The position numbers and the translations under genes are program-made. This document shows positions 1 through 64,000 of a stretch of DNA of 64,000 bases, piece after piece. The stretch comes from Pyrinomonadaceae bacterium (GTDB lineage Bacteria; Acidobacteriota; Blastocatellia; Pyrinomonadales; Pyrinomonadaceae). The notes beneath the pieces are model-generated. The model made no database searches and had not been told where the DNA came from. It saw nothing but the letters and a program-made list of their open reading frames with translations. The stretch's first letter is position 1. Each line of letters begins with the position of its first letter. The stretch covers positions 4,790 through 68,789 of the forward strand of contig JBGQJU010000012.1 of assembly GCA_041499185.1 (NCBI GenBank), in the 5' to 3' direction.

Positions 1-1
1 C

Positions 2-283
2 GGCAAAAAAGGGAAACTCACAGTCGAAGCCGGACCCGCGGATCGCGGCAAAGTGTTCTTCAGTGTGACCGACACTGGCGTCGGTATCAGCGCAGAGTTC
101 ATCAAGAAGCGACTCTTCCGCCCATTTGCCACAAGGAAGCCCAATGGAGTGGGCCTGGGACTCTACACCTGTCGCGAGGTCGTCAGGGCCAACGGCGGCA
201 CAATTGAAGTCGAATCTGCAGAAGGCTCTGGCACAACATTTCGTGTCGTGTTAGCATCGGCGCAGATCAAGTCGCGTGACTAG
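2..283 (+). CDS. sensor histidine kinase, C-terminal HATPase_c fragment (5' end lies outside the window)
   Basis: The frame is open from the window edge. It carries the motifs DTGVGI, GVGLGL and GSGTTF, typical of the HATPase_c G-boxes. A response regulator gene follows about 120 bp downstream. Confidence 0.8.
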   Translation, partial: GKKGKLTVEAGPADRGKVFFSVTDTGVGISAEFIKKRLFRPFATRKPNGVGLGLYTCREVVRANGGTIEVESAEGSGTTFRVVLASAQIKSRD

Positions 284-403
284 ATCGAAGCGGTCCACAA
301 TCTTGTCTGGTTGCGCCTGATAATCCTCCCACAATATGAACTAGAGACTGCAACGGCGGTGGCCATCGAGGCTCCGGCTAGAGGTGACGTGCATTAGTTG
401 ACG

Positions 404-1801
404 ATGGGCAATCGAGTAGAAACAAAAGGAACTGTTCTCGTGGTTGACGACGACGACGCAGTTCGCCACGGACTTTTTTGGGCGCTCAAAGGGGACTATA
501 GCGTGCTCGAGGCGAGGTCGCGAGATGAAGCTGTCGAGCTGATCCAGCGCGAACGTATTGACGTCGTCTTGAGTGACCTGCATTTGCCTCCGCATGTTGA
601 CGATCTGTCTGAAGGCCTGGCGATCGTCGAGGCGGCTCGCCGCGAGCGGCCGCCGGTACCGGTCGTGGTAATCACCGCAAGCGATTCGAAGGACGCGGCG
701 CGGGAAACGGTGAAGCGCGGAGCCTACGGCTTCTTTCAAAAGCCGATTGAGACGGACGAGGTCCTGCACATCGTGCGTCAGGCCGTGCGCCTGCGCCGAC
801 TCGAGCAAGAGATCATCCATCTGCGGGATGCGCTGGCGGCGACGAAAGGCTTTGGTCATCTGATCGGCGCGAGCGCGGCGCTGGAGAAAACAATCAAACA
901 GGCGCGCGCCGTAGCAGCGACCAGCGCGACCGTCTTGCTTATCGGCGAGAACGGCACCGGCAAAGAGATGCTCGCGCGCGCCATTCACGAAGAGAGCCCG
1001 CGTGCCAATGGACCATTTGTGGCGGTCAGTTGCGCCGCGCTGCCGGAATCGCTAATCGAATCAGAGTTATTTGGTCACGAGAAGGGCTCGTTCACTTCGG
1101 CAACGCAAATGAGAAAAGGCCGTTTCGAATTGGCTGACGGCGGCACGCTGCTGCTTGACGAAATTGGCGAGCTTACACCGGCGGTGCAGGTGAAACTGTT
1201 GCGCGTCTTGCAAGAGCGAGCGTTCGAGCGCGTGGGCGGAACAAAAACTATTACGGTGGACATTCGCTTAATTGCCGCCAGCAATAGTGATCTGGAAAAG
1301 GAAGTCGCGGCGGGCGCCTTTCGCCGCGATCTGTTTTACCGCCTCAATGTAGTGCCACTGACGTTGCCTGCACTGCGTGATCGACGAGAAGACATACCTG
1401 TGCTCGCGGCCCACTTTGCGGCTAAGGTGGCAGAGAAACATGGGCGGCCCGGGCCAGAACTCGATCCGCTTCTGATTGAAGCGCTCCAGGATTACGAATG
1501 GGCCGGGAATGTCCGCGAATTGGAAAACCTGATCGAGCGGTTGGTCGTGCTGAGCAGTGGTCCAACATTAGGACTGGAGTTCCTGCCCGAAAAGTTGCTG
1601 CGCGTGTTGCCGGACTCCAGTAGAGCTGACGAAACGACACTGGAGGGCGCCGCCACAGCACTGAAGCGTCGGATGATCGTGAGCGCCCTGCAAAGCGAGG
1701 GCGGCAATAAGGTCGCAGCCGCAAAACGACTGGGCATCAGCCGTTCGTATCTGCACCGATTGATTAATGAGTTTGGTTTGGGAGTGTATCACGTGACCTA
1801 A
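404..1801 (+). CDS. sigma-54-dependent response regulator (NtrC family; REC + AAA+ + Fis-type HTH; resembles the PEP-CTERM-box regulator PrsR)
   Basis: REC domain (VLVVDDDD...DLHLPP). Walker A GENGTGKE and Walker B LLLDEIGEL. ESELFGHEKGSFTSA occupies the position of the GAFTGA loop. C-terminal HTH AAKRLGISRSYLHRLI. The ATG at 404 is preferred over the TTG at 398. Confidence 0.9.
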   Translation: MGNRVETKGTVLVVDDDDAVRHGLFWALKGDYSVLEARSRDEAVELIQRERIDVVLSDLHLPPHVDDLSEGLAIVEAARRERPPVPVVVITASDSKDAARETVKRGAYGFFQKPIETDEVLHIVRQAVRLRRLEQEIIHLRDALAATKGFGHLIGASAALEKTIKQARAVAATSATVLLIGENGTGKEMLARAIHEESPRANGPFVAVSCAALPESLIESELFGHEKGSFTSATQMRKGRFELADGGTLLLDEIGELTPAVQVKLLRVLQERAFERVGGTKTITVDIRLIAASNSDLEKEVAAGAFRRDLFYRLNVVPLTLPALRDRREDIPVLAAHFAAKVAEKHGRPGPELDPLLIEALQDYEWAGNVRELENLIERLVVLSSGPTLGLEFLPEKLLRVLPDSSRADETTLEGAATALKRRMIVSALQSEGGNKVAAAKRLGISRSYLHRLINEFGLGVYHVT

Positions 1802-1813
1802 GGGCCTGAGTCC

Positions 1814-2371
1814 TCAATTCAATCTCAGGCTCAGTTGATTACCTTGTGAAACACTGATGTCTCTCATCGTAGGCCCAACATCATTTGGCCAACTGTATAG
1901 AATGCTCTGAAGTCCGCCAGGAAGCGAATTGTCGAGCGCAGCGACAAGTCCCGATACGCGGTAAAAATGAGGAACCATTAGATCGTCTTGGCTTACCAGC
2001 ACATTGGCTGTACGAGTCCCGAGCTTTTCCAGTAGGGGCTTGGGATTCTTGAGAAACGCAATTAGGAAGAACTGCAGCTGGTATTTCACTTGGGATGCAG
2101 CTGAATAGGAAAAGACGGGCCCGTGAGAAAACTCATCAGTCAGCGGTGACAGTTCAAAAGAATTGAAACTTCGAAGAACTGGGACTTCTTCGAGTAGTTC
2201 GCGTCGAGCTGCTCTTCTTAGACTTCGGCCATCTTGATCCCGCTCATGACCACCAATAAAATTTATGTCCTTCCACCTTGGATCTCGACGCATCAGGTAG
2301 TGGGACGCACCATCAATTTGGAACTTCATGACAATGAAGCCACAACGAGAGATTTTGAGATTCTCACTCAT
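1814..2371 (-). CDS. Nudix hydrolase family protein
   Basis: Nudix-box-like GGHERDQDGRSLRRAARRELLEEVPV. The start overlaps the stop of the upstream gene by 4 nt (ATGA). GC is lower than in the flanks. Confidence 0.75.
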   Translation of the reverse strand: MSENLKISRCGFIVMKFQIDGASHYLMRRDPRWKDINFIGGHERDQDGRSLRRAARRELLEEVPVLRSFNSFELSPLTDEFSHGPVFSYSAASQVKYQLQFFLIAFLKNPKPLLEKLGTRTANVLVSQDDLMVPHFYRVSGLVAALDNSLPGGLQSILYSWPNDVGPTMRDISVSQGNQLSLRLN

Positions 2372-3714
2372 GACCCACTTCCAATCTGGTTAAGGATGGC
2401 TCGCGACCAGCTTTCTAAGCTCAGCTCGTCCTCATGGCCTATCAAATCACCCAAATCCACAAACTCCCCAACGAGTCCATGACCGCGCTTTTTTCGAAAC
2501 TCCTTCTTCTTGAGATCCATCGCCGTATGTGGGTTGTCGATACGGATTCTATAGACGAGTCCAAAATGACGGCTGCTTTTGGCGTCATCACGGTCCCAAC
2601 AGTATCCTGCGGGGTCAGCGGCAAAGACTCTACTCACAAAGAGAGAACCGGACACTCTCTCCTGCAACGTCGACTTTAATAATTCTGGAATACTGGTACC
2701 TTCTCCCTTTGTGACGTGGCATCCCTGCCAAATCGTTGCTTTGCCGTATAGTCGATACTTAGGGTCAGCCTCCTTTCGCTGAAACAAGAACACTTGATCC
2801 TCGTAGGTCAATAAGCCGCAGGGAATGATTTGGACGTACGCGGATTCCAATTCAGCATCCACTCTTGACATGAATCTCCCACATTCTTTAATGCATGAGA
2901 TGGCATCGATAACAGCTTTCTCCCCAAAGGCTCCACCACGTTCTAGTGGAAGTGTCTGCAATTCTTTTCTTGGAACAACCAGTACCTCCGGATTCAGGAA
3001 AGCTTCCAGGCAATCTAGAATCTTCGACACTAACTCGATATTCGACTCCCTAGGCTTTTGCCCGGTAGTCTGATGTTTGATAATTGCGCCGAACCTGGAG
3101 CCGTAGCGTTTCGACGCTTCTTCGACAGACTCAGTAATAGCAGCCAACACTGGCGGGTTCATGATGCTACCCATCTTTTGGGTGATGCGATTGGCGGTTT
3201 CACGATCAAGCGCTTCTTCAGCGGACACGTTCATAACGATCGCCAAATCAACTAATCTACGCCAACGGCTTAACAAGAGGAAAGTCTCTATCGTTCTGGC
3301 TTCGCTGGCAGTTAACTCGCCGCGTTTTTCCTGCAATGTCATCCAGACAAGCGCGTCGAATAGGCCTCGGTCGATAATAATAAGATCCGTTTCCGTCTCC
3401 ACATTCGCGAGAAGTTCTGCGAGCATGGATGCAGCGCACCACGTGTTAAAGAACAAGTGTCCCTTCATTGGAATAGGGCAAACTGCGGCTCTCTCTGCCA
3501 ATACATGGACCCGAAAGCCTTGGCGCGTGAAGAAGTGACGGATGGCCTCTACAGATGTGCTTTTGCCTGATTTTGGAGTGCCGGCGAATTCCATAACAAA
3601 AGCCCGAGGGGCGTATTGAAGGAATCCCCTTAACTTGTCCGCCCGAGCCTCTAGTTTTGTTACTTCGAACTCGATATCGGAGGACACAACACTTCCCTTA
3701 TCAGAATTGTCCAT
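2368..3714 (-). CDS. fusion protein: N-terminal P-loop nucleoside/nucleotide-kinase-like domain + C-terminal Nudix-fold-like domain
   Basis: Walker A GTPKSGKST and a dNK-like DRGLFDALVW motif. The C-terminal about 200 aa (IIPCGLLTYEDQVFLFQRK...WQGCHVTKGEG...LQERVSG) has a Nudix-like layout with a degenerate box. Confidence 0.7.
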   Translation of the reverse strand: MDNSDKGSVVSSDIEFEVTKLEARADKLRGFLQYAPRAFVMEFAGTPKSGKSTSVEAIRHFFTRQGFRVHVLAERAAVCPIPMKGHLFFNTWCAASMLAELLANVETETDLIIIDRGLFDALVWMTLQEKRGELTASEARTIETFLLLSRWRRLVDLAIVMNVSAEEALDRETANRITQKMGSIMNPPVLAAITESVEEASKRYGSRFGAIIKHQTTGQKPRESNIELVSKILDCLEAFLNPEVLVVPRKELQTLPLERGGAFGEKAVIDAISCIKECGRFMSRVDAELESAYVQIIPCGLLTYEDQVFLFQRKEADPKYRLYGKATIWQGCHVTKGEGTSIPELLKSTLQERVSGSLFVSRVFAADPAGYCWDRDDAKSSRHFGLVYRIRIDNPHTAMDLKKKEFRKKRGHGLVGEFVDLGDLIGHEDELSLESWSRAILNQIGSGS

Positions 3715-3871
3715 AGTCAGCGGTGTCTATGTTTCCTGAAAGCCTCGAAGAACGATTCTGATCAGATTGGAGATCAAAAACTGGGTTACCGTATCACGCC
3801 ATACGATTGCTCGCAACGGCGAGAAACCGGCGATGTTGGAGAATATCCGTCAAATCTTTTTTGCTGCCAGC

Positions 3872-5875
3872 TCACTGCCCAGGCGCGGTCGTCGATCCTT
3901 TTTCCTTTCGCTCGCCAAGCTTCACGATCCACAAGCCGGTGTGAATATCGTTGAAGTAGATCAACCCATTCTGCGGCTGCGCGCCCCAGCAGAACGGCAG
4001 GTTCGGACGATAGCCTTCTGCGTCTCCGGTCCAGATGCGACCGATTTCGCGTCCTTGCCGATACAGATCGCCGCGCAGCTCGCCTGAGACATCGACCACG
4101 CGACCGCCACCGCTGTAGTAGCCCATGTACATGATGTCGTTATCGACCCACATGTTGTGAGCGCCCGCTTCGGGAACCGGATACTCTGCCACCTTGCGCG
4201 GGTGCTCGATGTCGGAAACGTCGATGACGTGAGCAATGCCCCGCACCGGAATGCGTTTCCTGGACACAAGATTGAACGTCGCGGGGAAAACCTCATCGCC
4301 GATGAAGACATAGTTCTTATAACGAAAAACTGAGTGCGTTCCGGCGAGCCAGCCATTACCGTAAAGCTCGTTGTGGTTGAAGCGAAACTGGCTGACGAAC
4401 TCAGGCTTTTCCGGGCTGCCACCTTTAATACCATTGCCGACGTCGAGAATGATTAGTCCGTCTCGCCAGTAAGCGAGATAGGCTAGTCCGTCCTTCACTT
4501 GCAAGTCGTGCAAGTACCGCCCGCCGACCTCTTCGCCTTCGGCGGTCTTGACCGTATTCGCCACCTGATTATCAACTTGCCAGCGCGCGACTTCTTTCGG
4601 ATTTTTCACATCGGCAAAATCTATAACGCGCATCGAGCCGGTCGCGTCGTCGGTGAGATAGACGTAGTGGCCATTGACGAACGCGCTGTGCACGCCGCCC
4701 GTCACCGTGAGCGTGTATTCAGAGATTGGTTTTGGATGTGCCGGATCGGAGTTGTCATAGAAGGCGATGCCGTTCTTACGATTCGAAGCGCCCTCGCGCG
4801 AGATAACGAGGATCTTTCCGTCCGCGGTGGTGCTGATGTCGTTGATGATGCGCGCGTCAACTTTAATGGTATCGGTCAGTTTTGGATGCGCGGGATCGGA
4901 AATGTCATAAACGAAGAAGCTATCTGAAATCGTGGAGAAGTAGGCATGGTTGCCCATGATCCACTCTTCCGCGCCCTGAACATCTTTCAACGGCGCGCGC
5001 CCTACGACTTCGAGCGTGCGCTCGGCTTTCCGCGGCGTAACCACCACGGACCCACTCGCGATGCGGGCGCCGATCGTTGCGGTCACGATGTAAGTTCCCG
5101 GCTGCTCGGCGACAAACCCGCCATCGGGATCGATTGTCGCGCCGGCGCCACTCACGGCCCAGCGCGGAGCAAAATTTTCACTTGAACCGCTTGGCACCGC
5201 TTTGAAGTGGATCACGTCGCCGGTGCGACCGTTTGCGGAAGCAGGTTCGACTGATAGTCCGCTCAGGGTGTTCTTAACTACGTTGACTGCGACCGTTCCG
5301 CTTGCTGAACCTGAGCTGGCGCGCAACGTTGCTTTTCCAGGACCGATTCCCGTGACCATGCCGGCGGCGTCCACTGCGGCGACGGACGGATTCTCCGAGG
5401 CCCAGGCCAGGTTTACGTCGCTGCGCGGGTTGCCGTTGAAAACCCGCGCAGTAGCGTTCAACTTGATCGTTCCTCCGACGATGATCGGCGCGCTCAAGGG
5501 ATCAATCTCAATCGTTTTCACCGGCGCGGGTTTGACGGTAACTTTTGTGAAGCCCGGTTTACCGGCGATGAGCGCTCCGACCGTTACCTCGCCCGGTTGA
5601 TAGAAACTCACAGTGCCGTTCTCGTCCGCGGCCGCCAGATCAAACGGCGCCGCAAACCAGACAGCGGTCTTCTCGTCGAGTGGCTTGCCCGAGTCATCCT
5701 TTGCCACAGCGGAAAACTTCACCTTTTGACCGACTTCGATGTCGGTCGTTGCCGGCGTGACCTCAACGGTCTTAACCGTCGGACCATTTGTGCCCTGACC
5801 GCGAGCTGCGCCAGCGGTGATGGCCATTAGCAATGAAAGGCACAAAACAACAAAAACGTCTCGGGCTGTTCGCAT
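3872..5875 (-). CDS. secreted protein with Big_2 Ig-like domains and an LVIVD-repeat beta-propeller
   Basis: Signal peptide MRTARDVFVVLCLSLLMAITAGAARG preceded by AGGAG. Repeated Ig-like segments (VEVTPATTDIEVGQKVKFSAVAKDD...). LVIVD-type repeats (DGKILVISRE, DGLIILDVGN, GGRVVDVSG, GLWIVKL). The ATG at 5875 is preferred over 5923. Confidence 0.8.
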   Translation of the reverse strand: MRTARDVFVVLCLSLLMAITAGAARGQGTNGPTVKTVEVTPATTDIEVGQKVKFSAVAKDDSGKPLDEKTAVWFAAPFDLAAADENGTVSFYQPGEVTVGALIAGKPGFTKVTVKPAPVKTIEIDPLSAPIIVGGTIKLNATARVFNGNPRSDVNLAWASENPSVAAVDAAGMVTGIGPGKATLRASSGSASGTVAVNVVKNTLSGLSVEPASANGRTGDVIHFKAVPSGSSENFAPRWAVSGAGATIDPDGGFVAEQPGTYIVTATIGARIASGSVVVTPRKAERTLEVVGRAPLKDVQGAEEWIMGNHAYFSTISDSFFVYDISDPAHPKLTDTIKVDARIINDISTTADGKILVISREGASNRKNGIAFYDNSDPAHPKPISEYTLTVTGGVHSAFVNGHYVYLTDDATGSMRVIDFADVKNPKEVARWQVDNQVANTVKTAEGEEVGGRYLHDLQVKDGLAYLAYWRDGLIILDVGNGIKGGSPEKPEFVSQFRFNHNELYGNGWLAGTHSVFRYKNYVFIGDEVFPATFNLVSRKRIPVRGIAHVIDVSDIEHPRKVAEYPVPEAGAHNMWVDNDIMYMGYYSGGGRVVDVSGELRGDLYRQGREIGRIWTGDAEGYRPNLPFCWGAQPQNGLIYFNDIHTGLWIVKLGERKEKGSTTAPGQ

Positions 5876-6021
5876 TATTATTCTCCTGAAGTGAATAGCA
5901 TATTTGGGCGATGTGACTTGCAATCTTATGCGTTGGAGATCCGCCGCGCAAGCAACGGGGCCGTCAGTGCTTGAACGGAAACCCTCATTACGCCATTATT
6001 CTGTACAAGGTTTCAGTTAGC

Positions 6022-6900
6022 ATGGCCAATGTCCAACAACGCCTGCCCGAAAATGTTCCGGGCGATTTCTTCGTCGACTCGAGCTGCATCGATTGTGACG
6101 CCTGCCGTCAGATTGCGCCCGAGTCGTTTCGAGATGTCGGCGAGGCGTCGGTCGTCTATCACCAACCGGCGACGGCGGAGGAGACGCGGCGCGCGTTGAT
6201 GGCGCTGGTTGCTTGTCCCACCGGATCGATCGGAACCTTGCAGCGTCACAACTTTCACGCCGGCATTGACCCCTTTCCCGCGCCTGTCGCGGAGAATGTA
6301 TACTTTTGCGGATTCACCGCAGAGTCGAGCTTTGGCGCGTGGAGTTATTTGATCCTGCGTCCTGAGTTGGAGGGTGGCAATGTGCTCGTCGATTCGCCGC
6401 GCTTTGCCACGCAACTCGTCAAGCGCATCGCAGTGATGGGTGGCGTGCGCAAAATGTTTCTGACGCACCGCGACGACGTTGCTGACCACGCGAGATTTGC
6501 CGAGAAGTTTGCATGCGTTCGCGTCATGCATGCGGCCGACGGCGCGAAGCGACTCGGAATAGAGCACGCGATCGCCGGCGAAGAAGCAGTTCAACTGGAT
6601 CGCGATCTGATTGCGATTCCGGCTCCAGGCCATACGCGCGGCCACGTGGTCCTGCTCTACCAAAACCGCTTCTTATTCAGCGGCGATCATCTTGCATGGT
6701 CAGCCGAGCGCGAAACATTGACCGCCTTTCGAAGCGTTTGCTGGTATTCCTGGGACGAGCAGATACGATCGATGGAAAAGCTTTTGCATTACGACTTCGA
6801 GTGGGTCCTGCCGGGTCACGGACGTATTCATCACGCGAGCGCGGCAAACATGCACGTACACCTTGAACGTTGCATCGCGTGGATGAAGGCCAGGCGTTGA
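6022..6900 (+). CDS. ferredoxin-like domain fused to an MBL-fold metallo-hydrolase
   Basis: N-terminal FFVDSSCIDCDACRQIAPESF (single 4Fe-4S ferredoxin type). MBL motifs THRDDVADH, PGHTRGH and LPGHG. The ATG at 6022 is preferred over the TTG at 5971. Confidence 0.8.
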   Translation: MANVQQRLPENVPGDFFVDSSCIDCDACRQIAPESFRDVGEASVVYHQPATAEETRRALMALVACPTGSIGTLQRHNFHAGIDPFPAPVAENVYFCGFTAESSFGAWSYLILRPELEGGNVLVDSPRFATQLVKRIAVMGGVRKMFLTHRDDVADHARFAEKFACVRVMHAADGAKRLGIEHAIAGEEAVQLDRDLIAIPAPGHTRGHVVLLYQNRFLFSGDHLAWSAERETLTAFRSVCWYSWDEQIRSMEKLLHYDFEWVLPGHGRIHHASAANMHVHLERCIAWMKARR

Positions 6901-6950
6901 ACGTGTGAAGCAATAGTTATTCAACTACCAGTTAGAGAAAGAGGAAACCA

Positions 6951-7433
6951 ATGACCAAGAATCAAAACATTGCCGCGGGCTGCGGCGCGGCTGGTTGCCT
7001 GGGCTTGATTGTGATCATAATCGTAGGTTGCATCATTTATTTTAGCCTGTATCGAAACCGACCCAGCTCTACGAACTACAACTATAATTCGAATTCGAAC
7101 TCGAACTCGAACTCGAACTCGAACCGAAACCAAAACAGCGGATCCAGCAACAGCAACTCTTCGGCTTCGCCCTCAACCAGTTCGTCCTCGTCAATGTCTG
7201 ACGACGACCGGCACAAGCTCTTTCAGGCGGCGAGCATGACGCAAGATCAGGACTTGATTCAAAGAGTAGCGAAAAAGATCGGTCTGGTGAAAGCCGACGG
7301 TACGTCGTCCGATGAATCCGCTCAGTTTGCCAAGGACCACATCGCCTGGGCGATTAGCAATGTCGAATTCATCCGTTCCGTCAGCACGCCGGAAAGCGCC
7401 AGGGCTTACGTGGACGCGCATCTCAAGGACTGA
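6951..7433 (+). CDS. membrane-anchored protein with an Asn/Ser low-complexity linker
   Basis: AGAGGAAACCAATG ribosome-binding context. One N-terminal TM helix (LGLIVIIIVGCIIYF), an (NS)n/S-rich tract, then a roughly 80-aa C-terminal domain. Confidence 0.7.
   Translation: MTKNQNIAAGCGAAGCLGLIVIIIVGCIIYFSLYRNRPSSTNYNYNSNSNSNSNSNSNRNQNSGSSNSNSSASPSTSSSSSMSDDDRHKLFQAASMTQDQDLIQRVAKKIGLVKADGTSSDESAQFAKDHIAWAISNVEFIRSVSTPESARAYVDAHLKD
7089..7130. repeat. in-frame hexanucleotide microsatellite (TCGAAY)7 encoding (NS)n
   Basis: Direct reading: tcgaat followed by six perfect tcgaac units. Confidence 0.95.
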
Positions 7434-7500
7434 CCCGACAGATCGGAGGAAGCGAATTATGAAGAGACGATTGACCGTGCGATCTCTGATAATTCGTTGA

Positions 7501-10500
7501 ATGGTTCCGCCAGGCTCGAGTCATGGAGTTAGGGTGTCAAAAGAAATCTGGTTAGGTCCGCTGCTTGGCAACAATCGTTCGCGTTTGGTCGAGCGCTGCG
7601 CCGATCTTGTCTCACAAAACAAGGCTAACAGCTTTCTGTATCTCGCCGCTTCTCATCCGCTGCTGGAGATCGTCACGCAAGGTATTCTTGATGGTGAAAA
7701 TAATCGCGGCGTTTGGGGCGAGTTGCCCGTCTATCTCTTTCGTGGTCTTGTCAGGCGAATTCTTTCAGCTGCTATTGACGAAAGTGGGCAGACGCTTACA
7801 CCACGCGTTCCGATCGACCAAGACGAGCTGCCGCTAAGACGAAGTTTGATCTCGCAGATTCTGGCGCGTCTGATGGGTACGGGCAAACTGAAAGCAATCG
7901 CCCCGCTCGCCTATCGCGAAGGATGCATCAATACGATCGCGACGCTGATTGGCGAGATCGAGCGGGCCGCCAAGTCACCCGCCGAAGTTACAGCGATCAT
8001 CGCGGCCCGCACCAATGACCTTGCACCACAAACAAGTGCGACGAAGCGCGGCGTTCATACGCAGATTGATTTCGATAAAGAGGTCGCGCTGATCTACTCG
8101 ACTTATTGCGAGTTGCTGAATCGGCATCGGCTCACCGAAGCAGACGCGGATAGTTTGCGCGCTCTCTCAGTTCTCAACGGCGAGCTTGACGGGCAAAAGG
8201 TACAAATCTCAGCGCTGGCCGATGTGCAACTGCTCGTGCTCGATGGCTTTTTTGACTTCACGCCGGTGCAGGGCGAGATCTTGCGTCGGTTAGTTCCCCG
8301 GATTCCCAAGGTAATCGTCAATCTGAATCACGACGAGCGCAATCCGGAGATCTTTCTGCCGTTTCAGGAAACCATCGAGCATATTTCGTCCGTCGCGCCT
8401 TTTGAGAAAAAGTGGAGCGGCTATAAGAACATCGCTCTTACACGCGGCGCTCTCTCGGGTCTGCGGGAAAACTTGTTCAATCCCTCACTATCTACCGAGC
8501 AACAACCCGAAGACCCTGGGAGCGGGGAGGCAGTCGAGATCCGATACTTTGAATCTGGTGATCGCGATACCGAGATTCACGCAGTTGCCAAAGAGATCAA
8601 ACGGCTCGTCCTGCGTGAAGGTTACAGTCTGGCGGACGTCGCGCTTGTCGTACGTCAGCGCGCGTCGTACGCCGACACGATCGCTCGCGTGATGCGCGAA
8701 GAATCGCTGCCCTGCAATCTGGAATCAAGGATTGTAGCCAACGACATTCCCGCCAACCGCGCAGCGCTCAAACTGTTTGCGATTCTCGAGCAGCTTTCGC
8801 GTGACGAAATCACTACTCCGAAAGTTTCCGCGCTGGCCGACCTGATCAAGTCGGAATACTTCCGTCTGAGCGAGGAAGATCTGAGCTCACTTTTGTCGAA
8901 GTTCAATGCCGAGCACTCCGGGCTGTTGCGGGAAAGCGATCAAACGCCTGACGCCAAACGCGAAGCACAACTAAAAAATCGTTACCGCATCGGTGTGTGG
9001 GACGCGGACTCACTTGAGAATACGTTCGCCTATGTAGGCAGCGAACTGCGCGTGAGCGAGTGGCTAAACCGCGCCCGCCAACTGATAAAAGAACTTCCCG
9101 CCGCCGCCGCAACCAAAGAACTTCTGAACATCGACACCACCGAGCAAGCGCGCGATCCGGACGAGGCCGACCAGATCGAGAACGCCGAAACGGCAAAGGT
9201 TGAGAGTGCGGACGTCGAGAAGAAGCGTCGCCCATCGCGCGACATCCATCCCGCAGCGATCGCCTGGGCCTCGCTCGTGATTCAAAGTTTCGCCGAGCGG
9301 ATACAAGCCATTTCCCGCGAAGGCAAGCCTGCCGATTTGCGTCTGGCGTTGATGAAATTGCTCGATCACTTCTGTTTTCGCGAGCAAATTGCAAAGCCAA
9401 TCAGGAGTGCAGTTCAAGACCGCGAACTCCCGCTAGCAATGCTCAACTTCAATAGTCTCGAATCCCTGCGTCGCGCTTTTGTGGCGACCATCAAGAGTAT
9501 CGAGATCGCCGCTGACATCGGGTCAGAACCACCTGCGGTAGCGGGTGGGTTTAATGCGGCAACAACAACCAGGCTCGCAACTTTCATTGAAGAGGTGCGT
9601 CGTTGCCTCGGCTCGCAGTCGCAACTGTTTGGCGCCAGGGATGCGCGAGGCCTGCGCGTGCTCGAAGCAACGGACGTGCGTGGACTGCGCTTTCGCGCCG
9701 TCTTCATCGCGGGATTGGTTGAAGGTGGATTTCCCTTGCGTGCTTCGCGTGACTGGATCTACCCGCATGAAGAGCGCGAGCGGCTGAAAGTTTACGGCCT
9801 AACGCTGGAAGATATTTCGCCGGCGACGCTTTTGAAAGAGGAACACTATTTTTATCAGGCAGCGTGTCGCGCCACCGAACGGCTCTACCTCAGCCGCCCG
9901 CTATTGTTGGAAGACGATTCTGAAACCGTCGCCTCTTATTATATCGATGAGCTGCGGCGTGCCGTCGCGCCACTTAAGATTGAAGCTGAGACGATTCGTC
10001 GCGATTACGACGCCAAGAACCTGGAGGAAGTCTCAACCACGAGCGAACTGGATGTCGCGTTGGTGCGCCAGCAAGAGAGGCACATTCATCGCGGCGAGAA
10101 ACGGGAGTTACTGCCACAGCCACGCATCAAGCGAATGCTGACCCTGGCGCGCAACGATGGTTTCCTGAGCGACTCCGCCTTGCGGCGCATCGAAATCGAG
10201 CGCGAGCGCGCCAGTCAATCGTTTGGACCTTACGACGGCGAGATCACCGATCCGCATCTGATTGCCCTGCTGAACCAGAGATTCGGTCCGAACTTTGTGC
10301 ATAGCGCGAGCGGCCTGAGTGTGTATGGCAATTGCGCGTACCGTTTCTTTGCCCAGCGAGTATTGAAGTTGGAGCCGCGTGGTGAAGCGGCGCTCGATCT
10401 GCAAGCGATCGACGCGGGCAAGCTGCTGCACGACATTCTGCGGCGTTTCTTCGAGCAGCATCGACGCCAGCCGCTTTATAAATTGGATCGCGAAGCGCTG

Positions 10501-11271
10501 CAAAAAGAGCTGCGCGATCTGGCGGACGGAGTCTTCAACGAACACGAGCGAGTCGTGCCGCCGCTGAACAAACAGATCTGGAAGATCGATCGCGAGATTC
10601 GCAAGATCCTGCTGGATCAGGTGCTTTTGTATGAGCTGGAGATGCAAGAAAAGGCTGCTGCTCATGGAGTCTTGCCGGCGTATTTTGAGGTCGCGTTTGG
10701 CGGTATGAAATCCACGGCGAGAGATCCTCACTCGAAAGATGAACCACTCGAGCTGACTCGTTCCACCTTCGTCGGCGAAGAGACGATCAAGATCAGCGGT
10801 CAAATCGATCGCGTCGATATTGCCGGCGACAACACGCTCATCGCCTATGACTACAAACTGTCAACTGGATCCACCAAAGACGACATCAAGTCGGGCCGCA
10901 GTCTGCAGCTTCCCATTTATCTGGAAGCTTTGGAGAAATTGATACTCCCGCGTCACACGATCGCCGGTGGCGGCTACTACGTGATACGCGGCGGCAACGA
11001 CCGCCGGAATAAAGGACTTCATCGCGCGAGCGCGTTGGATTACTCCGGAATCAGTGCTCGAGCGGGCGCCGTCATTGCCGATGACGAGTGGCAGCAGATT
11101 CGCGACGAAGTGATCGCGAAGATCTGGGATTTTCTAGATCACATGCGCGCCGGGCAGTTCGTGGTAAATCCTTCCGAGAAGGAAAAGACATGCCGGTTCT
11201 GCGATTTTGCGGCGGTGTGCCGATATGACCGGTATCGGATTGAGAGGAAGAAGCGAAGAGATGACGGTTAG
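7501..11271 (+). CDS. addB: AddB-like helicase-nuclease subunit (inactive helicase-like N-terminus, C-terminal PD-(D/E)XK nuclease with Fe-S cysteines)
   Basis: Size 1256 aa with no Walker A at the N-terminus. C-terminal nuclease motifs GNCAYRFFAQRVL, IDRVD, AYDYK, and CRFCDFAAVC (C...CxxCx5C). Lies in a locus with an AddA-like gene. Confidence 0.8.
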   Translation: MVPPGSSHGVRVSKEIWLGPLLGNNRSRLVERCADLVSQNKANSFLYLAASHPLLEIVTQGILDGENNRGVWGELPVYLFRGLVRRILSAAIDESGQTLTPRVPIDQDELPLRRSLISQILARLMGTGKLKAIAPLAYREGCINTIATLIGEIERAAKSPAEVTAIIAARTNDLAPQTSATKRGVHTQIDFDKEVALIYSTYCELLNRHRLTEADADSLRALSVLNGELDGQKVQISALADVQLLVLDGFFDFTPVQGEILRRLVPRIPKVIVNLNHDERNPEIFLPFQETIEHISSVAPFEKKWSGYKNIALTRGALSGLRENLFNPSLSTEQQPEDPGSGEAVEIRYFESGDRDTEIHAVAKEIKRLVLREGYSLADVALVVRQRASYADTIARVMREESLPCNLESRIVANDIPANRAALKLFAILEQLSRDEITTPKVSALADLIKSEYFRLSEEDLSSLLSKFNAEHSGLLRESDQTPDAKREAQLKNRYRIGVWDADSLENTFAYVGSELRVSEWLNRARQLIKELPAAAATKELLNIDTTEQARDPDEADQIENAETAKVESADVEKKRRPSRDIHPAAIAWASLVIQSFAERIQAISREGKPADLRLALMKLLDHFCFREQIAKPIRSAVQDRELPLAMLNFNSLESLRRAFVATIKSIEIAADIGSEPPAVAGGFNAATTTRLATFIEEVRRCLGSQSQLFGARDARGLRVLEATDVRGLRFRAVFIAGLVEGGFPLRASRDWIYPHEERERLKVYGLTLEDISPATLLKEEHYFYQAACRATERLYLSRPLLLEDDSETVASYYIDELRRAVAPLKIEAETIRRDYDAKNLEEVSTTSELDVALVRQQERHIHRGEKRELLPQPRIKRMLTLARNDGFLSDSALRRIEIERERASQSFGPYDGEITDPHLIALLNQRFGPNFVHSASGLSVYGNCAYRFFAQRVLKLEPRGEAALDLQAIDAGKLLHDILRRFFEQHRRQPLYKLDREALQKELRDLADGVFNEHERVVPPLNKQIWKIDREIRKILLDQVLLYELEMQEKAAAHGVLPAYFEVAFGGMKSTARDPHSKDEPLELTRSTFVGEETIKISGQIDRVDIAGDNTLIAYDYKLSTGSTKDDIKSGRSLQLPIYLEALEKLILPRHTIAGGGYYVIRGGNDRRNKGLHRASALDYSGISARAGAVIADDEWQQIRDEVIAKIWDFLDHMRAGQFVVNPSEKEKTCRFCDFAAVCRYDRYRIERKKRRDDG

Positions 11272-11328
11272 GTCGATAACGAGGTTAAAATTCTCAACGA
11301 TCCTTATCAGGATCATCAGGATCATTCA

Positions 11329-12705
11329 ATGCTAATTCCCGGATGGATTCTCGACGAGATTAAGGCAGACCAAGAATTGAGACCTTCCGAGGGCCGCCTC
11401 CATTTGGCTAATTTAGTAGCTTCTACGGAGCATCACGCAAAAAAAATTGTTGGCGGTACCGTCCTGAGATATAGGATGGTTAAATTGCACAATCAAGTGG
11501 TGAAGGCCTACGACTTTCCGACAAATCGAACCGCTCGGATCTCTATCAAAGTTCCCGCCATAAACCGCCTGTTTGAGCTTGTGATCGGACTTGCTCATCC
11601 GATGTCGAGAACGGAAGCGATCGTTCTGTACGCAATAGCCGCTGCACATATTGCGGCGGGCGAAAGCATAGGAGCCTCATACTACTATCTTACGTCGTCT
11701 TGGCTCCAGAGAATGGATGAAGAGATTATTGCTCTCGCCTTGAAAACTCTTGTAGATCAAGATTGGAAGGTTCCCATTGAGAGGGATGTGTTAGACGAAG
11801 CATTTCAATTTGTCGAATCACTAATGACGACGAGTTATGAGGGACGCGCGCCTGAGATAGGTGTCGCCGTAACGCGGACAAGAAGACATCAAGACGAGTT
11901 GAAAGCAATAAAGCTCCGGGACCTCCTGCTGTCAAAGAAGACCAGAGCTTTATTTGCCGGACATCGTAATCTTCTCATTTGCACACGGAATGGCGAGGTG
12001 CACCAGAGTTATATTAATCTTTCGCCTTATTCGGATGTGCCGCTAATGCCGAAGGGCCGGCCCTGGTATTTGGCTCCGTACGAGTACCAACCGATCATGG
12101 AGTTTTCGCGCAAACGCAATGCTGTTACGTTCTTGTTAACCCGCAAACGAGAGGTATTGGTTATTCTAGGGTCCCAGATTCATTTCATAAGAAGCGCCCG
12201 AGCGTGGCGCGTTCTCCCGATGGAGAGGTTCATCGGTCTGCTAAGCGAACTCTTATGGAAAAACTCGAAGAAGCGTTTGTCCCGCGATCGTTCTCGTACC
12301 TTGGCTGGATATATCGGAATTCTCTGTCTCTCTTTGCGAGAGCGTGGGAAAGGTGGTCTATTCGGCATTTACGGGAACGGAAGAAAACCCAAGGAATCAT
12401 CAATTCCAGCATCGCTAACAGAAGAGTTTTTTCAGTCTTTGCTTTGTAAGCGACCAATTGTTGAGGTGCCAGTTTCCATGATGTGCAACGCTGCTGCAGT
12501 GGACGGGGCGACTCTGTTGGCCTGGGACGGAACGCTGGAGAGATTTGGAGTTATTGTCAACACAGGGAAGTTGAAAAGTCCGAGCGAAGGAGCACGGACC
12601 CGAGCGGCTGAATTCATCTCACGCCGAGGGATCGCAGTTAAGGTGAGTGAGGATGGAGAGATTACTCTGTTTGCGGCCGGTAAGCCGTTAATGAGAGTCG
12701 ACTAG
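11329..12705 (+). CDS. hypothetical protein with a C-terminal DisA_N/diadenylate-cyclase-like domain (degenerate RHR motif)
   Basis: The C-terminal about 120 aa (GKGGLFGIYG...AAAVDGATLLAWDGTLERFGVIVN...SEGARTRAAEFISRRGIAVKVSEDGEITLFAAG) follows the DAC pattern (DGA...GTRHRAA...vSeetG.isl), with RTR in place of RHR. GC is clearly lower than in the flanking addB and addA. Confidence 0.6.
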   Translation: MLIPGWILDEIKADQELRPSEGRLHLANLVASTEHHAKKIVGGTVLRYRMVKLHNQVVKAYDFPTNRTARISIKVPAINRLFELVIGLAHPMSRTEAIVLYAIAAAHIAAGESIGASYYYLTSSWLQRMDEEIIALALKTLVDQDWKVPIERDVLDEAFQFVESLMTTSYEGRAPEIGVAVTRTRRHQDELKAIKLRDLLLSKKTRALFAGHRNLLICTRNGEVHQSYINLSPYSDVPLMPKGRPWYLAPYEYQPIMEFSRKRNAVTFLLTRKREVLVILGSQIHFIRSARAWRVLPMERFIGLLSELLWKNSKKRLSRDRSRTLAGYIGILCLSLRERGKGGLFGIYGNGRKPKESSIPASLTEEFFQSLLCKRPIVEVPVSMMCNAAAVDGATLLAWDGTLERFGVIVNTGKLKSPSEGARTRAAEFISRRGIAVKVSEDGEITLFAAGKPLMRVD

Positions 12706-12741
12706 CCAGATTACATGTGGACTCCCATGATCGTACTGTTC

Positions 12742-12950
12742 GCGGCTTTGCCGCCCGATGTGCGGTAGGTCTGTGTCTGTCTGTGACCTTCCGTCAGCTG
12801 AAGCCAAGACTTCGGGGCTACGCCCCTGAGATTCGGTAGGGCGTTCAGGATCACCATCGTCTACGGCGCCAAACATATGGGCGCAGCCCCAACAATAAAC
12901 CCTGACACCGGAAGGGCAGAGCCCTTCCGCACATCGGGCGGCAAAGCCGC
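12742..12950. repeat. 209-bp element bounded by perfect 24-bp inverted repeats (MITE- or structured-RNA-like)
   Basis: gcggctttgccgcccgatgtgcgg (12742-12765) is the exact reverse complement of ccgcacatcgggcggcaaagccgc (12927-12950). Internal hairpin ggaagggc-aga-gcccttcc at 12910-12928. Confidence 0.85.
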
Positions 12951-12954
12951 TGCC

Positions 12955-15900
12955 ATGAAACAAAAACAACTCCAACCTGAACAGGCCGCGGCAGCATACG
13001 AAATAACCAGGCACATCTCTGTAACCGCCGGCCCGGGTTCCGGCAAGACGATGGTGCTGGTCGAGCGTTACTTGCACATTCTGCGCGAGCGCAAGCTCTC
13101 GATCGATCAAATCGTCGCCATCACCTTCACCAATCGCGCGGCGAACGAAATGCGCGAGCGTCTCAGAGAGCAACTCAATGACATCCTGCAAAGGGCATCG
13201 GGAGAAGACAGAAAGCATTGGCTTGATTACAAACGCACGCTGGATGGCGCGGTAATCACGACAATTCACGGTTTCTGCGCGCGGCTGCTGCGCGAGTTTC
13301 CGGTCGAAGCGCGTGTCGATCCACAGTTTCTCTTGCTCGATGAGCACCGCGCGGCGATGCTGCTGGAAGCCGTGGTCGAGGAAGCGCTCACGGAGTTTAT
13401 CAGCTCCGGCCACGTCGAAATCTCACGGCTAACACTCGGCGTCGGACGTGGCAAGTTGGCCGCCGCGCTCGCGCAACTTTACCGCGAAGTCCGTGGACAG
13501 GGCCTTTCATTGAAAGACCTCGCGCGGAAGACCGTGCAGAGTCACTCGACCGAAGACGATCATGCGCAGGCACTCAATGAGCTATCGCGTACGATGAATG
13601 ACTTTCTGATATTGCGAAGGACAACTGCGGCGCAAAGAAACAATCAAGCAGAAGTTAGTTCCAATTGGTCCAATCTGCGTCCTTTGCTTCATACCATCCC
13701 CGAGCCCGAAGCGTTGGCTGATTACTGTCGCGCGGTCGAGAGTTTCCGCAAGTCGCGCCCGCAGGCCCGGGGCGATCTTGCGTCGCACGTAAAAGCACTA
13801 GACGAGTTGATTTGGGAAAAGGATCTGCTCGGGCGGGTTCCGCAGCTTTGCCTGGACCTGTTCGCCAAACAGTACGCGCTCGAGATTGTCAACGTGCTGA
13901 CGCGCATCGACGAACGACTGAATGACGAGAAGCAGAAACTGTCGGCGCTTGATTTCGACGATCTCGAACTGCGCGCGCTTGAACTGTTGGAACGCCCGGA
14001 AGTACTAACGCGTGCCGCTGAGCGATACAAATTCTTTCTGGTTGACGAGTTCCAGGACACGAATGGTTTGCAGCGAAGGCTGCTCGAGCGGCTCGCTTTT
14101 CAGAAAGGCCGCCGCGAAAGCGCGAACCTGTTCATTGTCGGCGATCGCAAGCAGTCGATCTACGGTTTTCGTGGTGCGGATGTCGATGTCTTCCGCGAGA
14201 TGACAAACACGTTGACGGCGGCCGGCGGTGAATCAAAACCGCTGCTGCTAAATTTTCGCAGTCAGCCGCCGCTGATCGATTTTTTCAATTACCTGTTCGA
14301 GCGATTGTTCCAGCCCAAAGAAGAGGTCACTCAGCAGGAGCGAGAAGAGCTGGGCTATGTCGAGCACGAACCGAGCGAAGCGAAACGTGAACTGCGCGAT
14401 AGCGGACCGCTGGTTGAGTTGCTGGTGACAACGGAAGCGTCGGGTGACGATGACGATCCAAAAGCGGAGCAAACCTCTCGCGAGCTTGATGCGGAACAAT
14501 TGGCGCGACGGATTATCGACCTTACGGGGAGCGCAGGCACTATCCACTCAGACAAGTTGGCAATTCCAATTGAAGGCGGGCAGGATGCCCGCGCTCCCAG
14601 GTACAGTGGTATCGCGCTCCTGTTTCGCGCGATGACCAATGTGCAACGGTACGAATCGGCTTTTCGCCGCGCAAATATTCCTTATCAAACGGTGCTTGGG
14701 CGAGGCTTCTACCAACGCGAAGAAATCACCGATCTGATCCAACTACTGCGATTTCTCGATAACAAAACCGATGAGTTGGCGCTGGCGGCGGTGCTGCGTT
14801 CACCACTGTGCGGCGCATCGGACAATGCCTTGCTGGCGCTGCGTTGCGCGCCGTGGCTGGATGAACTAGACAGCGGCGATCCGCTGCTGCACTTCACGAA
14901 CACGCGCCATCTGGTTACCGCACTGCGCCGGCATCGCGAGATAGCATTTATCAGCGATGAGGAACACGCGCTGCTCGATCGCGCGGCCGAACTAATCAAC
15001 GATCTGGTGGTGCGTCGACATCATTACGCCCTCGGCGATCTGTTGCGGTTCGCAGTCGAACATTCAGAATACTTGACTGTGATTGCCGCCACCTTCGACG
15101 GCGCGCAGCGGCTGGCGAATGTGCAACGGCTGTTCACGCTCGCCGAGCGCTTCGAACGCTCAGGCACTCATCTAATTCGCGACTTTGTGCGCTACGTTGA
15201 GGAATTCGAGGCGATCGGCAGCCGCGAAAGTGAAGGGCAGATCGATGAAGCCACGAACGCCGTGCGCTTAATGACCATTCATCAGGCCAAGGGTCTCGAA
15301 TTTCCTGTAGTCATCATTCCCGAGCTGCAGCGATACTCTAAGGTGATGGATAACTGGTTCCTCTCGGATCGTCATCGCGGTCTGACTCTGAAGGTGCCAG
15401 ACGGACGCGGCAAGTTAGTTGCCGGCTGTACCTTTAACCGCTTCGAACAACGCCACGCCTGGCGCGAGCAGTTTGAAAGCATGCGGCTGCTTTATGTCGC
15501 GGCGACCCGCGCGCAGGATCGATTGATACTCTCGGGCACAACCAAGGAACTCGAAGGTCTCACCGGCAAGAGCGATACCTGGCTGAAGTGGATCTGGCAA
15601 TCGCTCGGTCTGGAAGCTCAAACGCAGAGCGGCGTCATCGATCTAACTGACGATGTCCAGATTCAGCTTTCACTGAACCTTGCGGACCAGCCGGAGCAAC
15701 CAATACTTGCCGAGGCAACGACGACGGAAAAGACTTGGGAAGCTGCGGATTCACTCGCTGAAGCTTTCCCGTTGTTGAAGCTGATCGAACCTGGGCGAGC
15801 TGCCGGCCTGCATCGTTTCAGCGTCACACAGTTGATCAACTATCGCCGTTGTCCGCGTCAATACTATTTCGATCGGGTGTTGCGGTTGCCATCGTCGGAA

Positions 15901-16839
15901 GAGATGGCCGTCTGGAACGATGCGGAAGCTCCCGAGCCGCCTGCCAATTTGACCGCGACGCTCAAGGGGGCAGTCATTCACCGCTTCTGCGAAATATTTT
16001 GCCCCGGTGACGATCCGGTCGTGCGTTTGCGCCAGAGTTTTCAGGATCTCATTCGACTGAGAAAGGCGCAGCTCGCGGATCGATTGCCCGACATAGATGG
16101 AGAGCAGGCCGTGACGGAGTTGCTGCCGCTGGCCGAGCATTATCTTGCGAGCGAAGTGTTTCAACGCATCAATGAAGCGCGCGCTCACTGTGCAGCCGAC
16201 TCAATCGCCTGGCCGTCAAACAATGGTGGTCTTTGGAGCGAGTTGGGATTTCGTATCCGTCGTCCGCTGGGAATCTTGACGGGTGCAATCGATAAACTTC
16301 TGGTTACGCCCTCAAGTAACGCGTGCGACGTCGAAATCATCGACTTCAAAACCAACCGCCTGCCGGGACCGCGGACGCTTCGGGGTCCCCAGCGGAGCGT
16401 CAAAGGCGCTGGAGCGATACCTGCCGTAGTTAGCACGGTGCAACAAATTGCTTTCGACTTTACCGAGCCAGCCCCACAGAAACGTGCGGAAGACGCCACG
16501 GAAATTGACGAAGCCGTACGGCGGCTGGCCTCAGATTATCAACTGCAAATGCAAGCCTACGCTCTTGCCGTTCGCGAGTTACTACCCGCGCCCGTCAACG
16601 ATCACAACCGAATCAAAGTCACACTTCACTTTCTCGATCCGAATGTCGAGTACAATCTGCCCGAAGAATTACTCGAGCCGGCCGTCTGTGCTCGCGCCAT
16701 CGATGAAGCAATGATTGAGATCGTCTCTTCACGCGAGCCGACAGACTTTCCCGTTCACCCAGCCATTCATTGCCGCACGTGCAACTTTCTTGAGTTGTGC
16801 TCCGGCGGGCGAGAATGGCTGCGCCACAACAAAACCTAG
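12955..16839 (+). CDS. addA: AddA-like UvrD/Rep-family helicase with a C-terminal PD-(D/E)XK nuclease
   Basis: Walker A AGPGSGKT, motif II FLVDEFQDT, helicase motif VI LLYVAATRAQDRL. C-terminal nuclease with CPRQYYF...IIDFK...CRTCNFLELC. The ATG at 12955 is preferred because the upstream extension covers the inverted repeat. Confidence 0.85.
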   Translation: MKQKQLQPEQAAAAYEITRHISVTAGPGSGKTMVLVERYLHILRERKLSIDQIVAITFTNRAANEMRERLREQLNDILQRASGEDRKHWLDYKRTLDGAVITTIHGFCARLLREFPVEARVDPQFLLLDEHRAAMLLEAVVEEALTEFISSGHVEISRLTLGVGRGKLAAALAQLYREVRGQGLSLKDLARKTVQSHSTEDDHAQALNELSRTMNDFLILRRTTAAQRNNQAEVSSNWSNLRPLLHTIPEPEALADYCRAVESFRKSRPQARGDLASHVKALDELIWEKDLLGRVPQLCLDLFAKQYALEIVNVLTRIDERLNDEKQKLSALDFDDLELRALELLERPEVLTRAAERYKFFLVDEFQDTNGLQRRLLERLAFQKGRRESANLFIVGDRKQSIYGFRGADVDVFREMTNTLTAAGGESKPLLLNFRSQPPLIDFFNYLFERLFQPKEEVTQQEREELGYVEHEPSEAKRELRDSGPLVELLVTTEASGDDDDPKAEQTSRELDAEQLARRIIDLTGSAGTIHSDKLAIPIEGGQDARAPRYSGIALLFRAMTNVQRYESAFRRANIPYQTVLGRGFYQREEITDLIQLLRFLDNKTDELALAAVLRSPLCGASDNALLALRCAPWLDELDSGDPLLHFTNTRHLVTALRRHREIAFISDEEHALLDRAAELINDLVVRRHHYALGDLLRFAVEHSEYLTVIAATFDGAQRLANVQRLFTLAERFERSGTHLIRDFVRYVEEFEAIGSRESEGQIDEATNAVRLMTIHQAKGLEFPVVIIPELQRYSKVMDNWFLSDRHRGLTLKVPDGRGKLVAGCTFNRFEQRHAWREQFESMRLLYVAATRAQDRLILSGTTKELEGLTGKSDTWLKWIWQSLGLEAQTQSGVIDLTDDVQIQLSLNLADQPEQPILAEATTTEKTWEAADSLAEAFPLLKLIEPGRAAGLHRFSVTQLINYRRCPRQYYFDRVLRLPSSEEMAVWNDAEAPEPPANLTATLKGAVIHRFCEIFCPGDDPVVRLRQSFQDLIRLRKAQLADRLPDIDGEQAVTELLPLAEHYLASEVFQRINEARAHCAADSIAWPSNNGGLWSELGFRIRRPLGILTGAIDKLLVTPSSNACDVEIIDFKTNRLPGPRTLRGPQRSVKGAGAIPAVVSTVQQIAFDFTEPAPQKRAEDATEIDEAVRRLASDYQLQMQAYALAVRELLPAPVNDHNRIKVTLHFLDPNVEYNLPEELLEPAVCARAIDEAMIEIVSSREPTDFPVHPAIHCRTCNFLELCSGGREWLRHNKT
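14527..14598. repeat. 72-bp REP-like hairpin element embedded in-frame in addA
   Basis: The arms gggagcgcaggca and tgcccgcgctccc are complementary at 12 of 13 positions. It shares the same termini as the intergenic element at 20332-20420 and contains the sub-hairpin gcgggca-gga-tgcccgc. Confidence 0.7.
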
Positions 16840-16918
16840 CTCTCCGAAAGGGCCGTGGGTTAGAATTGCCCGCTCTCTATTTCCGTCAACATATTTCGAG
16901 TTCGACCAGGGAGTCGCT

Positions 16919-18139
16919 ATGGTTACGATCGACGCGTTGGATGGTGGACAGTTTGAAGGGTATCTCGCCTTGCCCGCGAGCGGTTATGGCCCAGGCATCG
17001 TGGTGCTGCAGGAAATCTTTGGCGTCAACGCGTACATGCGCGGCGTGGCCGATTGGTATGCGGCGCGCGGCTTCGTCGCTCTCTGCCCTGATCTTTTCTG
17101 GCGACAGGAACGCGGCGTACAGCTAACGGATCAGACCGAGGCCGAATGGCAGAAGGCCTTTGCCCTCTATCAAGGTCTCAACGAAGCAAAAGCCGTTGAT
17201 GACTCAGCGGCGGCGATGGAGTTTTTGCGCCACCATCCGGCCTGCACCGGAAGAGTTGGCGCAGTCGGTTTCTGCCTCGGTGGCAATCTCGCTTATCTGC
17301 TTGCCGTGAGATACAAACCGGATTGTTCGGTTGGCTACTACGGCGTCAGCATCGAGAAGGCCTTAGCTGAAGCAAAGAATCTCAGTTGCCCGTTGATGCT
17401 GCACATCGCAGGCAAAGATGAATATTGTCCGCCCGAAGCACAAGCGCAGATCCATCAGGTGGTCGATCAAAATCCGCTGGCGAATATTCATGTTTATGCA
17501 GAACAAGATCACGCGTTTGGGCGGCCCGGCGGGGAACACTACAACGCGCAGGCTGCCGAGCTTGCGAATCTAAGAACGCTTGAATTCTTCGTGAGTAATC
17601 TCGCTGGCGCCGGGTTAGCAAGCGCGCAGAAGAAGCTCTCAGACACCTGGGACGAGCACGTCAAATACGAATTCGCCACGCGCGATACCGAAGACACACT
17701 CAAGACCATGGTGCCTGACGCATACGTTAATCACGTTCCCGTGCTGACCGGAGGCGTGGGCCATGATCAGTTGCGCGAGTTTTATTCGCGGCGGTTCATT
17801 CCGCAGATGCCGCCCGACACATCGATGACGCCGGTCTCGCGCACCATCGGCGTCGATCGCGTCGTCGATGAAATGGTTTTTGAATTCACGCATACGATCA
17901 AAATGGACTGGATGCTGCCCGGCGTTGCGCCAACTGGAAAACACGTGAGGGTGCCGCTAGTCGTGATTGTTCACTTTCGTGATGGCAAACTCGCGCACGA
18001 ACACATCTACTGGGACCAGGCGTCGGTGCTGGCGCAGCTTGGTTTGATTGATACCGAAAAGTTACCAATCGCAGGGGTTGAAAGTGCGGAGAAGGTTTTG
18101 GATCCGAGTCGACCTTCGAATGAATTGATGAATCGATAA
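16919..18139 (+). CDS. dienelactone hydrolase domain fused to a SnoaL/NTF2-like domain
   Basis: DLH motifs GIVVLQEIFGVN, GAVGFCLGG and AEQDHAF. The C-terminal about 160 aa is NTF2-like (HFRDGKLAHEHIYWDQASVL). The ATG at 16919 follows GGGAG; the longer ORF overlaps addA. Confidence 0.8.
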   Translation: MVTIDALDGGQFEGYLALPASGYGPGIVVLQEIFGVNAYMRGVADWYAARGFVALCPDLFWRQERGVQLTDQTEAEWQKAFALYQGLNEAKAVDDSAAAMEFLRHHPACTGRVGAVGFCLGGNLAYLLAVRYKPDCSVGYYGVSIEKALAEAKNLSCPLMLHIAGKDEYCPPEAQAQIHQVVDQNPLANIHVYAEQDHAFGRPGGEHYNAQAAELANLRTLEFFVSNLAGAGLASAQKKLSDTWDEHVKYEFATRDTEDTLKTMVPDAYVNHVPVLTGGVGHDQLREFYSRRFIPQMPPDTSMTPVSRTIGVDRVVDEMVFEFTHTIKMDWMLPGVAPTGKHVRVPLVVIVHFRDGKLAHEHIYWDQASVLAQLGLIDTEKLPIAGVESAEKVLDPSRPSNELMNR

Positions 18140-18168
18140 GCGGCGACGCTGGAAATAACATACATTAA

Positions 18169-19599
18169 ATGGCCCCGCCAAATTCCCAAGACATCGTTGG
18201 CCGCTTGCGCCGCGACCTCGGCACGGTTGAATCCTACGCTGCGCTGATTGGGATTCTTATCGGCGCTGGCATCTTCAAAGTCACCTTTCAAGCGGGCGCG
18301 CTGACGGGGCCGAGCGTGATTCTCGGGTACTTCGTCCTCGTGCCAGTAATTCTCGCTACGTCGATTCCGTATGCCGTATTCATTTCGACGCCGTTGGGCC
18401 GCGAGCCAGGCGGCGAATACCTGCACATCTCACGCACGCTCGGCGGCTTTCGTATCGCTTACATCGGCTCGTGGCTGAAGATCATTTCATACGTTGGCGC
18501 GGGAGCATACCTGGCGGACGCACTCGCGGGTTACCTGATCAACCTGCTCGGCGGTCGCTTGAGTCCGGAGAGATTTCACCTGCCACTCGCCCTGGCCGGT
18601 CTGATTTTGTTCTACGCGATCCATGTTGCCGGTGTGCGGTGGTTCGGGCGAATGCAGGTGACGATGTGCGCGCTGAAGGGGCTGGCGCTATTGGTAGTGA
18701 TTGTGCCGGGCGTGTTTGCGATCCACCGGTCCAACTACACGCCATTTGTCACGCATGGCTTAAGCGGTTTTGGAGCAAGTCTGTTGCCGCTATTCTTCGC
18801 TTATGCCGGTTTTGAATCGCTCGCCCAGACAGCAGGCGAAGTGAAAGACAGCACGCGGCGTCTGCCTATGATTTTTCTCAAAGGCATCGCCGCAACGGGG
18901 CTGATCTACCTGCTAATGTCCGTAGTTTCTTTTGGCGTGTTGCCGGGTGGGCGTTTGGAAACCAGCGGCGCACCGATGGCAGAAGTAGCCGCGGTGTATC
19001 TGCCGGCGGGCGCGGTGGGATTTGTTACGTTCGGAGCGATCATGGCGATTATGACTGCGTTGAATGGCACGATGCTGGTGCCCTCGCGGCTTGCGCTCAT
19101 GTTTGTCGAAGACCGGTTGGCGCCACCCTGGATCGGTTTCATCAATCCGCGCACGGCGACACCGATCCGCGCGCTGACGTTCACGCTTGCTGCCTGCGTG
19201 TTGCTGCTCATCAGCAACCAAATGGCGTTGGCGCTGAACGTTGCCGTCTTTGCATTAGTCGTGCTCTACTTTTTGCATAGTCTAACGTTTCTTTTGTTGC
19301 CGCGATGGAATCCAAAACTGTATGACGAGATCACGGTCGGCATTCCGAGATGGATTCAGCAGTCTAGCGCCATGCTTTCAGTGGTCGCGATGGGCGTGTT
19401 GATCGTGGTGCAGTTGGTGAAAGATGTAGAGACGTTGCGCACTCAGAATTTGCCAGATCGTATTGCCAAGCATTCGCTGACGAGCATCGAGCTGATAATA
19501 GTGTGGGGACTAGTGGGAGCGGGGCTTTACGCATATTCTCGTTGGCGTGCGCCCGAGAGAGCGGACGCTTCGCCTCCCTCGATTGAAGATGGAGATTGA
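18169..19599 (+). CDS. APC-family amino acid/polyamine permease
   Basis: About 12 hydrophobic segments and a typical APC N-terminus (ALIGILIGAGIFKV...), 476 aa. Confidence 0.8.
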   Translation: MAPPNSQDIVGRLRRDLGTVESYAALIGILIGAGIFKVTFQAGALTGPSVILGYFVLVPVILATSIPYAVFISTPLGREPGGEYLHISRTLGGFRIAYIGSWLKIISYVGAGAYLADALAGYLINLLGGRLSPERFHLPLALAGLILFYAIHVAGVRWFGRMQVTMCALKGLALLVVIVPGVFAIHRSNYTPFVTHGLSGFGASLLPLFFAYAGFESLAQTAGEVKDSTRRLPMIFLKGIAATGLIYLLMSVVSFGVLPGGRLETSGAPMAEVAAVYLPAGAVGFVTFGAIMAIMTALNGTMLVPSRLALMFVEDRLAPPWIGFINPRTATPIRALTFTLAACVLLLISNQMALALNVAVFALVVLYFLHSLTFLLLPRWNPKLYDEITVGIPRWIQQSSAMLSVVAMGVLIVVQLVKDVETLRTQNLPDRIAKHSLTSIELIIVWGLVGAGLYAYSRWRAPERADASPPSIEDGD

Positions 19600-20326
19600 A
19601 GGAAAGCGAGTTCTGATCACCGGAGCGAATCGCGGCCTTGGCCGTGCGCTGGCGTTTGCCTTTGCGAGCGCAGGCGCGCGTGAAATCATCGCCGGCGCGC
19701 GCAAGCCGGAAGACATTGAACAACTCAAGGCCGATGCGCTGGCGGACGGCGCGCCGATAACGCCGGTCCGGCTCGATGTCCGGTTCGAAGAGGACGTCGC
19801 CGCCGTGGTCGCGCTCGGGCCGGTGGATATTCTGGTAAACAATGCGGCCATTGCCGTCTACGGCGGTCCGTTCAACGCTGAATTCGCGGACATCCGCAAC
19901 GAGATCGAAACGAACTATTTGGCAGTCGTTCGCCTGGTGCAGGCATTCGCGCCGGCGATGATCGAACAAGGCGACGGCATGATCGTGAACATCGCAACGA
20001 TCTTCGCCAAAGTCAATCTGCCGATCGTTGGAACTTATTGCGCCACCAAGGCGGCATTGCTTTCGTTGGGCCAGGCCCTGCGCGCCCATCTCGCCGATAA
20101 AGGCGTGCGCGTGATCACCGTGATGCCCAGCACGATTGACACCGACATGAGTCGCAGTGCAGATGTGCCGAAGATGACGAAAGAGTTTGTTGCCACTGAA
20201 ATTTTGCGAATCATTCGCGAAGAGCCGATCGACCCGCCGATTGGCGAAGAGGCCCAAGGGATCTTTGAAGGATTAGTAAAAGATCCGCTCGGCATGGAGC
20301 AGACCTTCGCGCAGATTCGCGAGTAG
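19589..20326 (+). CDS. SDR-family oxidoreductase
   Basis: TGANRGLGRA cofactor motif, NNAA, and catalytic YCATK. The ATG at 19589 overlaps the permease stop by 11 nt. Confidence 0.85.
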   Translation: MEIEGKRVLITGANRGLGRALAFAFASAGAREIIAGARKPEDIEQLKADALADGAPITPVRLDVRFEEDVAAVVALGPVDILVNNAAIAVYGGPFNAEFADIRNEIETNYLAVVRLVQAFAPAMIEQGDGMIVNIATIFAKVNLPIVGTYCATKAALLSLGQALRAHLADKGVRVITVMPSTIDTDMSRSADVPKMTKEFVATEILRIIREEPIDPPIGEEAQGIFEGLVKDPLGMEQTFAQIRE

Positions 20327-20331
20327 ACGCT

Positions 20332-20420
20332 GGGAGCGCGGACATCCTGTCCGCAAACGAGCCGCAGGCTCGTCAGTTTTCGCGTTTCGCGCTCACTGCG
20401 GACAGGATGTCCGCGCTCCC
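20332..20420. repeat. 89-bp REP-like extragenic palindrome (perfect 24-bp arms)
   Basis: gggagcgcggacatcctgtccgca (20332-20355) is the exact reverse complement of tgcggacaggatgtccgcgctccc (20397-20420). Each arm holds its own 7-bp hairpin (gcggaca/tgtccgc), and there is a central hairpin acgagcc-gca-ggctcgt. Confidence 0.9.
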
Positions 20421-20448
20421 GGCAATGCATCGCTCGCTTCGATAAGAA

Positions 20449-21603
20449 ATGTCCGAACCAACCTTCAATCGCCGCCGTGAAGAGTTTCCCACTCTAACAA
20501 CCGGTATTCATCTGCTCAGTCACAGTCTGGGGCCGGTCCCGCGAGCGGCGCGCGCATCGATGCTGGAGTATTGCGACGCGTGGGAGCATCACACCGGCGA
20601 AGACGCCTGGGCTACAAGCTGGTGGGAACTCTCGCAACGCGTCGGCGATCGCATCGCCCAAATACTCGGAGGAACCCCAGGCTCGGTACAAATCCAACCG
20701 AACGCCTCGATTGCTCTTTCGAATGTGGCGTCGTGTTTTGACTTCGCGGAAACGAAACGAAACAAGGTGGTCACGAGCGCGCTTGATTTTCCCTCGATGG
20801 AATACATCTGGGAAGCACAAAACCAACTCGGCGCGAGAGTTGAAGTCGTTCCTTCCGATGATGGGATTACGGTCCCACTCGAACGCATCCTTGAAGAGAT
20901 CGACGACAGCACTTGTCTTGTTGCTCTCTCTCACACATCGTTTCGCAGCTCCTATCGCGTCGATGCCAAAGCGATCGTCGAGCGTGCGCGCCGAGTCGGC
21001 GCGCTGGTGCTGCTGGACGTGTATCAGTCGGCGGGCGCGGTCGAACTGGATGCCGCGGGCTGGGGAGTTGATTTTCTGATTGGCGGCACGATCAAGTGGT
21101 TGTGCGGCGGGCCTGCCTGCGGCTACCTCTATGTGCGCCGTGACTTGCAAAATGACCTGAAGCCGCGACTGACAGGCTGGGTCGCGCACGACGCTCCGTT
21201 CGATTTCGCTCACTCGCCGATGCGCTATGCGCGTTCGGTGCGCCGTTTCGCTCAGGGCACACCGAGTATTCCCGCGCTCTACTCAGCGCTGCCCGGTCTG
21301 CAAATCATCCTAGAAGTAGGTCTGGAAACAATCGCCAGCGAGTCGCGACGACGGACCGAATGGATGATCGGGTTCGCGTTAGAGCGTGACTGGCGGGTGA
21401 ACAGTCCGCACAACGTTAACGAGCGTGGCGGCTCAGTCATGATTGGCGTCGGCGACGGGCCGGCGATGGTGGCGCGACTGGCAGAACGAAACGTGTTTGT
21501 TGATTGCCGGCCTGACGTTGGTCTGCGCGTCTCACCGCACTTCTTCAACACCGATGACGAGGTGCGCCAAGCCATGGAGATTTTATCGGAATTGATGACC
21601 TGA
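20449..21603 (+). CDS. class V aminotransferase-fold PLP enzyme (kynureninase-like)
   Basis: GGTIKWLCGGPACGYLYV resembles the PLP-lysine region of kynureninase and cysteine-desulfurase family enzymes. 384 aa. Confidence 0.7.
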   Translation: MSEPTFNRRREEFPTLTTGIHLLSHSLGPVPRAARASMLEYCDAWEHHTGEDAWATSWWELSQRVGDRIAQILGGTPGSVQIQPNASIALSNVASCFDFAETKRNKVVTSALDFPSMEYIWEAQNQLGARVEVVPSDDGITVPLERILEEIDDSTCLVALSHTSFRSSYRVDAKAIVERARRVGALVLLDVYQSAGAVELDAAGWGVDFLIGGTIKWLCGGPACGYLYVRRDLQNDLKPRLTGWVAHDAPFDFAHSPMRYARSVRRFAQGTPSIPALYSALPGLQIILEVGLETIASESRRRTEWMIGFALERDWRVNSPHNVNERGGSVMIGVGDGPAMVARLAERNVFVDCRPDVGLRVSPHFFNTDDEVRQAMEILSELMT

Positions 21604-21775
21604 TAGCGCTCCGCATCACTCCGATCTAATGATCGGAAATCCTCACGTCACTCTGAATGACTGATTCAATCAATCTGAAGTCTTTGCTCAGTCTGACCTG
21701 AGACCTCACTGCTTCAATCTTCCAGTTTACATAGCTTTTGCTGGGGTTTTTGGGATTTCGCGCCGTTTTCTCGTT

Positions 21776-21791
21776 TGGCACAACGCTCGCA
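21776..21791 (+). promoter_or_regulatory. candidate sigma-54 (-24/-12) promoter
   Basis: TGGCACaacgcTcGCA has GG and GC at the canonical 12-nt spacing of TGGCACG-N4-TTGCW. It lies 238 bp upstream of the ATG at 22029. Confidence 0.45.
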
Positions 21792-22028
21792 ATCTGGGTT
21801 GCGCTCGGAAGTCTCGAGCGAGTTCTTTCAAATCATCATGGTTGCCGATAAGAGCCGTCTCTGCGCGAAAGCCTCAGGCGGCACGCACTTACCAGCCTAA
21901 GTTCCATGCAACGGGAATACGGTAGTGGGAGTTCCCGAAGAAACGCAAACGTCAACCGCAAGTGGACAAACGGCGTTCGCATGAATGATGACGGGGGCAC
22001 GGTCCCCAACGATTAAGGAAATAGAAAC

Positions 22029-24659
22029 ATGAAGATAACTAAACAATCCACCACCATAACGTGGCTGACAAGCTTGGCGCTGTTGGCTTCGTTATTTGTG
22101 AATAGCCCCGCGAGCACGGTTAGAAACGCTCGACTTGCCCAACGCGCCACTGCCCGACAAGATGGCAGGCCCGCTGATTCAGCGCTCTCGCGCTACGCGG
22201 TAGACCTGACCAAGTTGGCGCGCGCCGGCCAGCTCGAAACTGTTAAGCGTCACAAAGCAGAGCTTAACCGCATCGTCAGTATTCTCTCTGAGGATCCGCA
22301 GCATAACCCGGTGCTCATTAACGAGTCAGGCGCCAGCGATCAGTTTGAGATCGCGGCGGGCCTGGCGCGAGAGATCATCTCAGGCCCAGTGCCGGAGGGC
22401 CTGCTGAATAAGCAGGTCTTTAGTCTGAATCTCGAGGCACTGTCGGCTGGCGCGAAAGACACCAGCGAGTTTGCTGCTCGCTTGCAGGCGATCTTGACCG
22501 AAGCCGCAGCCGCGGAAGGTGAGATCATACTTTTCGTCGATCAGCTTCATCAGTATGTAGGTACTTACGCAAATCAGGTGGCCTCGGCAGCCATACGTGA
22601 CGCGCTCAAGCAAGGCCAGTTGCGCGTGGTGGGCGCGGCTACATCTGACGCCTATGCCACATACATTTCTGGCGACGAATCGCTGACCAGTCTCTTCCAA
22701 ACAATTCGTATCGGCGACGAGATCGCTAAGGGCTCAGAGTCCGGCAAACGTGGCCTATCCGAAAACGAAGAGAGCGATACCGACGACCAGGCGTTTGTTG
22801 GTGACAAGGTTTCCGCAGACCTGCGCGCATTGATGCAGAGCGCGAGTTCCGCCAACGATCACGTCGGCGTCATTCTGCAAGTGGATGACGTGAGAAATGC
22901 GGAACTGGCCTCGCTGCTGAAGCGCAATGGCGTCTTGATCAACAATCGCATGGCGCAGCTCGGCGTGCTCAAGGTTCAGGTTCCCGTCAAAGCGATTGAA
23001 GAGCTGGCTGGCAGCAATTTGACCAACCACCTTTCACCAGACAGAGGGCTCGAGTCCTTTGGTCACATTACAGCTACGACCGGAACTGATCAGGTGCGCA
23101 CGCAGAGCATTGGGTCCATCATCAATGGCGTGCCATTACTCAGAGCCCTTACGCTTGACGGCACAGGTATTGGCATCGCCGTGCTCGATTCCGGCATTGA
23201 CAAATCACACGTGACCGTCAACGGCTATGTCACGTTTAGGAAAGACTTCACGACTGAGAATCTGCTCGACATAGATCCATATGGTCATGGCACGCACGTG
23301 GCTTCAGCTGCTTCCGGCCTCAGCACAGATACCAACAATACGTACCAGGGTATCGCCCCCGGTTCCAGTCTCATCAACCTGCGTGTGCTGAATTCTCAGG
23401 GAACAGGCAGCACGTCCACTGTGCTAAGCGCGCTCAACTGGATTCTCAGTCCGGCTGATCCGACCAAGCCGTTGAGTTCGACGAATCCGCTTAACAAAGA
23501 CAAGTACAACATTCGCGTCGTCAACCTGAGTCTCGGCGCCTCAGCAGTCGATTCTTATAAGAATGATCCGCTCTGCCGCGCGGCGCGCGCATTGGTGGAC
23601 GCAGGAATCGTCGTCGTGGCCGCCGCTGGTAACAACGGCAAGGACGCCAATGGCAACAAGATCTATGGCCAGATACATTCGCCTGGCAACGAGCCTTCGG
23701 TCATTACCGTTGGAGCTGTCAACACGTTCGGCACGAACGTACGCAGCGATGACGGCATTGCCACCTATAGCTCCCGCGGTCCGACGCGAAGCTATTACAC
23801 GGACGCGAACGGAGTGAAACACTATGACAATCTGGTCAAGCCGGATCTGGCCGCGCCCGGCAACAAGCTAATCTTTGCTGAAGCTGACAATGGCAAGGGC
23901 GGTCTGAATCTCCTTGTTACGCAACATCCGGAATTGGATGCCGATGTTTCTGAGTCCGATAACAAGCGGATGATGTACCTGAGCGGCACATCAATGGCGA
24001 CGCCAATCGTTGCCGGCACAGCTGCTCTATTGCTGCAAGCCAATTCAAAGCTGACGCCGAACATGGTTAAGGCGCTATTGATGTACACCGCACAGCCAAT
24101 TAAGGGCTTCAATATGTTGGAGCAGGGCGCCGGCGAGCTGAACGTTGAAGGCGCGGTGCGTGTGGCGAAGCTCGTGCGTACAAACCTGTCGTCGTCCACA
24201 CCGGCCGGTGATCCCTTCTTGACTACGAGCACAGCTCCGACTCCACAGACAACCATCGCTGGTCAGACTTTCACCTGGTCGCAGGGTTTGATCCTGAACT
24301 ACGACTACGCGACCGGCGTTAATCTCATCATGAAGTACCAGAAGATTTATGGTCTGGGCGTCGTGATGGGTGATGGCATTCTGGTGACCGATTCGACCTG
24401 CACGCTTAATGGCACAATGATGTCGGACGGCGTAGTCATGGGCGACAACATCATGACCAGCAACGGCGTAGTCATGGGCGACGGTTTGCCGTTCCTTGCA
24501 ATCGGCCAACTGCTTGGTGATGGAGTCGTCATGGGTGATGGTGTCGTAATGGGCGACGGCGTAGTCATGGGTGACGGCGTCGTAATGGGTGACGGCGTAG
24601 TTATGGGCGATGCCGCCGTACAAGCCATGGCATCTAACGCGATGATCTTTGGCGACTGA
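22029..24659 (+). CDS. secreted S8 subtilisin-like protease with an N-terminal degenerate ClpB-NBD1-like module, an I9-like propeptide and C-terminal (GDGVVM)n repeats
   Basis: Signal peptide. ClpB-like block YAVDLTKLARAGQLETV...NPVLINESGASDQ...VPEGL...ILFVDQLH...LKQGQLRVVGAATSDAY. Catalytic triad contexts VLDSGID, GHGTHVAS and SGTSMATP. Confidence 0.85.
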   Translation: MKITKQSTTITWLTSLALLASLFVNSPASTVRNARLAQRATARQDGRPADSALSRYAVDLTKLARAGQLETVKRHKAELNRIVSILSEDPQHNPVLINESGASDQFEIAAGLAREIISGPVPEGLLNKQVFSLNLEALSAGAKDTSEFAARLQAILTEAAAAEGEIILFVDQLHQYVGTYANQVASAAIRDALKQGQLRVVGAATSDAYATYISGDESLTSLFQTIRIGDEIAKGSESGKRGLSENEESDTDDQAFVGDKVSADLRALMQSASSANDHVGVILQVDDVRNAELASLLKRNGVLINNRMAQLGVLKVQVPVKAIEELAGSNLTNHLSPDRGLESFGHITATTGTDQVRTQSIGSIINGVPLLRALTLDGTGIGIAVLDSGIDKSHVTVNGYVTFRKDFTTENLLDIDPYGHGTHVASAASGLSTDTNNTYQGIAPGSSLINLRVLNSQGTGSTSTVLSALNWILSPADPTKPLSSTNPLNKDKYNIRVVNLSLGASAVDSYKNDPLCRAARALVDAGIVVVAAAGNNGKDANGNKIYGQIHSPGNEPSVITVGAVNTFGTNVRSDDGIATYSSRGPTRSYYTDANGVKHYDNLVKPDLAAPGNKLIFAEADNGKGGLNLLVTQHPELDADVSESDNKRMMYLSGTSMATPIVAGTAALLLQANSKLTPNMVKALLMYTAQPIKGFNMLEQGAGELNVEGAVRVAKLVRTNLSSSTPAGDPFLTTSTAPTPQTTIAGQTFTWSQGLILNYDYATGVNLIMKYQKIYGLGVVMGDGILVTDSTCTLNGTMMSDGVVMGDNIMTSNGVVMGDGLPFLAIGQLLGDGVVMGDGVVMGDGVVMGDGVVMGDGVVMGDAAVQAMASNAMIFGD
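24516..24605. repeat. five tandem 18-bp coding units (GDGVVM); degenerate copies extend back to about 24352
   Basis: The units ggtgatggagtcgtcatg, ggtgatggtgtcgtaatg, ggcgacggcgtagtcatg, ggtgacggcgtcgtaatg and ggtgacggcgtagttatg differ only at synonymous positions. Confidence 0.9.
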
Positions 24660-24740
24660 TGCATTCCTGGATTGAAGAGGGGCAGTCCGCTCCCTCTTCA
24701 ATCTCTTGCCTTCAACTCTTCACTGTTTGAGAGGAACAAT

Positions 24741-25661
24741 ATGTCATCTGCTTTCGCCATCGCTGAGGCCGGGGTAGTTATGCCGCAAGTGTTATCTCCA
24801 TTCGAAGAGTCGGTAAATTCCCTCAGAGTTGAGGCGCTTGGAAGCGAGCACAAGGAAGAAGTCCTCACATTTCTTTCTCGCCGTTCGATTCACACGGTTT
24901 GCATGGCTGGCTACATCGGCGACAACGGAATCGTAAGCCCTCTCAATATGGGGTTCTTCTATGGCTGTCGGGATGAAGCTGGTTGCCTGCAGGGTGTGGC
25001 TTTGATTGGCCATGCCACTTTGTTGGAAGCCCAAAGCGATGAAGCGCTGCGGGCCTTTGCCCAACTCAAACACGAATACTCCGTCTCGCACCTGGTGAGG
25101 GGCGAGCATCAGATGATCGAACGCTTTTGGCGTCACTATGCGGAATTTGGGCATACCCCTCGCTTAGCGCGCCGCGAGTTGTTGTATGAACTGCGAACAG
25201 CGCCGCGCCTTGAAGGTCGCACGCCCGAGTTGCAACTGGCGACTCTTAACGATCTCGAAGAGATCATGACGATCAATTCTGAAATGATCGTTTCGGAATG
25301 CGGGATCGATCCGCTGAAGAAAGATCCATTGGGCTTCCGTGAACGTATGGCGCGCCGCATCAAGCAAGGACGAATCTGGGTTTGGAGGAAAGACGGACGA
25401 CTAATTTTCAAAGTCGACGTCTTTGCGCATACCCTTGCAATGAGCTACATCGAAGGAGTTTACGTGGCTCCGCAGGAGCGAGGCCACGGCCATGGCCTCC
25501 GCTGTATGTCCCAACTCAGTCGCATTCTGTTACAACACTCACAATCAATTTGCCTGCTAATTAATCAGCAAAAAGAAGGTCTCGCAGCTTTTTATGAGAA
25601 AGCGGGATTTCAATTCCGCGGTGTCTACGACACGATCTACCTCCATCCGGAAGCCAACTAA
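24741..25661 (+). CDS. GNAT-family N-acetyltransferase
   Basis: C-terminal acetyl-CoA-binding style motif QERGHGHGLRCM and FYEKAGFQFRG. The ATG at 24741 follows GAGAGG. Confidence 0.7.
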   Translation: MSSAFAIAEAGVVMPQVLSPFEESVNSLRVEALGSEHKEEVLTFLSRRSIHTVCMAGYIGDNGIVSPLNMGFFYGCRDEAGCLQGVALIGHATLLEAQSDEALRAFAQLKHEYSVSHLVRGEHQMIERFWRHYAEFGHTPRLARRELLYELRTAPRLEGRTPELQLATLNDLEEIMTINSEMIVSECGIDPLKKDPLGFRERMARRIKQGRIWVWRKDGRLIFKVDVFAHTLAMSYIEGVYVAPQERGHGHGLRCMSQLSRILLQHSQSICLLINQQKEGLAAFYEKAGFQFRGVYDTIYLHPEAN

Positions 25662-25684
25662 CAGTCTGAGGCAGGTCCACTCGT

Positions 25685-27910
25685 ATGGCATTGCCAAAAC
25701 AAAGACTCACTGATCTCTACATGTGGCCGCTCACGGTGGCGGGCGCAGTTGTGTGCGTCTTTGCGGCCTATCGTCTCCCGGTTGCAAAGATCGATCTCTA
25801 TTTCCTGCTGCTGGTTCTCACTACTTTGATAATGGGATCGCGGGTCGCGATTCGTATTCCGCGCATCAACACTAACATCACGCTTGACGACACTTTTGTT
25901 TTTATCGCGCTGCTCCTTTATGGCGGTGGAGCAGCCACGCTACTCGGCGCGGTGAGCGGTACTTGTTCCGCGCTGCACTTCAGCAAGAAACCACGGACTG
26001 TGCTTTTCGCCGGTGCTAGTCTGGCTTGCGCGGTCTACATTACTTCGTTTGTCTTGACGTTCGCGTTGGGCTCGACGACGGAGTTGCTTCATCACGGTCC
26101 CGCGCTTTCCATTATCGCCGTCGGTCTGATGGGACTGGTGCAATATCTTTCACACACCGGTCTGGTCGCGATCGCCAACGCCCTGAAAGATGATCAAAAG
26201 ATCTGGCACATGTGGAGCCAGAATTTCCTCTGGATATCAATCACCTATTTCGCCGGTGCCGGGGCCGCCGGAGCGATTGTTACCATGATTGGTACAGCCG
26301 GCTTCTATGCCTTTTTGATTGCGATACCGATCGTAGCCATTGTCTATTTTAGTTACGACAAATACGTCAAGGACGTTACGGCGTCTGCCAGCCAGGCTGA
26401 ACTGGCGGAACGCGCCCGTGCCGAACTTGAGCGCGAGCGCGCCGAACAGGCGGAACGTCATGTCCTCGAGCTTAATAGTTACATTGCAGAACAAGAGCGC
26501 ATCAGTCTGGCGCTGGAAGAAACTAAGGAACACTTTCGGCATGCAGCCTTTCACGACCCCCTGACGGGCTTGCCCAATCGCCTGATGTTCGCCGAACTCC
26601 TGAAGGCCGAAATCGAAAGCGCTAAACACCGCCACGATCACTTATTCAGCGTGTTGTTTCTCGACCTCGACCGTTTCAAGAACATCAACGACAGTCTCGG
26701 ACACACTCATGGAGATCTGTTGCTCGTGGCGTTTGCCCAACGTTTGGAACGTTGTCTTCGTCCGACAGATACGCTGGCGCGTTTTGGCGGCGACGAATTC
26801 GCGATCCTGCTCAGTGGCATCAAGGATGCCAGCGATGCAATCAGGGTCGCTGAGCGGATCCAGCAAGAACAGACTGTACCCTTCGAGCTCGATAAGAACT
26901 CGGCGTTTACTACTACCAGTATTGGCATTGCGCTCAGTACCACTGGCTACGAGCGGCCCGAAGACATTCTCAGAGACGCCGACACGGCCATGTATCGCGC
27001 GAAGGAGAATGGGAAGGCTCGGTACGAAATGTTCGATCAGGGGATGCATGCGCGCGCCGTATCGCGTCTGCGTTTAGAGGGTGATCTGCGGCAGGCAATT
27101 GAGCAAAAGGAATTCTGTATTCATTACCAGCCCATCGTTACCATCGAAACAGGAAGACTCGCCGGCTTTGAGGCACTGGTGCGCTGGAATCATCCGGAGC
27201 AGGGCTTGGTTCCTCCAGACGAGTTTATTCCTGTGGCCGAGGAGACCGGATTGATTGTGCCGATCGGACAGTGGGTCCTGGAACAGGCATGCATGAAGTT
27301 AAAGGAGTGGCAACAGCAATCACCATGCTTCCGATTGTTGAGTCTCAGCGTCAATCTCTCCGCAAAACAAATGTCTCAACCCGACCTCGTAGATCAGGTT
27401 AAGGTAGCCCTTGAAGCAAGCAAGCTCAATCCGCATTGCCTGAAGCTGGAGATCACAGAGAGTGTGGTCATGGAGAATGCCGAAGCCGCGACCACGATGT
27501 TTAAGCAGTTGCGCGCCCTTGGTGTGCAGCTCAGCATCGACGATTTTGGCACCGGCTATTCGTCTCTCAGTTACCTGCACCGCTTCCCGGTAAATTATCT
27601 GAAGATTGATCGCTCCTTTGTCAGCCGAATGGCCGATGCAAACGATAATGCGGAAATCGTGCGCACGATTGTTACCCTGGCACGCAACTTAGGGATGGAA
27701 GTCATCGCGGAGGGAGTGGAAACTCAGGAGCAGCTCGAACAACTCAAGGCGCTCGGTTGCGAGTACGGCCAGGGGTATCTCTTCTCGCGACCGGTTGATA
27801 CCGCAACGGTTCCCACACTGCTCGCTAACGAGCTGGCGCGCGAGACCGGCCTGAATCTTCCGGAGATTTCTCCTCAAGAAGAACCGGTGATGAGCACATA
27901 CCAAATGTGA
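25685..27910 (+). CDS. membrane-bound GGDEF-EAL (diguanylate cyclase/phosphodiesterase) protein
   Basis: N-terminal polytopic membrane region, a coiled coil, RFGGDEF, then EAL motifs FEALVRW and DDFGTGYSSL. Confidence 0.9.
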   Translation: MALPKQRLTDLYMWPLTVAGAVVCVFAAYRLPVAKIDLYFLLLVLTTLIMGSRVAIRIPRINTNITLDDTFVFIALLLYGGGAATLLGAVSGTCSALHFSKKPRTVLFAGASLACAVYITSFVLTFALGSTTELLHHGPALSIIAVGLMGLVQYLSHTGLVAIANALKDDQKIWHMWSQNFLWISITYFAGAGAAGAIVTMIGTAGFYAFLIAIPIVAIVYFSYDKYVKDVTASASQAELAERARAELERERAEQAERHVLELNSYIAEQERISLALEETKEHFRHAAFHDPLTGLPNRLMFAELLKAEIESAKHRHDHLFSVLFLDLDRFKNINDSLGHTHGDLLLVAFAQRLERCLRPTDTLARFGGDEFAILLSGIKDASDAIRVAERIQQEQTVPFELDKNSAFTTTSIGIALSTTGYERPEDILRDADTAMYRAKENGKARYEMFDQGMHARAVSRLRLEGDLRQAIEQKEFCIHYQPIVTIETGRLAGFEALVRWNHPEQGLVPPDEFIPVAEETGLIVPIGQWVLEQACMKLKEWQQQSPCFRLLSLSVNLSAKQMSQPDLVDQVKVALEASKLNPHCLKLEITESVVMENAEAATTMFKQLRALGVQLSIDDFGTGYSSLSYLHRFPVNYLKIDRSFVSRMADANDNAEIVRTIVTLARNLGMEVIAEGVETQEQLEQLKALGCEYGQGYLFSRPVDTATVPTLLANELARETGLNLPEISPQEEPVMSTYQM

Positions 27911-27972
27911 TGAAGCCCGGGACGAAAAGTGCGGGCACATAGTTTTTAGCCAAAGATACCCGGCAACGTCTT

Positions 27973-28776
27973 TCACACATCGTAGCGAGCCGCAGGGCTA
28001 CCCGCTGGATAAAACACGCCCAAAAGTTGCAACTCTTCGGTACCAGTGTTTTCAACGCAGTGGACCTGGCCCTTTGGCAAATAGACGCAGGACCCAAAAG
28101 CGATCTGCGTGTGCGTTTCGCCGGCCCACATCCGTCCCGTTCCCCGCAAAATGAAGAGCACCTCTTCGTAGTCGTGAAAATGATCCGGCGCGCGGCCCGG
28201 CGGAACCGTGCCGACGAACTGCGTCACTTTTGCGCTGCCCACTTCATGGTCTATCAGCACGCGGTACCAGCGATCGGCAGTTGGGATCGCTTCGCGATTA
28301 GCAAGATGCACAAGCGGGGAGGCCCCCTGTCGAGTCTCCCGAGAAGACGAAGACGTTACACGCGGACCAATAGCTGGGTCACCTACTGGCTCGGGACATT
28401 GCGAACTGATCAGCACCAGCGGCTTTGGTCCGGGATGGTCAACGGTGAGTGTTTGCCCGGGTCCCAAGTAGATCGCGGTCTCAGTCGTCACTGCAAAGGC
28501 GCAGCCATCGATAAACACTGTGGTTTTCCTTGCTGGTTCATTTGCGGAGTTCACCTCGATCGCAGCGGCGTTTTCCAGCACGTACAGAACCTCTTCAGAC
28601 CTTTCATTGCGCATTCCAGGTGAGATGCCTGGCGCAAATTCGAGCACGCGCAGCGAGATCGCCTGCGCGCCGACACTCCGCCCGATCTGTGGCCACACGG
28701 TTAAGGTTCCATGCACCAGAGGAGTGCCTTCGCGCATTTCCGAAACGCGGCAACCGCCTTCGAGAATCACAGCCAT
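27973..28776 (-). CDS. bicupin-domain protein
   Basis: Two cupin barrels. Motif PGRAPDHFHDYEEVLFILRG fits G(X)5HXH(X)3-4E. Confidence 0.7.
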   Translation of the reverse strand: MAVILEGGCRVSEMREGTPLVHGTLTVWPQIGRSVGAQAISLRVLEFAPGISPGMRNERSEEVLYVLENAAAIEVNSANEPARKTTVFIDGCAFAVTTETAIYLGPGQTLTVDHPGPKPLVLISSQCPEPVGDPAIGPRVTSSSSRETRQGASPLVHLANREAIPTADRWYRVLIDHEVGSAKVTQFVGTVPPGRAPDHFHDYEEVLFILRGTGRMWAGETHTQIAFGSCVYLPKGQVHCVENTGTEELQLLGVFYPAGSPAARYDV

Positions 28777-28822
28777 CTGCGGGATTGTATATGAATGGGG
28801 CAGCGCTGCAAGACTTCGCCAA

Positions 28823-29473
28823 TCACGATTCTGTTTTTAGGTGCCGAGTAGTTTGCTCGGTCACTGACGAACCGGCGCGCAGCTCGGTCTGGAGATCGGA
28901 AGTCGTCGGCGAGCGAAACAATTCTGGCGGAGCTGCGCTCGGCAGTAATTGAGGCGCGCTTGCAACGTCCAAAAGGTTCTGCGACTGGGCGTCTAACGAG
29001 CTATCCTTCAATCCCTTGCGTGGTCGCGTAAACCGTACGCCGTTGAACACCAGGCCCAGACCTATTAAGAAAGTGATAAAAGCAAGTCCGAGCACCATTG
29101 TGATCAACATGGCGACGTCGTCCTTGTGCGTAAAAGTCAGAAGCACTAGCGCACCTATGCCTGCGCCGAGACCGGACGATGCCGTAATCACTCCCGCGCG
29201 CATCCGGCGTAAACGTCTCTCTTCAGGCGATTCGAGGAATTTTTCGATCTGCGGCAGTACGTCTTCAGCGACTCGCTTCAAATCTTCGGCGTCTTCAACT
29301 TCACGAATTTTCTCAGCCACCGCACGGCCGATATCCTCGCGCGCAGTCGCGGCGGATGCCGTGATCGAATCCGGCCGCTCAAGGCTGGCTCGCACGGGCC
29401 GCAGGTCCGTGCCGCAGGCGCGGCAATATTGACTCATCTGGCGTTCTTCGGAACCGCAGTCTGGGCAGTACAT
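28823..29473 (-). CDS. zinc-ribbon membrane protein
   Basis: N-terminal YCPDCGS...YCRACG ribbon and two TM helices (GAGIGALVLLTF, MLITMVLGLAFITFLIGLGLVF). Confidence 0.65.
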   Translation of the reverse strand: MYCPDCGSEERQMSQYCRACGTDLRPVRASLERPDSITASAATAREDIGRAVAEKIREVEDAEDLKRVAEDVLPQIEKFLESPEERRLRRMRAGVITASSGLGAGIGALVLLTFTHKDDVAMLITMVLGLAFITFLIGLGLVFNGVRFTRPRKGLKDSSLDAQSQNLLDVASAPQLLPSAAPPELFRSPTTSDLQTELRAGSSVTEQTTRHLKTES

Positions 29474-29512
29474 AGCTTTGAAATTATACGGCCACTTCGT
29501 CGTTCGGGTTCA

Positions 29513-29794
29513 TTAGTTCTGAACCTTGACGCCGCGCCAGAAGGCGACGCGGTTCTTGATCTCCACGGCTGCGGGCTTGGGATCAGGATAGTACCAGGCG
29601 GCATCCTGGTTGACCTGTCCGTTAACCACCAAGCTGTAGTAACTCGCCTCGCCTTTCCATGGACAAGTGGTATGCGTCGTGCTCGCTTGAAAGTATTCCG
29701 TTTTGATCGAGTCAGACGGGAAATAGTGATTGCCTTCGAGGACTACGGTGTCGTTACTCTCCGCCAGAATGGTGTTGTTCCAGATTGCTTTCAT
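29513..29794 (-). CDS. DUF427-domain protein
   Basis: NTILAESNDTVVLEGNHYFP...TTCPWKGEASYY...AAWYYPDP matches the DUF427 pattern. Confidence 0.7.
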   Translation of the reverse strand: MKAIWNNTILAESNDTVVLEGNHYFPSDSIKTEYFQASTTHTTCPWKGEASYYSLVVNGQVNQDAAWYYPDPKPAAVEIKNRVAFWRGVKVQN

Positions 29795-29827
29795 GTATGC
29801 ATGTTACGACTAAACCCCGAATGGCCG

Positions 29828-30109
29828 CTAAACGCCGCCACTGACAGAGGGGAGAATTGTGACTTCACTGTGATCCGCCAGCGCGGTATTCAGCACTTCT
29901 TTGCGCCGAATGTTCTCGTCATCTAAAAACACATTGACATGTGGTCTGACGTGACCCTGCTCGTTCAGAACTCGATCGCGCAGGCCAATATGCAGCCGCC
30001 ATAACTCATCGAGCGCTTCACCAACCGTCGCCGGCGAAGAGTCGAGAACGACGCGACGCTGTCCACCGGTAAAGTCGGTCAAGAAGCCTGCAATGTTGAA
30101 GGTGATCAT
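29828..30109 (-). CDS. MoaD/ThiS-family ubiquitin-like sulfur-carrier protein
   Basis: 93 aa with a beta-grasp-like pattern. The C-terminus is ...ILPSVSGGV (a Gly-Gly followed by one residue). Confidence 0.65.
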   Translation of the reverse strand: MITFNIAGFLTDFTGGQRRVVLDSSPATVGEALDELWRLHIGLRDRVLNEQGHVRPHVNVFLDDENIRRKEVLNTALADHSEVTILPSVSGGV

Positions 30110-30124
30110 AAGACAAGTAACAGT

Positions 30125-30221
30125 CCCAGGTCTCTAGTCTCAAGTTCCAAGTCCCAAGTCCTCGATTGATGCAGTTTCTGGTTCACCACCCTTGAGATTT
30201 GAGACCTGAGACCTTGAGACC
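30125..30221. repeat. intergenic short-period repeat blocks with partial inverse complementarity
   Basis: Left block ggtctctagtctcaagttccaagtcccaagtcc. Right block cttgagatttgagacctgagaccttgagacc (TGAGACC x3). GGTCTC and GAGACC are complementary. Confidence 0.75.
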
Positions 30222-30222
30222 T

Positions 30223-30921
30223 TTAGGGCAAGATTCCTTCCGGCACCATCCATGGGTGCAGATTGATCGTCAACCGTCCCGCCTGGACTGCGGGGTCAGT
30301 GGCTGACAATTGCTTCGCCTCATCCAACGATGCCACACGAAACACAAAGATGCCGCGCAAGTTGCCATTGTCACCGAATGGGCCGGCAACAACCAGCTTC
30401 TTAATTGCCGCTAGTCTTTGAATGTTGGCCATGTGGGCTTTCTGGAGTTCTTCAGTCGCGGGCGTTTGCTCCGGAGTCCACTTCGCGCCGCGCGTCAGAA
30501 AGCCCAAGTAAGATGTTTCGAGCTTGATGGGTGTCGCAGGCTTCTTCATCACGTCTTCCGACCACCACGGATGCATCTCCGCGATCAGATGTCCCGCCGC
30601 CACCGCTGGGTCGCCTTCGGCCCAGGCCTTTGCTTCATCTGCCGATTGGGCGCGAAAGATGTAGACGCCCCGAATCTCGCCGTCATCAGTAAGCGGGCCG
30701 GCAATCATCGCCTTACCTGATTCCAGCAACGAAGTCACATAAGCCACGTGCTCCTGATGAAGCCCCGCCGTTTCCGGCGTATTCGCCACAGTCCACTTCG
30801 GTCCTTTCTTGAGCAGCCCCATGTGGAACTGGACAAGTTTGAACTGCGGCTCTGACTTTTGTTGGGTAAAAGCAACATTGGTGATCAGACCGACGATAAT
30901 AAGCCAGAGTAAAATCCTCAT
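30223..30921 (-). CDS. secreted tandem YciI-like domain protein
   Basis: Signal peptide, then two repeats of the pattern AGP..D.G..RG(I/V)(Y/F)(I/V)FR..S.DEAK...DPAV.AG.L....HPW. Confidence 0.7.
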   Translation of the reverse strand: MRILLWLIIVGLITNVAFTQQKSEPQFKLVQFHMGLLKKGPKWTVANTPETAGLHQEHVAYVTSLLESGKAMIAGPLTDDGEIRGVYIFRAQSADEAKAWAEGDPAVAAGHLIAEMHPWWSEDVMKKPATPIKLETSYLGFLTRGAKWTPEQTPATEELQKAHMANIQRLAAIKKLVVAGPFGDNGNLRGIFVFRVASLDEAKQLSATDPAVQAGRLTINLHPWMVPEGILP

Positions 30922-30957
30922 TAGTGAATGCCTTTTCCTTTCCAGGTAGTCGGTTTT

Positions 30958-32082
30958 TCAGATCACCGCACTCTTAACACACACAATTGCCGGCAAACCT
31001 TCCATGATCGCATTCCAAGACTCGCCGCCATCATTTGAGCCAAACAGTTTTCCACTGCGTGTGCCGAAATAGAGCCCCATCGGCGTCAGACTGTCTCCTG
31101 ACATACCGTCGCGCAGCACAGTCTCAAATGCATTCTCCTGCGGCAGTCCGCTGGTCAGCGCTTGCCACGAGGCGCCGGCATCGCGCGTGCGATAGACGCG
31201 CAGCTTTGCTTCGGGCGTGCAGCGAAACTCGTCCGATTCAAGCGGAATGATGAACCCGGTGTTCGGATCGCTGTGATCGATCTCCATCGCAAAACCAAAA
31301 TCAGAGGGCACGCCGTTGGCGATGTCTTGCCACGAATCGCCGCCATCATCGCTGCGATAAAGGCCCCAGTGGTTCTGCAAGAACATTCTGTTTGAGTTCG
31401 ACGGATGGCTGACGATCTTGTGCACACACTGGCCAAATTCAGGGTACCAATTTTCGGGTGGCAGAAACTGCGCGCGCACACCAACGTTGCGCGCGTTCCA
31501 CGTTTCCCCTCCATCGTCCGTGCGATAGTGTCCGCCGGTCGAAATAGCAACGTGCATTCGCTTGCTGTTCGCAGGGTCCGGCAGGATTGTGTGCAGACAC
31601 AGACCGCCGCCACCCGGCATCCATTGCGGCCGGTGCGGATGATCGTGAAGCCCTTTGACAATCGACCACGTCTTGCCCGCGTCGGTTGATTTGAAAAGTG
31701 CCGCCGGTTCGACGCCACAGTAGAGCGTGTCCGGCGCGTCCTTGTGCCCCGCGGCGATCTGCCAGATCTGCTTCAGCGAGACTTCGGAACCTTCCGGAAA
31801 CTTGACGCCATAAGTCTCCGGCTCAGTCCAGTTCTTGCCGAAATCATCGGAGGAACTCAAGTAAGAACCCCAATGGGGGCTGTTGACCGCCGCCCAAAGG
31901 CGATTGCGTCCATTGCGATCGTCGTAAGCGAGCGCGTAAATCGCGCGGCCGGGGAAATAGGGGCCGCCCACTTCCCAGTTCTTTCGTGCTTGGTCAGAAC
32001 GCAATAGAAATGCGCCTTTCATTGTGCCGATCATCATCAGCACATCGCCGGATTTTGCGTGGACGTGATTTGTCGCAGGCAT
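30958..32082 (-). CDS. BNR/Asp-box repeat beta-propeller protein (sialidase-like fold)
   Basis: Six Asp-boxes: SDDFGKNW, STDAGKTW, TDDGGETW, SDDGGDSW, TRDAGASW and SNDGGESW. Confidence 0.8.
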   Translation of the reverse strand: MPATNHVHAKSGDVLMMIGTMKGAFLLRSDQARKNWEVGGPYFPGRAIYALAYDDRNGRNRLWAAVNSPHWGSYLSSSDDFGKNWTEPETYGVKFPEGSEVSLKQIWQIAAGHKDAPDTLYCGVEPAALFKSTDAGKTWSIVKGLHDHPHRPQWMPGGGGLCLHTILPDPANSKRMHVAISTGGHYRTDDGGETWNARNVGVRAQFLPPENWYPEFGQCVHKIVSHPSNSNRMFLQNHWGLYRSDDGGDSWQDIANGVPSDFGFAMEIDHSDPNTGFIIPLESDEFRCTPEAKLRVYRTRDAGASWQALTSGLPQENAFETVLRDGMSGDSLTPMGLYFGTRSGKLFGSNDGGESWNAIMEGLPAIVCVKSAVI

Positions 32083-32225
32083 CGAGGAAACTCCTAATCT
32101 CAGAAATTAGTTAATCGCGGAACAGTGGGATGGATTATAGAGAAATGCAGCAGAGCCGCAAAGGCGCGGAGCACATTACAGATTTATCAAGCTGTCAGGT
32201 AACAATCCGGCGACAGCTAGCCAGT

Positions 32226-35200
32226 CTATGTGGCAGCGCCATCGAGACTGTTCAAGAGCCTTTCCAAAACCTGCGGAAAATTCTTGATTGAAGACAGCGA
32301 TTTCAGTTGTTCGCGCGAGCGTTCAGTTAGTTCTTCAGCACTGAAGAAGAATCGGGTCACTCCAATCAGGGCTGGAAACTCCAGGCTGAGGATCGACAGA
32401 TAGTGCTCGACGGTTTCACTGAGCAGGAACATATGTATTCTTTGCCGTACCTCGGTTCCCAAACAATAACCAATATAGTCAAGCGGCCCAAACGCAACAT
32501 ATTCCCCATGTTCGAGTTCGCGCCTAGCTTCATCAGTCTGCCTGACTACACATCCCGGTTGTCCGACATAATCCATTGCTCGAGCGTCCGGGAAACTGTT
32601 AATCACGCTCTCCAGCGGCGCTTGGATCCAGAGCTCGTCCGGGGCAAGGCCGTCAACCGGCGCCAGCTTTTCGTCGTTGAACTGGATTTGAAAATCATCC
32701 TGGCCGATTGTATCGCTCTCCGCGACTACGATTTGTGGAATGATTATTCCGAACGTGTTGAAAGCAAAAGCTTGAAAACCTGTCAGAGCCGGGATTAGTT
32801 CTTCCCGGTTTACGGTTGTCTGGTTGCTGAGGTAGAACGTGACGGATTCTATGCCTGGGGCAATCTGCTCCGCCGCCGGCGCCTGAGATTCCGTTGCTAC
32901 CGCACGATCACCCTCAACTCCAGATTGAGCTAACTCCGCACAAAGTTGGGCCACGTTGACGATGGATTCACCCTTGGCCAGTACCTCTTTGAGTTTTAGC
33001 GTCAGTTTGTGCAGTTGGTACGGATCATTCCGTGTTTTCACGCAGTTCTCTGTTTCGCATTGGTCAAGGAGGTTCGCGGCCTCCTGATGGCCGCACAGTT
33101 TGTCGAGGTAGGGAATCAAAGCGAGTTCGATGCGCTGGGCGAATTCCTCTTGCGGATCATCCTGATCAACTGCCAGTTGGCCGTATGAAACCGACTGATC
33201 AATGACCTGAATCTGATAGTTCGCCTGGGGATCCGGAACTTCAATCGGTGAGAAGTTCAAAGACGGGACGAATAACCCATGTTCCCGCAGAATGTGCTCG
33301 CGCAACGCGGCGATCTTTTTCACGAATTCATCCGAGAGATCTGTACCTTCCGGATTCAGGATGACCGCGGCCAGATCGCTCCCCACAGAGATACGGATCG
33401 GATTGTCCTTCGGATCCAGTGCCAGAACGATCGGTCCGCATCTTGTAACCAGCTTGCGCTTGCGCTCGAGCCGGTCCACTTGATCGGACAACTCATCCAA
33501 TTGACTCGCCCAGGCTTCGATGCTCTGTGCGCGTTCCAACGCGGAATGCGCGTCCTTCAGTGCACGATCAAGCAATTCGATCGGATTTGGCGAGGTTGAG
33601 GCCACTTGTTCGAACGCCAGCGCGCGGTTCCATGGGTAGCGAGGAGAGGCGCTCCACAATCGCTCTGCTTCAGTATAGCAGTTCACGGCTTGCTCAAACT
33701 GACCTTGCGCATAGAGGAAGTTGCCTTCGTCGTTATAGGATAGCGAGGCTTTAGTTTCATATTCCTGCTGATCGCCATCCAGGTCAAAAGCGACTTTCAA
33801 ATGTTCGCGTGCCTCCGCCCAACGTTTCAAAGGACCATATACCCCCGCCAGGTTCGAGTGGTAGACCGCCTGTTTATTGTCTGAGTTGATTGCGTTCAAA
33901 TAGTGTTGAGCCGCCTCTTCATATTTCTCCTGAATGAAACAGACGTTGCCCACTCGATTCTGATAGACAGCCTCAAACGACTCGCCCTCAATGTCGCGCA
34001 TTTGCTTGAAGAGTCCCAGTGCTTCTTCCATCTTGTCTTGTTTCTGATAGTACTCGTCAGCCAGCTCCAGCAAGGCGTCTTCGGTGCTGCCATCGAGCTT
34101 CAGCGCTTCCAGCAAGGCGGCTTCCGCCGCCTCAAACTGTCCCAGCTCTCGCCGCATCTGAGCGATTCGGGACAGCATGCTTGTCTGCAACTCAGGTTGT
34201 TTCTGTCCTACTCGAGCATACCAGTCGGCTGCCTCGGCCCACTGCTCTTGCCGCTCGCATAGTTGACCCATTCCCCAATAACCGTTATACGCGTCCGGGG
34301 CTACCTCGATTGCTTTAGTGAATGCTTCGTGGGCACTTTCAAACTTGCTGTTACCTTCTTCAAGATACGCAAACCCTTTCCACGTGTAGGCGTCTAGTCT
34401 GTCGGGTTCCAGCTCAACCGCCTCCTGGTATTTGGCCTGCGCGGTATCGAAACGTTTGCTGGCCAGATAGGCATCGCCAACGTCCAGGTAGACTCTGTAT
34501 TCGCCCGTTTCGTCAACGGCGGCCGCGCGCTGCGCAAGTGGCATTATGTGCGATTCGTATTTCTCGATGAACTCAGGCCGGCCATACAAACGCAAGAGGC
34601 GTGTGTAGCCTAAGCTGTCGCCGCCGATCTTGTTGATTGCTTCCTGATACCAGGTCCTTGCTTCTTCCGGCTTGCCTTGCTTGTCCACAAGGTCGCCCAG
34701 ATAGATGTAGCCTTCAACCTCGTCCGGAGCGGCCGCCAAAGACTTGTCAAGGTAGCTTCGGGCGGTTTCAAAATCGGTTTGTTGCAGATAGTAATCGCCC
34801 AAAGCGGCGATGATGCGGCCGGTGCCGGGCGCGAGTGCGTCCGCCTGTTGCAAGAGTGACAAAGCGCTCTCCGGCTGCGGAAAGTAGTACAAGTGGATCT
34901 GCGCGGCGGTTATCAGGAGCCGGGCGCGTGTGTTCGAATGCAGAAACTCCTGTCCCGAGAGGTACGGAAAGAACTGATACACTTCGGTCCAGCGCTCGTG
35001 CAGTATCAAGCGAGTGGCGCTCTTAAAATCGTGTGGGCTTCGAAATTGTTCCGGAAATGGCAGCGATAAGTCGACCAGGCTTTGCGCTAACGTTAGTCGC
35101 CAATAGCAGAGCGCTTCTGCGAAGGTCCGCAACCACTCGCGCCAGCCAAGATCGGCATTGCGCTCGAACAGTTCGCGCAGCCGGCGCTCTTGCTGAGCGA

Positions 35201-35720
35201 AGAGTTGTTGTTCGAACCAGGTGCGCAGTTTAATCAGCGCCGGCCGCAGCGACGCTGGATCGGCAGAGCCGATCTCTTCACTCAACAGTTTCCAGATTCT
35301 TAGAGCATCTCGTTCCGTCAGAAAAGAGCTGCGTATTTGCTCGAGCACACGCGTAGCCTCTCGCATGTCGGCGTCCTTGGCCGCCACCTGGTGATAAGCC
35401 TCCGCCAACTGCTCCGTGACCGGGGGACGAGAAGCTTCGAAAGCAACTACGAGGGGAACGCCCGGAGTCGGTTGGGTCTCGGTCGGGATCGATAGCGGGG
35501 CTGCTTCGGCGGGCGATCCAACGGACGTTGCTTGAGTTGGTTCTTGACGATAGCCGCAGCGCCCACATCTGCCGATGGTGCGCGACATCAGCTTGCCACA
35601 GTTTGGGCACGGCCCGAGTTCTTGCGCGCATAAATCGCATTTGGATTGATCAGGGGATACGAAACCGGCGCAAAGCGGATTGGGGCAGGGGATTCGTTCT
35701 AGAGCGGTTGCTTCCGTCAT
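32226..35720 (-). CDS. large soluble protein: N-terminal double zinc ribbon + TPR array + two C-terminal FlhA/FHIPEP-cytoplasmic-domain-like modules
   Basis: IPCPNPLCAGFVSPDQSKCDLCAQELGPCPNCGKLMSRTIGRCGRCGY. Many TPR-like units (AxxxYxxAlxlxP). The C-terminus resembles FlhA-C: IRISVGSDLAAVIL...IAALREHILREHGLFVPSLNF...ANYQIQV and GHQEAANLLDQ (compare Salmonella FlhA GRQEAQQLLDR). No TM segments. Confidence 0.65.
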   Translation of the reverse strand: MTEATALERIPCPNPLCAGFVSPDQSKCDLCAQELGPCPNCGKLMSRTIGRCGRCGYRQEPTQATSVGSPAEAAPLSIPTETQPTPGVPLVVAFEASRPPVTEQLAEAYHQVAAKDADMREATRVLEQIRSSFLTERDALRIWKLLSEEIGSADPASLRPALIKLRTWFEQQLFAQQERRLRELFERNADLGWREWLRTFAEALCYWRLTLAQSLVDLSLPFPEQFRSPHDFKSATRLILHERWTEVYQFFPYLSGQEFLHSNTRARLLITAAQIHLYYFPQPESALSLLQQADALAPGTGRIIAALGDYYLQQTDFETARSYLDKSLAAAPDEVEGYIYLGDLVDKQGKPEEARTWYQEAINKIGGDSLGYTRLLRLYGRPEFIEKYESHIMPLAQRAAAVDETGEYRVYLDVGDAYLASKRFDTAQAKYQEAVELEPDRLDAYTWKGFAYLEEGNSKFESAHEAFTKAIEVAPDAYNGYWGMGQLCERQEQWAEAADWYARVGQKQPELQTSMLSRIAQMRRELGQFEAAEAALLEALKLDGSTEDALLELADEYYQKQDKMEEALGLFKQMRDIEGESFEAVYQNRVGNVCFIQEKYEEAAQHYLNAINSDNKQAVYHSNLAGVYGPLKRWAEAREHLKVAFDLDGDQQEYETKASLSYNDEGNFLYAQGQFEQAVNCYTEAERLWSASPRYPWNRALAFEQVASTSPNPIELLDRALKDAHSALERAQSIEAWASQLDELSDQVDRLERKRKLVTRCGPIVLALDPKDNPIRISVGSDLAAVILNPEGTDLSDEFVKKIAALREHILREHGLFVPSLNFSPIEVPDPQANYQIQVIDQSVSYGQLAVDQDDPQEEFAQRIELALIPYLDKLCGHQEAANLLDQCETENCVKTRNDPYQLHKLTLKLKEVLAKGESIVNVAQLCAELAQSGVEGDRAVATESQAPAAEQIAPGIESVTFYLSNQTTVNREELIPALTGFQAFAFNTFGIIIPQIVVAESDTIGQDDFQIQFNDEKLAPVDGLAPDELWIQAPLESVINSFPDARAMDYVGQPGCVVRQTDEARRELEHGEYVAFGPLDYIGYCLGTEVRQRIHMFLLSETVEHYLSILSLEFPALIGVTRFFFSAEELTERSREQLKSLSSIKNFPQVLERLLNSLDGAAT

Positions 35721-35741
35721 GTCAGCTTTAACTATAGCGTG

Positions 35742-37310
35742 TTAGTTTCCCTTTGTTCCGCGATCCGGTATGACAATCGTCGCGGTTGGACTCTGTTCGA
35801 GCAAGCTTGGTGGTGCCGTCGCCGGTGCGGCTTCGACGAGTGGTTGTATGGTCTGTGCTTGTGTTCTCTCGGGTGTGGTCCACCCGCTGGTTGCCACGCC
35901 AGCGTTTTTTCTTTCGCCCAGACGAAAGCCACACTTGCCACACTTGCCGATCTTTTGGGACATCAGACGATGTACGCTGCTTTTCTTGCAGTTAGGACAT
36001 TCGATCAAAGGATGCTCGCAGAGCACACACTCAACACAGTCAGGCTCGATCGAGCCCTTGCATTCTGGATTGGGGCAGGGAATTTTCTGAGTAGGATCGA
36101 ACGCGCCAGACTTGGGCGGAGGTTTCGGCGGGATTTCGATGATGGGCTTCTCGCTCTGCAGGTAAACGACCGGCGTGCCGAAGCGCTTGTCACTCCAACT
36201 TCCTTTACCTCCATATTCCGGCAGACCCAAAGCGGCACGGCCTTTCCTTACAGCTTCGTCTACATCGCTGCCCGTCCCAAGCTCCTCGTAAAATACCTTC
36301 GCAAAGACCGCGGCAACCTCTGGCTTAATCGTGTACTGCATAGCAATCACGGCGGGGACTTTGGCCCCGGCGAGCTCGCGCGCTAGATCGGAAAAGCCTT
36401 CCAGCGTGTCGGACTTCGCGCCTTCGCAAGCGTGAAGAAATACGAGTCGAGGCGGCGGGTCGTCAGAGAACAGATCGCAAATCGTTTGGCTGTTGTACCA
36501 GGCTGCTTTTGGCGGCAACTTATTCTGTTTCCTCTGTTCGCATTCTTCCTCGGTCATCTGCAAGGCGAGACCGAGTTTCTTGTCACCGTGGCCGATGAAA
36601 TGAACGATGTGCGGTTTGAATGCCTCTTCACCGGGCTGCTCCGGTTCGTTGATCGCGTCTTTGAGTTCTGCATAAGTCGGGTTGTTGATTTCCTTGACCT
36701 TCACTTGCGAATCCGGTTGCTCGAGCGCCTTTATTGTCTCGATAGCGTCTTTCGTCTCCTTCGTGTTGAGGTCGTCCAGATCGTAGTCATTCGGGTTAGA
36801 AAACACTATCAGAATACGCAGCTCTTTCTCTTTTTCTCCGAGTCGGTGTTCGACGTCCGGCATGAACCGAGCCAGAATTAACTCTGGGTTCTTGCCCGCG
36901 AGGAAAAACCCCTTGCGCTCCTCTTTCTCCGGCGTCTTCTGCCGCAGCGGCATGTACAGAAATTCCCACGGATAATTCGCCAGCTCTCCCGCAGCTTTAT
37001 GAAAGACCAATGTTAATCGCAAACGGCTGCCTTTCTGGTCCGGGCGCATAACAAAATCGTAGTTGCCTTCAAACTCATCGCGAATGTCCGATTGGGGTGG
37101 GAACAGGAGATCGTAAAGACACAAACCGAGCAGCTCCAGATCGTCGCGCTCGTTCAACCGGTCACTGCTGACCCAGTAGTTGAAACGCCTGAGCAACCTT
37201 TTGTCCAGTTCCGAGACGCGAATCTTCCCAGGCCGCGGCTTGTTGAAGACGTCGTGATAAACGACCTCCTCTTCGTTCTTCAGCTCGATCTTGCACGTGT
37301 AGACGGGCAT
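35742..37310 (-). CDS. CHAT-domain caspase-like protease with a C-terminal double zinc ribbon
   Basis: Catalytic dyad contexts HIVHFIGHGD and LVFLHACEGA. C-terminal IPCPNPECKGSIEPDCVECVLCEHPLIECPNCKKSSVHRLMSQKIGKCGKCGF. Confidence 0.8.
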   Translation of the reverse strand: MPVYTCKIELKNEEEVVYHDVFNKPRPGKIRVSELDKRLLRRFNYWVSSDRLNERDDLELLGLCLYDLLFPPQSDIRDEFEGNYDFVMRPDQKGSRLRLTLVFHKAAGELANYPWEFLYMPLRQKTPEKEERKGFFLAGKNPELILARFMPDVEHRLGEKEKELRILIVFSNPNDYDLDDLNTKETKDAIETIKALEQPDSQVKVKEINNPTYAELKDAINEPEQPGEEAFKPHIVHFIGHGDKKLGLALQMTEEECEQRKQNKLPPKAAWYNSQTICDLFSDDPPPRLVFLHACEGAKSDTLEGFSDLARELAGAKVPAVIAMQYTIKPEVAAVFAKVFYEELGTGSDVDEAVRKGRAALGLPEYGGKGSWSDKRFGTPVVYLQSEKPIIEIPPKPPPKSGAFDPTQKIPCPNPECKGSIEPDCVECVLCEHPLIECPNCKKSSVHRLMSQKIGKCGKCGFRLGERKNAGVATSGWTTPERTQAQTIQPLVEAAPATAPPSLLEQSPTATIVIPDRGTKGN

Positions 37311-37357
37311 TCTTTATCACCTTATTACCTTTTCAACGCCGACGTGGCCATCAGTAT

Positions 37358-38455
37358 TCAGTCCAGGATCGCGACCGACTTGCGTCTAACACGATCGAGC
37401 CGCTGGCTGATGCCTCGCAGTTCAGTGTCCGCGTTGATCAGTTCTTCTTGCTGTTCGCCTCCCATAACGGCGCTCGAGGCCTGAACCTTTTTGTGGTTGC
37501 TTTCCATCAGCGCGCGACATTCGTCCGCCAACGCGTCGGCCTGAGTGGTAACAAGATCGGGACTCAAGGACATCATTTGACAAAGCGTAGTCCAATTAGC
37601 TTGCGCGCTCTTCCATCTCTCTCGGTCCTTCGTCCACGACTCCGCCAGTGCGACTTTCCATTGCCCATAGAACGAAAGCTTAGTGAAGTCATCGCGCTTT
37701 GTCGTTTGTCTGATGCTGTAAAGGACATAGTTGGCGGCCGTAAAAGCGGTGGCCGTTTCAAGCGAATCGCCGAAGAGCAACTCGTTGTTTTTGACCCACA
37801 ACTTGTTCACGTCAATCTTGACGTTGCCGGAGTCGATTAAAGCAAAGTAGCCGGGCCCAAAGTCATCGACCGGATCAAATTCTTTGCGCAAACCGATGAT
37901 TGGCTGATTAGTCTCATCGCCGGCGACCACGTCCACAACTGTTTCGACTAAAGCGTCGGCGATCTTGATGTAGGTTGCCAGCGCCTGTGAAAAGTCGAGC
38001 ACTGAAGCAACCTTCTCGATTACTTTCAGCAGCTTCTTTGCCAGATCGTCGCGCCTGACCTGATAAAGCAGAACGGTCAGTTTCAAGCCCCCGCCCTTGT
38101 ATGGATGTATGCCGGCGACCTTGGTGTCCGAGAATACAAAACCTGATGGCAGCCTTATCTTGTCTTTCTCCAGCAAGCTGGGCCCAACGACGAAAGGCAC
38201 AACCATCGTCTCTTCGTTGTAATCGAACTCGGATACGACAAGCGCCATGGGCGCGTACTCGGTCCAGAGTTGCCGTTCGTACTTTATGAAGATCTGATTC
38301 ACCCTGACTACGAAGTAGTGTTCATCTCTCCGAAAGGCCTCTCCCAATTTCCGGTCAACATGACTTTGCGGGACAGGGTAATGAGTAGGCAGAATCGCCG
38401 GACTGTGTTGGACCCCGTCCCAGAAATCGCTCCACCAATCTCCTAACGTCGGCAT
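37358..38455 (-). CDS. hypothetical protein (365 aa), first gene of the CHAT operon
   Basis: Long ORF with coding-like composition, 47 bp upstream of the CHAT gene on the same strand. I recognise no family motif. Confidence 0.65.
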   Translation of the reverse strand: MPTLGDWWSDFWDGVQHSPAILPTHYPVPQSHVDRKLGEAFRRDEHYFVVRVNQIFIKYERQLWTEYAPMALVVSEFDYNEETMVVPFVVGPSLLEKDKIRLPSGFVFSDTKVAGIHPYKGGGLKLTVLLYQVRRDDLAKKLLKVIEKVASVLDFSQALATYIKIADALVETVVDVVAGDETNQPIIGLRKEFDPVDDFGPGYFALIDSGNVKIDVNKLWVKNNELLFGDSLETATAFTAANYVLYSIRQTTKRDDFTKLSFYGQWKVALAESWTKDRERWKSAQANWTTLCQMMSLSPDLVTTQADALADECRALMESNHKKVQASSAVMGGEQQEELINADTELRGISQRLDRVRRKSVAILD

Positions 38456-38861
38456 CGGAGTGTCCTCCCTGAATCAGTTGGCTGAGTGCTTACCGCCGCC
38501 AGTTGGCGCAAGCGGACCGCTATTTTTTCACCGTGTTTCAGGCTTGCTGAGAAGCAAGGTAGCGTCCGCATGTATAAACCAGAATCAGTTGCGGGTCAAC
38601 GCCCAGCGAACATAGATGCCGGCGCCGTCTGCCAGAAACCCTGCTTGAGCCAAGTCGCGGCGAGGTATGGTGGTAGCTTAATAGCAACGATGAGTAGTGT
38701 CTGCGGATTTCCAGACTGGGTTGACAGCGGCAACTACGTGAATCAACCGAGAGCCGGCAATTCAGTGGTGCCGAGAATGCCTAAGATAGGTGACTTCTGA
38801 ACAGACCTGCTTTCGGAAATCAATCTAAGATCGAAAAATGCATCAGCACACCTGGCTTCCC

Positions 38862-40844
38862 TTACTGCCCGCGCCGGAAGAAAACGCGGGGACCGAAACC
38901 ATTGTTAATCGCCGCGGCCTCGGGAACGCCAAGCACGTTTCGCACGATGGTCAACTGCGCGAGGATGCGTGGTTCGGCAAGCTGGAATTTATTCGCCGTG
39001 GTCTGCGCGCGATCGAAGTCGATCTTCGCCAGCCTGGCTAGTTGTTGCCCGTATTGCGATACCATTCCCCCCAGATCGCTGCCGCCATGCATTGGTAACT
39101 CGCCATCCTTGAAAATATCCACTTCGAAACCGCTGAGTAGGGCGGCGGCAGAGAGCAGCTCATTAAGCTGCGCGATGCCCGGATCGAGCACTTCGAAACT
39201 GCGCGCCGGTTCCAGCGCCGCAAACGCCTGCGCCACTCTGAGTTGCTGCTCGAATTGCTGATAGTTTATGGCGTGGCGATTTGTGAGACGCTGCGCTTCG
39301 CCCAGAAACTTCACCGCGAGTTTGGTGTCGTTCTTTTGCGCCATCGCGGACAACAGCAATAACAGATCGATGCGCTCATCGTCCGAACGCAAACTTGCAA
39401 GCGTCTGTCGCAACTGATCGTTGTTTTCAGTCTCGACCTTTTGCGCCATCACCTGAAAGTCTACCTTTTGCAGCACGGCGTCGCGCGTCGCGGAATCAAG
39501 ATGGTCATTGGCGATCTGACGAGCGCGGTCCACATTGCCTTCGTCAAGCGCTTTTTGCGCGGCCTGCTGATAAAGCCTCGACTGAAGCGGTGGTGGCGCG
39601 GTGGGCGCGAGGGCCAGAAGGCTGTCCGCGGTTCCCTGCTGCATGAGACTATTGAGCTGATTGAAGGCCTGTCGCGGATTATTGCCCATACCGATCTCGG
39701 TCATTTTGTTGCGCACCGCAGTCGCCCGAGAAGGAAGATATTGATCAATCTGTGGCAGCAGTGCTTGCAACCCCGACAACAGTCGTCGCGCGTTTTGCTG
39801 CTCGATCTGTCCGTCAGTGGGTGTGCTTTGATCGGTATTCTGTGCGCCACCAAAATTGCCTCGGCCGCGAGCATTGTTTGGGCCTCGCTGATTGTTGGCT
39901 GGCGGCGGTGTGGCCCTCAGCGCCGCATCGATTACCGTATTCATCAAATCCTGGAAAGATGATTCGCCGAGTACGGGGGTTCCCGCTCGATACGCGATCG
40001 CCTGGTTCGACGCCGGTTGATTCGAGCCAGGTTGATTTGACGCCGCCTGGTTCGCAACTGCCGGCGTGCCGTTTGTGGCAGTTTGTGCGGGTCGCGGCCC
40101 CGGTCGCAAAAGATTCAACGCCAGATTTTCCGCCTCTAAGTTGGCGAGCATATTCTCCGACTGCAACTTGCTTACTACTTTCGCCGTCAGTTTTGTGGCT
40201 GCTTCATTGTCCTGAATCTGTAGCTCGGCGAGCACCTGGCTCAGGGTGCTTGGGTACTGGCCTTTCGCCAGCGCCTCTTCGGTCTTTTGCGCCGCCAGCT
40301 TTGGATCGATCGCGGCCACTCGCGCCAGCAGACTCTGCTCCAGATTGGCGTCGAAGTTTGGCCGGCGGAAATTATTGCCGGTGTCGGGTGTGGTTGTTAA
40401 CGAGCGGGTCACCGCCAGCAGTTGATAAGCCAGGGGCGCATCGTGCTGCGCCGCGGTCATCACCAACTCCTGCCGCAACTGAGCCGCCCAGCGCTGCATA
40501 TTGCCATCAGTGTTTCGCATCATCTCAGCGACGCCGTCGCCGGCAAGAGAGAACAGCGAACGCGCACGCGCCTCGCTGCGCTTCCACAAGAGGTCCGCCG
40601 CCGTGATCTGAACGCGGATGCGATTCTCAGGCAGCTTGAGCGTCTGCGCCTGATCGAGAACCTGATCGAGCAACGCGACCGCCTTCTTTTCCGCGGCCTC
40701 CTTCGCCTTCTGCTGCTCTTCGTCCGTCTGTTGCGTGGTTGGCGATGGCTGGGTCGCAGTATCCTGCGCCGCGACCGCTGCGGCAGCGCCAAGGATCAAC
40801 GATAGTGCGACAAGAAGACGGGCAAGTCTTACCTTTATCATCAT
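38862..40844 (-). CDS. secreted alpha-helical repeat protein with a Q/N/P-rich linker (function unknown)
   Basis: Signal peptide MMIKVRLARLLVALSLILGAAAAVAAQD. The low-complexity centre NQAASNQPGSNQPASNQ is flanked by helical-repeat regions. Confidence 0.65.
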   Translation of the reverse strand: MMIKVRLARLLVALSLILGAAAAVAAQDTATQPSPTTQQTDEEQQKAKEAAEKKAVALLDQVLDQAQTLKLPENRIRVQITAADLLWKRSEARARSLFSLAGDGVAEMMRNTDGNMQRWAAQLRQELVMTAAQHDAPLAYQLLAVTRSLTTTPDTGNNFRRPNFDANLEQSLLARVAAIDPKLAAQKTEEALAKGQYPSTLSQVLAELQIQDNEAATKLTAKVVSKLQSENMLANLEAENLALNLLRPGPRPAQTATNGTPAVANQAASNQPGSNQPASNQAIAYRAGTPVLGESSFQDLMNTVIDAALRATPPPANNQRGPNNARGRGNFGGAQNTDQSTPTDGQIEQQNARRLLSGLQALLPQIDQYLPSRATAVRNKMTEIGMGNNPRQAFNQLNSLMQQGTADSLLALAPTAPPPLQSRLYQQAAQKALDEGNVDRARQIANDHLDSATRDAVLQKVDFQVMAQKVETENNDQLRQTLASLRSDDERIDLLLLLSAMAQKNDTKLAVKFLGEAQRLTNRHAINYQQFEQQLRVAQAFAALEPARSFEVLDPGIAQLNELLSAAALLSGFEVDIFKDGELPMHGGSDLGGMVSQYGQQLARLAKIDFDRAQTTANKFQLAEPRILAQLTIVRNVLGVPEAAAINNGFGPRVFFRRGQ

Positions 40845-41042
40845 TGCTTACCTCACTTGAAAAACCTGGCTTGGGTTCGGCAATAATGCCCAATCGGGTT
40901 GAATTGATCGAGCCGCAGGCGGAAAAGCTCAGATCCTTTTTTCTCGAACCAGAAGTTTAGACGCATTTCACCCAGAGATGGTTGGGATCGTGCAGAAGAA
41001 TTCTTGTTCCGAAAGAGTCTTTTTGGCAGTAACCAGGTCAGC

Positions 41043-44000
41043 TCACGCCCGGCGGCTGAGGTAAGAACGCAATACCGGCGGCGTGCTCTTGCGCAGCAAA
41101 GCGCTCTTCGCTTTCCACTCCATCGCTCTGCTCATCTCGACCAGAAAGCGCGTCTCGCCTGATTCGAGTGCCGCCACCGGCGCGCCATCGCGATAAAGAA
41201 CTCGGTTAGCCGCATGCGCGGTGATGCGCCCGCCGGGTGTGATGATGCCGGCAAGATTCAGCGGGTCGGCGGCGCTGACGGAGATCAGGTTCTCGATCGC
41301 GGGTGCGCGTCGAATCGAGCGCACCATGCCGACGGCTTCAGCGAGTGCGAACTGCTCGCCCGAGATGCCTGCGACAAAGCGTCCGCCACGAATCTCGCCA
41401 CGCGCTTCGAGGCGATGATAGATACGCAACAGATCGCGCCACGGCAACATCAGGCCTTCGCGTTCGAGCAAGCGTTTGAAGACGACGCCATAACGCAACA
41501 ACAGGATGCGCGCGATCTTTTCTCCCGCTTCACGATCGCCAACGGCAGACAGGATGTCTGCGCTCCCAGCATTTCGTTGAAGTATGGACCAGCGGCCGGC
41601 GCTCGACATTTCATAGACCGCCTCACGCCGTTTCCTTCTTGCCCCCGCGTGCGTCTTGCGGTTAGCAGGCGTTAACAATGCGCGCAGACCGGTGAAACTG
41701 TCAGACGTGATCAGCCCGTAAGCTACTAACTCGCCGAGTGACTCTTCCACCTGACTGCGCAGGAGCTTCGTGCCGTCAACAATGTCACTGAAAAACGACG
41801 CGCCACGTGTAGCGAGATAGTCGTAGACGGACTGCGTGATCGTCGAGAAACCAGTCTCGCTGAGTGACGAGCTGGGAAAGACCGCGTTCCAGATCGCGAA
41901 GTTCTTTCGCTTGATCAAAGCAATCGGCGTCGTGCGCACCGGACCGGAGCTGCGCAGTTTTTCCGCGCCGTTCTTTGCCGACGCAGCCGGCGTCAGCCGC
42001 GCCCACATCACTTCGCCGGACAAACACAAGGCGTCAAGCCACGAGGGATCGTATTCAACCAGGCGGGCCGGCAACAACTCGCCTTCCCAGGCAGCAGCGG
42101 GCGCTTCGAAACCTTCCAACTGGTCGATCACTGCCGAGACGCTCTCGGGTCCTTCCATCTGATGGTCAGGGGCAACTTTTTGCCAGGCCAACAAGAACCG
42201 CACGAAGTCTGCGCCCGAGACGGGCTCGATTTCCTGACGCAGACGATTCAGCGTGTAGCTGTGAATGCGGGCAAGCAGACGACGCGCGCACCATTCAGTC
42301 TCCATCGTGCCGGGCGTAAACTTTCCGCGAATGACGAACCCTTCGGCTTCGAGTCGAAGCAGAGTACCCTCAATATCTTTCAATGCAAGCCCGGAAGAAG
42401 CAGCGAGACTTTCCGTAGTCGTTGGCCCAAGACCTTCGAGCCTGCCGCGAAGAATCTCAACCAGCGCGTCTTCGAAAGACCACGCCGTGCTTGAGTAGGT
42501 TGTTGGAGCTTCGATCGTCGGTTCAAGGGAAGCCGACGGGAAAACAGCTTGTAACTGAGGCAGACGCTCCGCGGCGATCCAAAGCGGCCCAGACGTCGCG
42601 GCTTTGCCGCTCGACAGTGCGGAAAGGCTCTGCCTTTCCGGCTCGACAGTTTCACTACCTTCGACGAGGCTGCGCCTCGCCGTTGCAGATAGGATGTTTG
42701 CGCTCCCGGCGTCAAGCACTGCAGCGCGCCTATCAGTCTTCAATTCGGCGAGAAACGGCTGCCACTCGCCGCCTTCCCTTTCAGTGATAAATCCCAACTC
42801 AACCAGCGCGTCGTGCAACTCGTCCGCATTCTCGACCTGCGGCCAGGCTTCTTCGCGCACGCGATCGATCGCCGCCTGATCCAGTCTGCCAATGTCCGCC
42901 GCCGTTTCCGGATCGAGCCAGCGGCGCTGAAACACTGCACGCGTGCGACGTTCCTCGAGCGGTGCGTCGTCAAGAAAGGCGTAGGGCCGTGCGTTCAGAA
43001 TCTCCTGCGCCAGCGGCGAGGCTTCGACCATCTCGCGCGCAATTAGATTCTTCTCGCCGCGCTCAATTTCCGTCAACAGCGCTTCGAGGCTGTCGACATC
43101 CATCGCCTCTTCCAGACAGTCGCGAACCGTTTGATTCACCAGCGGGTGATCGGGAATCTGAAGCTCGCCCGCGAGGTTCTCGGCGCAGGCTACCTGATCG
43201 GGAAAGACGGCTGTCAAAAGATCCTCCGCATCCATGCGCTGCAGTTGCGCGGGAATTTTCTTGCCGCCCCGGCGACGCAGCACCGCCAGCGCGCGCGAGA
43301 CGTTCCAACGCCAGCGAATATTCCACATCGGCGCGGCGAGTAAGGCCTGCTTCAACAATTCGCGCACCGTCTTCGAGTTCAAGTAACGAAACACATCGTC
43401 GAGCGGAAAACTGTGTGTCGGCCCGAGCGACAACACAATAGCGTCTTCGGTCGCCGCGGCCTGCAATTCAAAGTTGAATTTGCGACAGAAGCGCTTACGG
43501 AGGGCCAGTCCCCAGGCGCGATTCAAGCGACTGCCGAAAGGCGCATGTACGACCAACTGCATGCTGCCCGTGTCGTCAAAAAATCTTTCGAGCACAATGT
43601 TCTGTTGCGACGGCATGACACCGAGTGCCGCCTTGGCCGCTGCCAGATACTCGGCAATCTGTTCGGCGGCAGCTCGTGAGATTCCCACTTCATCAGTCAG
43701 CCAATTGACCGCCGCGGCGAAATCCACCGCTGGAAGCCGCTCGCCGCCCTCGTGCTCATCAACTTGATCGCGCTCATCAAGTGACGCGCTGCCGTTGCCA
43801 TTCAACAAAACTCGCCGGGCAATTTCTTCGCGCAGCCGCGATACAGATTCTGAAAGTTCATGCGTGCGCGCTGGCGCCTCGCCCAGCCAGAATGGAATCG
43901 ATGGCGGTTGCCCGTGCGCATCTTCGACGCGCACCTTGCCTTGTTCGACACGAAGCACCCGCCAGGACGTGTTACCAAGCTGAAAAATGTCGCCTTGCAG

Positions 44001-45659
44001 ACTCTCTATTGCAAAATCTTCGTTGACGGAACCGATCACTAAACCGCTCGGCTCGAGTACAACCGCATAATCAGCCGTGTCGGGAATGGCGCCGCCAGAA
44101 GTGATCGCCGCCAAACGCGCCCCGCGCCGCCCGCGCAGACGATGATTGACCGCGTCATGATGCAGATAAGCCGAGCGCCGGCCACGCTTGGTTGAAAAGC
44201 CTTCGGCGAGCATGCGCACCACCTCGTCAAAATCCTTACGCTCGAGATTGCGGTACGGATAAGCTCGTCCAACCATCGCAAACAGCGCATCTTCGGTCCA
44301 TTCTTCAGCCGCGACTGACGCCACTATCTGCTGAGCAAGAATGTCCAGAGGCTGTTCGGGAATCGAAACGCGATCGAGCTCTCCACGCCGCACGGAATCG
44401 ATCAGCGCGGCGCACTCGATCAATTCGTCACGCGACTGGGGAAAGATTCTTCCTTTTGGAAAACCCTCGACGGTGTGATTCGAGCGCCCGACTCGTTGTA
44501 GGAAACTGGCAATCGAACGCGTCGAGCCAAGCTGACAAACAAGATTCACGTCACCGATATCAATACCCAATTCAAGCGACGCGGTGGCAACAAGGGCGCT
44601 CAGTTCACCAGCCTTCAACCGTTGTTCAGCGGCGAGTCGCTGTTCGCGCGCGAGGCTGCCGTGGTGCGCGGCGATGTTTTCGTCGCCGATGCGCTCACCC
44701 AGATGGCGCGCCACACGCTCAGCTAACCGCCTCGTGTTTACAAAGATGAGTGTCGTCCGATGCTCTCTGATTAGTTGGGCAAGTCGATCGTAAACTTCAT
44801 CCCAAACTTCGCCTGACATCACTGCCTGCAGAGGCGACTGAGGCAGCTCGATCGCGATGTCGAGCTGGCGCACGTGGCCGCTGTCGATGATCGTGTAGAC
44901 CGGCGCGCCGTCTTCGCGAAGGTTCTGCGTGCCTACCAGAAAACGCGCGACTTCTTCGATTGGCCGCTGCGTCGCTGAAAGACCGATGCGCACGAGCTTT
45001 GGGTGTCGGGTGTCGGGTGTCGGGTGTCGGGATTCGAGATCTGGGTTTTGCGTTTCGCTTTCGTGTTGGGAAACGAGTTGCTCAAGCCGCTCCATCGAAA
45101 GGGCCAGATGTGATCCGCGCTTGTCGCCGACGACTGCGTGAATCTCGTCGACAATCAGCGTGCGCGCCGTCTGCAGCATGCGGCGGCCGCCTTCACTCGT
45201 CAGCAGTATGTAGAGCGATTCGGGCGTTGTGACGACGATGTGCGGAGGCCGCTTGATCATCGCGGTGCGCTCGGCTGCCGGGGTATCGCCAGTTCTAACC
45301 AACGTGCGAATGTTGACCTCTGGCAGGCCAAGCGCCAGCAATTCTTTCTGAATTCCTTCGAGCGGCTGCTGCAAATTGATCTGGATGTCGTTCGAGAGCG
45401 CCTTAAGCGGCGAGACGTAAACAACGTGCGTGGTATCGTCGAGTTTGCCTTCGAGACCCAGCCACACCAGGTCATCAATCGCCGCCAGAAACGCCGCGAG
45501 AGTTTTACCGGATCCGGTTGGCGCGGCAATCAGCGTGTTTTGCTGATTTTTGATCGCCGGCCACGCCATTTCCTGCGGCCGGGTCGCAGCGGGAAACTGC
45601 TTCGCGAACCAGTTCGCAACCGCTGGATGGAAAAGACTGGGGCTCATGGGTTCGGGCAT
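41043..45659 (-). CDS. lhr: Lhr-type large ATP-dependent DEAD/DEAH-box helicase
   Basis: [18 protein letters not shown] and HHGSL...R motifs. About 1540 aa, as in E. coli Lhr (1538 aa). The ATG at 45659 or 45647 is preferred; the longer ORF extends into the divergent promoter region. Confidence 0.85.
45001..45035. repeat. heptanucleotide tandem repeat (GGGTGTC)4 + GGGATTC inside the lhr CDS
   Basis: Direct reading: gggtgtc gggtgtc gggtgtc gggtgtc gggattc. It encodes ...[12 protein letters not shown]... on the minus strand. Confidence 0.95.
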
Positions 45660-45765
45660 TATAACCGTACTCGCTGGAAATTGCACGTATGAATCACAAG
45701 CCCAACCGTGAAACGGCTTCGCGCCTTTGCTCCTTTGCGTCTTTGCGTGAAACAATTCTGAGCCT

Positions 45766-46515
45766 ATGCGGAAACAAGCGCACTTCACTCCCGAACTTTT
45801 TTGGTTTCTTCGCCAACTGAAACGACACAACAACCGAGACTGGTTTCAGAAGCACAAGAGTAAGTATGAGCGCGACGTCCGCGATCCGTTTTTGAAATTC
45901 ATCGAAGACTTTCGTCCGCGGCTTCATAAAACAAGCGCACACTTTATTGCCGATCCTCGTCGCAGTGGCGGATCGTTGCTGCGTATTTATCGTGATATGC
46001 GTTTTCGCCCCGAAGCCGATCCCTATCAAACAATGGCGGCGGCGCGGTTCCCCCACACGGCTTGGAAGCAGACGCGGACGCCAGGCTTCTATTTGCATCT
46101 AGAACCCGGCAGTTCGTTTCTCGGCTGCGGACTCTGGCATCCGGATCCGGAGACCAGGAATAAGGTTATAGAGGCTATCGTCAAAAACCCTTCGCAATGG
46201 AAGCAGGCTGTGAGCGGCAAGAGATTTAAAGCGATGTGCGAACTCGCCGGCGGCTCGATGAAGCGGATGCCACCAGGTTACGATCCGAATCTTGCGCTTG
46301 CGGACGATTTAAGGCGCAAGGATTTCATCACGGTCACTTATTTCAAAGATGAACAGGTTTGGGCAACCGACTTTCTTGATCGCGTAACGCGCGCCTGCGA
46401 TGCAACTGCGCCTTTCATGGAATTTCTGACGCGAGCGTTGGGGCTGCCGTGGTCGAGTGACGACAAGCCGCTGCGGCGAGAAGTCCTTAGCTTTGAGTCC
46501 CCGATTGCGGAATGA
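45766..46515 (+). CDS. DUF2461 (TIGR02453) family protein
   Basis: N-terminal [29 protein letters not shown] and the later GFYLHLEPG motif are typical of DUF2461. Confidence 0.8.
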
Positions 46516-46534
46516 ATGCCCGAAAGCGATCCAG

Positions 46535-47239
46535 ATGCCGTCGGATAATCCTTTTCGCACAATCATCAATCAGCTCGTGGCTCATTATGGCCGTCCCAAA
46601 TCGCCAAAGGTTTCGGACCCGCTTCATTTGATTCTGTGGGAAAGCATTGGTTATCTCGTCGAAGACGATCGGCGAGAAACAGCGTTTGAGGCGCTGCGAA
46701 AACAAGTGGGCGTGCGGCCCACTGACATTCTGTTGGCGCCCACCGAACAACTCGTCAACATCACAAAGCTCGGCGGCATCCATCCTGAGTTGCGGGCCCA
46801 CCGGCTCAAAGAAATCGCGCAGATTGTGCTAAATGATTTCCAAGGCGATTTGCGAAGTGCTTTGAAGCTGCCACTGCGGCAGGCGATGAAAGAGCTGAAG
46901 AAATTTCCATCAATCGGCGATCCCGGCGCGGAGAAGATTCTGCTGTTCACCAAAACGCATCCGGTCCTGGCATTGGAGTCAAACGGATTGCGAGTGCTTT
47001 TGCGGCTGGGCTTTGGCGAGGAGCACAAGAACTATTCCACCAGCTACGCTTCGGTGCGCCAGGCGCTGCAAGGTCAGATCGGCGACGATTGTGATTTTCT
47101 GATTCGCGCTCATCAGCTCTTGCGTCAGCATGGGAAGCTACTTTGCCGCACTAACAGTCCGGCCTGCGATGTGTGTCCTTTGCAGCAGAGCTGCACTTAT
47201 TTTGAGGGCCGCGTTAGATCGTTTGGAAAGAAGTGCTAG
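46535..47239 (+). CDS. endonuclease III-like HhH-GPD base-excision repair protein with a C-terminal Fe-S motif
   Basis: HhH region LKKFPSIGDPGAEKILLF and C-terminal CRTNSPACDVCPLQQSC (Cx6Cx2Cx5C). The ATG at 46535 is preferred. Confidence 0.75.
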   Translation: MPSDNPFRTIINQLVAHYGRPKSPKVSDPLHLILWESIGYLVEDDRRETAFEALRKQVGVRPTDILLAPTEQLVNITKLGGIHPELRAHRLKEIAQIVLNDFQGDLRSALKLPLRQAMKELKKFPSIGDPGAEKILLFTKTHPVLALESNGLRVLLRLGFGEEHKNYSTSYASVRQALQGQIGDDCDFLIRAHQLLRQHGKLLCRTNSPACDVCPLQQSCTYFEGRVRSFGKKC

Positions 47240-47296
47240 ATCGACGGAACATTCACCATGCCAGATCCAAGTTCCCTGGCTCCTGACCTCAGTGTT

Positions 47297-48286
47297 TTAT
47301 GAGTTCTTTGCTTTAGCTATTTCGTCGAGCAAATTCCCCCACGCTTCCTCTTCTCGCGCGGGATCGAAGAGCCGAGCAAGTTTTCGGCAGCGCGTTATCA
47401 GATAGGCATAAAACGCGGCGTCCGTCTCAGCGCGCTTCAGGAGTCGGGCCAGACTGCGCGTGTCACCCACCGTGAAGTAGCCGGGATAATCTTCACGCAA
47501 GACGCCCTGGTTTCCCGGAATGCGCGAGGCAAGCACGGGCACCGAAGCGACCAGCGACTCTGACAGAACATTTGCGCCTCCCTCCATGCGTGACGACAAC
47601 ACGGTGAGTTGGCTGCGCGCAAGAATCCGGCGCACGCGCCAGCGCGGTTGCTCACCCAGCCACCGATAACGACGATTTCTCTTCGACTCAGCGCGCGCCC
47701 GACGGGCCATCGCTTTCGTCATTGCGCTGCCGATCTGGAGAATGCGAATCTGCGACGAACGCGGCAACAACCGGGCGGCCATCGCTGCGCGAAAAGGGTT
47801 CTTCACCGGTCGTAGATGCCCAATCACACAGACGTCAAAGCTTCGCCGGGACTCGCGCGCAAATGAGGGGCGCGCCCCTCGTCCGGTGCGAGGCCTCGAC
47901 TCGACCGACTGGTAGATAACAACTGTCTTCTCACGCAGGTCCGGCGCAAGCTCATCGAGTGCCTTAGGCTGTAGCACAACGATGCGGGTGGCCAGTTCAA
48001 GTGAAGCTCGGGCCGACGGGCTTGTACTGAGATCGCGGTATAGGTCCGTGCCCGTCAGCGCGACGATGATAGGTGATTCAGGATGCTGCTGGTGAAATCG
48101 CTTTACGGCGTCGTGACTCTTGCGAGCATGAAGAGCGATGAGCAAGTCATAACGTCCTCCGTCATATTCCTGCTTGACGCTGACGCGGTGGCCGAGGCTT
48201 TTCAGAATCCGCGCCCAGCGCACCGCCGTTACCCGGTTGCCGTAGCGAGATCGCGGAGGCGCGGGTGTGATGATTCCGATTCGCAT
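47297..48286 (-). CDS. senB: glycosyltransferase resembling the selenoneine selenosugar synthase SenB (TIGR04348-like)
   Basis: The N-terminus MRIGIITPAPPRSRYGNRVTAVRWARILKSLGH...DLLIALHARKS...IVALTGTDLY matches my recollection of the SenB family signature. It lies 18 bp downstream of an EgtB-like gene. Confidence 0.6.
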   Translation of the reverse strand: MRIGIITPAPPRSRYGNRVTAVRWARILKSLGHRVSVKQEYDGGRYDLLIALHARKSHDAVKRFHQQHPESPIIVALTGTDLYRDLSTSPSARASLELATRIVVLQPKALDELAPDLREKTVVIYQSVESRPRTGRGARPSFARESRRSFDVCVIGHLRPVKNPFRAAMAARLLPRSSQIRILQIGSAMTKAMARRARAESKRNRRYRWLGEQPRWRVRRILARSQLTVLSSRMEGGANVLSESLVASVPVLASRIPGNQGVLREDYPGYFTVGDTRSLARLLKRAETDAAFYAYLITRCRKLARLFDPAREEEAWGNLLDEIAKAKNS

Positions 48287-48304
48287 CAGGCTGTGGGAAC
48301 GAAA

Positions 48305-49690
48305 TTAATCAAGTTGAACTGCGCAGGTGCGAAAGCCGGCCCAAACGTCGCGGCGGTCGGGCGTGTAGAAGTTCCGATAATTATTGCGGATCAACCGCGA
48401 GCGCGTGACCCAGCAACCGCCGCGCAGCACTTTATGATCGCCGAACCACGGCTGCGAATACTCCTTGTACGGACCGACAGCAAAACCTGGATAAGGACCA
48501 AATGTTGTTGAAGTCCATTCCCAGACGTTGCCAATCATCTGCCGGCAACCGAATGCGCTGTCGCCCGCGGACAACGCATCAACCGGCAGACAGCCCCCCT
48601 CTTTTAATGCGCGCCAGTCGAGATTCGCGCGCTCCGGTGTTGGCGGTTCATCGCCCCAGGGATAACGACGTTTATGCGTGGTAATGCCTTGACCATCTGC
48701 GGCTGGTTCCGCGCTTGCGGCCAGTTCCCATTCGGCTTCGGTCGGCAAGCGGCGCTTGGCCCAGCGACAGTAAGCATCAGCTTCGTGCCAGTTAACATGA
48801 ATCACTGGTAGACGATCCTCCAGCGACACCCACTGATCGAAGTTGCGTCGCAACCAGCCGCCGCTTGCTTCGCGTTTCCAGTAGACGGGATGCTCGGCTC
48901 TCACACTTTCACGCCATTGCCAGCCTTCGTCGGTCCAGAGGTTGCGCTGCCGATAACCTCCAGCTTCGACGAAACTCAAGAATTCCTCATTCGTCACGGC
49001 AGTCTTTGAGATCGCGAAAGGCGCGACCTCGATTTCGTGCGCCCATTGTTCGTTGTCAAAGACGAAGCCTTCATCGCGCCCGCTTCCCAGCATGAACTTG
49101 CCACCTGGAATCTGCGTATCGCCTTCCGCGTCGCCTGAGCCATCAGCCTGCGACAAACAGGTGGCCTCTGCCTCACCACTCGATTGGATCGCAGACAGAG
49201 TAAATCGCGGTGGCGGATAGGCGAGCGTCTGCCGCGTGTAAGTGATTGCTTCGTCGTGCATCTGCTCGTGAAGCAAGACGAGCTGCAAAAAGTATGACTC
49301 GTCGTGCCCGGCGGCGGCGCGAAGTCGCCCACCTGAATGTTCGGTCTGTTCGATCACCCGGTCGAGCACGCGCCGCATGTAACCGAGAGTCTCTTCACGC
49401 GTCAACAGCAGCAGATCCCAGCGCGTATCGTGAGCCACGCGCGCGGAATCGTAGAGTGAGTCACCGTGCGCGAGAATCGGCGGCTGTCCGCCGAGATGAC
49501 GAAGCATCCAGAACTCCTGAAACCAAGCGAGGTGACCGATTTCCCAGCGCAGAGCGTTAACAATGCTGAGGCGTGGCCCCATCAATTGGTCATCTGTGAG
49601 ATCGGCGACTAGATCGAGCGTCCTTGCGCGGGTTTCGCGCAGCGCTGCAATCAGTTCCGCATTTGACGGTTTTCTCTGGGGTGCACTCAT
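48305..49690 (-). CDS. senA: EgtB-family sulfoxide/selenoxide synthase (DinB_2 + FGE-sulfatase domains), likely SenA
   Basis: N-terminal DinB-like LRWEIGHLAWFQEFW...HEQMHDE. C-terminal FGE domain RLPTEAEWE...GNVWEWT...VLRGG...RNNYRNF. Adjacent to the SenB-like glycosyltransferase. Confidence 0.65.
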   Translation of the reverse strand: MSAPQRKPSNAELIAALRETRARTLDLVADLTDDQLMGPRLSIVNALRWEIGHLAWFQEFWMLRHLGGQPPILAHGDSLYDSARVAHDTRWDLLLLTREETLGYMRRVLDRVIEQTEHSGGRLRAAAGHDESYFLQLVLLHEQMHDEAITYTRQTLAYPPPRFTLSAIQSSGEAEATCLSQADGSGDAEGDTQIPGGKFMLGSGRDEGFVFDNEQWAHEIEVAPFAISKTAVTNEEFLSFVEAGGYRQRNLWTDEGWQWRESVRAEHPVYWKREASGGWLRRNFDQWVSLEDRLPVIHVNWHEADAYCRWAKRRLPTEAEWELAASAEPAADGQGITTHKRRYPWGDEPPTPERANLDWRALKEGGCLPVDALSAGDSAFGCRQMIGNVWEWTSTTFGPYPGFAVGPYKEYSQPWFGDHKVLRGGCWVTRSRLIRNNYRNFYTPDRRDVWAGFRTCAVQLD

Positions 49691-49702
49691 GACAAACGCA
49701 AT

Positions 49703-50188
49703 TCAGATGTCTTTCGCGCAGCGAAAGCCCGCAATCGTCCAACGCTCGTGCGGATGAAAGAAGTTGCGATACGTGGAGCGGATATGAAGTTGCGGCGTAG
49801 CAAACGAACCGCCTCGCAGGACTTTCTGATTGACGAACCACTTGTCATTGTACTCATCGAATTCCGATTTGAATCCCGGATAGGGCACATAATCCGAAGT
49901 CGTCCATTCCCACACGTCACCGATCATCTGGTGACAGCCGTGGGCGTTCTGACCGGCGGGAAACGCGCCAACGGGCGCGACGCTCCAGGGGCCGTTTTCA
50001 AACAGATTGGCTTTCAACAAATAGAAATCATTGCGTTGGCTGATGACCCAGCGATTGAAGATCTCAAGATGCCGCGAGTATTGCTCATACCAGTGCAACT
50101 CTGCATCGTGCTCTGAACCGTCGGGCAGTCGCACGCGACCGATGCCTTTGAGCTTGCGCCATCTCCCTCTTCCCCACATTTTCCGCAA
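49703..50188 (-). pseudogene. truncated EgtB-like FGE-sulfatase fragment (C-terminal about 110 aa only)
   Basis: [23 protein letters not shown]...[10 protein letters not shown]...TYRNFFHP...AGFRCAKD matches only the C-terminus of EgtB. There is no DinB domain and only 111 bp of upstream space. It could still be translated as a short ORF. Confidence 0.45.
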
Positions 50189-50299
50189 TCTCGCAACGTC
50201 ACTAATTCGGCCGCCGATGGCAATTATTCTACATTTTCAATTCTACCGATAAGCTCGAAGATAATCATAGGCCAGGCCATCCGCGGGCTTCAATGTTTC

Positions 50300-51691
50300 T
50301 TACCCATCCAGCGCCATAAACAGATTATTCAGCGACTCAGCCAGGGTTGGATGCGCGAAGATGGCGTCTTTCAAAACCGTGTAAGGCAGCTTACCCATCA
50401 TGGCGATTTCAAACATGGCCATCAATTCGCCTCCTTCGACGCCCAGCACGGCGCAGCCTAGTATCTGCTTCGTGTCGGCGTCAACCACGGCCTTCATGAA
50501 ACCACGGGTCTCACTCATCTCGATAGCCCGCGCCACGCTGGTCATCGGCAGTTTGGCAACGCGGATATTCAAGCCCTGCTCGCGACTTTCCGTTTCACTC
50601 AAACCAACCCGGCCCAATTGTGGGTCGATGAAGACGGTATAAGGCACAAGACGGCCGTTCACGGTTGTATTGCCGCCTTCAACCAGGTTCGTGCGGATGA
50701 TCCGGAAATCGTCGTAAGAGATGTGTGTAAACGCGGGGCCGCCTTTCACGTCACCGAGAGCGTAGACGCCCGGTACGTTGGTCTCGAGCCGCTCATTAAC
50801 CTTCACAAATCCTCGGTTATCGGTCTCGACTCCAGCGGCCGCGAGGTTAAGCCGATCAGTGTTAGGCCTGCGGCCTACGGCAGCCAACAGATGCGAGCCA
50901 GTCACGCTTTGCTCACTCTCAGGCGTCTTGACGGTAAGGCGGATGGAGCCATCAACCGTCTCTGCACGCACGACCTCTGTATTGAGCAAAACTCTGACAC
51001 CGTCCTCCTGCAGGATCTTTGCGACCTCGTCGGCGACATCCGGGTCTTCGCGGCTTAGCAGATGATCGCCGCGCTGCACAATAGTTACCTCGCTTCCAAA
51101 GCGACGAAACATCTGGCCGAATTCCAGACCGATGTAGCCTCCGCCCATTACCAACAGATGAGCAGGGACCTCGTCTAGTTCCATGATCGAGGTAGAATCG
51201 AGCGTGGGTACCAGCTCGAGACCTTCAACGGGCGGATTGGCCGGGCGTCCGCCCGTATTGATGAAGATCCTTTCGGCGGTGAGCGTGCGCATGCCGCCGT
51301 CATTCAAATGAACTTCGATCTGATGCGAGCCGACAAACCCCGCAGCGCCCTTCAGCAACTCGAGGTTCTTAGTCTTTTCGATTCCCTTCAGACCGCTATC
51401 GCGGAAGCTTTCAACCACGCCTTGTTTGCGAGCGCGAACCTGCGCCATGTTTACCGTGACGCCGGCATTGTGCACTCCGTAATCAGCCGCGCGGCGCGCG
51501 AGATACGCCACGCGCGCGCTATTGAACATTGTCTTGGTCGGTGTGCAGCCGTAATTGATGCAGGTGCCGCCAATGTACGCGCGTTCGATGATTGCGGTTT
51601 TCCATCCGGCTTTGGCCAGAGCGATTGACAGTGGCTTGCCGGCCTGACCGGAGCCGATCACGATTGCGTCGAATTCCTCAAGTGTTGCCAT
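50300..51691 (-). CDS. class I pyridine-nucleotide disulfide oxidoreductase (mercuric/glutathione-reductase-like flavoprotein)
   Basis: FAD motif [11 protein letters not shown], redox-active [13 protein letters not shown], and the dimerisation-domain motif AHPTLAE. The ATG at 51691 is preferred. Confidence 0.85.
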
Positions 51692-51704
51692 GCTGACCCT
51701 CGAT

Positions 51705-53456
51705 TTATCCAAATACAACCCGGCGACTGCGCAGCCGATCGCTCAACCAATCAGTCGTAATCACCAAAATATAGATGATGGCAATTAGGGTCGACACTCG
51801 CGCATAGAAAGCAAGTTGAACATTATTGTAAATTGCCTGACCCAAACCACCGCCGCCAACCAGGCCGAGGATGGTTGCGACGCGCAGGTTCATTTCCCAG
51901 CGCAGCACCGTGTAGCTCACCAGCGTTGGCCGCACTTGCGGCCAGATTCCCCAAAGCAAAATCTGCAACCGACGCGCTCCCATCGCGCGCAACGCTTCAA
52001 TGGGTTGAGCCGGGGCCTCTTCGAGTGTTTCCGCGTATAGCTTACCAAGCACTCCGGCGGTGTGAAATCCGATCGCCAACGTGCCGGCGAATGGACCGAG
52101 CCCGATCGCGATGATGCAGATCAATACCCACACCAGCTCGGGAATCGAACGAAGCAGACTGAGAGCCAATCTCGCGGCGCCATAAGTGAGCCAACGAAAG
52201 CCTCGATCAAACCAACGCCGCTGACCGGCTTCGTCTTTTTCGCTGAAGATGAGTATCCCGGCAGCCGGCAAAGACAGAATAGCCCCTACGATTATCCCAA
52301 TCAGCGTTCCCATTACTGAGATACCGATGGTTTGCAACAACGGCCGGCCCAACGATCTCAAGAACGCCGGATCGACATCCGGCGGGAACATCTGCGAGAC
52401 GAAGCGAACGATTCGTGCGGGAATTGCGGAGTCGCTGAATGCTCCATTGAGAAAGCCGGTGGCGTAAAAACTCCAGGCAAAGAGGACAAAAGCCGCCAAA
52501 GGAAGCGCAGTCTTCCTCAGGCTGCGCGTTGTCGGGCTCTTAGAATCGCGCGCGGCGCCTTGCTGGGCTTTAGAGTTCGCTCGGGCTTTCGCGTGCACGC
52601 GACGACGTAGAAAGCGGCTGGCCACGTCGGTGGCCGCTACTACGGCCACCAGAGTGATGATCAGCGTACTGACCTGGCCATACTCGAACATCCTCATCGA
52701 AAGATTGATCTCGTATCCGATTCCACCCGCGCCAATGAATCCCAACACTGAGGCGGCGCGCAGGCTGCATTCGAAGGAATAGATGGTATAGGCCGTGATA
52801 CTCGCCGCCGCTTGTGGCCAGATGGCGTAGAGGAAGACTTGCAGACGCGTCGCGCCAGTCGCATGCAGCGCCTCGAGCGCGCGCTGATCGACGTCTTCAA
52901 AGACATCCGCATAGACTCGTCCGAGCATGGCGCTGTAGCTCACTGCCAGCGCCAAAACTCCCGCGAGTGGTCCGAGACCAACCGCGACGACAAACAGAAG
53001 CGCCCAGATCAGATCCGGCACAGCGCGCAGGAATCCAAGCAACGCCCGACTAGTCCTACTCAGGGCAGACAATAGAAAACGTCCCGGCCCTTGACGCTCT
53101 CCCGCCAGCAACACACCGCGTCGCCACAAAGTCGGTGTCGCCAGAACGCCGAGCGGTAGTCCGATCAAGACGGAGAGCAAAGTAGCAGCGAGCGCAATGG
53201 CGACTGTTTGGGCGGCTGCCGCTGTGGCAACGCGAAGAAACGCCGGCGAGAGGTCAGGCGGGAAAAGACCGCGAATGAAGGTCCAAACCGCTGTGAGCGT
53301 CCCTGGTTCAAGAATCGCTCCCGGTCGGATTTCAGCCGCGCGCCAACAAATCACCAGTGCGACGCCAATAGCGACGGCGCCACCGATGTGCCTGGGCTTC
53401 AGACGGTAACCTTCGTCCCACGAAAGGCGCTCGTTAACGCGCGCAACTTGGTTCAC
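51705..53456 (-). CDS. fused tandem PhnE-like ABC permease (two permease modules)
   Basis: Two homologous halves, each with the ...AL(E/R)A.GA(T/R)RLQ(V/I)... EAA-like loop ([23 protein letters not shown] and [23 protein letters not shown]). The start is uncertain: GTG at 53456 (23-nt overlap with phnC) or ATG at 53531. Confidence 0.75.
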
Positions 53457-54273
53457 AGTTCGGCTCGCCCTTCTCGTTGGGCGCCCACTCGTCACAAATC
53501 TCCCCTCGCTCTGCCGCCGATTCGGTGGCATAGAGAGCAGCCAACACTTCTCTGCTGACTTCGTGAGGCGTCGTATCAAAAACGACGGAGCCGTCACGAA
53601 GTGCAATGATGCGCGGAAAATAACGTAGCGCCAGATCGACGTCGTGCAAGGTCGCTACCAGAGTTCGTTTGCCATTCTGTACCAATCCGAGGAGTAGTGA
53701 AGCGACAGTTTCCGTCAAGGCCGGGTCGAGCGAGGCAAAAGGTTCGTCAGCGAGGATCACCTCCGGCTCCTGCATTAGCACACGCGCAATTGCGAGCCGC
53801 TGCTGTTGCCCACCGGAAAGTTCGTCTGCGCGCGAGCGCCGCTTCTCGGCTAAGCCTACGGATTCCAGTGCCGCCATTGCCTGTTGGATCTCATTCCTGG
53901 ACGGCTGGAAAACGCTGCGAATCGTATGCAATAGCGACCAGCTTCCCAGTTTCCCGCAAAGCGTGTTCTCCAGAGTTGTGAGCGATGGCACAAGCTGGTG
54001 CTGCTGATAGATAGTGCCGATGCGCCGGCGCGCAGCGCGCAGCTCTTTGCCGGACATCGCACTGACATCAGCTCCAGCAAAGAACAAAACGCCGCTCGTC
54101 GGCCTCAGCGTCGCGTTCAACAAGCGAAACAAAGTCGTCTTTCCCGCGCCTGAGGGCCCAAGTAGTGCCACTCGTTCCCCTGGCTGCACGTCAAACGAGA
54201 GTCGATCCAGCGCCCGCACCTTGCCGTGGCGAGAGTTGTAAACCTTGCTGACCTGCCTGAGCGAATAGATCAC
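53434..54273 (-). CDS. PhnC-like ABC transporter ATP-binding protein
   Basis: Walker A GPSGAGKTT, signature LSGGQQQR, Walker B ILADEP. Confidence 0.85.
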   Translation of the reverse strand: MIYSLRQVSKVYNSRHGKVRALDRLSFDVQPGERVALLGPSGAGKTTLFRLLNATLRPTSGVLFFAGADVSAMSGKELRAARRRIGTIYQQHQLVPSLTTLENTLCGKLGSWSLLHTIRSVFQPSRNEIQQAMAALESVGLAEKRRSRADELSGGQQQRLAIARVLMQEPEVILADEPFASLDPALTETVASLLLGLVQNGKRTLVATLHDVDLALRYFPRIIALRDGSVVFDTTPHEVSREVLAALYATESAAERGEICDEWAPNEKGEPNCEPSCAR

Positions 54274-55136
54274 TTCAGTAATCCCGCATCCTTCGCCGCC
54301 TGACGCAACCGATCATAGTCAGCGTCCTTAGCGCGAACGTATTTCGTCGCGCGCAAGAACTCCAGAATGGATTTTTGCCCAGGATTATTGGTGTTGAGAT
54401 TCAAGAATGCCTTGGCAAACGAGTCGACAAGCTTTGGATCGAGAGCCTTCCGCGCGGCCCAAACATAATCAAGAAACGGCGGCGTGGTGTAAAAGACCGA
54501 GGCTTTGGCCGGATCGAGTTTTCCGTCTTTCACCATCTTCTGATAGACCGTTTCGTCCATCGCGCCGGCGTCGACCTTCTTGTTGGCAACCGCTAGAGCA
54601 GTCGCGTCGTGGCCACCGGTGTAAATGGCCTTCGCGATAACTTCCGTGTCGACCCCCGCCTGTCGCATGAAGTATTCAGGCATCAGGTGACCAGACGTGG
54701 AGTTAACATCGCCAAACGCGAACGAGTGTCCCTTCAAATCAGCGAGACTCTTGATGCCCGTGGCCGGGTTGGTAATGAATAGACTATGAAAGTTTTGATC
54801 CAGATCGCGCTGCACCAGCGGGTTAACGCCCGCGCGCCTGGCCGCCTGCACGTAGGTGAACCCGCCCAGATAGGCGATGTCTACCTGATCGTTCGCAATG
54901 GCCTCAACCACGGCCGCATAGTTAGTCGGTATCGTCATCTCAACCTTTGCCCCGGTCTCTTTTTCCAGGTACGCCATCAGCGGCTGGCTATCGCGCAGCA
55001 TCCTGCCCGGATCGTTTGTTGGAATCATGCTCAGGCGGAGAGTTCTTTTGGAGTTTTCCGCGTTGCGGTTGCGGCAAGCGACAGACGAACCGATTAGCAG
55101 CACCAGGATAAAGAGAAAGTAAATCCCACGCTTCAT
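54270..55136 (-). CDS. PhnD-like periplasmic substrate-binding lipoprotein (phosphonate/phosphite-type fold)
   Basis: Lipobox ...GSSVAC. PhnD-family motifs (LRLSMIPT, DIAYLGGFTYV, TSGHLMP). 4-nt overlap with the ATPase gene. Confidence 0.75.
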   Translation of the reverse strand: MKRGIYFLFILVLLIGSSVACRNRNAENSKRTLRLSMIPTNDPGRMLRDSQPLMAYLEKETGAKVEMTIPTNYAAVVEAIANDQVDIAYLGGFTYVQAARRAGVNPLVQRDLDQNFHSLFITNPATGIKSLADLKGHSFAFGDVNSTSGHLMPEYFMRQAGVDTEVIAKAIYTGGHDATALAVANKKVDAGAMDETVYQKMVKDGKLDPAKASVFYTTPPFLDYVWAARKALDPKLVDSFAKAFLNLNTNNPGQKSILEFLRATKYVRAKDADYDRLRQAAKDAGLLK

Positions 55137-55199
55137 TGCGTTCCTCCAGAATTGTTCACGAGGGAAGACCCGACAGAGCCGAGTTGAGCTCAGGCCGAT

Positions 55200-56231
<1,032 letters not shown>

Positions 56232-56338
56232 TGGTTCTCCTTTCAAGCCTATCCAATTAACATCACGGTATTCGCAGAGCGTCGCATTGGCGCTATAGTA
56301 TTGTCAATCTGAACAAAATAGAGTAACGAACTGGAGCT

Positions 56339-57325
56339 ATGAAGAACGTAACTACCGTAATTCGGCTCAGTATGACGATCGGAATCCTTGTGATTACCGC
56401 AGTCCTTCTATTCGCGCAGGATGCTGAGCTGATCCGCCACTTTGATTACGATCAAAGGGCGCCACTCGGGTTCAAAGAAATCGGCGTCGAGCATCGTGGC
56501 AACACAGCAATCCATGACATCACGTACGCCAGTCCCAAAGGCGGGCTGGTGCCGGCGTACCTTGTGGTGCCCAAAGGGAAGGGGCCTTTTGCAGCGGTGA
56601 TCTGGGGACACTGGTATTGGGACAACTCGCCTATGCGCAACCGCAAGCAGTTTCTCGACGAAGCGGTGGCGCTTGCGCAGGTTGGCGTTGTGTCGCTTTT
56701 AACCGACGGCCCAGTGGCGCGCCCGGGGCATGTGGAAAGCAAAGAACCGCTGAACGAGCAGCAAACTGTCGACCTTGTGCAACAGGTAGTCGATATGCGG
56801 CGCGGCGTCGACCTGCTGCTGGCGCGCAAGGACGTGGATCCGAAGCGTATTGCCTTCGTCGGTCACAGCTATAACGCATCGGTCGGCGCGATCTTGAGCG
56901 GAGTCGACCGGCGGTTTAAGGCTTTTGTCCTGATGGCCGGGCCGATGTCGGACGAAATTAATCTGAAAACACCGGAATACCAAGAGTTTCGGCAAAAGAT
57001 CGGACCGGAAAAATTCGACGCTTTCGTTGCGAAGTACTCTTACCTCGATGAAGGCAAGTACGTATCGCACGCAGCGCCAGCCTTCGTCTTTCTCCAGTAC
57101 GCCACGCAAGAGAAGTTTCTAACGCCTGAGCGAGCGCGCGAATACGAGAAGGTCGTAAGCGAGCCGAAACGCTTCAAGATCTACGATGCGCCGCATGCGC
57201 TGAATGCCGAGGCGCGCCGCGACCGCATTGCTTTTCTCACTGAGCAGCTCAAACTGAAGCCGTTATCAGCGGCGGTACTCGCAGGTATCCCTGACCTGGT
57301 GCAACCGCCCGACCCGAACGAGTAG
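56339..57325 (+). CDS. secreted alpha/beta-hydrolase (dienelactone hydrolase/esterase-like)
   Basis: N-terminal hydrophobic signal, nucleophile elbow GHSYN, 328 aa. Confidence 0.7.
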   Translation: MKNVTTVIRLSMTIGILVITAVLLFAQDAELIRHFDYDQRAPLGFKEIGVEHRGNTAIHDITYASPKGGLVPAYLVVPKGKGPFAAVIWGHWYWDNSPMRNRKQFLDEAVALAQVGVVSLLTDGPVARPGHVESKEPLNEQQTVDLVQQVVDMRRGVDLLLARKDVDPKRIAFVGHSYNASVGAILSGVDRRFKAFVLMAGPMSDEINLKTPEYQEFRQKIGPEKFDAFVAKYSYLDEGKYVSHAAPAFVFLQYATQEKFLTPERAREYEKVVSEPKRFKIYDAPHALNAEARRDRIAFLTEQLKLKPLSAAVLAGIPDLVQPPDPNE

Positions 57326-57341
57326 GGCGAGTCAATCTGTG

Positions 57342-58250
57342 ATGCGGCGGATGTCCAGAATCAAGATCGGTCCTGCCGGCTGGTCATACAAAGACTGGAA
57401 AGGCGTGGTCTATCCGCAATCCCCCGGTTCAAAGTTTGATCCGCTCGCTTATCTCGCGAACTACTTCGATACGATCGAGATCAATAGCAGCTTCTACCGG
57501 CCGCCCGCTCCTTCTTCAGCTAAATCGTGGGCGGGGCGCGTCTCGCACAATCCAGACTTCACCTTTACTGCTAAGTTGCATCAGGTTTTTACGCATGAGC
57601 GTGGCAAAGCGACCGCGGAGGATGAGAGGATTTTTCGCGAAGGAATCGATCCGCTGGCAAATGAAGGAAAACTGGGAGCGCTGTTGCTTCAATTTCCCTG
57701 GTCTTTCAAGAATGAGAGCGACGAGCGAGAGTACTTGTTCAACCTGCTCGGTAGATTCAAAGACTATCCTCTGGTAATTGAAGTTCGACACGCCTCATGG
57801 AATCAGCCTGCCATTTACGAAGCGCTCGAAGAAATCGGAGTAGGAATTTGCAACATCGACCAACCGCTTTTTGCGAAGTCAATCAGACCGTCTGCGTTGA
57901 CTACATCTTCAACCGGCTACATTCGGCTGCACGGCAGGAATTACGAGAATTGGTTCCGGGAAAAGGCGGCGCCCGCCGAGCGTTACAACTATCTCTATTC
58001 CCTTGATGAGTTACAGCCGTGGATTACGAGAATAAAGGAGATAGCAGCGCAGACCAAAGAGACTTACGTCATCACCAACAACCACTTTCGAGGCAAGGCG
58101 GTCGTTAATGCGCTCGAGATTAAAGCCGCACTGGACGAGCGGCGCGTGTCCGCACCTGCGCCACTTCTCGCAGAGTATCCACGTCTGGCCGATTCCGTTG
58201 CTGCAGAGGAAGCGTCGACAGACACCAGCGATTCAAGACTCTTCGACTGA
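57342..58250 (+). CDS. DUF72-domain protein
   Basis: IKIGPAGWSYKDWKGVVYP, FDTIEINSSFY and EVRHASW match the DUF72 pattern. The start is uncertain (57339, 57342 or 57351). Confidence 0.8.
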   Translation: MRRMSRIKIGPAGWSYKDWKGVVYPQSPGSKFDPLAYLANYFDTIEINSSFYRPPAPSSAKSWAGRVSHNPDFTFTAKLHQVFTHERGKATAEDERIFREGIDPLANEGKLGALLLQFPWSFKNESDEREYLFNLLGRFKDYPLVIEVRHASWNQPAIYEALEEIGVGICNIDQPLFAKSIRPSALTTSSTGYIRLHGRNYENWFREKAAPAERYNYLYSLDELQPWITRIKEIAAQTKETYVITNNHFRGKAVVNALEIKAALDERRVSAPAPLLAEYPRLADSVAAEEASTDTSDSRLFD

Positions 58251-58257
58251 CCCGCAG

Positions 58258-58650
58258 CTACATTGCGGCCGTTTGCGCCACCATCTGAGCAAACGAGATC
58301 GGCAAACCGTCGGGATCCACGCAAACGGCGAGCTTGATTCCCTCGCCTTCTCGTTGCGTTGGCGGCATGACGAAGGTTATGCCCTTGGCTTTCAGCTCTT
58401 CATAAGTCTTATCGACATCTTCCACATTGAATCCGATGGAACACGTGCCGGCGGCCTTGTCTTTGCCGACGCCGGATTGCTCCTGGCGTATGCCGCCTCC
58501 GTGAAGCGCGAGTGTTGTCGCTCCGGTCACGAATTCTGTCCAGTCGGGCGACTGAAACTTCAACGGGATTCCCAGCTTGTCGCGATAAAACTCGACAGAG
58601 CGATTCATGTCGGACACGATCACCATAGTGTAATCAATCTGTTTGAACAT
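58258..58650 (-). CDS. VOC/glyoxalase-family protein
   Basis: 130 aa with paired beta-alpha-beta-beta-beta modules and an N-terminal ...VSDMNRSVEFYRDKLG motif. Confidence 0.75.
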   Translation of the reverse strand: MFKQIDYTMVIVSDMNRSVEFYRDKLGIPLKFQSPDWTEFVTGATTLALHGGGIRQEQSGVGKDKAAGTCSIGFNVEDVDKTYEELKAKGITFVMPPTQREGEGIKLAVCVDPDGLPISFAQMVAQTAAM

Positions 58651-58671
58651 TGCTTGAACCTCCCTCGCAGA

Positions 58672-59112
58672 TCATTTCCTTTGCTTCTTACTGCTGCCCA
58701 TTGAGACAAGGGTGTCGAATTCATCTTTCGTGAGCGGCATTACAGAAAGTTGCGATTGCCGAATCAATGGCAGCCCGCTGAGTCGCTTGTCATAGCGAAT
58801 CGCTGCCAGGAGAACCGGTGCTGCGAGCGCTTTGACGGGCTTGATATCTACAGCTACCCACTGAGGATCATCCGCAGTTGGGTCGGCGTAAGCAGCCTTG
58901 GCAACCTCCGCGATGCCGACGACGGCCTTGTCTTTACCGGAATGATAGAACAAGACACGGTCGCCTGTCTTCATCTGCCGCAAATTATTGCGCGCCTGAA
59001 AGTTCCTCACTCCGGTCCAATCCGTTTGCCCATCCTTTACGAGCGTATCCCAGGAATAGGTTTCGGGCTCTTGCTTGACCATCCAATAGTTGCTCTTTGT
59101 CTTATTCTTCAT
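58672..59112 (-). CDS. EVE (PUA-like, DUF55) domain protein
   Basis: NYWMVKQEPETYSWDTL...WTGVRNFQARNNLRQMKTGDRVLFYHSG is the classic EVE signature. Confidence 0.85.
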   Translation of the reverse strand: MKNKTKSNYWMVKQEPETYSWDTLVKDGQTDWTGVRNFQARNNLRQMKTGDRVLFYHSGKDKAVVGIAEVAKAAYADPTADDPQWVAVDIKPVKALAAPVLLAAIRYDKRLSGLPLIRQSQLSVMPLTKDEFDTLVSMGSSKKQRK

Positions 59113-59190
59113 GGTTTACCTTCTTGTCAGGTTTGAACGGGCTGCCTACAATAACGTAACCTGGTGCAAAACCTGCGAACGGAGACAATC

Positions 59191-59649
59191 ATGCCTAAAG
59201 AAGGAAGTGCCGCGCCGACATTCAAGACTACCGACGCCAACGGGAACACGGTGAAACTGGCAGACTTTCGCGGCCAGAAAGTCGTGCTCTACTTTTATCC
59301 CAAAGATGACACACCCGGTTGCACGAAAGAGGCATGTTCCTTTCGCGATGCTTTTGCAGATTTCAAGAAGCGCGGCATCAAAGTCCTCGGTGTTTCACTG
59401 GACAACGAGGCTTCCCGTCAGAAGTTTGCCAAAAAGTACAAACTGCCCTTCACGTTGCTGGCCGACACAGATCGCTCCATCTCAGAGGCTTACGGGACTT
59501 ATGGCCAGAAGAAGTTCATGGGGCGAACATACATGGGCGTGCATCGCATGACTTTCCTGATAGACGAGAAAGGCAAGATCAAGAAGATCTTCGAGAAAGT
59601 TAAGCCCGAAGAGCATGCCAGTGAGGTCCTCGAAGCCTTCAGCGAGTAA
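59191..59649 (+). CDS. bcp: peroxiredoxin Bcp (thiol peroxidase)
   Basis: [23 protein letters not shown] active-site motif. The ATG at 59191 follows GGAGACAATC. Confidence 0.9.
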
Positions 59650-59665
59650 TAAGGGCCGCGGCTGA

Positions 59666-60301
59666 TCAAGCCGCGACCCAGCCAGCAATCTTTTCCGGTT
59701 CGCCCTCTGGGTTTTTGCCAGGCATTAAGACCTGCAGTGAGCTGAAGCTACTGGGCACGTCTCGTTTTCGAGGCGGCACTGGCAGAGACTGGCCTGCTTC
59801 CTCGTTAATCGCCAGTTCGGGCGGCAACTCGCTGATGAAATACATCCTCGTGTTTTCAATCACTTCCGTCCTGATTTCCCGGGTCCAGAGTAAAAGGTTC
59901 GCCAGCGCGTCGCCAATCTCGTCTTTACCTAGCTTGGTCTCATGCGCGATTTCTTTCTGAGTTCTTGCTCCATTTCTGATCGCTTCGCGAACGCGTTCGA
60001 CGGGAGTCATTTTGCTAACCTGCCGCGCGACATACTGTTGTCGCGCAGACAGCACTTCAGTGTCCTCCGGAAATTCTGCACCAGGCTCCAGAACTCTCTG
60101 CGTTAAGTACTGCTGTCGTACTGATTTGTACGCCTTCAAAGCCCTGCGGCTTTCAGTAACTTTACGGCGGATGCAACCTTTGCAATACAGATTGCGGCCG
60201 TCTTTGCGGGCGCGGCAAATTCCAAATTCCGTCAACGCCAGAACCTGAGAACAAATAGGGCACTGCTTTGAGTCAGGTATAAGCTCAGCTCGTTCCGTCA
60301 T
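59666..60301 (-). CDS. hypothetical zinc-ribbon + winged-helix-like protein
   Basis: CPICSQVLALTEFGICRARKDGRNLYCKGC (a pattern common in phage and plasmid proteins). HTH-like ARTQKEIAHETKLGKDEIGDALANLL. Lower GC. Confidence 0.55.
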   Translation of the reverse strand: MTERAELIPDSKQCPICSQVLALTEFGICRARKDGRNLYCKGCIRRKVTESRRALKAYKSVRQQYLTQRVLEPGAEFPEDTEVLSARQQYVARQVSKMTPVERVREAIRNGARTQKEIAHETKLGKDEIGDALANLLLWTREIRTEVIENTRMYFISELPPELAINEEAGQSLPVPPRKRDVPSSFSSLQVLMPGKNPEGEPEKIAGWVAA

Positions 60302-61166
60302 TTCGGCACTCCATCAACTCAAATCACATACCCACTTAGGGTGGGGGTCAAAAATGAAAACACTCTTCCTCGGGCCGGGCACTCGCTACCCTCCGGTCCG
60401 CACTAATGTTGTTGAGATGATTTGTTGGCGAAAGACCCTGAAGTTAATCAGGGAGATCGCCTAGATTGCCGAGTGTATCTTCAAACTTGAGCCGGATACG
60501 CTATACCTGAATTCGAATTCGCCTGCGGTTCCGGGCCGTACGCAAAAATGTATGAGAGCTAGCAACCAACCAGGCGATTCGGACAACAGATAATTTTAAA
60601 ACCTCTCTTCGGGCAATCATCACTCTTCAGCGAGGGGGAGCGATTATAGTTATCAGCGAACTTTTTGCAACAACTTTTTAAGCGCAAGATGGTCCAACTT
60701 TTTCTTCGCGCAATTTTGTTCCGAATCACTGATCGCGATCACTTGCACGCAGACGCAAACAACTCTAGCGCGAGAAGATAGATGATCGTTCTCGCGTGAA
60801 GAACAAATTCCCGCATGCATTATTTGTCATGATCGCTTTTTTCAGCGATCAAAATTCTCTCGCAAAACCGTATTCTTTTTGATCTTCAAGAAAGCGTTCG
60901 CCTCATGTTTGGCGCAACAGATGCGACGCGCACTCGTCTGGTCCTACAATTAGTAGTCCTCGCCTTTTTCCGAATCGCCGATCATCATTCATCGATCGAA
61001 GGGAAACGCACTATTGAGATCATCGAATGATGGAATTCGATCAACTCAATGCGTTCGGTGTCAGGTTGATTGGTGACGGATGTCTGAGTTCGAGACGTGC
61101 GGTGATCGTAAGCGGCGCATTTCGAAGTTGCAGATAAGAGTTCTGAATTCTGGCAATCAATTCGGC

Positions 61167-61637
61167 CTATTTTGCGACGACTGAAACGTGTGCGGCCACC
61201 AGCCGCCATCGTCCGCGCTCTTTAACCCAGAAATGTGTCGCCTGGTACTGCTCGACAACCTCCCCATTGCCGGTCTTGGTCTTCCATGTTGACAGAATAG
61301 TCGCGACAGCTGCGCCATCGGTGTACGGATAGACATCAACCTTGTCGCTATGGTTCGATTCGATCATTGACGGAGTACCAGGTTTGAGCGCCGCCAGCCG
61401 CTGTGCTTTGCGAGAGACCTTGCCTGCCGGGTTAGTAAAGACAAATTCGTCGCTCCAAAGGCGGTCGAGCGCCTCCTTGTCCGGTTTGAAAAGCGCTTCA
61501 GTCAATTCGTTCTCCGCGCTGGCTATCTCTTGCCTTATTTTTTCGGCCCGCGCGATCCGTGGCTTTTCAGTTTGCGCTTCAGCCAGTACAGCAACGCAGA
61601 GCACAATCCCGAGAATACGCAAGTTTTTGTTTTTCAT
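61167..61637 (-). CDS. secreted DUF4440/SnoaL-like (NTF2-fold) protein
   Basis: Signal peptide. LDRLWSDEFVFTNPAGKV...WVKERGRWRLVAAHVS is typical of DUF4440. Confidence 0.7.
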   Translation of the reverse strand: MKNKNLRILGIVLCVAVLAEAQTEKPRIARAEKIRQEIASAENELTEALFKPDKEALDRLWSDEFVFTNPAGKVSRKAQRLAALKPGTPSMIESNHSDKVDVYPYTDGAAVATILSTWKTKTGNGEVVEQYQATHFWVKERGRWRLVAAHVSVVAK

Positions 61638-61778
61638 TTCAAAACCATTCTACGTTTAAGGATCCACAGGAAAGGCCAACACGTGTGAAATGACATAAGT
61701 CTCTCCTTTACCATCTTTGCAGGAAGAGGTTGGACCTTTTCCACAGAGTCTTCCACAGTCAGGCTGTGGAAAACGCTT

Positions 61779-62201
61779 TCAGGCCAGACCGCGTCCAGGA
61801 CGATCTATTAAGCGATAGACGAACTTCAGTCCCGACCACACATCGTTGACAGCGCAGATCTTCACGTCAACAAGTCCGGCTTCGAGCCCGACCCGCTGAA
61901 CGCTATTGAACGACAAATCAGTCGGGACGCCCGAGCTTTTCTTCGGCCAGGCTACCCATAACATGCCGCTGGGCGAAAGCCTCTTTGCCATCTTCAAAAA
62001 GTTTTTCTTCAAACCCGACTCGGAGTTGGCAAACAGCAGGATGAGGTCGACCGCCTTACCGGGACGAGTAACAAAACGGACATGCGGTGGTAGTTCACCC
62101 AGTTCCCGCTCAAAGTCTTTTGGCGCATTTGCGAACACAATGCGAGAACCGCCTTTAATTCCGAGCTTTTTCGTCAGCGGTGTTCCTGAATAACCAGCCA
62201 T
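61779..62201 (-). CDS. DUF3052-domain protein
   Basis: The N-terminus MAGYSGTPLTKKLGIKGGSRI is the DUF3052 signature. Confidence 0.75.
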   Translation of the reverse strand: MAGYSGTPLTKKLGIKGGSRIVFANAPKDFERELGELPPHVRFVTRPGKAVDLILLFANSESGLKKNFLKMAKRLSPSGMLWVAWPKKSSGVPTDLSFNSVQRVGLEAGLVDVKICAVNDVWSGLKFVYRLIDRPGRGLA

Positions 62202-62295
62202 GTCTTAGGTCTCGGTTTCCGACAAACTTCAAGTTTGTCCCTGATTTTCCCCAGCGGTTCTTTTCGTGACCGACGCTCAGAAGTTTGTCGAACAT

Positions 62296-63993
62296 CTATT
62301 TTGGCCTGCCGTTGTCATTGCCAGCATCGCCACTGTCACTGTTATCATTGTCGTTCTGCTCGGGCGGTGGCTCAACCTTCTGCTCGCGTAGGCGAAGCAC
62401 GATGCAGTCTTTTTCCTCATGAACCACCTCGAACCAGCCGCTGTTGACGGCGTTGTTGTAGAAATCCTGGTGCGATGTGTCCGTAAACACATAATGCGCA
62501 CCAAAGCGCTCGCGAATCAGCGGGCCGGGATCTTCTTCATCGCCCAGCGTAATCTGATCGTAGAGTTTTGATAGCTCGGGGTTTCGGTCGTAGAGGTAGG
62601 TTGGGTCGAGGCCTGATACGTAGCGATGTGTCGGATCAAAGTAAAACATCCGCGGGAAATCATCCCAGTCGGTGTTGAAGACAATCTCGCCGGGCGGGAC
62701 ATTCGCGCGCACCCATTGCATGCCGGCCTTGTAGTGATCCGCCGGCTCGCTGTTCGCGATATCTTTGGTAGTAGCGCGTAGATTGAAGAACAAAGCGATG
62801 CCCAGCGCCACGACAACAACGGCAGCGGCAAGGGTTCGCACCAACTCTTTGCGCTGCTCCACCCCGGCGGCTTCGGCGGGCTCGTGTCTGTCAAGAAACG
62901 GCTCCAGCTCGTCGAGGATGTCTTTCGGCAAACTGGTGAAAGCCGATCGCGCGCCGTCAATCCACGGCTGTAGCGCAAACGCGGCGAAAAGAATGGCGAA
63001 CGGCGGCCAATATTCCGCGATGCGCTTCCAGCGCGCCGTCATCACCATCAGCGCTGTGGAAAGGATCAAGAAGAAGAGTGGATAGTGGGACCGCTTTCTG
63101 TCCGCAGGATCAAAAGCGATGTAGCCAACAACCATGGCGATGCACGCCACCAAAGAGTTACCTAGAAACTCCCACGTTTCATAGGGGTACCATTCTTGCC
63201 CAACCTTAGTCGAAAAGTCAGAAAACGTGAGCTTTATCTTCAGGTGTTCATAAAGGAGATAAAGGTTATGCGGGAAATAAGGGTTTATGACTAAGCCGGC
63301 TGCGGTGCCGAGCAAAACGAGGACGACGGGCCACCACTCAATGCGCCGCTCGGCCCATCCGATTACCACTCCCCAAACGAATGCGGCGACGATCAGCAGC
63401 ACAAACATGTCATAGGTCAGCGTAAAGATGAACGCGAGGGGCAGGAGTGGCCAGTACTTTCTCCGAAAGAGAAGATAAATGCCGATTATCAGGTAGATTA
63501 TGGCAAACGGCGGTGCCTTTGCCATATTCAACCGGTAAAGAAACGGCGCCGAACAAGCGAGCAGGGCAACCAGCCAGACCAGGACGTAGCGGATTCGGTG
63601 GTAAACCAGGAACCAGTAGCACGAGAAAACGGCGAGGCTGGCGAAGATCGTTGACGCTATTTTCGCGCCGAGGCGTAGATCACGTAACCACGTGAAGGGA
63701 ATCTGAAAAATGTGGAAGAGAAAGTGATGATCGACGTAGTTTTTCGGACTAAGCGTGGTTAGCGGTAGCCAGGTGAAGAGGGGCGGGAAATGGCGGCTGC
63801 GGATGCCTTCCCAGAGCATCCGGCTCCACATGATGTGATAGTAGCCGTCAAAATCGCCGCAACAAATCGACTTGGTGGAAAACTGGAGCCGCCAGAAGAT
63901 CAAACCGATTGCCGCGCCGCCGGCAATCAGTTGCAGGTGGCGAAGCGCGGCCTCAGACCCAAACACACCGCTTAACTTTTGCGAAGCATTCAT
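62296..63993 (-). CDS. polytopic membrane protein with a C-terminal soluble domain (possible GT-C/ArnT-like glycosyltransferase)
   Basis: At least 10 hydrophobic helices in the first about 400 aa, a soluble C-terminal domain and an acidic D/N-rich tail. The family assignment is a guess from architecture only. Confidence 0.55.
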   Translation of the reverse strand: MNASQKLSGVFGSEAALRHLQLIAGGAAIGLIFWRLQFSTKSICCGDFDGYYHIMWSRMLWEGIRSRHFPPLFTWLPLTTLSPKNYVDHHFLFHIFQIPFTWLRDLRLGAKIASTIFASLAVFSCYWFLVYHRIRYVLVWLVALLACSAPFLYRLNMAKAPPFAIIYLIIGIYLLFRRKYWPLLPLAFIFTLTYDMFVLLIVAAFVWGVVIGWAERRIEWWPVVLVLLGTAAGLVINPYFPHNLYLLYEHLKIKLTFSDFSTKVGQEWYPYETWEFLGNSLVACIAMVVGYIAFDPADRKRSHYPLFFLILSTALMVMTARWKRIAEYWPPFAILFAAFALQPWIDGARSAFTSLPKDILDELEPFLDRHEPAEAAGVEQRKELVRTLAAAVVVVALGIALFFNLRATTKDIANSEPADHYKAGMQWVRANVPPGEIVFNTDWDDFPRMFYFDPTHRYVSGLDPTYLYDRNPELSKLYDQITLGDEEDPGPLIRERFGAHYVFTDTSHQDFYNNAVNSGWFEVVHEEKDCIVLRLREQKVEPPPEQNDNDNSDSGDAGNDNGRPK

Positions 63994-64000
63994 TGGACAC

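Follow-up and report, generated by a model that had tools for sequence, protein, structure and literature searches.

A two-gene cassette inserted beside an ntrC-like gene

The DNA stretch analysed here, 64,000 nucleotides in length and called the window below, contains two overlapping minus-strand genes that converge on an ntrC-like open reading frame (398..1801, plus strand). Gene 2 lies downstream of gene 1, and the features of the locus are the following:

1778..3873, no strand assigned: inserted cassette, 2,096 bp (blastn against the relative L087, and a contig joining 1777 to 3874)
1778..1801, plus strand: 3' end of ntrC altered by the insert, with six added codons (GVYHVT) and a new stop
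1814..2371, minus strand: gene 2, stand-alone Nudix protein of 185 aa (ORF list; model pLDDT 86)
2368..3714, minus strand: gene 1, predicted kinase-pseudoNudix fusion of 448 aa (ORF list; AlphaFold model pLDDT 84, pTM 0.84)
2371..2982, minus strand: TM1382/YmaB-type Nudix-fold domain with a dead box, aa 245-448 of gene 1 (Foldseek, hhalign)
2983..3714, minus strand: N-terminal helix and P-loop kinase domain, aa 1-244 of gene 1 (Foldseek, motifs)
3715..3873, minus strand: leader of 159 bp, from the stop of the Big_2 gene to the gene 1 start, within the insert

The two genes share an ATGA at 2368-2371 (junction GGG TCA TGA / ATG AGT), as a preliminary description of the locus had it, and its count of 12 nt between the convergent stops was also correct, the ntrC-like TAA lying at 1799-1801 and the gene 2 stop at 1814-1816. 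The true start of gene 1 may be a GTG about 10 codons further downstream, because its homologues are 436-441 aa long. The same description had called the module low in GC, with flanks of about 60 %. Indeed, the region 1814-3714 has a GC content of 0.488 (48.8 %) and is the lowest-GC 1.9 kb of the window, no 1900-bp window sampled every 100 bases over the 64 kb falling below it (mean 0.556, sd 0.023, minimum 0.489); the flanks, however, are at ~54-60 % around a window mean of 55.6 % and are not uniformly at 60 %. GC3 is 0.53 and 0.44 in the cassette genes as compared to 0.63-0.67 in the adjoining genes. Within the leader (3715..3873), promoter and terminator signals did not rise above those of a shuffled background, and a comparison of 21 copies showed no conserved sequence upstream of gene 1. 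Rfam scans detected no riboswitch or other element in the cassette, and none in 11 related loci except two tRNAs in one of them (L014).

Comparison with the nearest relative, L087, reveals the borders of the insert. Homology detected by blastn covers window positions 1-1776 (93 %) and 3871-6000 (88 %) with none between, and L087 carries a 126-bp hairpin spacer in place of the 2,096 bp. NtrC ends ...NEFGLGVYHVT* in the window and ...NEFGL* in L087, directly before the hairpin spacer, and a second genome (L088) has the empty site as well. In the metagenome X13, one contig runs directly from 1777 to 3874 and so lacks 2096 bases, and the depth over the cassette is 1-6x as opposed to ~20-68x on the Big_2-gene side. 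In each of the 77 loci compared, the GC content of the cassette is below that of the flanks (mean difference -10.5 points), and the genes beside it are not conserved from locus to locus. The horizontal acquisition proposed earlier is thus borne out by the empty site, the junction contig and the universally AT-richer composition, and the view that the cassette is accessory and horizontally mobile is strongly supported. In a more distant relative (L081) the module is found at the same locus with a divergence similar to that of the flanks, and its history here is therefore vertical at least in part; since vertically inherited copies are low in GC too, GC alone cannot date the acquisition. Terminal direct or inverted repeats and target duplications at the cassette ends did not exceed chance-level matches, and the 25 most frequent Pfam families of 142 neighbouring genes include no integrase or transposase, a single integrase being located 1.3 kb upstream in L084.

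Gene 1 combines a P-loop kinase with a degenerate Nudix domain

Both kinase motifs picked out in the preliminary description, the Walker A sequence GTPKSGKST (3556-3582) and DRGLFDALVW (3343-3372), are correctly translated from gene 1. In a Foldseek search with the model, the kinase half matched thymidylate kinases, dNK/dCK and PPK2 in the PDB (E ~1e-6, target-normalised TM <=0.70), and a profile of the kinase family aligned over its full length, though weakly, with deoxyguanosine kinase (2jas) and dNK. With Tmk, dNK, dCK, dGK and PPK2 it has in common a similar fold, the Walker A, a [DE]R-x-x-x-D motif following strand 3 and a conserved Arg in the lid segment. It differs from Tmk, dNK and PPK2, however, in staying below the Pfam and NCBIfam thresholds, in an extra N-terminal helix and in a signature of its own (E-F-x-G-T-P-K-S-G-K-S, ERA..CPIPMKGH, FNTW and DRGLFDALxW). 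For this family the Pfam models AAA_28, Thymidylate_kin and dNK give sub-threshold matches only, AAA_28 being the commonest (21 of 29 members), followed by Thymidylate_kin (6 of 29, best E 1e-4) and dNK (2 of 29, best E 1e-3); for gene 1, no NCBIfam model came near its cutoff. From these comparisons the gene 1 kinase is best described as a member of the superfamily and not as an orthologue of Tmk or dNK. It is presumably active, because the Walker A and DRG motifs are intact and a lid-like RE...GSIMN segment is present.

The C-terminal half of gene 1 matches TM1382 (PDB 3e57) at an E-value of 5.7e-10 in a Foldseek search with the model, and has the fold and the family signature (R..AE, VQ.IPC, H.G, EF and L.E/D.WS) of TM1382 and the Bacillus YmaB-like Nudix proteins, which we take to be COG4112. 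A remnant of the Nudix box, GCHV...LQERVSGSL, is found at 2641-2724. REUxEE has become ERVSGS (clade consensus ERISRS) and GGH has become QGCH, while the remaining family-invariant positions are kept. Aligned by hhalign with the partner Nudix that is catalytically intact in other clades, the domain gave 99.9 % probability, an E-value of 1e-31 and 192 columns, and this intact partner itself matches TM1382 (3e57) at 6e-18. Fold and profile comparison thus agree with the kinase-Nudix fusion with a degenerate box that had been read from the sequence. By profile comparison the dead domain is orthologous to the intact partner, the difference being that the box is retained in TM1382 and the other clades, whereas the domain of gene 1 is fused to a kinase and has lost it. 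Because GGH...REUxEE is lost, the domain is probably no hydrolase, although it could catalyse via non-canonical residues. It should be annotated as a TM1382/YmaB-family homologue, and not as an active hydrolase. A precedent for a Nudix fold that acts without catalysis is found in NrtR, AraR and NadQ, where it serves as a ligand-binding regulatory domain. In those proteins, however, it is fused to DNA-binding domains and controls transcription, whereas the degenerate domain of the cassette has an enzyme as its fusion partner and is located in gene 1, not in gene 2. The phage protein family phrog_8902 also matches the gene 1 Nudix domain.

Gene 2 encodes a Nudix protein with an intact catalytic core

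In gene 2, which encodes a divergent Nudix protein, the Nudix box, GGHERDQDGRSLRRAARRELLEEVPV, is located at 2177-2254 (GGH...RRELLEEVP). The model has a Nudix fold; it has 109 matches in the PDB at E<=1e-3, of which the 50 listed are all Nudix-fold proteins. These matches are generic (TM 0.35-0.5), with AraR and NrtR as the top structural neighbours and ADP-ribose pyrophosphatases, RppH and BdRppH also among them. R56, R57, E58, L59, L60, E61 and E62 are invariant in 14 homologues. The box had been called near-canonical, and this holds for the REUxEE core but not for the rest: the final G is P64, and the loop before the box helix is two residues longer than in GX5EX7REUXEEXGU, with the acidic residue x9 and not x7 before RE. 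The Pfam NUDIX score of gene 2 (19.1) stays below the cutoff of 21.1, but several homologues carry PF00293; NCBIfam likewise gave nothing above threshold for gene 2. In all, the biochemical identity of the cassette proteins is well supported.

The subfamily to which gene 2 belongs is rare, and also occurs as the terminal domain of giant proteins of 1,000-1,660 aa in the TCAD9-containing, NTP-dependent "ternary" conflict systems (Kaur et al., 2020, eLife, PMC7159879). These share the pattern W-K-D..IGGH...RE..EELP with gene 2 at E-values of ~1e-6 to 1e-7, which we take as a hint of a role in conflict. The shared domain subfamily is the sole relation, however, since the cassette has no TCAD9 domain, STAND NTPase or other component of those systems.

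Loss of the box coincides with gain of a second Nudix gene

We found at least 241 homologues of gene 1, the best 120 of which are 52-96 % identical to it and come from several phyla. Across Acidobacteriota, Alpha-, Gamma- and Deltaproteobacteria, Planctomycetota and Chloroflexota, protein identity is 52-76 %, and such very high conservation, which spans at least six phyla, argues for repeated transfer rather than host-specific adaptation. The module is rare, with at least 95 confirmed matches in 185,579 species genomes, a lower bound given that detection was by pattern. Host phyla are scrambled in the kinase tree. In Dehalococcoidia, the split pair described below is common to many species and shows local synteny inside sub-lineages.

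Three architectures occur among the related loci: a kinase and a predicted active Nudix protein encoded separately, a kinase fused to a predicted active Nudix domain, and a kinase fused to a dead Nudix domain and accompanied by gene 2. GTPKSGKST and DRGLFDALVW are invariant in all three. By contrast, GGH...REUxEE is intact in the split form and in fused forms without gene 2; its degeneration is confined to loci where that gene follows (80 loci). In a neighbour-joining tree of the kinase domain, the dead-Nudix forms with gene 2 are monophyletic, and in the 22 complete loci of this clade gene 2 is directly downstream of gene 1 in every case. One protein of 575 aa (P0345) is a natural triple fusion of kinase, dead Nudix and gene 2-type Nudix. 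The system thus offers a natural experiment in pseudoenzyme evolution, in which loss of the Nudix box coincides exactly with gain of a second active Nudix gene and the triple fusion ties the three parts together. A recent origin of gene 2 by duplication of the fused Nudix domain was also considered and is not supported, as profile comparison aligns the 36-column Nudix box only, with 77 % probability.

Existing annotation labels members of the family "hypothetical" or "predicted NUDIX phosphoesterase/thymidylate kinase". A literature search found no paper describing the module, and papers on NARP3 and on NAD-ADPr proved irrelevant to it. The cassette is an undescribed module without a named system, in agreement with the preliminary description.

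Genomic context of the cassette

A PADLOC search had been suggested along with the proposal that the module might be defensive. PADLOC-DB v2.0.0 contained no family matching either protein, or their fused relatives, at E<=1. No gene family recurs among 142 neighbours from 18 loci, and most neighbours are ordinary metabolic genes. In Terricaulis silvestris (CP047045), a carrier that is in culture, the module adjoins gyrB. Defence-type neighbours were AbiLi (2), AbiEi (1), a PD-T4-6-like kinase (1) and mad (1-2), so that 3-4 of the 18 loci have any such neighbour, which is not clearly above background, a comparison made without a matched control set. Some loci adjoin toxin-antitoxin or abortive-infection genes (PhdYeFM, HicB-like, DUF4258 and AbiL). 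Homologues of the fusion or the kinase family were not detected in IMG/VR (two pattern sets) or among GenBank phages, and a plasmid search recovered YmaB-like proteins only; the structural matches, however, include viral dNK/dTMP kinases as well as phage Nudix proteins that resemble TM1382.

The cassette was never found inside a nucleotide-metabolism operon in the 80+ loci examined. Neither protein has an NMNAT or other NAD-pathway domain, and the 25 Pfam families seen most often in the 142 neighbours include none of the NAD pathway. A YmaB-like protein homologous to the Nudix domain lies directly after nrdE-nrdF and near a dCMP deaminase, and for YmaB a dNTP pyrophosphohydrolase activity has been reported that was described as preliminary (PMC5960316). 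A further link to deoxynucleotides is the protein P0370, in which a gene 2-type Nudix is joined to a pyrimidine-nucleoside phosphorylase. An arrangement in which homologues sit in a housekeeping pathway at native GC and outside any island, which had been named as evidence against a defensive import, was not what we observed.

A candidate module of nucleotide kinase and pyrophosphohydrolase

The comparisons above show the gene structure, the folds, the dead and live boxes, the three architectures, the strict pairing of the dead domain with gene 2 and the accessory, mobile status. The reading we prefer, to which we would give an even chance of being right, is that the cassette is a self-contained mobile unit of (deoxy)nucleotide kinase and pyrophosphohydrolase that may serve in conflict with phages; its substrates, the coupling of both activities and its biological role are what we infer here. 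The Tmk/dNK-class P-loop kinase would phosphorylate a (d)NMP or (d)nucleoside. The fused TM1382/YmaB-type domain would be a pseudoenzyme with a nucleotide-binding, regulatory or docking function, and the translationally coupled gene 2 protein with its intact box would provide the hydrolase activity, cleaving a (d)NTP or related nucleoside polyphosphate to (d)NMP and PPi. Together, the two enzymes would carry out a cycle of cutting and rephosphorylation by which the (deoxy)nucleotide pool is reset, drained or cleaned. The benefit would depend on conditions, and might most plausibly, if more speculatively, lie in phage conflict, through a drain on dNTP or ATP or through destruction of non-canonical phage nucleotides. 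An action on nucleotides, as proposed earlier, is supported by homology, but of the substrates then named NAD and ADP-ribose are less favoured: the Tmk/dNK fold, the YmaB-like homologue behind nrdE-nrdF and the absence of an NMNAT domain or of NAD genes nearby point to deoxynucleotides as the probable substrates.

Phage T4 redirects the deoxynucleotide pool with its dCTPase (gp56) and dNMP kinase (gp1), as do other phages with dNTPase/dNMP-kinase pairs. The logic of pairing an NTP pyrophosphatase with an NMP kinase is alike, but the cassette contains no nucleotide-modifying enzyme and, as stated, has no homologue of its fusion or kinase in the phage collections searched. On the host side, dCTP deaminase and dGTPase defend against phages by depleting nucleotides. 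The resemblance here would be a possible dNTP drain and an accessory, mobile distribution, whereas there is no relation in sequence or fold and no PADLOC match. Going further, we can only tentatively suggest, expecting it rather to be wrong, that the cassette is a new anti-phage or anti-plasmid system. In it a nucleotide-sensing pseudo-Nudix would restrain the kinase or pass information to it, and kinase and Nudix hydrolase together would run a regulated substrate cycle through which, once a phage infects, dNTP/ATP pools collapse or nucleotides specific to the phage are selectively destroyed. On this view, evolution would have built a single immune module in successive ways: split, fused, and with a dead domain plus a new hydrolase. 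What speaks against the preferred reading is that a kinase combined with an NTP pyrophosphatase makes a futile cycle unless their specificities differ or they are regulated.

A non-defensive role in niche metabolism is conceivable but doubtful. Here the module would salvage or clean up damaged or non-canonical dNTPs, re-feed dNMPs, or buffer dNTPs by a substrate cycle as is thought for YmaB beside ribonucleotide reductase, and would be kept where useful and lost elsewhere. The Tmk/dNK and TM1382 folds and the nrdE-nrdF linkage fit this, as do the lack of PADLOC matches and of visible defence-island enrichment (18 loci, no control set), the mostly metabolic neighbours, the shared split pair of the Dehalococcoidia and the occurrence at the same locus in two diverged Pyrinomonadaceae. 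Yet a metabolic module would hardly be expected to be so rare, to stay outside nucleotide-metabolism operons in every locus, to have a GC content universally below that of its host, to vary in presence between near-identical strains, or to show the cross-phylum conservation that points to repeated transfer.

Zeta/PezT kinases make a toxic phosphorylated product, and DarG reverses the action of DarT. By analogy, the kinase could make a toxic phosphorylated nucleotide or nucleotide-sugar that the Nudix protein destroys as an enzymatic antitoxin, and the cassette would be an addiction module. We consider this unlikely. As would be expected of such a module, the cassette is a compact, coupled and mobile two-gene unit (ATGA overlap, empty site, polymorphism), AT-rich and moving between phyla without mobility genes. 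The hydrolase always accompanies the kinase, a new one having been recruited where the fused one died, and toxin-antitoxin and abortive-infection genes are among the neighbours given above. On the other hand, kinase and active Nudix form one polypeptide across a whole clade, and all three parts do so in P0345, which is unusual for toxin-antitoxin pairs, and the Foldseek matches listed are nucleotide or nucleoside kinases with no zeta toxin among them.

Quite improbable, in our view, is a module directed at NAD pools or at signals derived from ADP-ribose, in which a kinase of the ribosylnicotinamide type, similar to NadR, would work with ADP-ribose/NAD pyrophosphatases. AAA_28, the commonest Pfam match of the kinase, presumably takes in the kinase domain of NadR, but the matches are sub-threshold; likewise, the NrtR Nudix domain and ADP-ribose pyrophosphatases are among the structural neighbours of gene 2, but these neighbours are generic. 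The fused Nudix, moreover, is of the TM1382/YmaB group, whose links are to nrdEF and dNTPs, and the NMNAT domain and NAD context of the NadR/NadM NAD-salvage fusions are absent from the cassette. Although Nudix domains of conflict systems are usually assumed to be directed at NAD/ADPr (PMC7159879), we dropped this as a lead hypothesis because neither protein showed a NAD-pathway domain and the 25 most frequent neighbour families included no member of that pathway. In another alternative, the pair would process nucleic-acid 5' ends: an enzyme akin to polynucleotide kinase would turn 5'-OH into 5'-P, an RppH-like Nudix would convert 5'-PPP or an NAD cap to 5'-P, and both would yield 5'-monophosphate ends for repair or decay. 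RppH and BdRppH as matches of gene 2 would agree with this, but it is barely credible, as the 50 best structural matches of the kinase domain contain no polynucleotide kinase and none of the neighbourhoods contains a ligase, nuclease or RNA-repair partner.

If the preferred reading is right and dNTP pools are manipulated in phage or plasmid conflict, a kinase-based mechanism would be added to nucleotide-depletion immunity; if the role is metabolic, one would be defined for the so far unexplained TM1382/YmaB Nudix group. With two genes in 1.9 kb, the cassette is small enough for direct testing.

Two coupled genes and their domains

The low-GC two-gene module put forward in the preliminary description is real: both minus-strand ORFs are present, they overlap by ATGA as claimed, 12 nt separate the stop codon of gene 2 from the TAA of the convergent ntrC-like gene, and the translation of every motif quoted there was found at its position.

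398..1801, plus strand: ntrC-like gene, convergent with gene 2, stop codon TAA
1814..2371, minus strand: gene 2, ORF of 185 aa
2368..3714, minus strand: gene 1, ORF of 448 aa

In a scan of 1900-bp windows, one per 100 bases over the whole 64 kb (mean GC 55.6 %, sd 2.3), no sampled value was lower than the 48.8 % found over the 1.9 kb of the module, and GC3 was 0.53 and 0.44 in the two cassette genes versus 0.63-0.67 in neighbouring genes.

For both proteins, the curated libraries returned sub-threshold matches only; those to MeaB and AAA_28 covered the Walker A motif alone, and gene 2 scored 19.1 bits against the NUDIX model. An AlphaFold model of gene 1, built from 21 homologues (pLDDT 84, pTM 0.84), divides into two halves by its Foldseek matches, of which the N-terminal one resembles thymidylate kinases, dNK/dCK/dGK and PPK2 (E ~1e-6, target-normalised TM <=0.70) and the C-terminal one TM1382, a putative Nudix hydrolase (3e57, E 5.7e-10). 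Full-length sequence matches of the kinase-family profile were weak, and only to deoxyguanosine kinase and dNK. In the fused Nudix domain the segment corresponding to the box reads QGCH...LQERVSGSL (clade consensus ERISRS); the metal-binding glutamates are lost and the remaining family-invariant positions are retained. Foldseek and the box alignment thus bear out the proposed P-loop kinase with a degenerate Nudix-fold half. Judged by its alignment to the intact TM1382-type domains of the family (hhalign, 99.9 %, E 1e-31, 192 columns), the degenerate domain is clearly the same domain as the intact Nudix of the other architectures.

The assignment of gene 2 as a second Nudix protein with a near-canonical box also stands, given that its model (pLDDT 86) shows a generic Nudix fold extended by helices at the C-terminus and that its RRELLEE core is invariant across homologues. 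A recent origin of gene 2 by duplication of the fused domain is not supported, as their alignment is limited to the 36-column box (77 % probability). It is well supported by these sequence comparisons and models that the mobile 2.1-kb cassette combines a predicted Tmk/dNK-class kinase, a TM1382/YmaB-type pseudo-Nudix and a separate, putatively active Nudix. The cassette is best classed as built from known domain families in a new arrangement. PADLOC gave no match for gene 1, gene 2 or the relatives scanned, and no description of the module was found in the literature searched, in agreement with the earlier remark that this is not a recognised named system.

Architectures of the family

A scan of one genome per species confirmed 95 matches; 80 loci were retained, and they fall into three architectures. 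In (i), the form of Dehalococcoidia and other Chloroflexota, two neighbouring genes, frequently with a 4-bp overlap, separately encode a kinase of ~240 aa and a TM1382-type Nudix of ~215 aa; in (ii), seen in Acidobacteriota, Verrucomicrobiota and a few others, the two are fused; in (iii), the clade of the window, the fusion is followed by gene 2. The kinase motifs E-F-x-G-T-P-K-S-G-K-S, FN.W, DRGLFDALxW and RE...G..MN are invariant across all three, and the kinase, presumably active, therefore forms the unchanging core of the family. A canonical Nudix box (GGH...REUxEEU) is present in every form of types (i) and (ii), and (iii) alone has a degenerate one. Gene 2 directly follows gene 1 in all 22 complete clade (iii) loci (17 and 5 in two locus sets) and is absent from all other loci of the family examined. 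A neighbour-joining tree built on the kinase domain shows clade (iii) as monophyletic and host phyla as scrambled. This can reasonably be read as one event: the clade took on a second Nudix, and the fused copy, still under purifying selection, turned into a pseudoenzyme.

Few proteins belong to the gene 2 subfamily: its profile has only 189 matches (E<=1e-3) among 1.84 billion cluster representatives, several of them fusion proteins.

P0345, 575 aa: triple fusion of kinase, dead Nudix and gene 2-type Nudix
P0370: pyrimidine-nucleoside phosphorylase fused to a gene 2-type Nudix
P0378, P0383 and P0387, 1,000-1,660 aa: TCAD9 domain and gene 2-type Nudix at the protein ends

TCAD9 is a domain of NTP-dependent 'ternary' conflict systems (PMC7159879). 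P0378 carries the Nudix twice and also matches AAA_14 weakly.

Mobility of the cassette

The cassette is a mobile accessory unit. The closest relative found of the Pyrinomonadaceae host is L087 (GCA_009772875.1), in which the flanks align at 93 % (window 1-1776) and 88 % (window 3871-6000). In place of the 2.1 kb, L087 has a 126-bp spacer (9003-9128, separating the Big_2 gene from ntrC) that contains a long, GC-rich hairpin, is conserved and was lost on insertion. This hairpin spacer is probably a bidirectional terminator; in the gap where gene 2 and ntrC converge, no terminator-like site was predicted. The insert changed the NtrC C-terminus from NEFGL* to NEFGLGVYHVT*, adding six residues (window 1778-1801), and it is because of this rewritten 3' end that the gap to the gene 2 stop is 12 bp. 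The site is likewise empty in a second locus (L088), is filled by a DUF2442 gene (9135-9428) in a third (L089), and in the more distant L081 holds the cassette and an extra 287-aa gene (11915-12778) adjoining it. The Big_2/ntrC slot resembles a local hotspot where small accessory genes insert.

In metagenome X13, one contig joins 1777 directly to 3874, skipping 2,096 bases, and read depth is 1-6x over the cassette versus ~20-68x on the Big_2-gene side; carriers therefore live alongside non-carriers. In 77 of 77 loci the GC content of the module lies below that of its flanks (mean -10.5 points, extreme -26). Its neighbours are unrelated, with no Pfam family occurring more than twice among 142 of them. 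The empty sites in L087 and L088, the X13 polymorphism, this universally low GC and the scrambled host phyla all support the horizontal acquisition suggested in the preliminary description. We found no end repeats flanking the cassette, no integrase among the commonest Pfam families around it and no conserved leader. Since the L081 cassette occupies this very locus and has diverged about as much as its flanks (module 76 % and 61 %, flanks 67-73 %), exchange by homologous recombination in the flanks, or ancestral presence followed by losses, fits better than site-specific integration.

Among 11 loci scanned, a single cassette copy is tRNA-adjacent (L014, a Kofleriaceae genome; tRNA gene at 8394-8468, ~600 bp downstream).

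Substrates and possible role

Plasmid-database matches to gene 1 were only Bacillus proteins, aligned to its Nudix half. One is a YmaB-like gene that directly follows nrdE and nrdF, with a dCMP deaminase gene close by; its locus (L083 1541-7432, on the 204-kb Bacillus halotolerans plasmid NZ_CP114067) also encodes a PD-(D/E)XK nuclease and RusA, and looks like a phage-like deoxynucleotide-metabolism block. A dNTP pyrophosphohydrolase activity of YmaB has been reported as a preliminary result (PMC5960316). Because of this YmaB/nrdEF link, the Tmk/dNK fold and the nucleoside-phosphorylase fusion, (deoxy)nucleotides are the most likely substrates. NAD/ADP-ribose, also named initially as a target, is less likely, as curated library searches found no NMNAT domain in the proteins and the 25 Pfam families seen most often in the neighbours include none of the NAD pathway. 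The module would pair hydrolysis of NTP to NMP with phosphorylation of an NMP or nucleoside, and may thereby control nucleotide pools, possibly in phage conflict.

That the cassette is a defence system, as tentatively proposed, is unproven. Its accessory, polymorphic status, universal low GC and compact gene coupling, the kinship of the gene 2 subfamily to TCAD9 conflict proteins and the occasional AbiL, AbiE or TA genes nearby speak for it, but there is no PADLOC match and the neighbours scanned, taken without a control set, have no clear enrichment in defence genes. It also speaks against a defence role that no homologues of the kinase or fusion were found in phage collections. Phage proteins of similar fold do exist for each domain, and the Nudix half is matched by phrog_8902. 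As rivals to the proposed chemistry and role of the cassette stand niche sanitation of nucleotides, a toxin-antitoxin-like pair, NAD/ADPr metabolism and end processing of nucleic acids. An AbiL-like AAA_21 and RloB pair lies 3 kb upstream of one cassette (L085 3080-5122), and AbiLi models match 2 of 142 neighbour ORFs scanned from L001-L022.

The cassette is worth experimental testing. A cultured carrier usable for experiments is the isolate Terricaulis silvestris (CP047045; L082 8290-11906), where it has gyrB on one side, a lone phage terminase large-subunit gene on the other and dnaA-dnaN-recF close by.

Other low-GC regions of the window

A second low-GC (0.49) insertion relative to L087 lies at 11242-12955, where a lone 458-aa ORF (11329..12705, plus strand) separates an addB-like gene (7501..11271) from an addA-like gene (12877..16839), which in L087 are spaced by only ~420 bp. 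The sole Pfam match of this ORF, to DAC/DisA_N at residues 387-452, is below threshold, and PADLOC gave none. A third lower-GC region (~0.50, 59000-60800) contains a 211-aa ORF (59666..60301, minus strand) with no Pfam or PADLOC match and an AhpC/TSA peroxiredoxin gene (59164..59649).

What the first reader, a model, noticed from the sequence alone, without database searches (positions are those of the whole stretch)
11329..12705. Low-GC gene for a degenerate diadenylate-cyclase (DisA_N)-like protein inserted between addB and addA
Seen:
- A 458-aa ORF sits between the AddB-like and AddA-like genes, which are normally adjacent and co-transcribed.
- Its GC is far lower than its neighbours (for example, line 11401 is about 42 %).
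- The C-terminal about 120 aa follow the DAC pattern. The DGA motif is intact (DGA at 12502-12510), but RTR (12595-12603) replaces the catalytic RHR.

Established knowledge: DisA couples c-di-AMP synthesis to DNA-integrity scanning, and both the DGA and RHR motifs are needed for cyclase activity.

Inference: this is either a horizontally acquired nucleotide-signalling or nucleotide-binding protein wired to DNA-end processing, or a defence or anti-defence cargo exploiting the addAB operon.
Basis: partly seen in the sequence, partly recalled or inferred. Interest (0 to 1): 0.7.

Follow-up and report, generated by a model that had tools for sequence, protein, structure and literature searches.

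The report
Imported tandem DAC gene splitting addBA
A foreign, low-GC single gene has landed between the two DNA-repair genes addB and addA of a soil acidobacterium; it encodes a member of a large, uncharacterised family with a degenerate and an apparently intact diadenylate-cyclase domain in tandem, and it behaves like mobile defence-type cargo, not like a partner of AddAB.

Summary
A 458-aa ORF (11329-12705) lies between addB and addA, has the lowest GC3 of 30 long ORFs in the window, and carries DGA and RTR at the stated codons. The window is from a Pyrinomonadaceae (Acidobacteriota) genome.

None of 58 related addB-addA loci carries the gene. An empty site in L014 bounds a ~1.46-kb single-gene insert (about 11277-12741).

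An AlphaFold2 model (pLDDT 83.5) matches only diadenylate cyclases. Residues ~298-458 form a full DAC fold. Residues ~150-297 form a second, degenerate DAC-like domain.

"Degenerate" is misleading for the C-terminal domain. It keeps the four residues conserved in all DACs (D, G, G-x-R) plus the metal-site acid. Thr/Ser in place of the RHR His is a fixed signature of a family with more than 1,100 representative clusters.

Family members are always solitary, with no linked effector, and often sit beside toxin-antitoxin or defence genes. In sister species the same addB-addA spacer holds HicAB modules or a TIR protein.

Best reading: mobile conflict or defence-type cargo encoding a sensor-gated nucleotide-signal synthase. 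It is not an AddAB accessory factor. Activity and function are inferred, not shown.

The parts
7501..11271 (+). addB-like gene (context; intact C-terminus)
   Evidence: PDDEXK_1 1.9e-34, ADDB_N and UvrD_C; TIGR02773 addB 8.5e-49. Relatives align through residues 1250-1256.
11277..12741 (+). Inserted single-gene cassette, about 1.46 kb (boundaries approximate), GC 0.489
   Evidence: The empty site in L014 reads TAGGTCAAC|GCGGCTTTGCCGCC. The window reads TAGGTCGATAAC...X...TGTTC|GCGGCTTTGCCGCC. GC. No homolog of X in 58 related addB-addA loci.
11329..12705 (+). ORF X, 458 aa: tandem pseudo-DAC + DAC protein
   Evidence: AF2 model pLDDT 83.5, pTM 0.82. An AGGA motif lies 7 nt upstream of the ATG.
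11329..11775 (+). N-terminal region (aa 1-149): alpha/beta unit plus helices. Variable across the superfamily; presumed sensor or regulatory part.
   Evidence: Most distant relatives match only profile positions from about 150 onward. Column conservation is low over residues 1-160. No Pfam hit in 100 members.
11776..12219 (+). Pseudo-DAC domain (aa about 150-297), lacking the catalytic Asp (A210), G-x-R and S-x-D. Contains invariant Y170-E171 (11836-11841) and W293.
   Evidence: hhalign of this region against the C-terminal domain: probability 88-92%, E 6e-7 to 3e-6. A model of residues 1-297 alone hits 46 DAC chains in the PDB, with about 145 aligned columns and TMt about 0.5.
12220..12702 (+). 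Catalytic-type DAC domain (aa 298-458)
   Evidence: Foldseek PDB hits: CdaA 8c4n_B E 6.4e-5, DacM 7dg0, DacA 6gyw, DisA 9y4s/3c1y/4yxm. Residue-level HMM alignment to CdaA and CdaS sequences.
12502..12510 (+). DGA motif (D392 G393 A394)
   Evidence: D and G are invariant and A is present in 109 of 118 family representatives. Aligns to DGA of CdaA/CdaS.
12589..12609 (+). G-A-R-T-R-A-A (G421-A427), equivalent to G-T-R-H-R-A-A of canonical DACs
   Evidence: G421 and R423 are invariant. Position 424 is T in 81 and S in 20 of 118, never H. Position 425 is K 38, R 35, A 33. Alignment.
12640..12657 (+). K-V-S-E-D-G (K438-G443), equivalent to V-S-E-E-T-G; D442 sits at the metal-site Glu position
   Evidence: K438, S440 and G443 are invariant; D442 is present in 117 of 118. 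Alignment to CdaA 'IVSEETG'.
12742..12950 (.). Pre-existing palindromic REP/MITE-like element between the cassette and addA
   Evidence: 34-nt arms, 91% complementary, 24 nt perfect. RNA fold -122.8 kcal/mol, z = -7.1. Same element at the addB-addA junction in L014, L017, L018, L033 and L037, and elsewhere in L024 and L086.
12955..16839 (+). addA-like gene (context); probable true start at ATG 12955
   Evidence: UvrD-helicase 3e-62, PDDEXK_1, TIGR02785. Orthologs begin at the equivalent of MKQKQLQPEQAA, and the 26 extra codons of the 12877 call lie inside the palindrome.

Best explanation
X is a horizontally acquired single-gene cassette dropped into the addB-addA spacer. That spacer is a permissive site inside an operon, and in this bacterial family it repeatedly collects small accessory cargo. 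X belongs to a large, functionally uncharacterised family of soluble proteins of about 400-480 aa. Each has a variable N-terminal region, a degenerate DAC-like domain and a catalytic-type DAC domain. Shown: the insertion, the fold, the internal duplication, the conserved residues, and the solitary, patchy, defence- or TA-adjacent distribution. Inferred: the C-terminal domain is an active metal-dependent nucleotide-signal synthase making c-di-AMP or a variant cyclic or linear dinucleotide. Also inferred: the N-terminal and pseudo-DAC parts gate that activity, and the protein acts in genetic conflict (phage defence or a stress alarm). As no effector gene is linked, its product would have to be read by receptors encoded elsewhere or by the host's own c-di-AMP targets. 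It is probably transcribed by read-through from addB, but it has no specific functional tie to AddAB.
For: Insertion: absent from 58 of 58 related addB-addA loci, whose median spacer is 108 nt against 1,683 nt here. The empty site in L014 defines the junctions. GC 0.495 and GC3 z = -2.9. Homologs in L001 and L003 are also 6-8% below host GC. Fold: the top 20 PDB hits are all DACs. Residues 1-297 alone also hit 46 DAC chains, and internal hhalign gives E about 1e-6. Catalytic residues: D392, G393, G421, R423, K438, S440 and G443 are invariant and D442 is 117/118, and they align to DGA / GTRHRAA / VSEETG of CdaA. The literature says only D, G, G and R are universal in DACs (PMC13640721), and that PanS with DGF/GGR is active (10.64898/2026.08.10.743927). 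Family size: 1,153 representatives at E <= 1e-3. A Bacillus megaplasmid member gives hhalign 99.9%. Conflict-type context: ParE TA (L008), DUF433 (L010), PIN (L095), SNF2 + NOV_C + methyltransferase (L092), DEAD/MZB helicase (L100), reverse transcriptase + two Schlafen-like helicases + MazG (L102), and AAA + HNH, NucS-like and recombinases (L103). Hotspot: HicB/HicA in L012, L027 and L031, and a TIR_2 protein (PADLOC PDC-S66/SpbK/ThsB-like) in L060, all at the same spacer. No promoter-like or terminator-like site lies between addB and X.
Against: There is no biochemical evidence of activity. The RHR His is replaced in every member, and in the family the second Arg is often Lys or Ala. No PADLOC model matches X. 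No effector or receptor gene is linked in any of 12 contexts, which is unlike the validated DAC defence systems (PanDA/Panoptoo, CBASS-DAC). Several contexts are plainly housekeeping: thiC (L001), a flagellar cluster (L097) and L096. The defence association rests on a small, unsystematic sample. Promoters of Acidobacteriota may not fit the sigma-70 scan, so co-transcription with addB is not shown.
Confidence: 0.55

Rival explanations
1. A non-defence sensory diadenylate cyclase. X would be an ordinary, though horizontally moved, stress- or osmolyte-signalling DAC whose N-terminal part senses a cellular cue, like the many regulatory-domain DAC families. Its position in addBA would be accidental.
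For: The DAC fold and catalytic residues are present. N-terminal regulatory modules are the rule in DACs (Galperin 2023, as cited in PMC13640721). Some family contexts are housekeeping (L001, L096, L097). No effector gene is linked.
Against: The distribution is patchy even among close relatives, with only 7 close homologs among 5.8 billion proteins. GC is consistently low relative to the host. One copy is frameshifted. Many neighbours are TA or defence genes, and the gene occupies a spacer that elsewhere holds HicAB or TIR cargo. All of this is typical of accessory conflict genes, not core signalling.
Confidence: 0.22
2. A pseudo-enzyme or nucleotide receptor. Both DAC-like domains would be catalytically dead, and X would bind c-di-AMP, ATP or another nucleotide as a sensor or sponge.
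For: The RHR His is replaced by Thr/Ser throughout, and the second Arg is variable. One of the two domains is clearly degenerate. The Pfam DAC score is below threshold.
Against: Residues needed for chemistry, not merely for binding, are under strict conservation: the general-base/metal Asp392, the metal-site Asp442, Ser440 and Arg423. These include exactly the four residues conserved in all active DACs. Active defence DACs also deviate from DGA/RHR.
Confidence: 0.15
3. An AddAB-coupled DNA-damage signalling factor (DisA-like logic). X would be an accessory subunit or regulator linking double-strand-break processing to nucleotide signalling.
For: It lies inside the addB-addA operon in the same orientation, with no evident terminator after addB. 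DisA provides a precedent for DAC-DNA integrity coupling (established knowledge).
Against: Zero of 58 related addB-addA loci have it. None of 12 other family contexts involves addAB. There is no HhH or other DNA-binding domain, and GC is foreign. The same spacer holds unrelated cargo in sister species.
Confidence: 0.05
4. Phage-derived or anti-defence cargo, for example a remnant of a mobile element that manipulates host nucleotide signalling or AddAB.
For: Low GC and a single-gene insertion. AddAB/RecBCD is a common target of phage counter-defence (established knowledge).
Against: No hit in 50,697 phage records, in IMG/VR or in BFVD structures. No integrase, transposase, terminal repeats or conserved flanks.
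Confidence: 0.03

Closest known systems
CdaG / DS-2C, the DAC of CBASS-DAC (DS-2) systems
   Same: A multi-domain soluble DAC in which a catalytic DAC is preceded by a domain (DACNH) described as distantly DAC-like but lacking catalytic residues (PMC13640721). Lower GC than the host. Defence-associated. DAC catalytic residues are needed for defence (PMC13092281, PMC13069673).
   Different: No Pfam DACNG or DACNH hit in X or in 100 relatives. X is 458 aa and ends with the DAC domain, whereas CdaG is about 550-575 aa with a C-terminal helical bundle. No adjacent cGAS-like cyclase, phospholipase or 2TM-beta effector. No direct sequence comparison was possible because no CdaG sequence was at hand.
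PanS of PanDA / Panoptoo
   Same: A divergent DAC with non-canonical motifs (DGF, GGR) that is nevertheless active. A mobile, low-GC defence gene.
   Different: PanS is a minimal DAC of about 150 aa, and more than 90% of PanS genes are operonic with a 2TM-beta effector. X is a three-part 458-aa protein with no partner gene.
CdaA / DacA / CdaM / CdaS (housekeeping DACs)
   Same: Best structural matches. Motif-level alignment of DGA, GxRxxAA and VSxxG. CdaS (2fb5) likewise has regulatory N-terminal helices.
   Different: No His in the RHR motif. A tandem pseudo-DAC is present. There is no cdaR/glmM-type neighbourhood and the distribution is patchy. Sequence identity is only 14-22%.
DisA
   Same: DAC fold (9y4s, 3c1y, 4yxm among the hits).
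   Different: In DisA the DAC domain is N-terminal, followed by a helical linker and an HhH DNA-binding domain. X has the DAC at its C-terminus and no HhH domain.
RefSeq 'DNA integrity scanning protein DisA nucleotide-binding domain protein' entries such as WP_044585362.1 (Bacillus bombysepticus pBb) and MBN4071974.1
   Same: Same superfamily and architecture (hhalign 99.9%, E 5e-31 over the YE motif, pseudo-DAC and DAC). Solitary genes in mobile or defence-type surroundings.
   Different: About 20% identity to X and a different N-terminal region. These are generic annotations only, with no functional study found.

Membership tests
DAC (DisA_N, PF02457) domain superfamily | Pfam profile match at the gathering threshold | tested here: not met
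   X scores 20.0 bits against a cut-off of 27. However, 54 of 100 relatives match at E <= 0.1 (best 3.6e-10), and the Bacillus member scores 33.8 bits.
DAC (DisA_N, PF02457) domain superfamily | DAC fold | tested here: met
   The top 20 Foldseek PDB hits are all DAC enzymes, with 150-160 aligned columns and TMt 0.57-0.63.
DAC (DisA_N, PF02457) domain superfamily | The four residues conserved in all DACs: D and G of DGA, and G and R of G-x-R (PMC13640721) | tested here: met
   D392, G393, G421 and R423 are invariant in 118 relatives and align to CdaA/CdaS.
DAC (DisA_N, PF02457) domain superfamily | Full canonical RHR motif | tested here: not met
   X has R-T-R. The family has R-[T/S]-[K/R/A] and never His.
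DAC (DisA_N, PF02457) domain superfamily | Diadenylate cyclase activity | not testable with these tools
   Requires purified protein and a nucleotide-product assay.
DisA | N-terminal DAC, helical linker and C-terminal HhH DNA-binding domain | tested here: not met
   The DAC is C-terminal and there is no HhH or other DNA-binding Pfam hit.
CdaG / DS-2C (CBASS-DAC) | DACNG and DACNH N-terminal domains | tested here: not met
   No such Pfam hits at E <= 1 for X, or at E <= 0.1 for 100 relatives. An analogous pseudo-DAC domain does exist. I could not independently verify that these two models are in the Pfam copy.
CdaG / DS-2C (CBASS-DAC) | Neighbouring CD-NTase plus phospholipase or 2TM-beta effector | tested here: not met
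   The neighbours are addB and addA. No CBASS genes appear in any of 12 family contexts.
PanS (PanDA / Panoptoo) | Minimal DAC of about 150 aa, operonic with a 2TM-beta effector | tested here: not met
   X is 458 aa with three regions and has no adjacent small membrane protein.
AddAB accessory component | Conserved co-occurrence with addB/addA across lineages | tested here: not met
   Zero of 58 related loci, and family members elsewhere are never next to addAB.
Known anti-phage defence systems (PADLOC-DB 2.0) | Match to a defence-system protein model | tested here: not met
   Zero PADLOC hits at E <= 10.
Tandem pseudo-DAC + DAC family (defined here) | YE motif, pseudo-DAC, then DAC with DGA ... 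G[AS]R[TS]xAA ... K[VI]SxDG; 400-480 aa; solitary gene | tested here: met
   E171, G342, D392, G393, G421, R423, K438, S440 and G443 are invariant in 114 sequences. X is the top-scoring member.

The most novel reading that the evidence does not exclude
X-family proteins are self-contained, single-gene anti-phage alarm enzymes. The variable N-terminal region senses infection and relieves auto-inhibition by the pseudo-DAC. The true DAC domain then floods the cell with c-di-AMP, or with a variant product made possible by the His-to-Thr/Ser change. The host's own c-di-AMP receptors, or unlinked ones, convert that surge into growth arrest. In this scheme no dedicated effector gene is needed. A bolder extension is that siting such cargo (X, HicAB, TIR) inside addBA couples its expression to, or guards, the AddAB machinery that phages commonly inhibit.
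Probability: 0.12. Interest if true: 0.8.

Novelty: new variant of a known kind. Interest (0 to 1): 0.5.

Why it matters
DAC domains were validated as immune signalling enzymes only in 2026, in PanDA/Panoptoo and CBASS-DAC. Both of those systems pair the cyclase with an obvious effector.

This gene points to a much larger, unstudied set of DAC proteins: more than 1,100 clusters at 50% identity, spanning Acidobacteriota to Bacillota. The set has its own active-site signature and a built-in pseudo-DAC domain. It has no linked effector, and it behaves as mobile accessory cargo.

If these proteins are active, they would extend the range of c-di-AMP-type signalling. They would also raise the question of how a lone cyclase exerts an effect.

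Separately, the addB-addA spacer of Pyrinomonadaceae emerges as a recurrent landing site for TA and defence cargo. That makes it a useful anchor for finding new accessory genes in a poorly studied phylum.

Tried and rejected
- **Sequence searches of X alone.** PDB sequences, the 7-member profile against PDB, PADLOC and NCBIfam (one spurious TrmFO fragment) gave nothing.
- **Virus collections.** Phage records, IMG/VR with the 7-member alignment and BFVD structures gave no relatives. The 100-member alignment was too diverse for the search for related loci.
- **Plasmids.** One distant member only.
- **Pfam on 100 relatives.** No N-terminal family was recognised. The scattered single hits (TcfC, TRAM_2, NNH1 and others) are at noise level.
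- **Signs of a mobility mechanism.**
  - The 12-nt direct repeat TCAGGATCAYCA at 11307, 11316 and 12845 is no better than other chance repeats in the region, and its third copy lies inside the pre-existing palindrome. I rejected it as a target-site duplication.
  - There are no terminal inverted repeats and no integrase or transposase gene.
  - Homologs share no conserved flanks.
- **The large inverted repeat downstream of X.** I first suspected it was part of the cassette. It is a pre-existing dispersed element that is also present at empty sites.
- **Promoter and terminator scan.** Nothing above shuffled expectation.
- **Rfam on the window.** No hits.
- **Galperin 2023 (PMC10127676).** Not held. 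I could not check whether this architecture is one of its 22 DAC families.
- **CdaG/DS-2C.** No sequence could be obtained for a direct profile comparison.
Full report
**1. Observation**

The ORF is real: 11329-12705 on the + strand, 458 aa. DGA lies at 12502-12510 and RTR at 12595-12603.

The flanking genes are AddB-like (7501-11271; PDDEXK_1, ADDB_N, TIGR02773) and AddA-like (UvrD-helicase, UvrD_C, PDDEXK_1, TIGR02785). Both score far below the Firmicute equivalog cut-offs. That fits the source: identical loci and the nearest relatives are Pyrinomonadaceae (Acidobacteriota, Blastocatellia) metagenome-assembled genomes.

The low GC is also real:
- The ORF is 0.495, against 0.560 for addB and 0.567 for addA. 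The stretch 11401-11500 is 0.41.
- X has the lowest GC3 of 30 long ORFs in the window (z = -2.9).

**2. It is an insertion, and the site is a hotspot**

I fetched 80 AddA loci from species-representative genomes. Of these, 58 carry the addB C-terminus and addA on one contig.
- None encodes a relative of X.
- The median addB-stop to addA-start spacer is 108 nt (quartiles 52-184). In the window it is 1,683 nt.
- In L014 the addB stop is followed after 6 nt by a palindromic element (TAGGTCAAC|GCGGCTTTGCCGCC...). In the window the same two junction sequences are separated by X (TAGGTCGATAAC ... TGTTC|GCGGCTTTGCCGCC). This bounds a cassette of about 1.46 kb, roughly 11277-12741, that contains only X.
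- I found no integrase, terminal repeats or credible target-site duplication.

Four other species have gene cargo in the same spacer:

| Locus | Cargo |
|---|---|
| L012 | An unknown 211-aa ORF plus HicB (UPF0150, 90 bits) and HicA |
| L027 | HicB and HicA |
| L031 | HicB |
| L060 | A TIR_2 protein with PADLOC PDC-S66/SpbK/ThsB-like matches, plus two small ORFs |

All four have GC below their flanks. The spacer is therefore a recurrent landing site for TA and defence-type cargo.

**3. What the protein is**

By sequence alone X is nearly orphan:
- It has 7 relatives among 5.8 billion clustered proteins.
- Its Pfam DAC hit is below threshold.
- It has no PADLOC, NCBIfam or PDB-sequence match.

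An AlphaFold2 model built from the 7 sequences is confident (pLDDT 83.5, pTM 0.82). Its 20 best PDB matches are all diadenylate cyclases (CdaA, DacM, DacA, CdaM, DisA) over about 150-160 columns. Residues ~298-458 are therefore a complete DAC fold.

A separate model of residues 1-297 (pLDDT 78.5) also retrieves DAC structures: 46 chains, about 145 columns, TMt about 0.5, led by the CdaS-type 2fb5. Profile-profile alignment of residues ~150-297 against the C-terminal domain gives probability 88-92% and E about 1e-6.

X is therefore a tandem of a degenerate DAC-like domain and a catalytic-type DAC domain. An N-terminal part of about 150 residues (an alpha/beta unit plus helices) precedes them and has no detectable relatives.

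In the pseudo-domain, the catalytic positions have been lost as follows:
- The catalytic Asp position is Ala210 in X. It is Asp in 70 of 114 relatives.
- The G-x-R and S-x-D positions are lost in all members.

**4. A large family with its own signature**

An exhaustive profile search of 1.84 billion representatives found 1,153 proteins at E <= 1e-3 and 374 at E <= 1e-10. Most are 400-480 aa and match from profile position ~150 to the end.

Conservation across 114-118 full-length members:
- **Invariant:** E171, G342, D392, G393, G421, R423, K438, S440, G443.
- **Nearly invariant:** Y170, G211, P250, L270, W293, A394, G407, A426, A427, G434, D442.
- **Position of the RHR His:** Thr in 81 and Ser in 20 of 118, never His.
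- **Position of the second Arg:** Lys, Arg or Ala.

An HMM alignment to solved CdaA and CdaS sequences places the family motifs as follows:

| Family motif | Canonical motif |
|---|---|
| DGA | DGA |
| G-a-R-t-k-A-A | G-T-R-H-R-A-A |
| K-v-S-s-D-G | V-S-E-E-t-G |

D442 therefore sits at the second Glu of that motif. From my own knowledge of CdaA structures, which I did not test here, that Glu is the metal ligand.

Two August 2026 preprints bear on whether RTR means inactive:
- Across all curated DACs only D, G, G and R are fully conserved (PMC13640721).
- PanS enzymes with DGF and GGR motifs make c-di-AMP or 3'3'-cUA (10.64898/2026.08.10.743927).

X retains all four universal residues, so "degenerate" is not justified for the C-terminal domain. 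Activity remains an inference.

**5. Context across the family**

In 12 distinct contexts the gene is always solitary and has no conserved neighbour.

| Locus | Neighbours |
|---|---|
| L001 | Follows thiC |
| L003 | Frameshifted copy |
| L008 | ParE/antitoxin |
| L010 | DUF433 |
| L092/L093 | SNF2 helicase, NOV_C, N6_N4 methyltransferase |
| L095 | PIN |
| L096 | Nothing notable |
| L097 | Between fliW and flgM |
| L100 | DEAD/MZB helicase |
| L102 | Reverse transcriptase, two Schlafen-like helicases, MazG |
| L103 | Bacillus megaplasmid: AAA + HNH, NucS-like, recombinases |

The L103 protein is a clear family member (hhalign 99.9%).

About half of these neighbourhoods are TA, defence or mobile in character. 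The sample is small and unsystematic. There are no phage or viral relatives.

**6. Mechanism**

Shown:
- A foreign single-gene insert in a cargo hotspot.
- A tandem pseudo-DAC/DAC architecture.
- Strict conservation of the chemistry-relevant residues in the second domain.
- No linked effector gene.

Inferred:
- X is an active, metal-dependent nucleotide-signal synthase.
- The variable N-terminal region and the pseudo-DAC gate it.
- It serves genetic conflict (phage defence or an alarm signal) and not AddAB function.

Canonical DACs need two active sites facing each other. The pseudo-DAC could therefore mask the active face until a trigger allows DAC-DAC dimerisation, or it could form an asymmetric single site. 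The invariant E171 and W293 may take part in this. I could not inspect model coordinates to decide.

Expression is probably by read-through from addB, for three reasons. The gap is 57 nt. An AGGA motif lies 7 nt upstream of the ATG. No promoter-like or terminator-like site was found.

**7. Comparison with known systems**

- **CdaG/DS-2C of CBASS-DAC** is the nearest in concept. Its DAC is preceded by DACNH, described as distantly DAC-like without catalytic residues (PMC13640721). However, X has no DACNG or DACNH Pfam match, no C-terminal helical bundle and no CBASS neighbours.
- **PanS** is a minimal DAC paired with a 2TM-beta effector.
- **DisA** has the opposite domain order and an HhH domain.
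- **CdaA and CdaS** are the best structural matches, but they are housekeeping enzymes with a canonical RHR.

RefSeq labels family members only as "DisA nucleotide-binding domain protein". I found no functional study. Galperin's 22-family census could not be read, so the architecture may already be catalogued there.

**8. Verdict**

A horizontally acquired DAC-like gene is confirmed. Defence-type cargo is plausible. A functional link to DNA-end processing is not supported, and "degenerate" is misleading.
- Novelty: a new variant of a known kind. It is an uncharacterised, effector-less tandem DAC family with a distinct active-site signature.
- Interest is moderate (0.5). The topic is timely and experimentally tractable, but function is unproven and the fold family is known.

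Noticed in passing
window 12742-12950: A palindromic element of about 209 nt (34-nt arms, 24 nt perfect; RNA fold -122.8 kcal/mol, z = -7.1) ends 5 nt before the probable addA start. The same element family sits at the addB-addA junction in L014, L017, L018, L033 and L037, and at unrelated sites in L024 and L086. It looks like a dispersed REP/MITE-like repeat of Pyrinomonadaceae. No Rfam match.
   Followed up: partly
window 12877-12954: The mechanical addA ORF start (ATG 12877) is probably wrong. Its first 26 codons lie inside the palindrome, and orthologs start at the equivalent of ATG 12955 (MKQKQLQPEQAA).
   Followed up: yes
L012:8841-10000, L027:9419-10000, L031:9130-10000, L060:8612-10000: The addB-addA spacer of sister species carries other low-GC cargo: HicB/HicA modules (L012, L027, L031), an unknown 211-aa ORF (L012), and a TIR-domain protein with defence-model matches plus two small ORFs (L060). 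This makes the spacer a recurrent insertion hotspot.
   Followed up: partly
window 1814-3714 (- strand): A second low-GC gene pair (GC 0.494, z = -2.4): a 448-aa P-loop NTPase (weak MeaB/AAA_28 hits) followed by a 185-aa weakly NUDIX-like protein. It is possibly another acquired accessory module.
   Followed up: partly
L003:4607-5975: The Pyrinomonadaceae homolog P0006 is split by a frameshift near residue 370 (tblastn frames 2 and 3). It is either a decaying copy or an assembly error.
   Followed up: partly
L097:7001-8245: A distant family member (P0097, 414 aa) is wedged between fliW and flgM inside a flagellar gene cluster. This is another case of a solitary copy inserted among housekeeping genes.
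   Followed up: no
L022, L023, L056, L083 (addB 3' end to addA start): Other relatives have a different long inverted repeat (CCGCAGATTACGCCGATT ... AATCGGCGTAATCTGCGGA). It bridges the last codons of addB and the region just upstream of addA. This suggests that a hairpin at this junction is a recurring feature, whatever the sequence.
   Followed up: no
window 11836-11841 and 12205-12207 (Y170-E171, W293): E171 is invariant and W293 nearly invariant across 114 family members. Both lie in the pseudo-DAC region and have no counterpart in canonical DACs. Their role is unknown.
   Followed up: no

Follow-up and report, generated by a model that had tools for sequence, protein, structure and literature searches.

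What is left for a ClpB fold to do when ATP, the pore loop and the ring are all missing? The question is raised by a protease gene in a 64,000-nucleotide stretch of DNA (the window) from a Pyrinomonadaceae bacterium. What defines AAA+ motor domains is work powered by ATP, in compartments that contain it; the product of this gene carries a ClpB-like AAA+ module behind a putative signal peptide and ahead of a subtilisin-type propeptide. The original prediction, made from the letters of the window, was that a cytoplasmic chaperone fold has been recycled here as an extracytoplasmic pseudo-ATPase module of a secreted subtilase. We find that the structural and evolutionary parts of this proposal hold, and we weigh below what the module may contribute to the protease.

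Organization of the gene and its product

The encoded protein consists of a putative signal peptide, the large subdomain of ClpB nucleotide-binding domain 1 (NBD1; aa ~48–231), an acidic linker, a propeptide, an S8 catalytic domain, and a hexapeptide-repeat tail, in that order (Table 1). The identical protein is present on seven contigs from several MAGs, and the module recurs in many homologs; the gene is thus real and no artefact. The post-catalytic domain (aa 701–780) is modeled by AF2 as strands with pLDDT of about 75–90, and its mean pairwise identity is 0.57. In the tail, where AF2 pLDDT is about 30, Hexapep/LbH matches are weak in the query and clearer in one paralog (P0060).

Table 1. 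Features of the module-bearing protease gene, in positions of the window.
Feature	Position	Strand	Residues, basis or remark
Shine–Dalgarno-like AAGGA	22015–22019	+	9 nt 5′ of the ATG at 22029; read from the sequence
S8 protease ORF with module	22029–24659	+	876 aa
Putative Sec-type signal peptide	22029–22106	+	aa 1 to ~26; charge/hydrophobicity heuristic
Spacer, signal peptide to module	22107–22169	+	aa 27–47; disordered, poorly conserved
Dead ClpB-NBD1-like AAA+ large α/β subdomain (activity loss predicted)	22170–22721	+	aa 48–231; profile, structure, dN/dS
Degenerate Walker A, NESGASDQ	22320–22343	+	ClpB counterpart GEPGVGKT
Degenerate pore loop 1, AGAKDTSEF	22446–22472	+	ClpB counterpart AGAKYRGEF
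Walker B remnant, ILFVDQLH	22527–22550	+	ClpB counterpart ILFIDELH; Glu to Gln at 22542–22544
Arg-finger region, SLTSLFQ	22680–22700	+	ClpB counterpart ALERRFQ
Acidic linker, disordered	22722–22799	+	aa 232–257; pLDDT, dN/dS, charge
Subtilisin-type N-terminal propeptide	22800–23063	+	aa 258–345; AF2 and Foldseek
Propeptide/S8 junction, presumed autoprocessing region	23064–23159	+	aa 346–377; low AF2 confidence
S8 subtilase catalytic domain	23160–24128	+	aa 378–700; Pfam PF00082
S8 triad	D387 23187–23189; H420 23286–23288; S655 23991–23993	+	
S8 oxyanion N535	23631–23633	+	
β-rich post-catalytic domain, conserved	24129–24368	+	aa 701–780; AF2, identity
Hexapeptide-repeat tail (G-D-G-V-V-M)n and stop codon	24369–24659	+	TRF, weak Hexapep/LbH
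DNA tandem repeat in tail	24516–24607	+	TRF: period 18, 5.1 copies

The module is a homolog of ClpB NBD1

Profile searches bear out the AAA+/Clp relationship that had been read from short blocks of sequence. Against the NCBIfam ClpB model TIGR03346, the query scored 157 bits (E = 5e-46; model positions 134–353), far under the 1232-bit cutoff that the model sets for whole proteins, and HMMER comparison with ClpB crystal structures gave E = 5e-36 (range about 1e-35 to 1e-36). The HMMER alignment equates aa 44–248 of the query with ClpB 152–358 (E. coli 4d2q/6qs4, T. thermophilus 1qvr/4hse) and recovers all five blocks originally quoted as ClpB matches; the span first assigned to them, 22182–22734 (aa 52–235), lies within or around the module as delimited here. 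By BLASTP, the module is 39.5% identical to the E. coli ClpB NBD1 segment over 200 aa, and ClpB was the top-scoring Clp type for all 26 modules sampled. The NCBIfam profile identified the module and Pfam did not: the Pfam AAA models had no match to the module in the query protein. Pfam overlooks the module in most homologs too.

The predicted structure agrees with this assignment. AF2 models the module with pLDDT of about 90, and in Foldseek the model matches 1jbk with a TM of 0.87 and superposes on 4hse at 1.7 Å rmsd (41% identity); over the ClpB structures matched, rmsd is 1.7–2.9 Å at ~40% identity (Foldseek, HMMER). The module is a genuine ClpB-NBD1 homolog with the ClpB fold. Only the large α/β subdomain is found: the match ends at ClpB model position 353, near the boundary of the crystallized NBD1 construct 1jbk, there is no lid, M-domain, NBD2, or N-domain, and the Pfam search yielded no second AAA match in the query protein. 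The composition of the module is shifted toward Ala and Ser and away from Lys and Gly, and its net charge is acidic.

ATPase, pore-loop and Arg-finger motifs are lost throughout the family

Loss of the Walker A Lys and Thr at 22320–22343 and replacement of the Walker B Glu by Gln at 22539–22544 had been noted from the sequence, and both readings are exact to the nucleotide. The translation gives NESGASDQ for GEPGVGKT of ClpB, with Gly, Lys, and Thr gone and one residue inserted, and DQ for ClpB DE. The degeneration goes further than was first reported: the pore-loop-1 Tyr (E. coli Tyr251) is gone (KYRG to KDTS), as are both Arg fingers (E. coli R331/R332; ALERRFQ to SLTSLFQ). Among 58 full-length homologs, none has an intact GK[ST] P-loop (the nearest is one member with GETGAGKA), none has the pore-loop Tyr, and the Arg-finger RR pair is absent from all 58. 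Walker B is mostly DQ, EN, or ED across the family, with DE in a few members.

From these motifs, the module is predicted to be catalytically dead, able to act neither as an ATPase nor as an unfoldase, and the loss of both nucleotide binding and hydrolysis fits an ATP-free compartment. Assembly of the ClpB ring requires the lid subdomain, and canonical engagement of substrate by ClpB relies on the pore-loop Tyr within a hexameric ring. With lid, P-loop, and Arg fingers missing, a canonical hexameric ring is unlikely for the module, and ClpB-like substrate threading is disfavored by the absence of the Tyr from 58 of 58 homologs together with that of the lid.

Distribution, selection and co-inheritance

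The same architecture recurs in other genomes. More than 60 full-length module-bearing homologs were found, and those that are named all come from Pyrinomonadaceae/Blastocatellia (Acidobacteriota) MAGs. The module is present in 92 of the best 120 homologs and in about 59 of the 88 loci fetched, in many species; the best 80 loci of a reference-genome scan all belong to Pyrinomonadaceae or Blastocatellia. Module-bearing proteins, of 850–900 aa, are annotated only as "S8 family peptidase/AprX." Fusion of a dead ClpB domain to a subtilase is described nowhere in the literature searched, as the original prediction had supposed.

Genomes with module-bearing proteases also encode paralogs that match them in propeptide, S8 domain, and tail but have no module, and the two kinds are interleaved in the S8 tree. 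Because such paralogs occur in the same genomes, the module is dispensable for folding of the protease. The paralogs are silent on what it contributes.

The linker has a median dN/dS of 0.48, against 0.13 in the module, 0.16 in the propeptide, and 0.10 in the S8 domain. The gap fraction within the module is 0.01, at identities as low as 18–30%, and its pairwise distances follow those of the S8 domain (r = 0.81, Mantel p = 0.001). Long-range identity is 0.38 for the module, 0.42 for the propeptide, and 0.68 for S8; in divergence the module is like the propeptide and unlike the catalytic domain. These alignments indicate that purifying selection acts on the module and that module and protease are co-inherited. 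Selection at an ω of 0.13 implies that the module does something; it seems stronger than a simple aid to solubility should call for, which points tentatively to a more specific role.

Export signal and pro-region

The N terminus of the query comprises a putative n-region (MKITKQS), h-region (TTITWLTSLALLASLFV), and c-region (NSPA), with an AF2-predicted helix at aa 8–23 and no twin-arginine motif. The predicted cleavage site is uncertain and possibly as late as after LAQ38. Under a heuristic that scores charge, hydrophobicity, and small residues, the query and 51 of 58 full-length module members pass, in keeping with the signal peptide that had been placed ahead of the module; the N termini of module-less paralogs are alike, and 31 of 41 short sequences pass. 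The signal region is also better conserved (identity 0.30) than the spacer that follows, which has a mean pairwise identity of 0.16 and AF2 pLDDT below 50 at aa 24–48. From these features we infer that the protein is exported.

Behind the module, the linker has pLDDT below 50 in both AF2 models, and aa 232–272 carry a net charge of −4. The propeptide (aa 258–345) opens with a conserved GDK(V/I)SxDLR motif, separated from the signal peptide by a short spacer in module-less paralogs, and both models show it with alternating helices and strands at pLDDT > 90. For propeptide and S8 domain together, the best Foldseek matches are the unprocessed pro-subtilisins 3afg, 3whi, and 2e1p, with their propeptides aligned (446–502 aligned columns, E down to 4.6e-26). 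The region had been called an I9-like propeptide; its subtilisin-type fold is supported by AF2 and Foldseek, and the I9 label is not, Pfam Inhibitor_I9 giving no match to the propeptide at E ≤ 1. Pfam Peptidase_S8 (PF00082) matches aa 378–690 (E = 5.6e-47, 160.9 bits versus a cutoff of 21.8), and the triad, predicted to be complete, is so: D387, H420, and S655, along with N535, are invariant in 59 of 59 aligned sequences. At the propeptide/S8 junction, pLDDT falls below 50 (aa 345–373), and subtilase biology suggests that autoprocessing would cleave within aa 346–377.

AF2 places the module and the propeptide in no fixed contact; the pTM of 0.61 is close to what the larger domain would account for by itself, and the pTM of the full-length model, 0.63, says nothing about a possible contact between module and S8 domain. 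With pLDDT > 90 for module and propeptide each and < 50 for the linker, the models suggest that the module is an independently folding bead on a flexible acidic tether.

Role of the module

We lean toward the view that the module belongs to the zymogen pro-region, to which its position ahead of the propeptide assigns it, as an accessory domain that works without ATP, and that it is shed with the propeptide on activation. The gene product would be a Sec-exported subtilase zymogen in which an ancestral copy of the ClpB NBD1 large α/β subdomain had been inserted at the precise point where the signal peptide gives way to the first propeptide helix. After export, the module would fold by itself and stay with the propeptide, and autoprocessing at the propeptide/S8 junction would let module plus propeptide leave the enzyme as one fragment. 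The likely effect would be to modulate solubility, latency, or localization of the zymogen, not catalysis. We infer both the removal of the module along with the propeptide and its role, including any regulatory or solubility part. An essential intramolecular-chaperone role is unlikely, since module-less paralogs coexist in the same genomes, and the earlier proposals of a substrate-binding, intramolecular-chaperone, or inhibitor domain are only partly plausible.

Some subtilases, for example PCSK9, hold the prodomain bound after cleavage, and similar retention here would leave the module on the mature enzyme. Whether bound non-covalently through the propeptide in this manner or never cleaved off, a module that remains with the active enzyme could be a targeting, substrate-recruiting, or partner-binding subunit, a reading that we regard as possible but unlikely. 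The Foldseek matches include PCSK9 with its prodomain (5vlh), a flexible tether would suit a recruiting arm, and both the ω of 0.13, comparable to that of the catalytic domain, and the co-inheritance of module and protease (r = 0.81) are as a lasting subunit would show. However, the family alignment shows no polar surface residues that are conserved in the module; its invariant or near-invariant positions are mainly hydrophobic or small (L53, L60, L86, A113, L125, L133, L168, F169, and G202; plus T61). The propeptide, with an identity of 0.42, diverges as fast as propeptides typically do, and the disordered propeptide/S8 junction is like that of cleavable zymogens.

The retention of the ClpB fold at about 40% identity and high model confidence, with strong selection on the module, would also be expected if the dead NBD1 had an ATP-independent activity outside the cell, as a holdase that captures unfolded polypeptides and feeds the tethered protease or as a Lon-like, self-compartmentalizing assembly with a pseudo-AAA+ ring as its gate; fusion of an AAA+ domain to a protease is reminiscent of Lon and FtsH. 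We consider this quite improbable. Neither the pore-loop Tyr (missing in 58 of 58 members) nor the Arg fingers remain, the lid that makes the interface between protomers is missing, the propeptide and a disordered linker stand between module and protease, and the module surface is unconserved.

Destruction of all the catalytic motifs, and repeated loss or absence of the module among paralogs interleaved in the S8 tree, might mark it as a functionless, slowly decaying leftover from the chance fusion of a clpB fragment. This is highly improbable and largely refuted by the contrast between dN/dS of 0.13 in the module and 0.48 in the adjoining linker; the gap fraction of 0.01 despite identity down to 18–30%, the pLDDT of about 90, and retention in about 59 loci of many species also speak against it. 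It is scarcely credible that the N-terminal hydrophobic stretch is no cleaved signal peptide and that the protein or module is cytoplasmic or membrane-anchored, as the ambiguous cleavage site, the heuristic nature of the call, and the JGI name "AprX" (a Bacillus protease not known to have a classical signal peptide) might suggest, given n-regions with basic residues, hydrophobic stretches of ~12+ residues free of charge, and A-x-A-like sites in 51 of 58 members, similar N termini in module-less paralogs, a signal region conserved above the spacer (0.30 versus 0.16), a Shine–Dalgarno motif ahead of the same ATG, an outward-facing remainder even with an uncleaved N-in anchor, and a family-wide loss of ATP binding that would have no reason in the cytoplasm.

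Comparison with known systems

With NBD1 of ClpB/Hsp104 (1jbk, 4hse, 1qvr), the module shares homology and the large-subdomain α/β fold. Unlike ClpB, it is without the Walker A Lys/Thr, catalytic Glu, pore-loop Tyr, and Arg fingers and without lid, M-domain, NBD2, and N-domain, and it sits behind a putative signal peptide in what would be a protease pro-region. The S8 zymogens pro-Tk-SP (3afg), pro-Tk-subtilisin (2e1p), and pro-subtilisin E (3whi) resemble the query in propeptide and catalytic fold and in the typical layout of signal peptide, propeptide, and catalytic domain, with triad and oxyanion Asn intact here. Unlike them, the query has a 185-residue AAA+-derived domain and acidic linker before the propeptide, a propeptide that Pfam I9 does not recognize, and a hexapeptide-repeat tail.

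Torsin is Clp/Hsp100-like, and its activators LAP1 and LULL1 are the best-known precedent for a pseudo-AAA+ domain serving as a protein module. The luminal domains of LAP1/LULL1 activate Torsin (PMC4358337, PMC4999309), and LAP1 has an atypical AAA+ fold without nucleotide-binding motifs (PMC4358337). As in the module, a motif-less AAA+-type fold stands in a space that is topologically extracytosolic. However, LAP1 strictly conserves an Arg finger and activates a partner ATPase in a lumen that contains ATP (PMC4358337, PMC4999309), whereas the Arg fingers of the module are lost and neither ATP nor a partner AAA+ protein is expected outside a bacterial cell. LAP1 and LULL1 are, moreover, eukaryotic, not fused to a protease, and not homologous to the module at the family level.

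The SMAX1/D53-type NBD (Pfam PF23569) is likewise a Clp-derived NBD with degraded motifs. SMAX1 proteins are plant proteins, cytosolic or nuclear, that keep the double-NBD Clp architecture; PF23569 has no match to the query at E ≤ 1 and weak precomputed matches on several homologs, e.g., P0035 and P0050. Lon- and FtsH-type AAA+ proteases, like the query, combine an AAA+-type domain and a protease in one polypeptide, and in LonC, Lon-like proteases with inactive AAA-like domains, a degenerate AAA-like module persists beside the protease. Proteases of these types, from families S16 or M41, form rings in the cytoplasm and have their AAA module coupled directly to the protease chamber, whereas the query is an S8 protease, predicted to be exported, in which a disordered linker and then the cleavable propeptide separate the two parts.

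Implications

The module appears to be a cytoplasmic motor domain put to new use outside the cell, in a manner not described before, in presumably secreted proteases of soil Acidobacteria. It provides a natural case of pseudoenzyme domain reuse under strong purifying selection in many Acidobacteria species, and it suggests that the NBD1 large subdomain can be selectively maintained as a stand-alone, nucleotide-free fold. It also exposes an annotation gap, the proteins being labeled "S8 family peptidase/AprX" and Pfam being blind to the module in most of them. Were the holdase or pseudo-AAA+ ring true, the module would be a natural ATP-free AAA+ scaffold, and we know of no earlier case in which bacteria use a Clp/Hsp100 domain outside the cytoplasm. 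Pairs of module-bearing and module-less paralogs within genomes offer a natural comparison for zymogen maturation, in hosts that are abundant and poorly studied soil bacteria.

A ClpB-derived domain in a subtilase zymogen

The entire finding lies within one ORF (22029-24659, + strand), which encodes an 876-aa protein (the query) and carries an AAGGA Shine-Dalgarno-like motif 9 nt 5′ of its ATG. The original prediction had assigned 22182-22734, corresponding to residues 52-235, to an inactive AAA+ module related to nucleotide-binding domain 1 (NBD1) of ClpB. Pfam returned Peptidase_S8 and, at E ≤ 1, no AAA or Clp match for the query, so that searches of NCBIfam and the PDB were needed to see the relationship. 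Model positions 134-353 of the NCBIfam ClpB equivalog TIGR03346 match residues 30-248 with E = 5e-46, and the ClpV, ClpA, ClpG, and ClpK models score below ClpB on the same N terminus. A phmmer search of PDB sequences aligned residues 44-248 with the ClpB NBD1 structures 4hse, 1qvr, 1jbk, and 4d2q (E about 1e-35 to 5e-36), and all the block matches quoted previously are visible in these alignments. By BLASTP, the query is 39.5% identical to the E. coli ClpB NBD1 segment over 200 aa. The modeled module also superposes on ClpB NBD1 crystal structures in a Foldseek comparison with the PDB (1jbk, TM 0.87; 4hse, rmsd 1.7 Å, 41% identity). The match stops at the boundary of the large subdomain, with no lid, M-domain, NBD2, or N-domain present. 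The homology of the module to ClpB NBD1 is confirmed, far beyond chance.

We modeled the query with AlphaFold2 (AF2), using 59 family sequences as input; the resulting layout is tabulated below. The complete S8 triad is borne out by a Pfam Peptidase_S8 match at residues 378-690 (E = 5.6e-47) and by D387, H420, S655, and the oxyanion N535, which are unchanged across the 59 sequences. The propeptide had been called I9-like, and this holds at the level of fold: together with the catalytic part it resembles unprocessed pro-subtilisins (Foldseek against the PDB; 3afg, ProN-Tk-SP, E = 4.6e-26; 3whi; 2e1p), whereas Pfam I9 was not matched at E ≤ 1. Apart from the module, the query is a genuine zymogen of the S8 subtilase family.

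The protein ends in a tail of (G-D-G-V-V-M)n hexapeptide repeats (residues 781-876; 24369-24656), encoded in part by a DNA tandem repeat at 24516-24607. Such a tail is unusual for a subtilase; it is kept across the whole family, including paralogs that lack the module. Pfam matches it to Hexapep/LbH weakly in the query and more distinctly in the paralog P0060, and it may form a left-handed β-helix or serve in anchoring or oligomerization.

Predicted domains of the query and genes adjoining family loci
Feature	Location	Strand	Remarks
N-terminal helix (signal-peptide h-region)	aa 8-23		AF2 confidence mixed, 10-residue block means 52-76
Spacer	aa 24-48		AF2: disordered
Alpha/beta domain (module)	aa 50-232		AF2 pLDDT about 90
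Acidic linker	aa 232-253		AF2: disordered
Helix/strand domain (propeptide)	aa 260-345		AF2 pLDDT above 90
Propeptide/S8 junction	aa 345-373		AF2 confidence low
S8 catalytic domain	aa 378-700		AF2 mostly high; several low-confidence loops
Beta-rich domain	aa 701-780		AF2 moderate to high
Hexapeptide-repeat tail	aa 779-876		AF2 pLDDT about 30
Two-lobed GNAT acetyltransferase, ~305 aa	window 24741-25661	+	
GNAT acetyltransferase in relatives	L003 10688-11626; L004 10745-11656; L008 8100-9023		L008 is module-less
GGDEF/EAL membrane protein	window 25685-27910	+	follows GNAT gene
GGDEF/EAL membrane protein	L004 11667-13922		P0004 locus; follows GNAT gene
HtrA-like trypsin-PDZ protease and DUF5658 protein	L005 3833-5605; L006 2172-4055		conserved upstream pair

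Loss of the nucleotide-binding motifs

The two motif losses originally noted proved exact in position: 22320-22343 encodes NESGASDQ in place of the Walker A sequence GEPGVGKT, and 22539-22544 encodes DQ in place of the Walker B DE. The damage extends beyond these. Walker A has lost its Gly, Lys, and Thr and gained a one-residue insertion, the pore-loop Tyr is gone (KYRG to KDTS), and so are both Arg fingers (ERRF to TSLF). None of the 58 full-length members has an intact GK[ST], a pore-loop Tyr, or the RR pair, and their Walker B is mostly DQ, EN, or ED. Judged by its motifs, the module is catalytically dead throughout the family. The adenine-loop motif IGRD is retained in the most ClpB-like members, P0055 and P0036 (~45% identity to E. 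coli ClpB), which suggests progressive decay following a single capture event.

Probable export and placement of the module

Signal peptides were called by a heuristic based on three properties, all seen in the query and in 51 of 58 full-length homologs: the n-region is basic, a hydrophobic stretch of ~12 or more residues carries no charge, and there are sites with small residues, in many cases A-x-A with Q next. No twin-arginine motif was found in these N termini. In the family alignment, identity is 0.30 in the signal region versus 0.16 in the spacer behind it. The signal peptide originally placed ahead of the module thus passes the heuristic, and from it we strongly infer that the protein is exported. 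Shorter paralogs (~650-690 aa) have a similar signal-peptide-like N terminus and a short spacer, after which the propeptide starts with the conserved GDK(V/I)SxDLR, indicating that module and linker were inserted after the signal peptide, ahead of the propeptide start.

Distribution of the family

The same architecture recurs in other genomes. A search of 5.8 billion proteins yielded over 60 full-length homologs (850-898 aa, 44-63% identity), which come from Pyrinomonadaceae or Acidobacteriota MAGs and whose source names go no further than S8 peptidase or AprX, and the ClpB-like module is present in 92 of the 120 top matches. Seven contigs from several assemblies encode a protein identical to the query; given this and the many orthologs, the gene cannot be an assembly chimera. 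Among 185,579 reference genomes, a scan detected more than 579 relatives, the best 80 of which all belong to Pyrinomonadaceae, Pyrinomonadales, or Blastocatellia MAGs. Of the fetched loci, about 59 are module-bearing and about 24 module-less; tblastn with the query module overlooked the most divergent copies (loci L006 and L063), and presence was judged from the distance separating the gene start from the S8 domain and from blastp to ClpB. Two module-bearing copies occur per genome in SMAG_U11517, SMAG_U1756, and La5_metabat2.134, one copy of each kind in gp4 AA16, and two module-less copies in SMAG_U3366. A second S8 or Clp-like sequence was not found within the 64-kb window.

A module profile was also searched against 1.84 billion representatives. 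Among the matches listed (at least 150), 128 were ordinary Clp/Hsp100 proteins, 20 were members of this S8 family, and one, P0122, was scrambled and pseudogene-like; the P-loop was absent from 21 of those listed, namely the 20 family members and P0122. More divergent architectures with dead modules could be hidden beneath the thousands of ClpBs. P0122, the only P-loop-less match listed outside the S8 family, has 666 aa with three scrambled, partly deleted ClpB NBD1 copies and no intact P-loop; it resembles a pseudogene or a misassembled sequence. Separately, the top profile matches include proteins of 550-1020 aa with an unusual arrangement of two or three tandem ClpB-NBD1-like AAA+ domains (P0123-P0127, P0134, P0139, and P0163), each domain with an intact Walker A, ~270-300 aa apart, with AAA_lid_9 and no M-domain spacing.

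Evolution and selection

In a neighbor-joining tree of S8 domains, built without support values, module-bearing and module-less clades are interleaved. Pairwise distances of module and S8 domain are strongly correlated (r = 0.81, Mantel p = 0.001), indicating that the module traveled with its protease. Its long-range divergence is like that of the propeptide and unlike that of the catalytic domain (mean identities 0.38, 0.42, and 0.68, respectively), with a gap fraction of 0.01. Over 11 close pairs, the linker has the highest median dN/dS (NG86; 0.48), above the propeptide (0.16), the module (0.13), the post-S8 domain (0.12), and S8 (0.10). Strong purifying selection thus acts on the dead domain, and an omega of 0.13 rules out a recently pseudogenized clpB. 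The existence of module-less paralogs shows that the module is not needed for folding of the protease.

Gene neighborhood

A kynureninase-like class V aminotransferase gene adjoins the query gene upstream; downstream lie a GNAT and then a GGDEF/EAL gene. Genes upstream of family loci vary. Neither an Rfam match nor a sigma-70-type promoter was found in the 425-nt intergenic region upstream of the query gene, and terminator-like matches in the 5′ region of the gene are at chance level. The GNAT gene lies 12-80 bp downstream of the protease gene on the same strand in the window and in loci L003, L004, and L008. It adjoins the module-less L008 and was not found beside the protease gene in L005, L006, or L007, so a link to the module is rejected; protease and GNAT may still be a conserved gene pair, whatever its meaning. 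The GGDEF/EAL gene that follows GNAT in both the window and the P0004 locus extends this to three-gene synteny in closer relatives. In place of the GNAT context, a divergent clade (P0081, P0050) has the HtrA-like/DUF5658 pair and a nearby ~303-aa protein with faint Hexapep matches.

Possible role of the module

In an AF2 run on residues 48-348, pLDDT exceeded 90 in both domains and fell below 50 in the 26-residue linker, and the larger domain by itself would account for a pTM close to the 0.61 obtained. By these pTM and pLDDT values, a soft test, module and propeptide would sit like beads on a string, without a fixed interface between them. Conserved module positions are mostly hydrophobic or small, of core type, with T61 the sole nearly invariant polar residue, and relative to cytoplasmic ClpB the composition has shifted, being richer in Ala and Ser and acidic in net charge. 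Because of these bead-like domains, core-type conservation, and shifted composition, we lean toward the module being an ATP-independent, self-folding accessory domain of the pro-region. Autoprocessing at the propeptide/catalytic-domain junction is general behavior of subtilases. The zymogen would autoprocess at its disordered propeptide/S8 junction and the module would depart from the enzyme together with the propeptide, influencing zymogen solubility, latency, or localization and leaving catalysis unaffected.

An unlikely alternative, though one with some weight, is that the propeptide is retained noncovalently, as in PCSK9, and keeps the module on the enzyme. Less probable still is that the module works independently of ATP as a holdase or a ring, which is disfavored by loss of the pore-loop Tyr, the lid, and the Arg fingers. 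We give very little credence to a functionless relic, which the module's omega contradicts, and least of all to a cytoplasmic protein. For the original proposal of a chaperone fold recycled as an extracytoplasmic pseudo-ATPase module, the structural and evolutionary part is supported; the functional part, a substrate-binding, intramolecular-chaperone, or inhibitor domain, is unproven.

Relation to known systems

The module shares with Clp/Hsp100 ATPases the homology of the ClpB NBD1 large subdomain, and each of the functional motifs examined is missing, so that neither ClpB nor AAA+ ATPase is a fitting label for it. Three systems are its nearest conceptual precedents. Lon-like proteases with inactive AAA-like domains are one. 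Another is the degenerate Clp NBDs of plant SMAX1/D53 (PF23569), which gave weak Pfam matches to several homologs and none to the query. The third is the luminal pseudo-AAA+ domains of LAP1 and LULL1, in which nucleotide-binding motifs are lacking and an Arg finger that activates Torsin is retained (PMC4358337, PMC4999309), whereas the module has lost its own. Unlike the module, none of these is the pro-region of a secreted bacterial protease. The full-text literature searched yielded no description of a ClpB/AAA+-subtilase fusion, a Pyrinomonadaceae protease, or a secreted pseudo-AAA+ domain, in keeping with the earlier impression that the fusion is undescribed. In the query, the pro-region of a subtilase zymogen contains a ClpB-derived domain that is dead, under selection, and without precedent; in these searches it occurs solely in Pyrinomonadaceae and Blastocatellia. 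Such a domain would come as a surprise to specialists in AAA+ proteins and pseudoenzymes, and it is directly testable.
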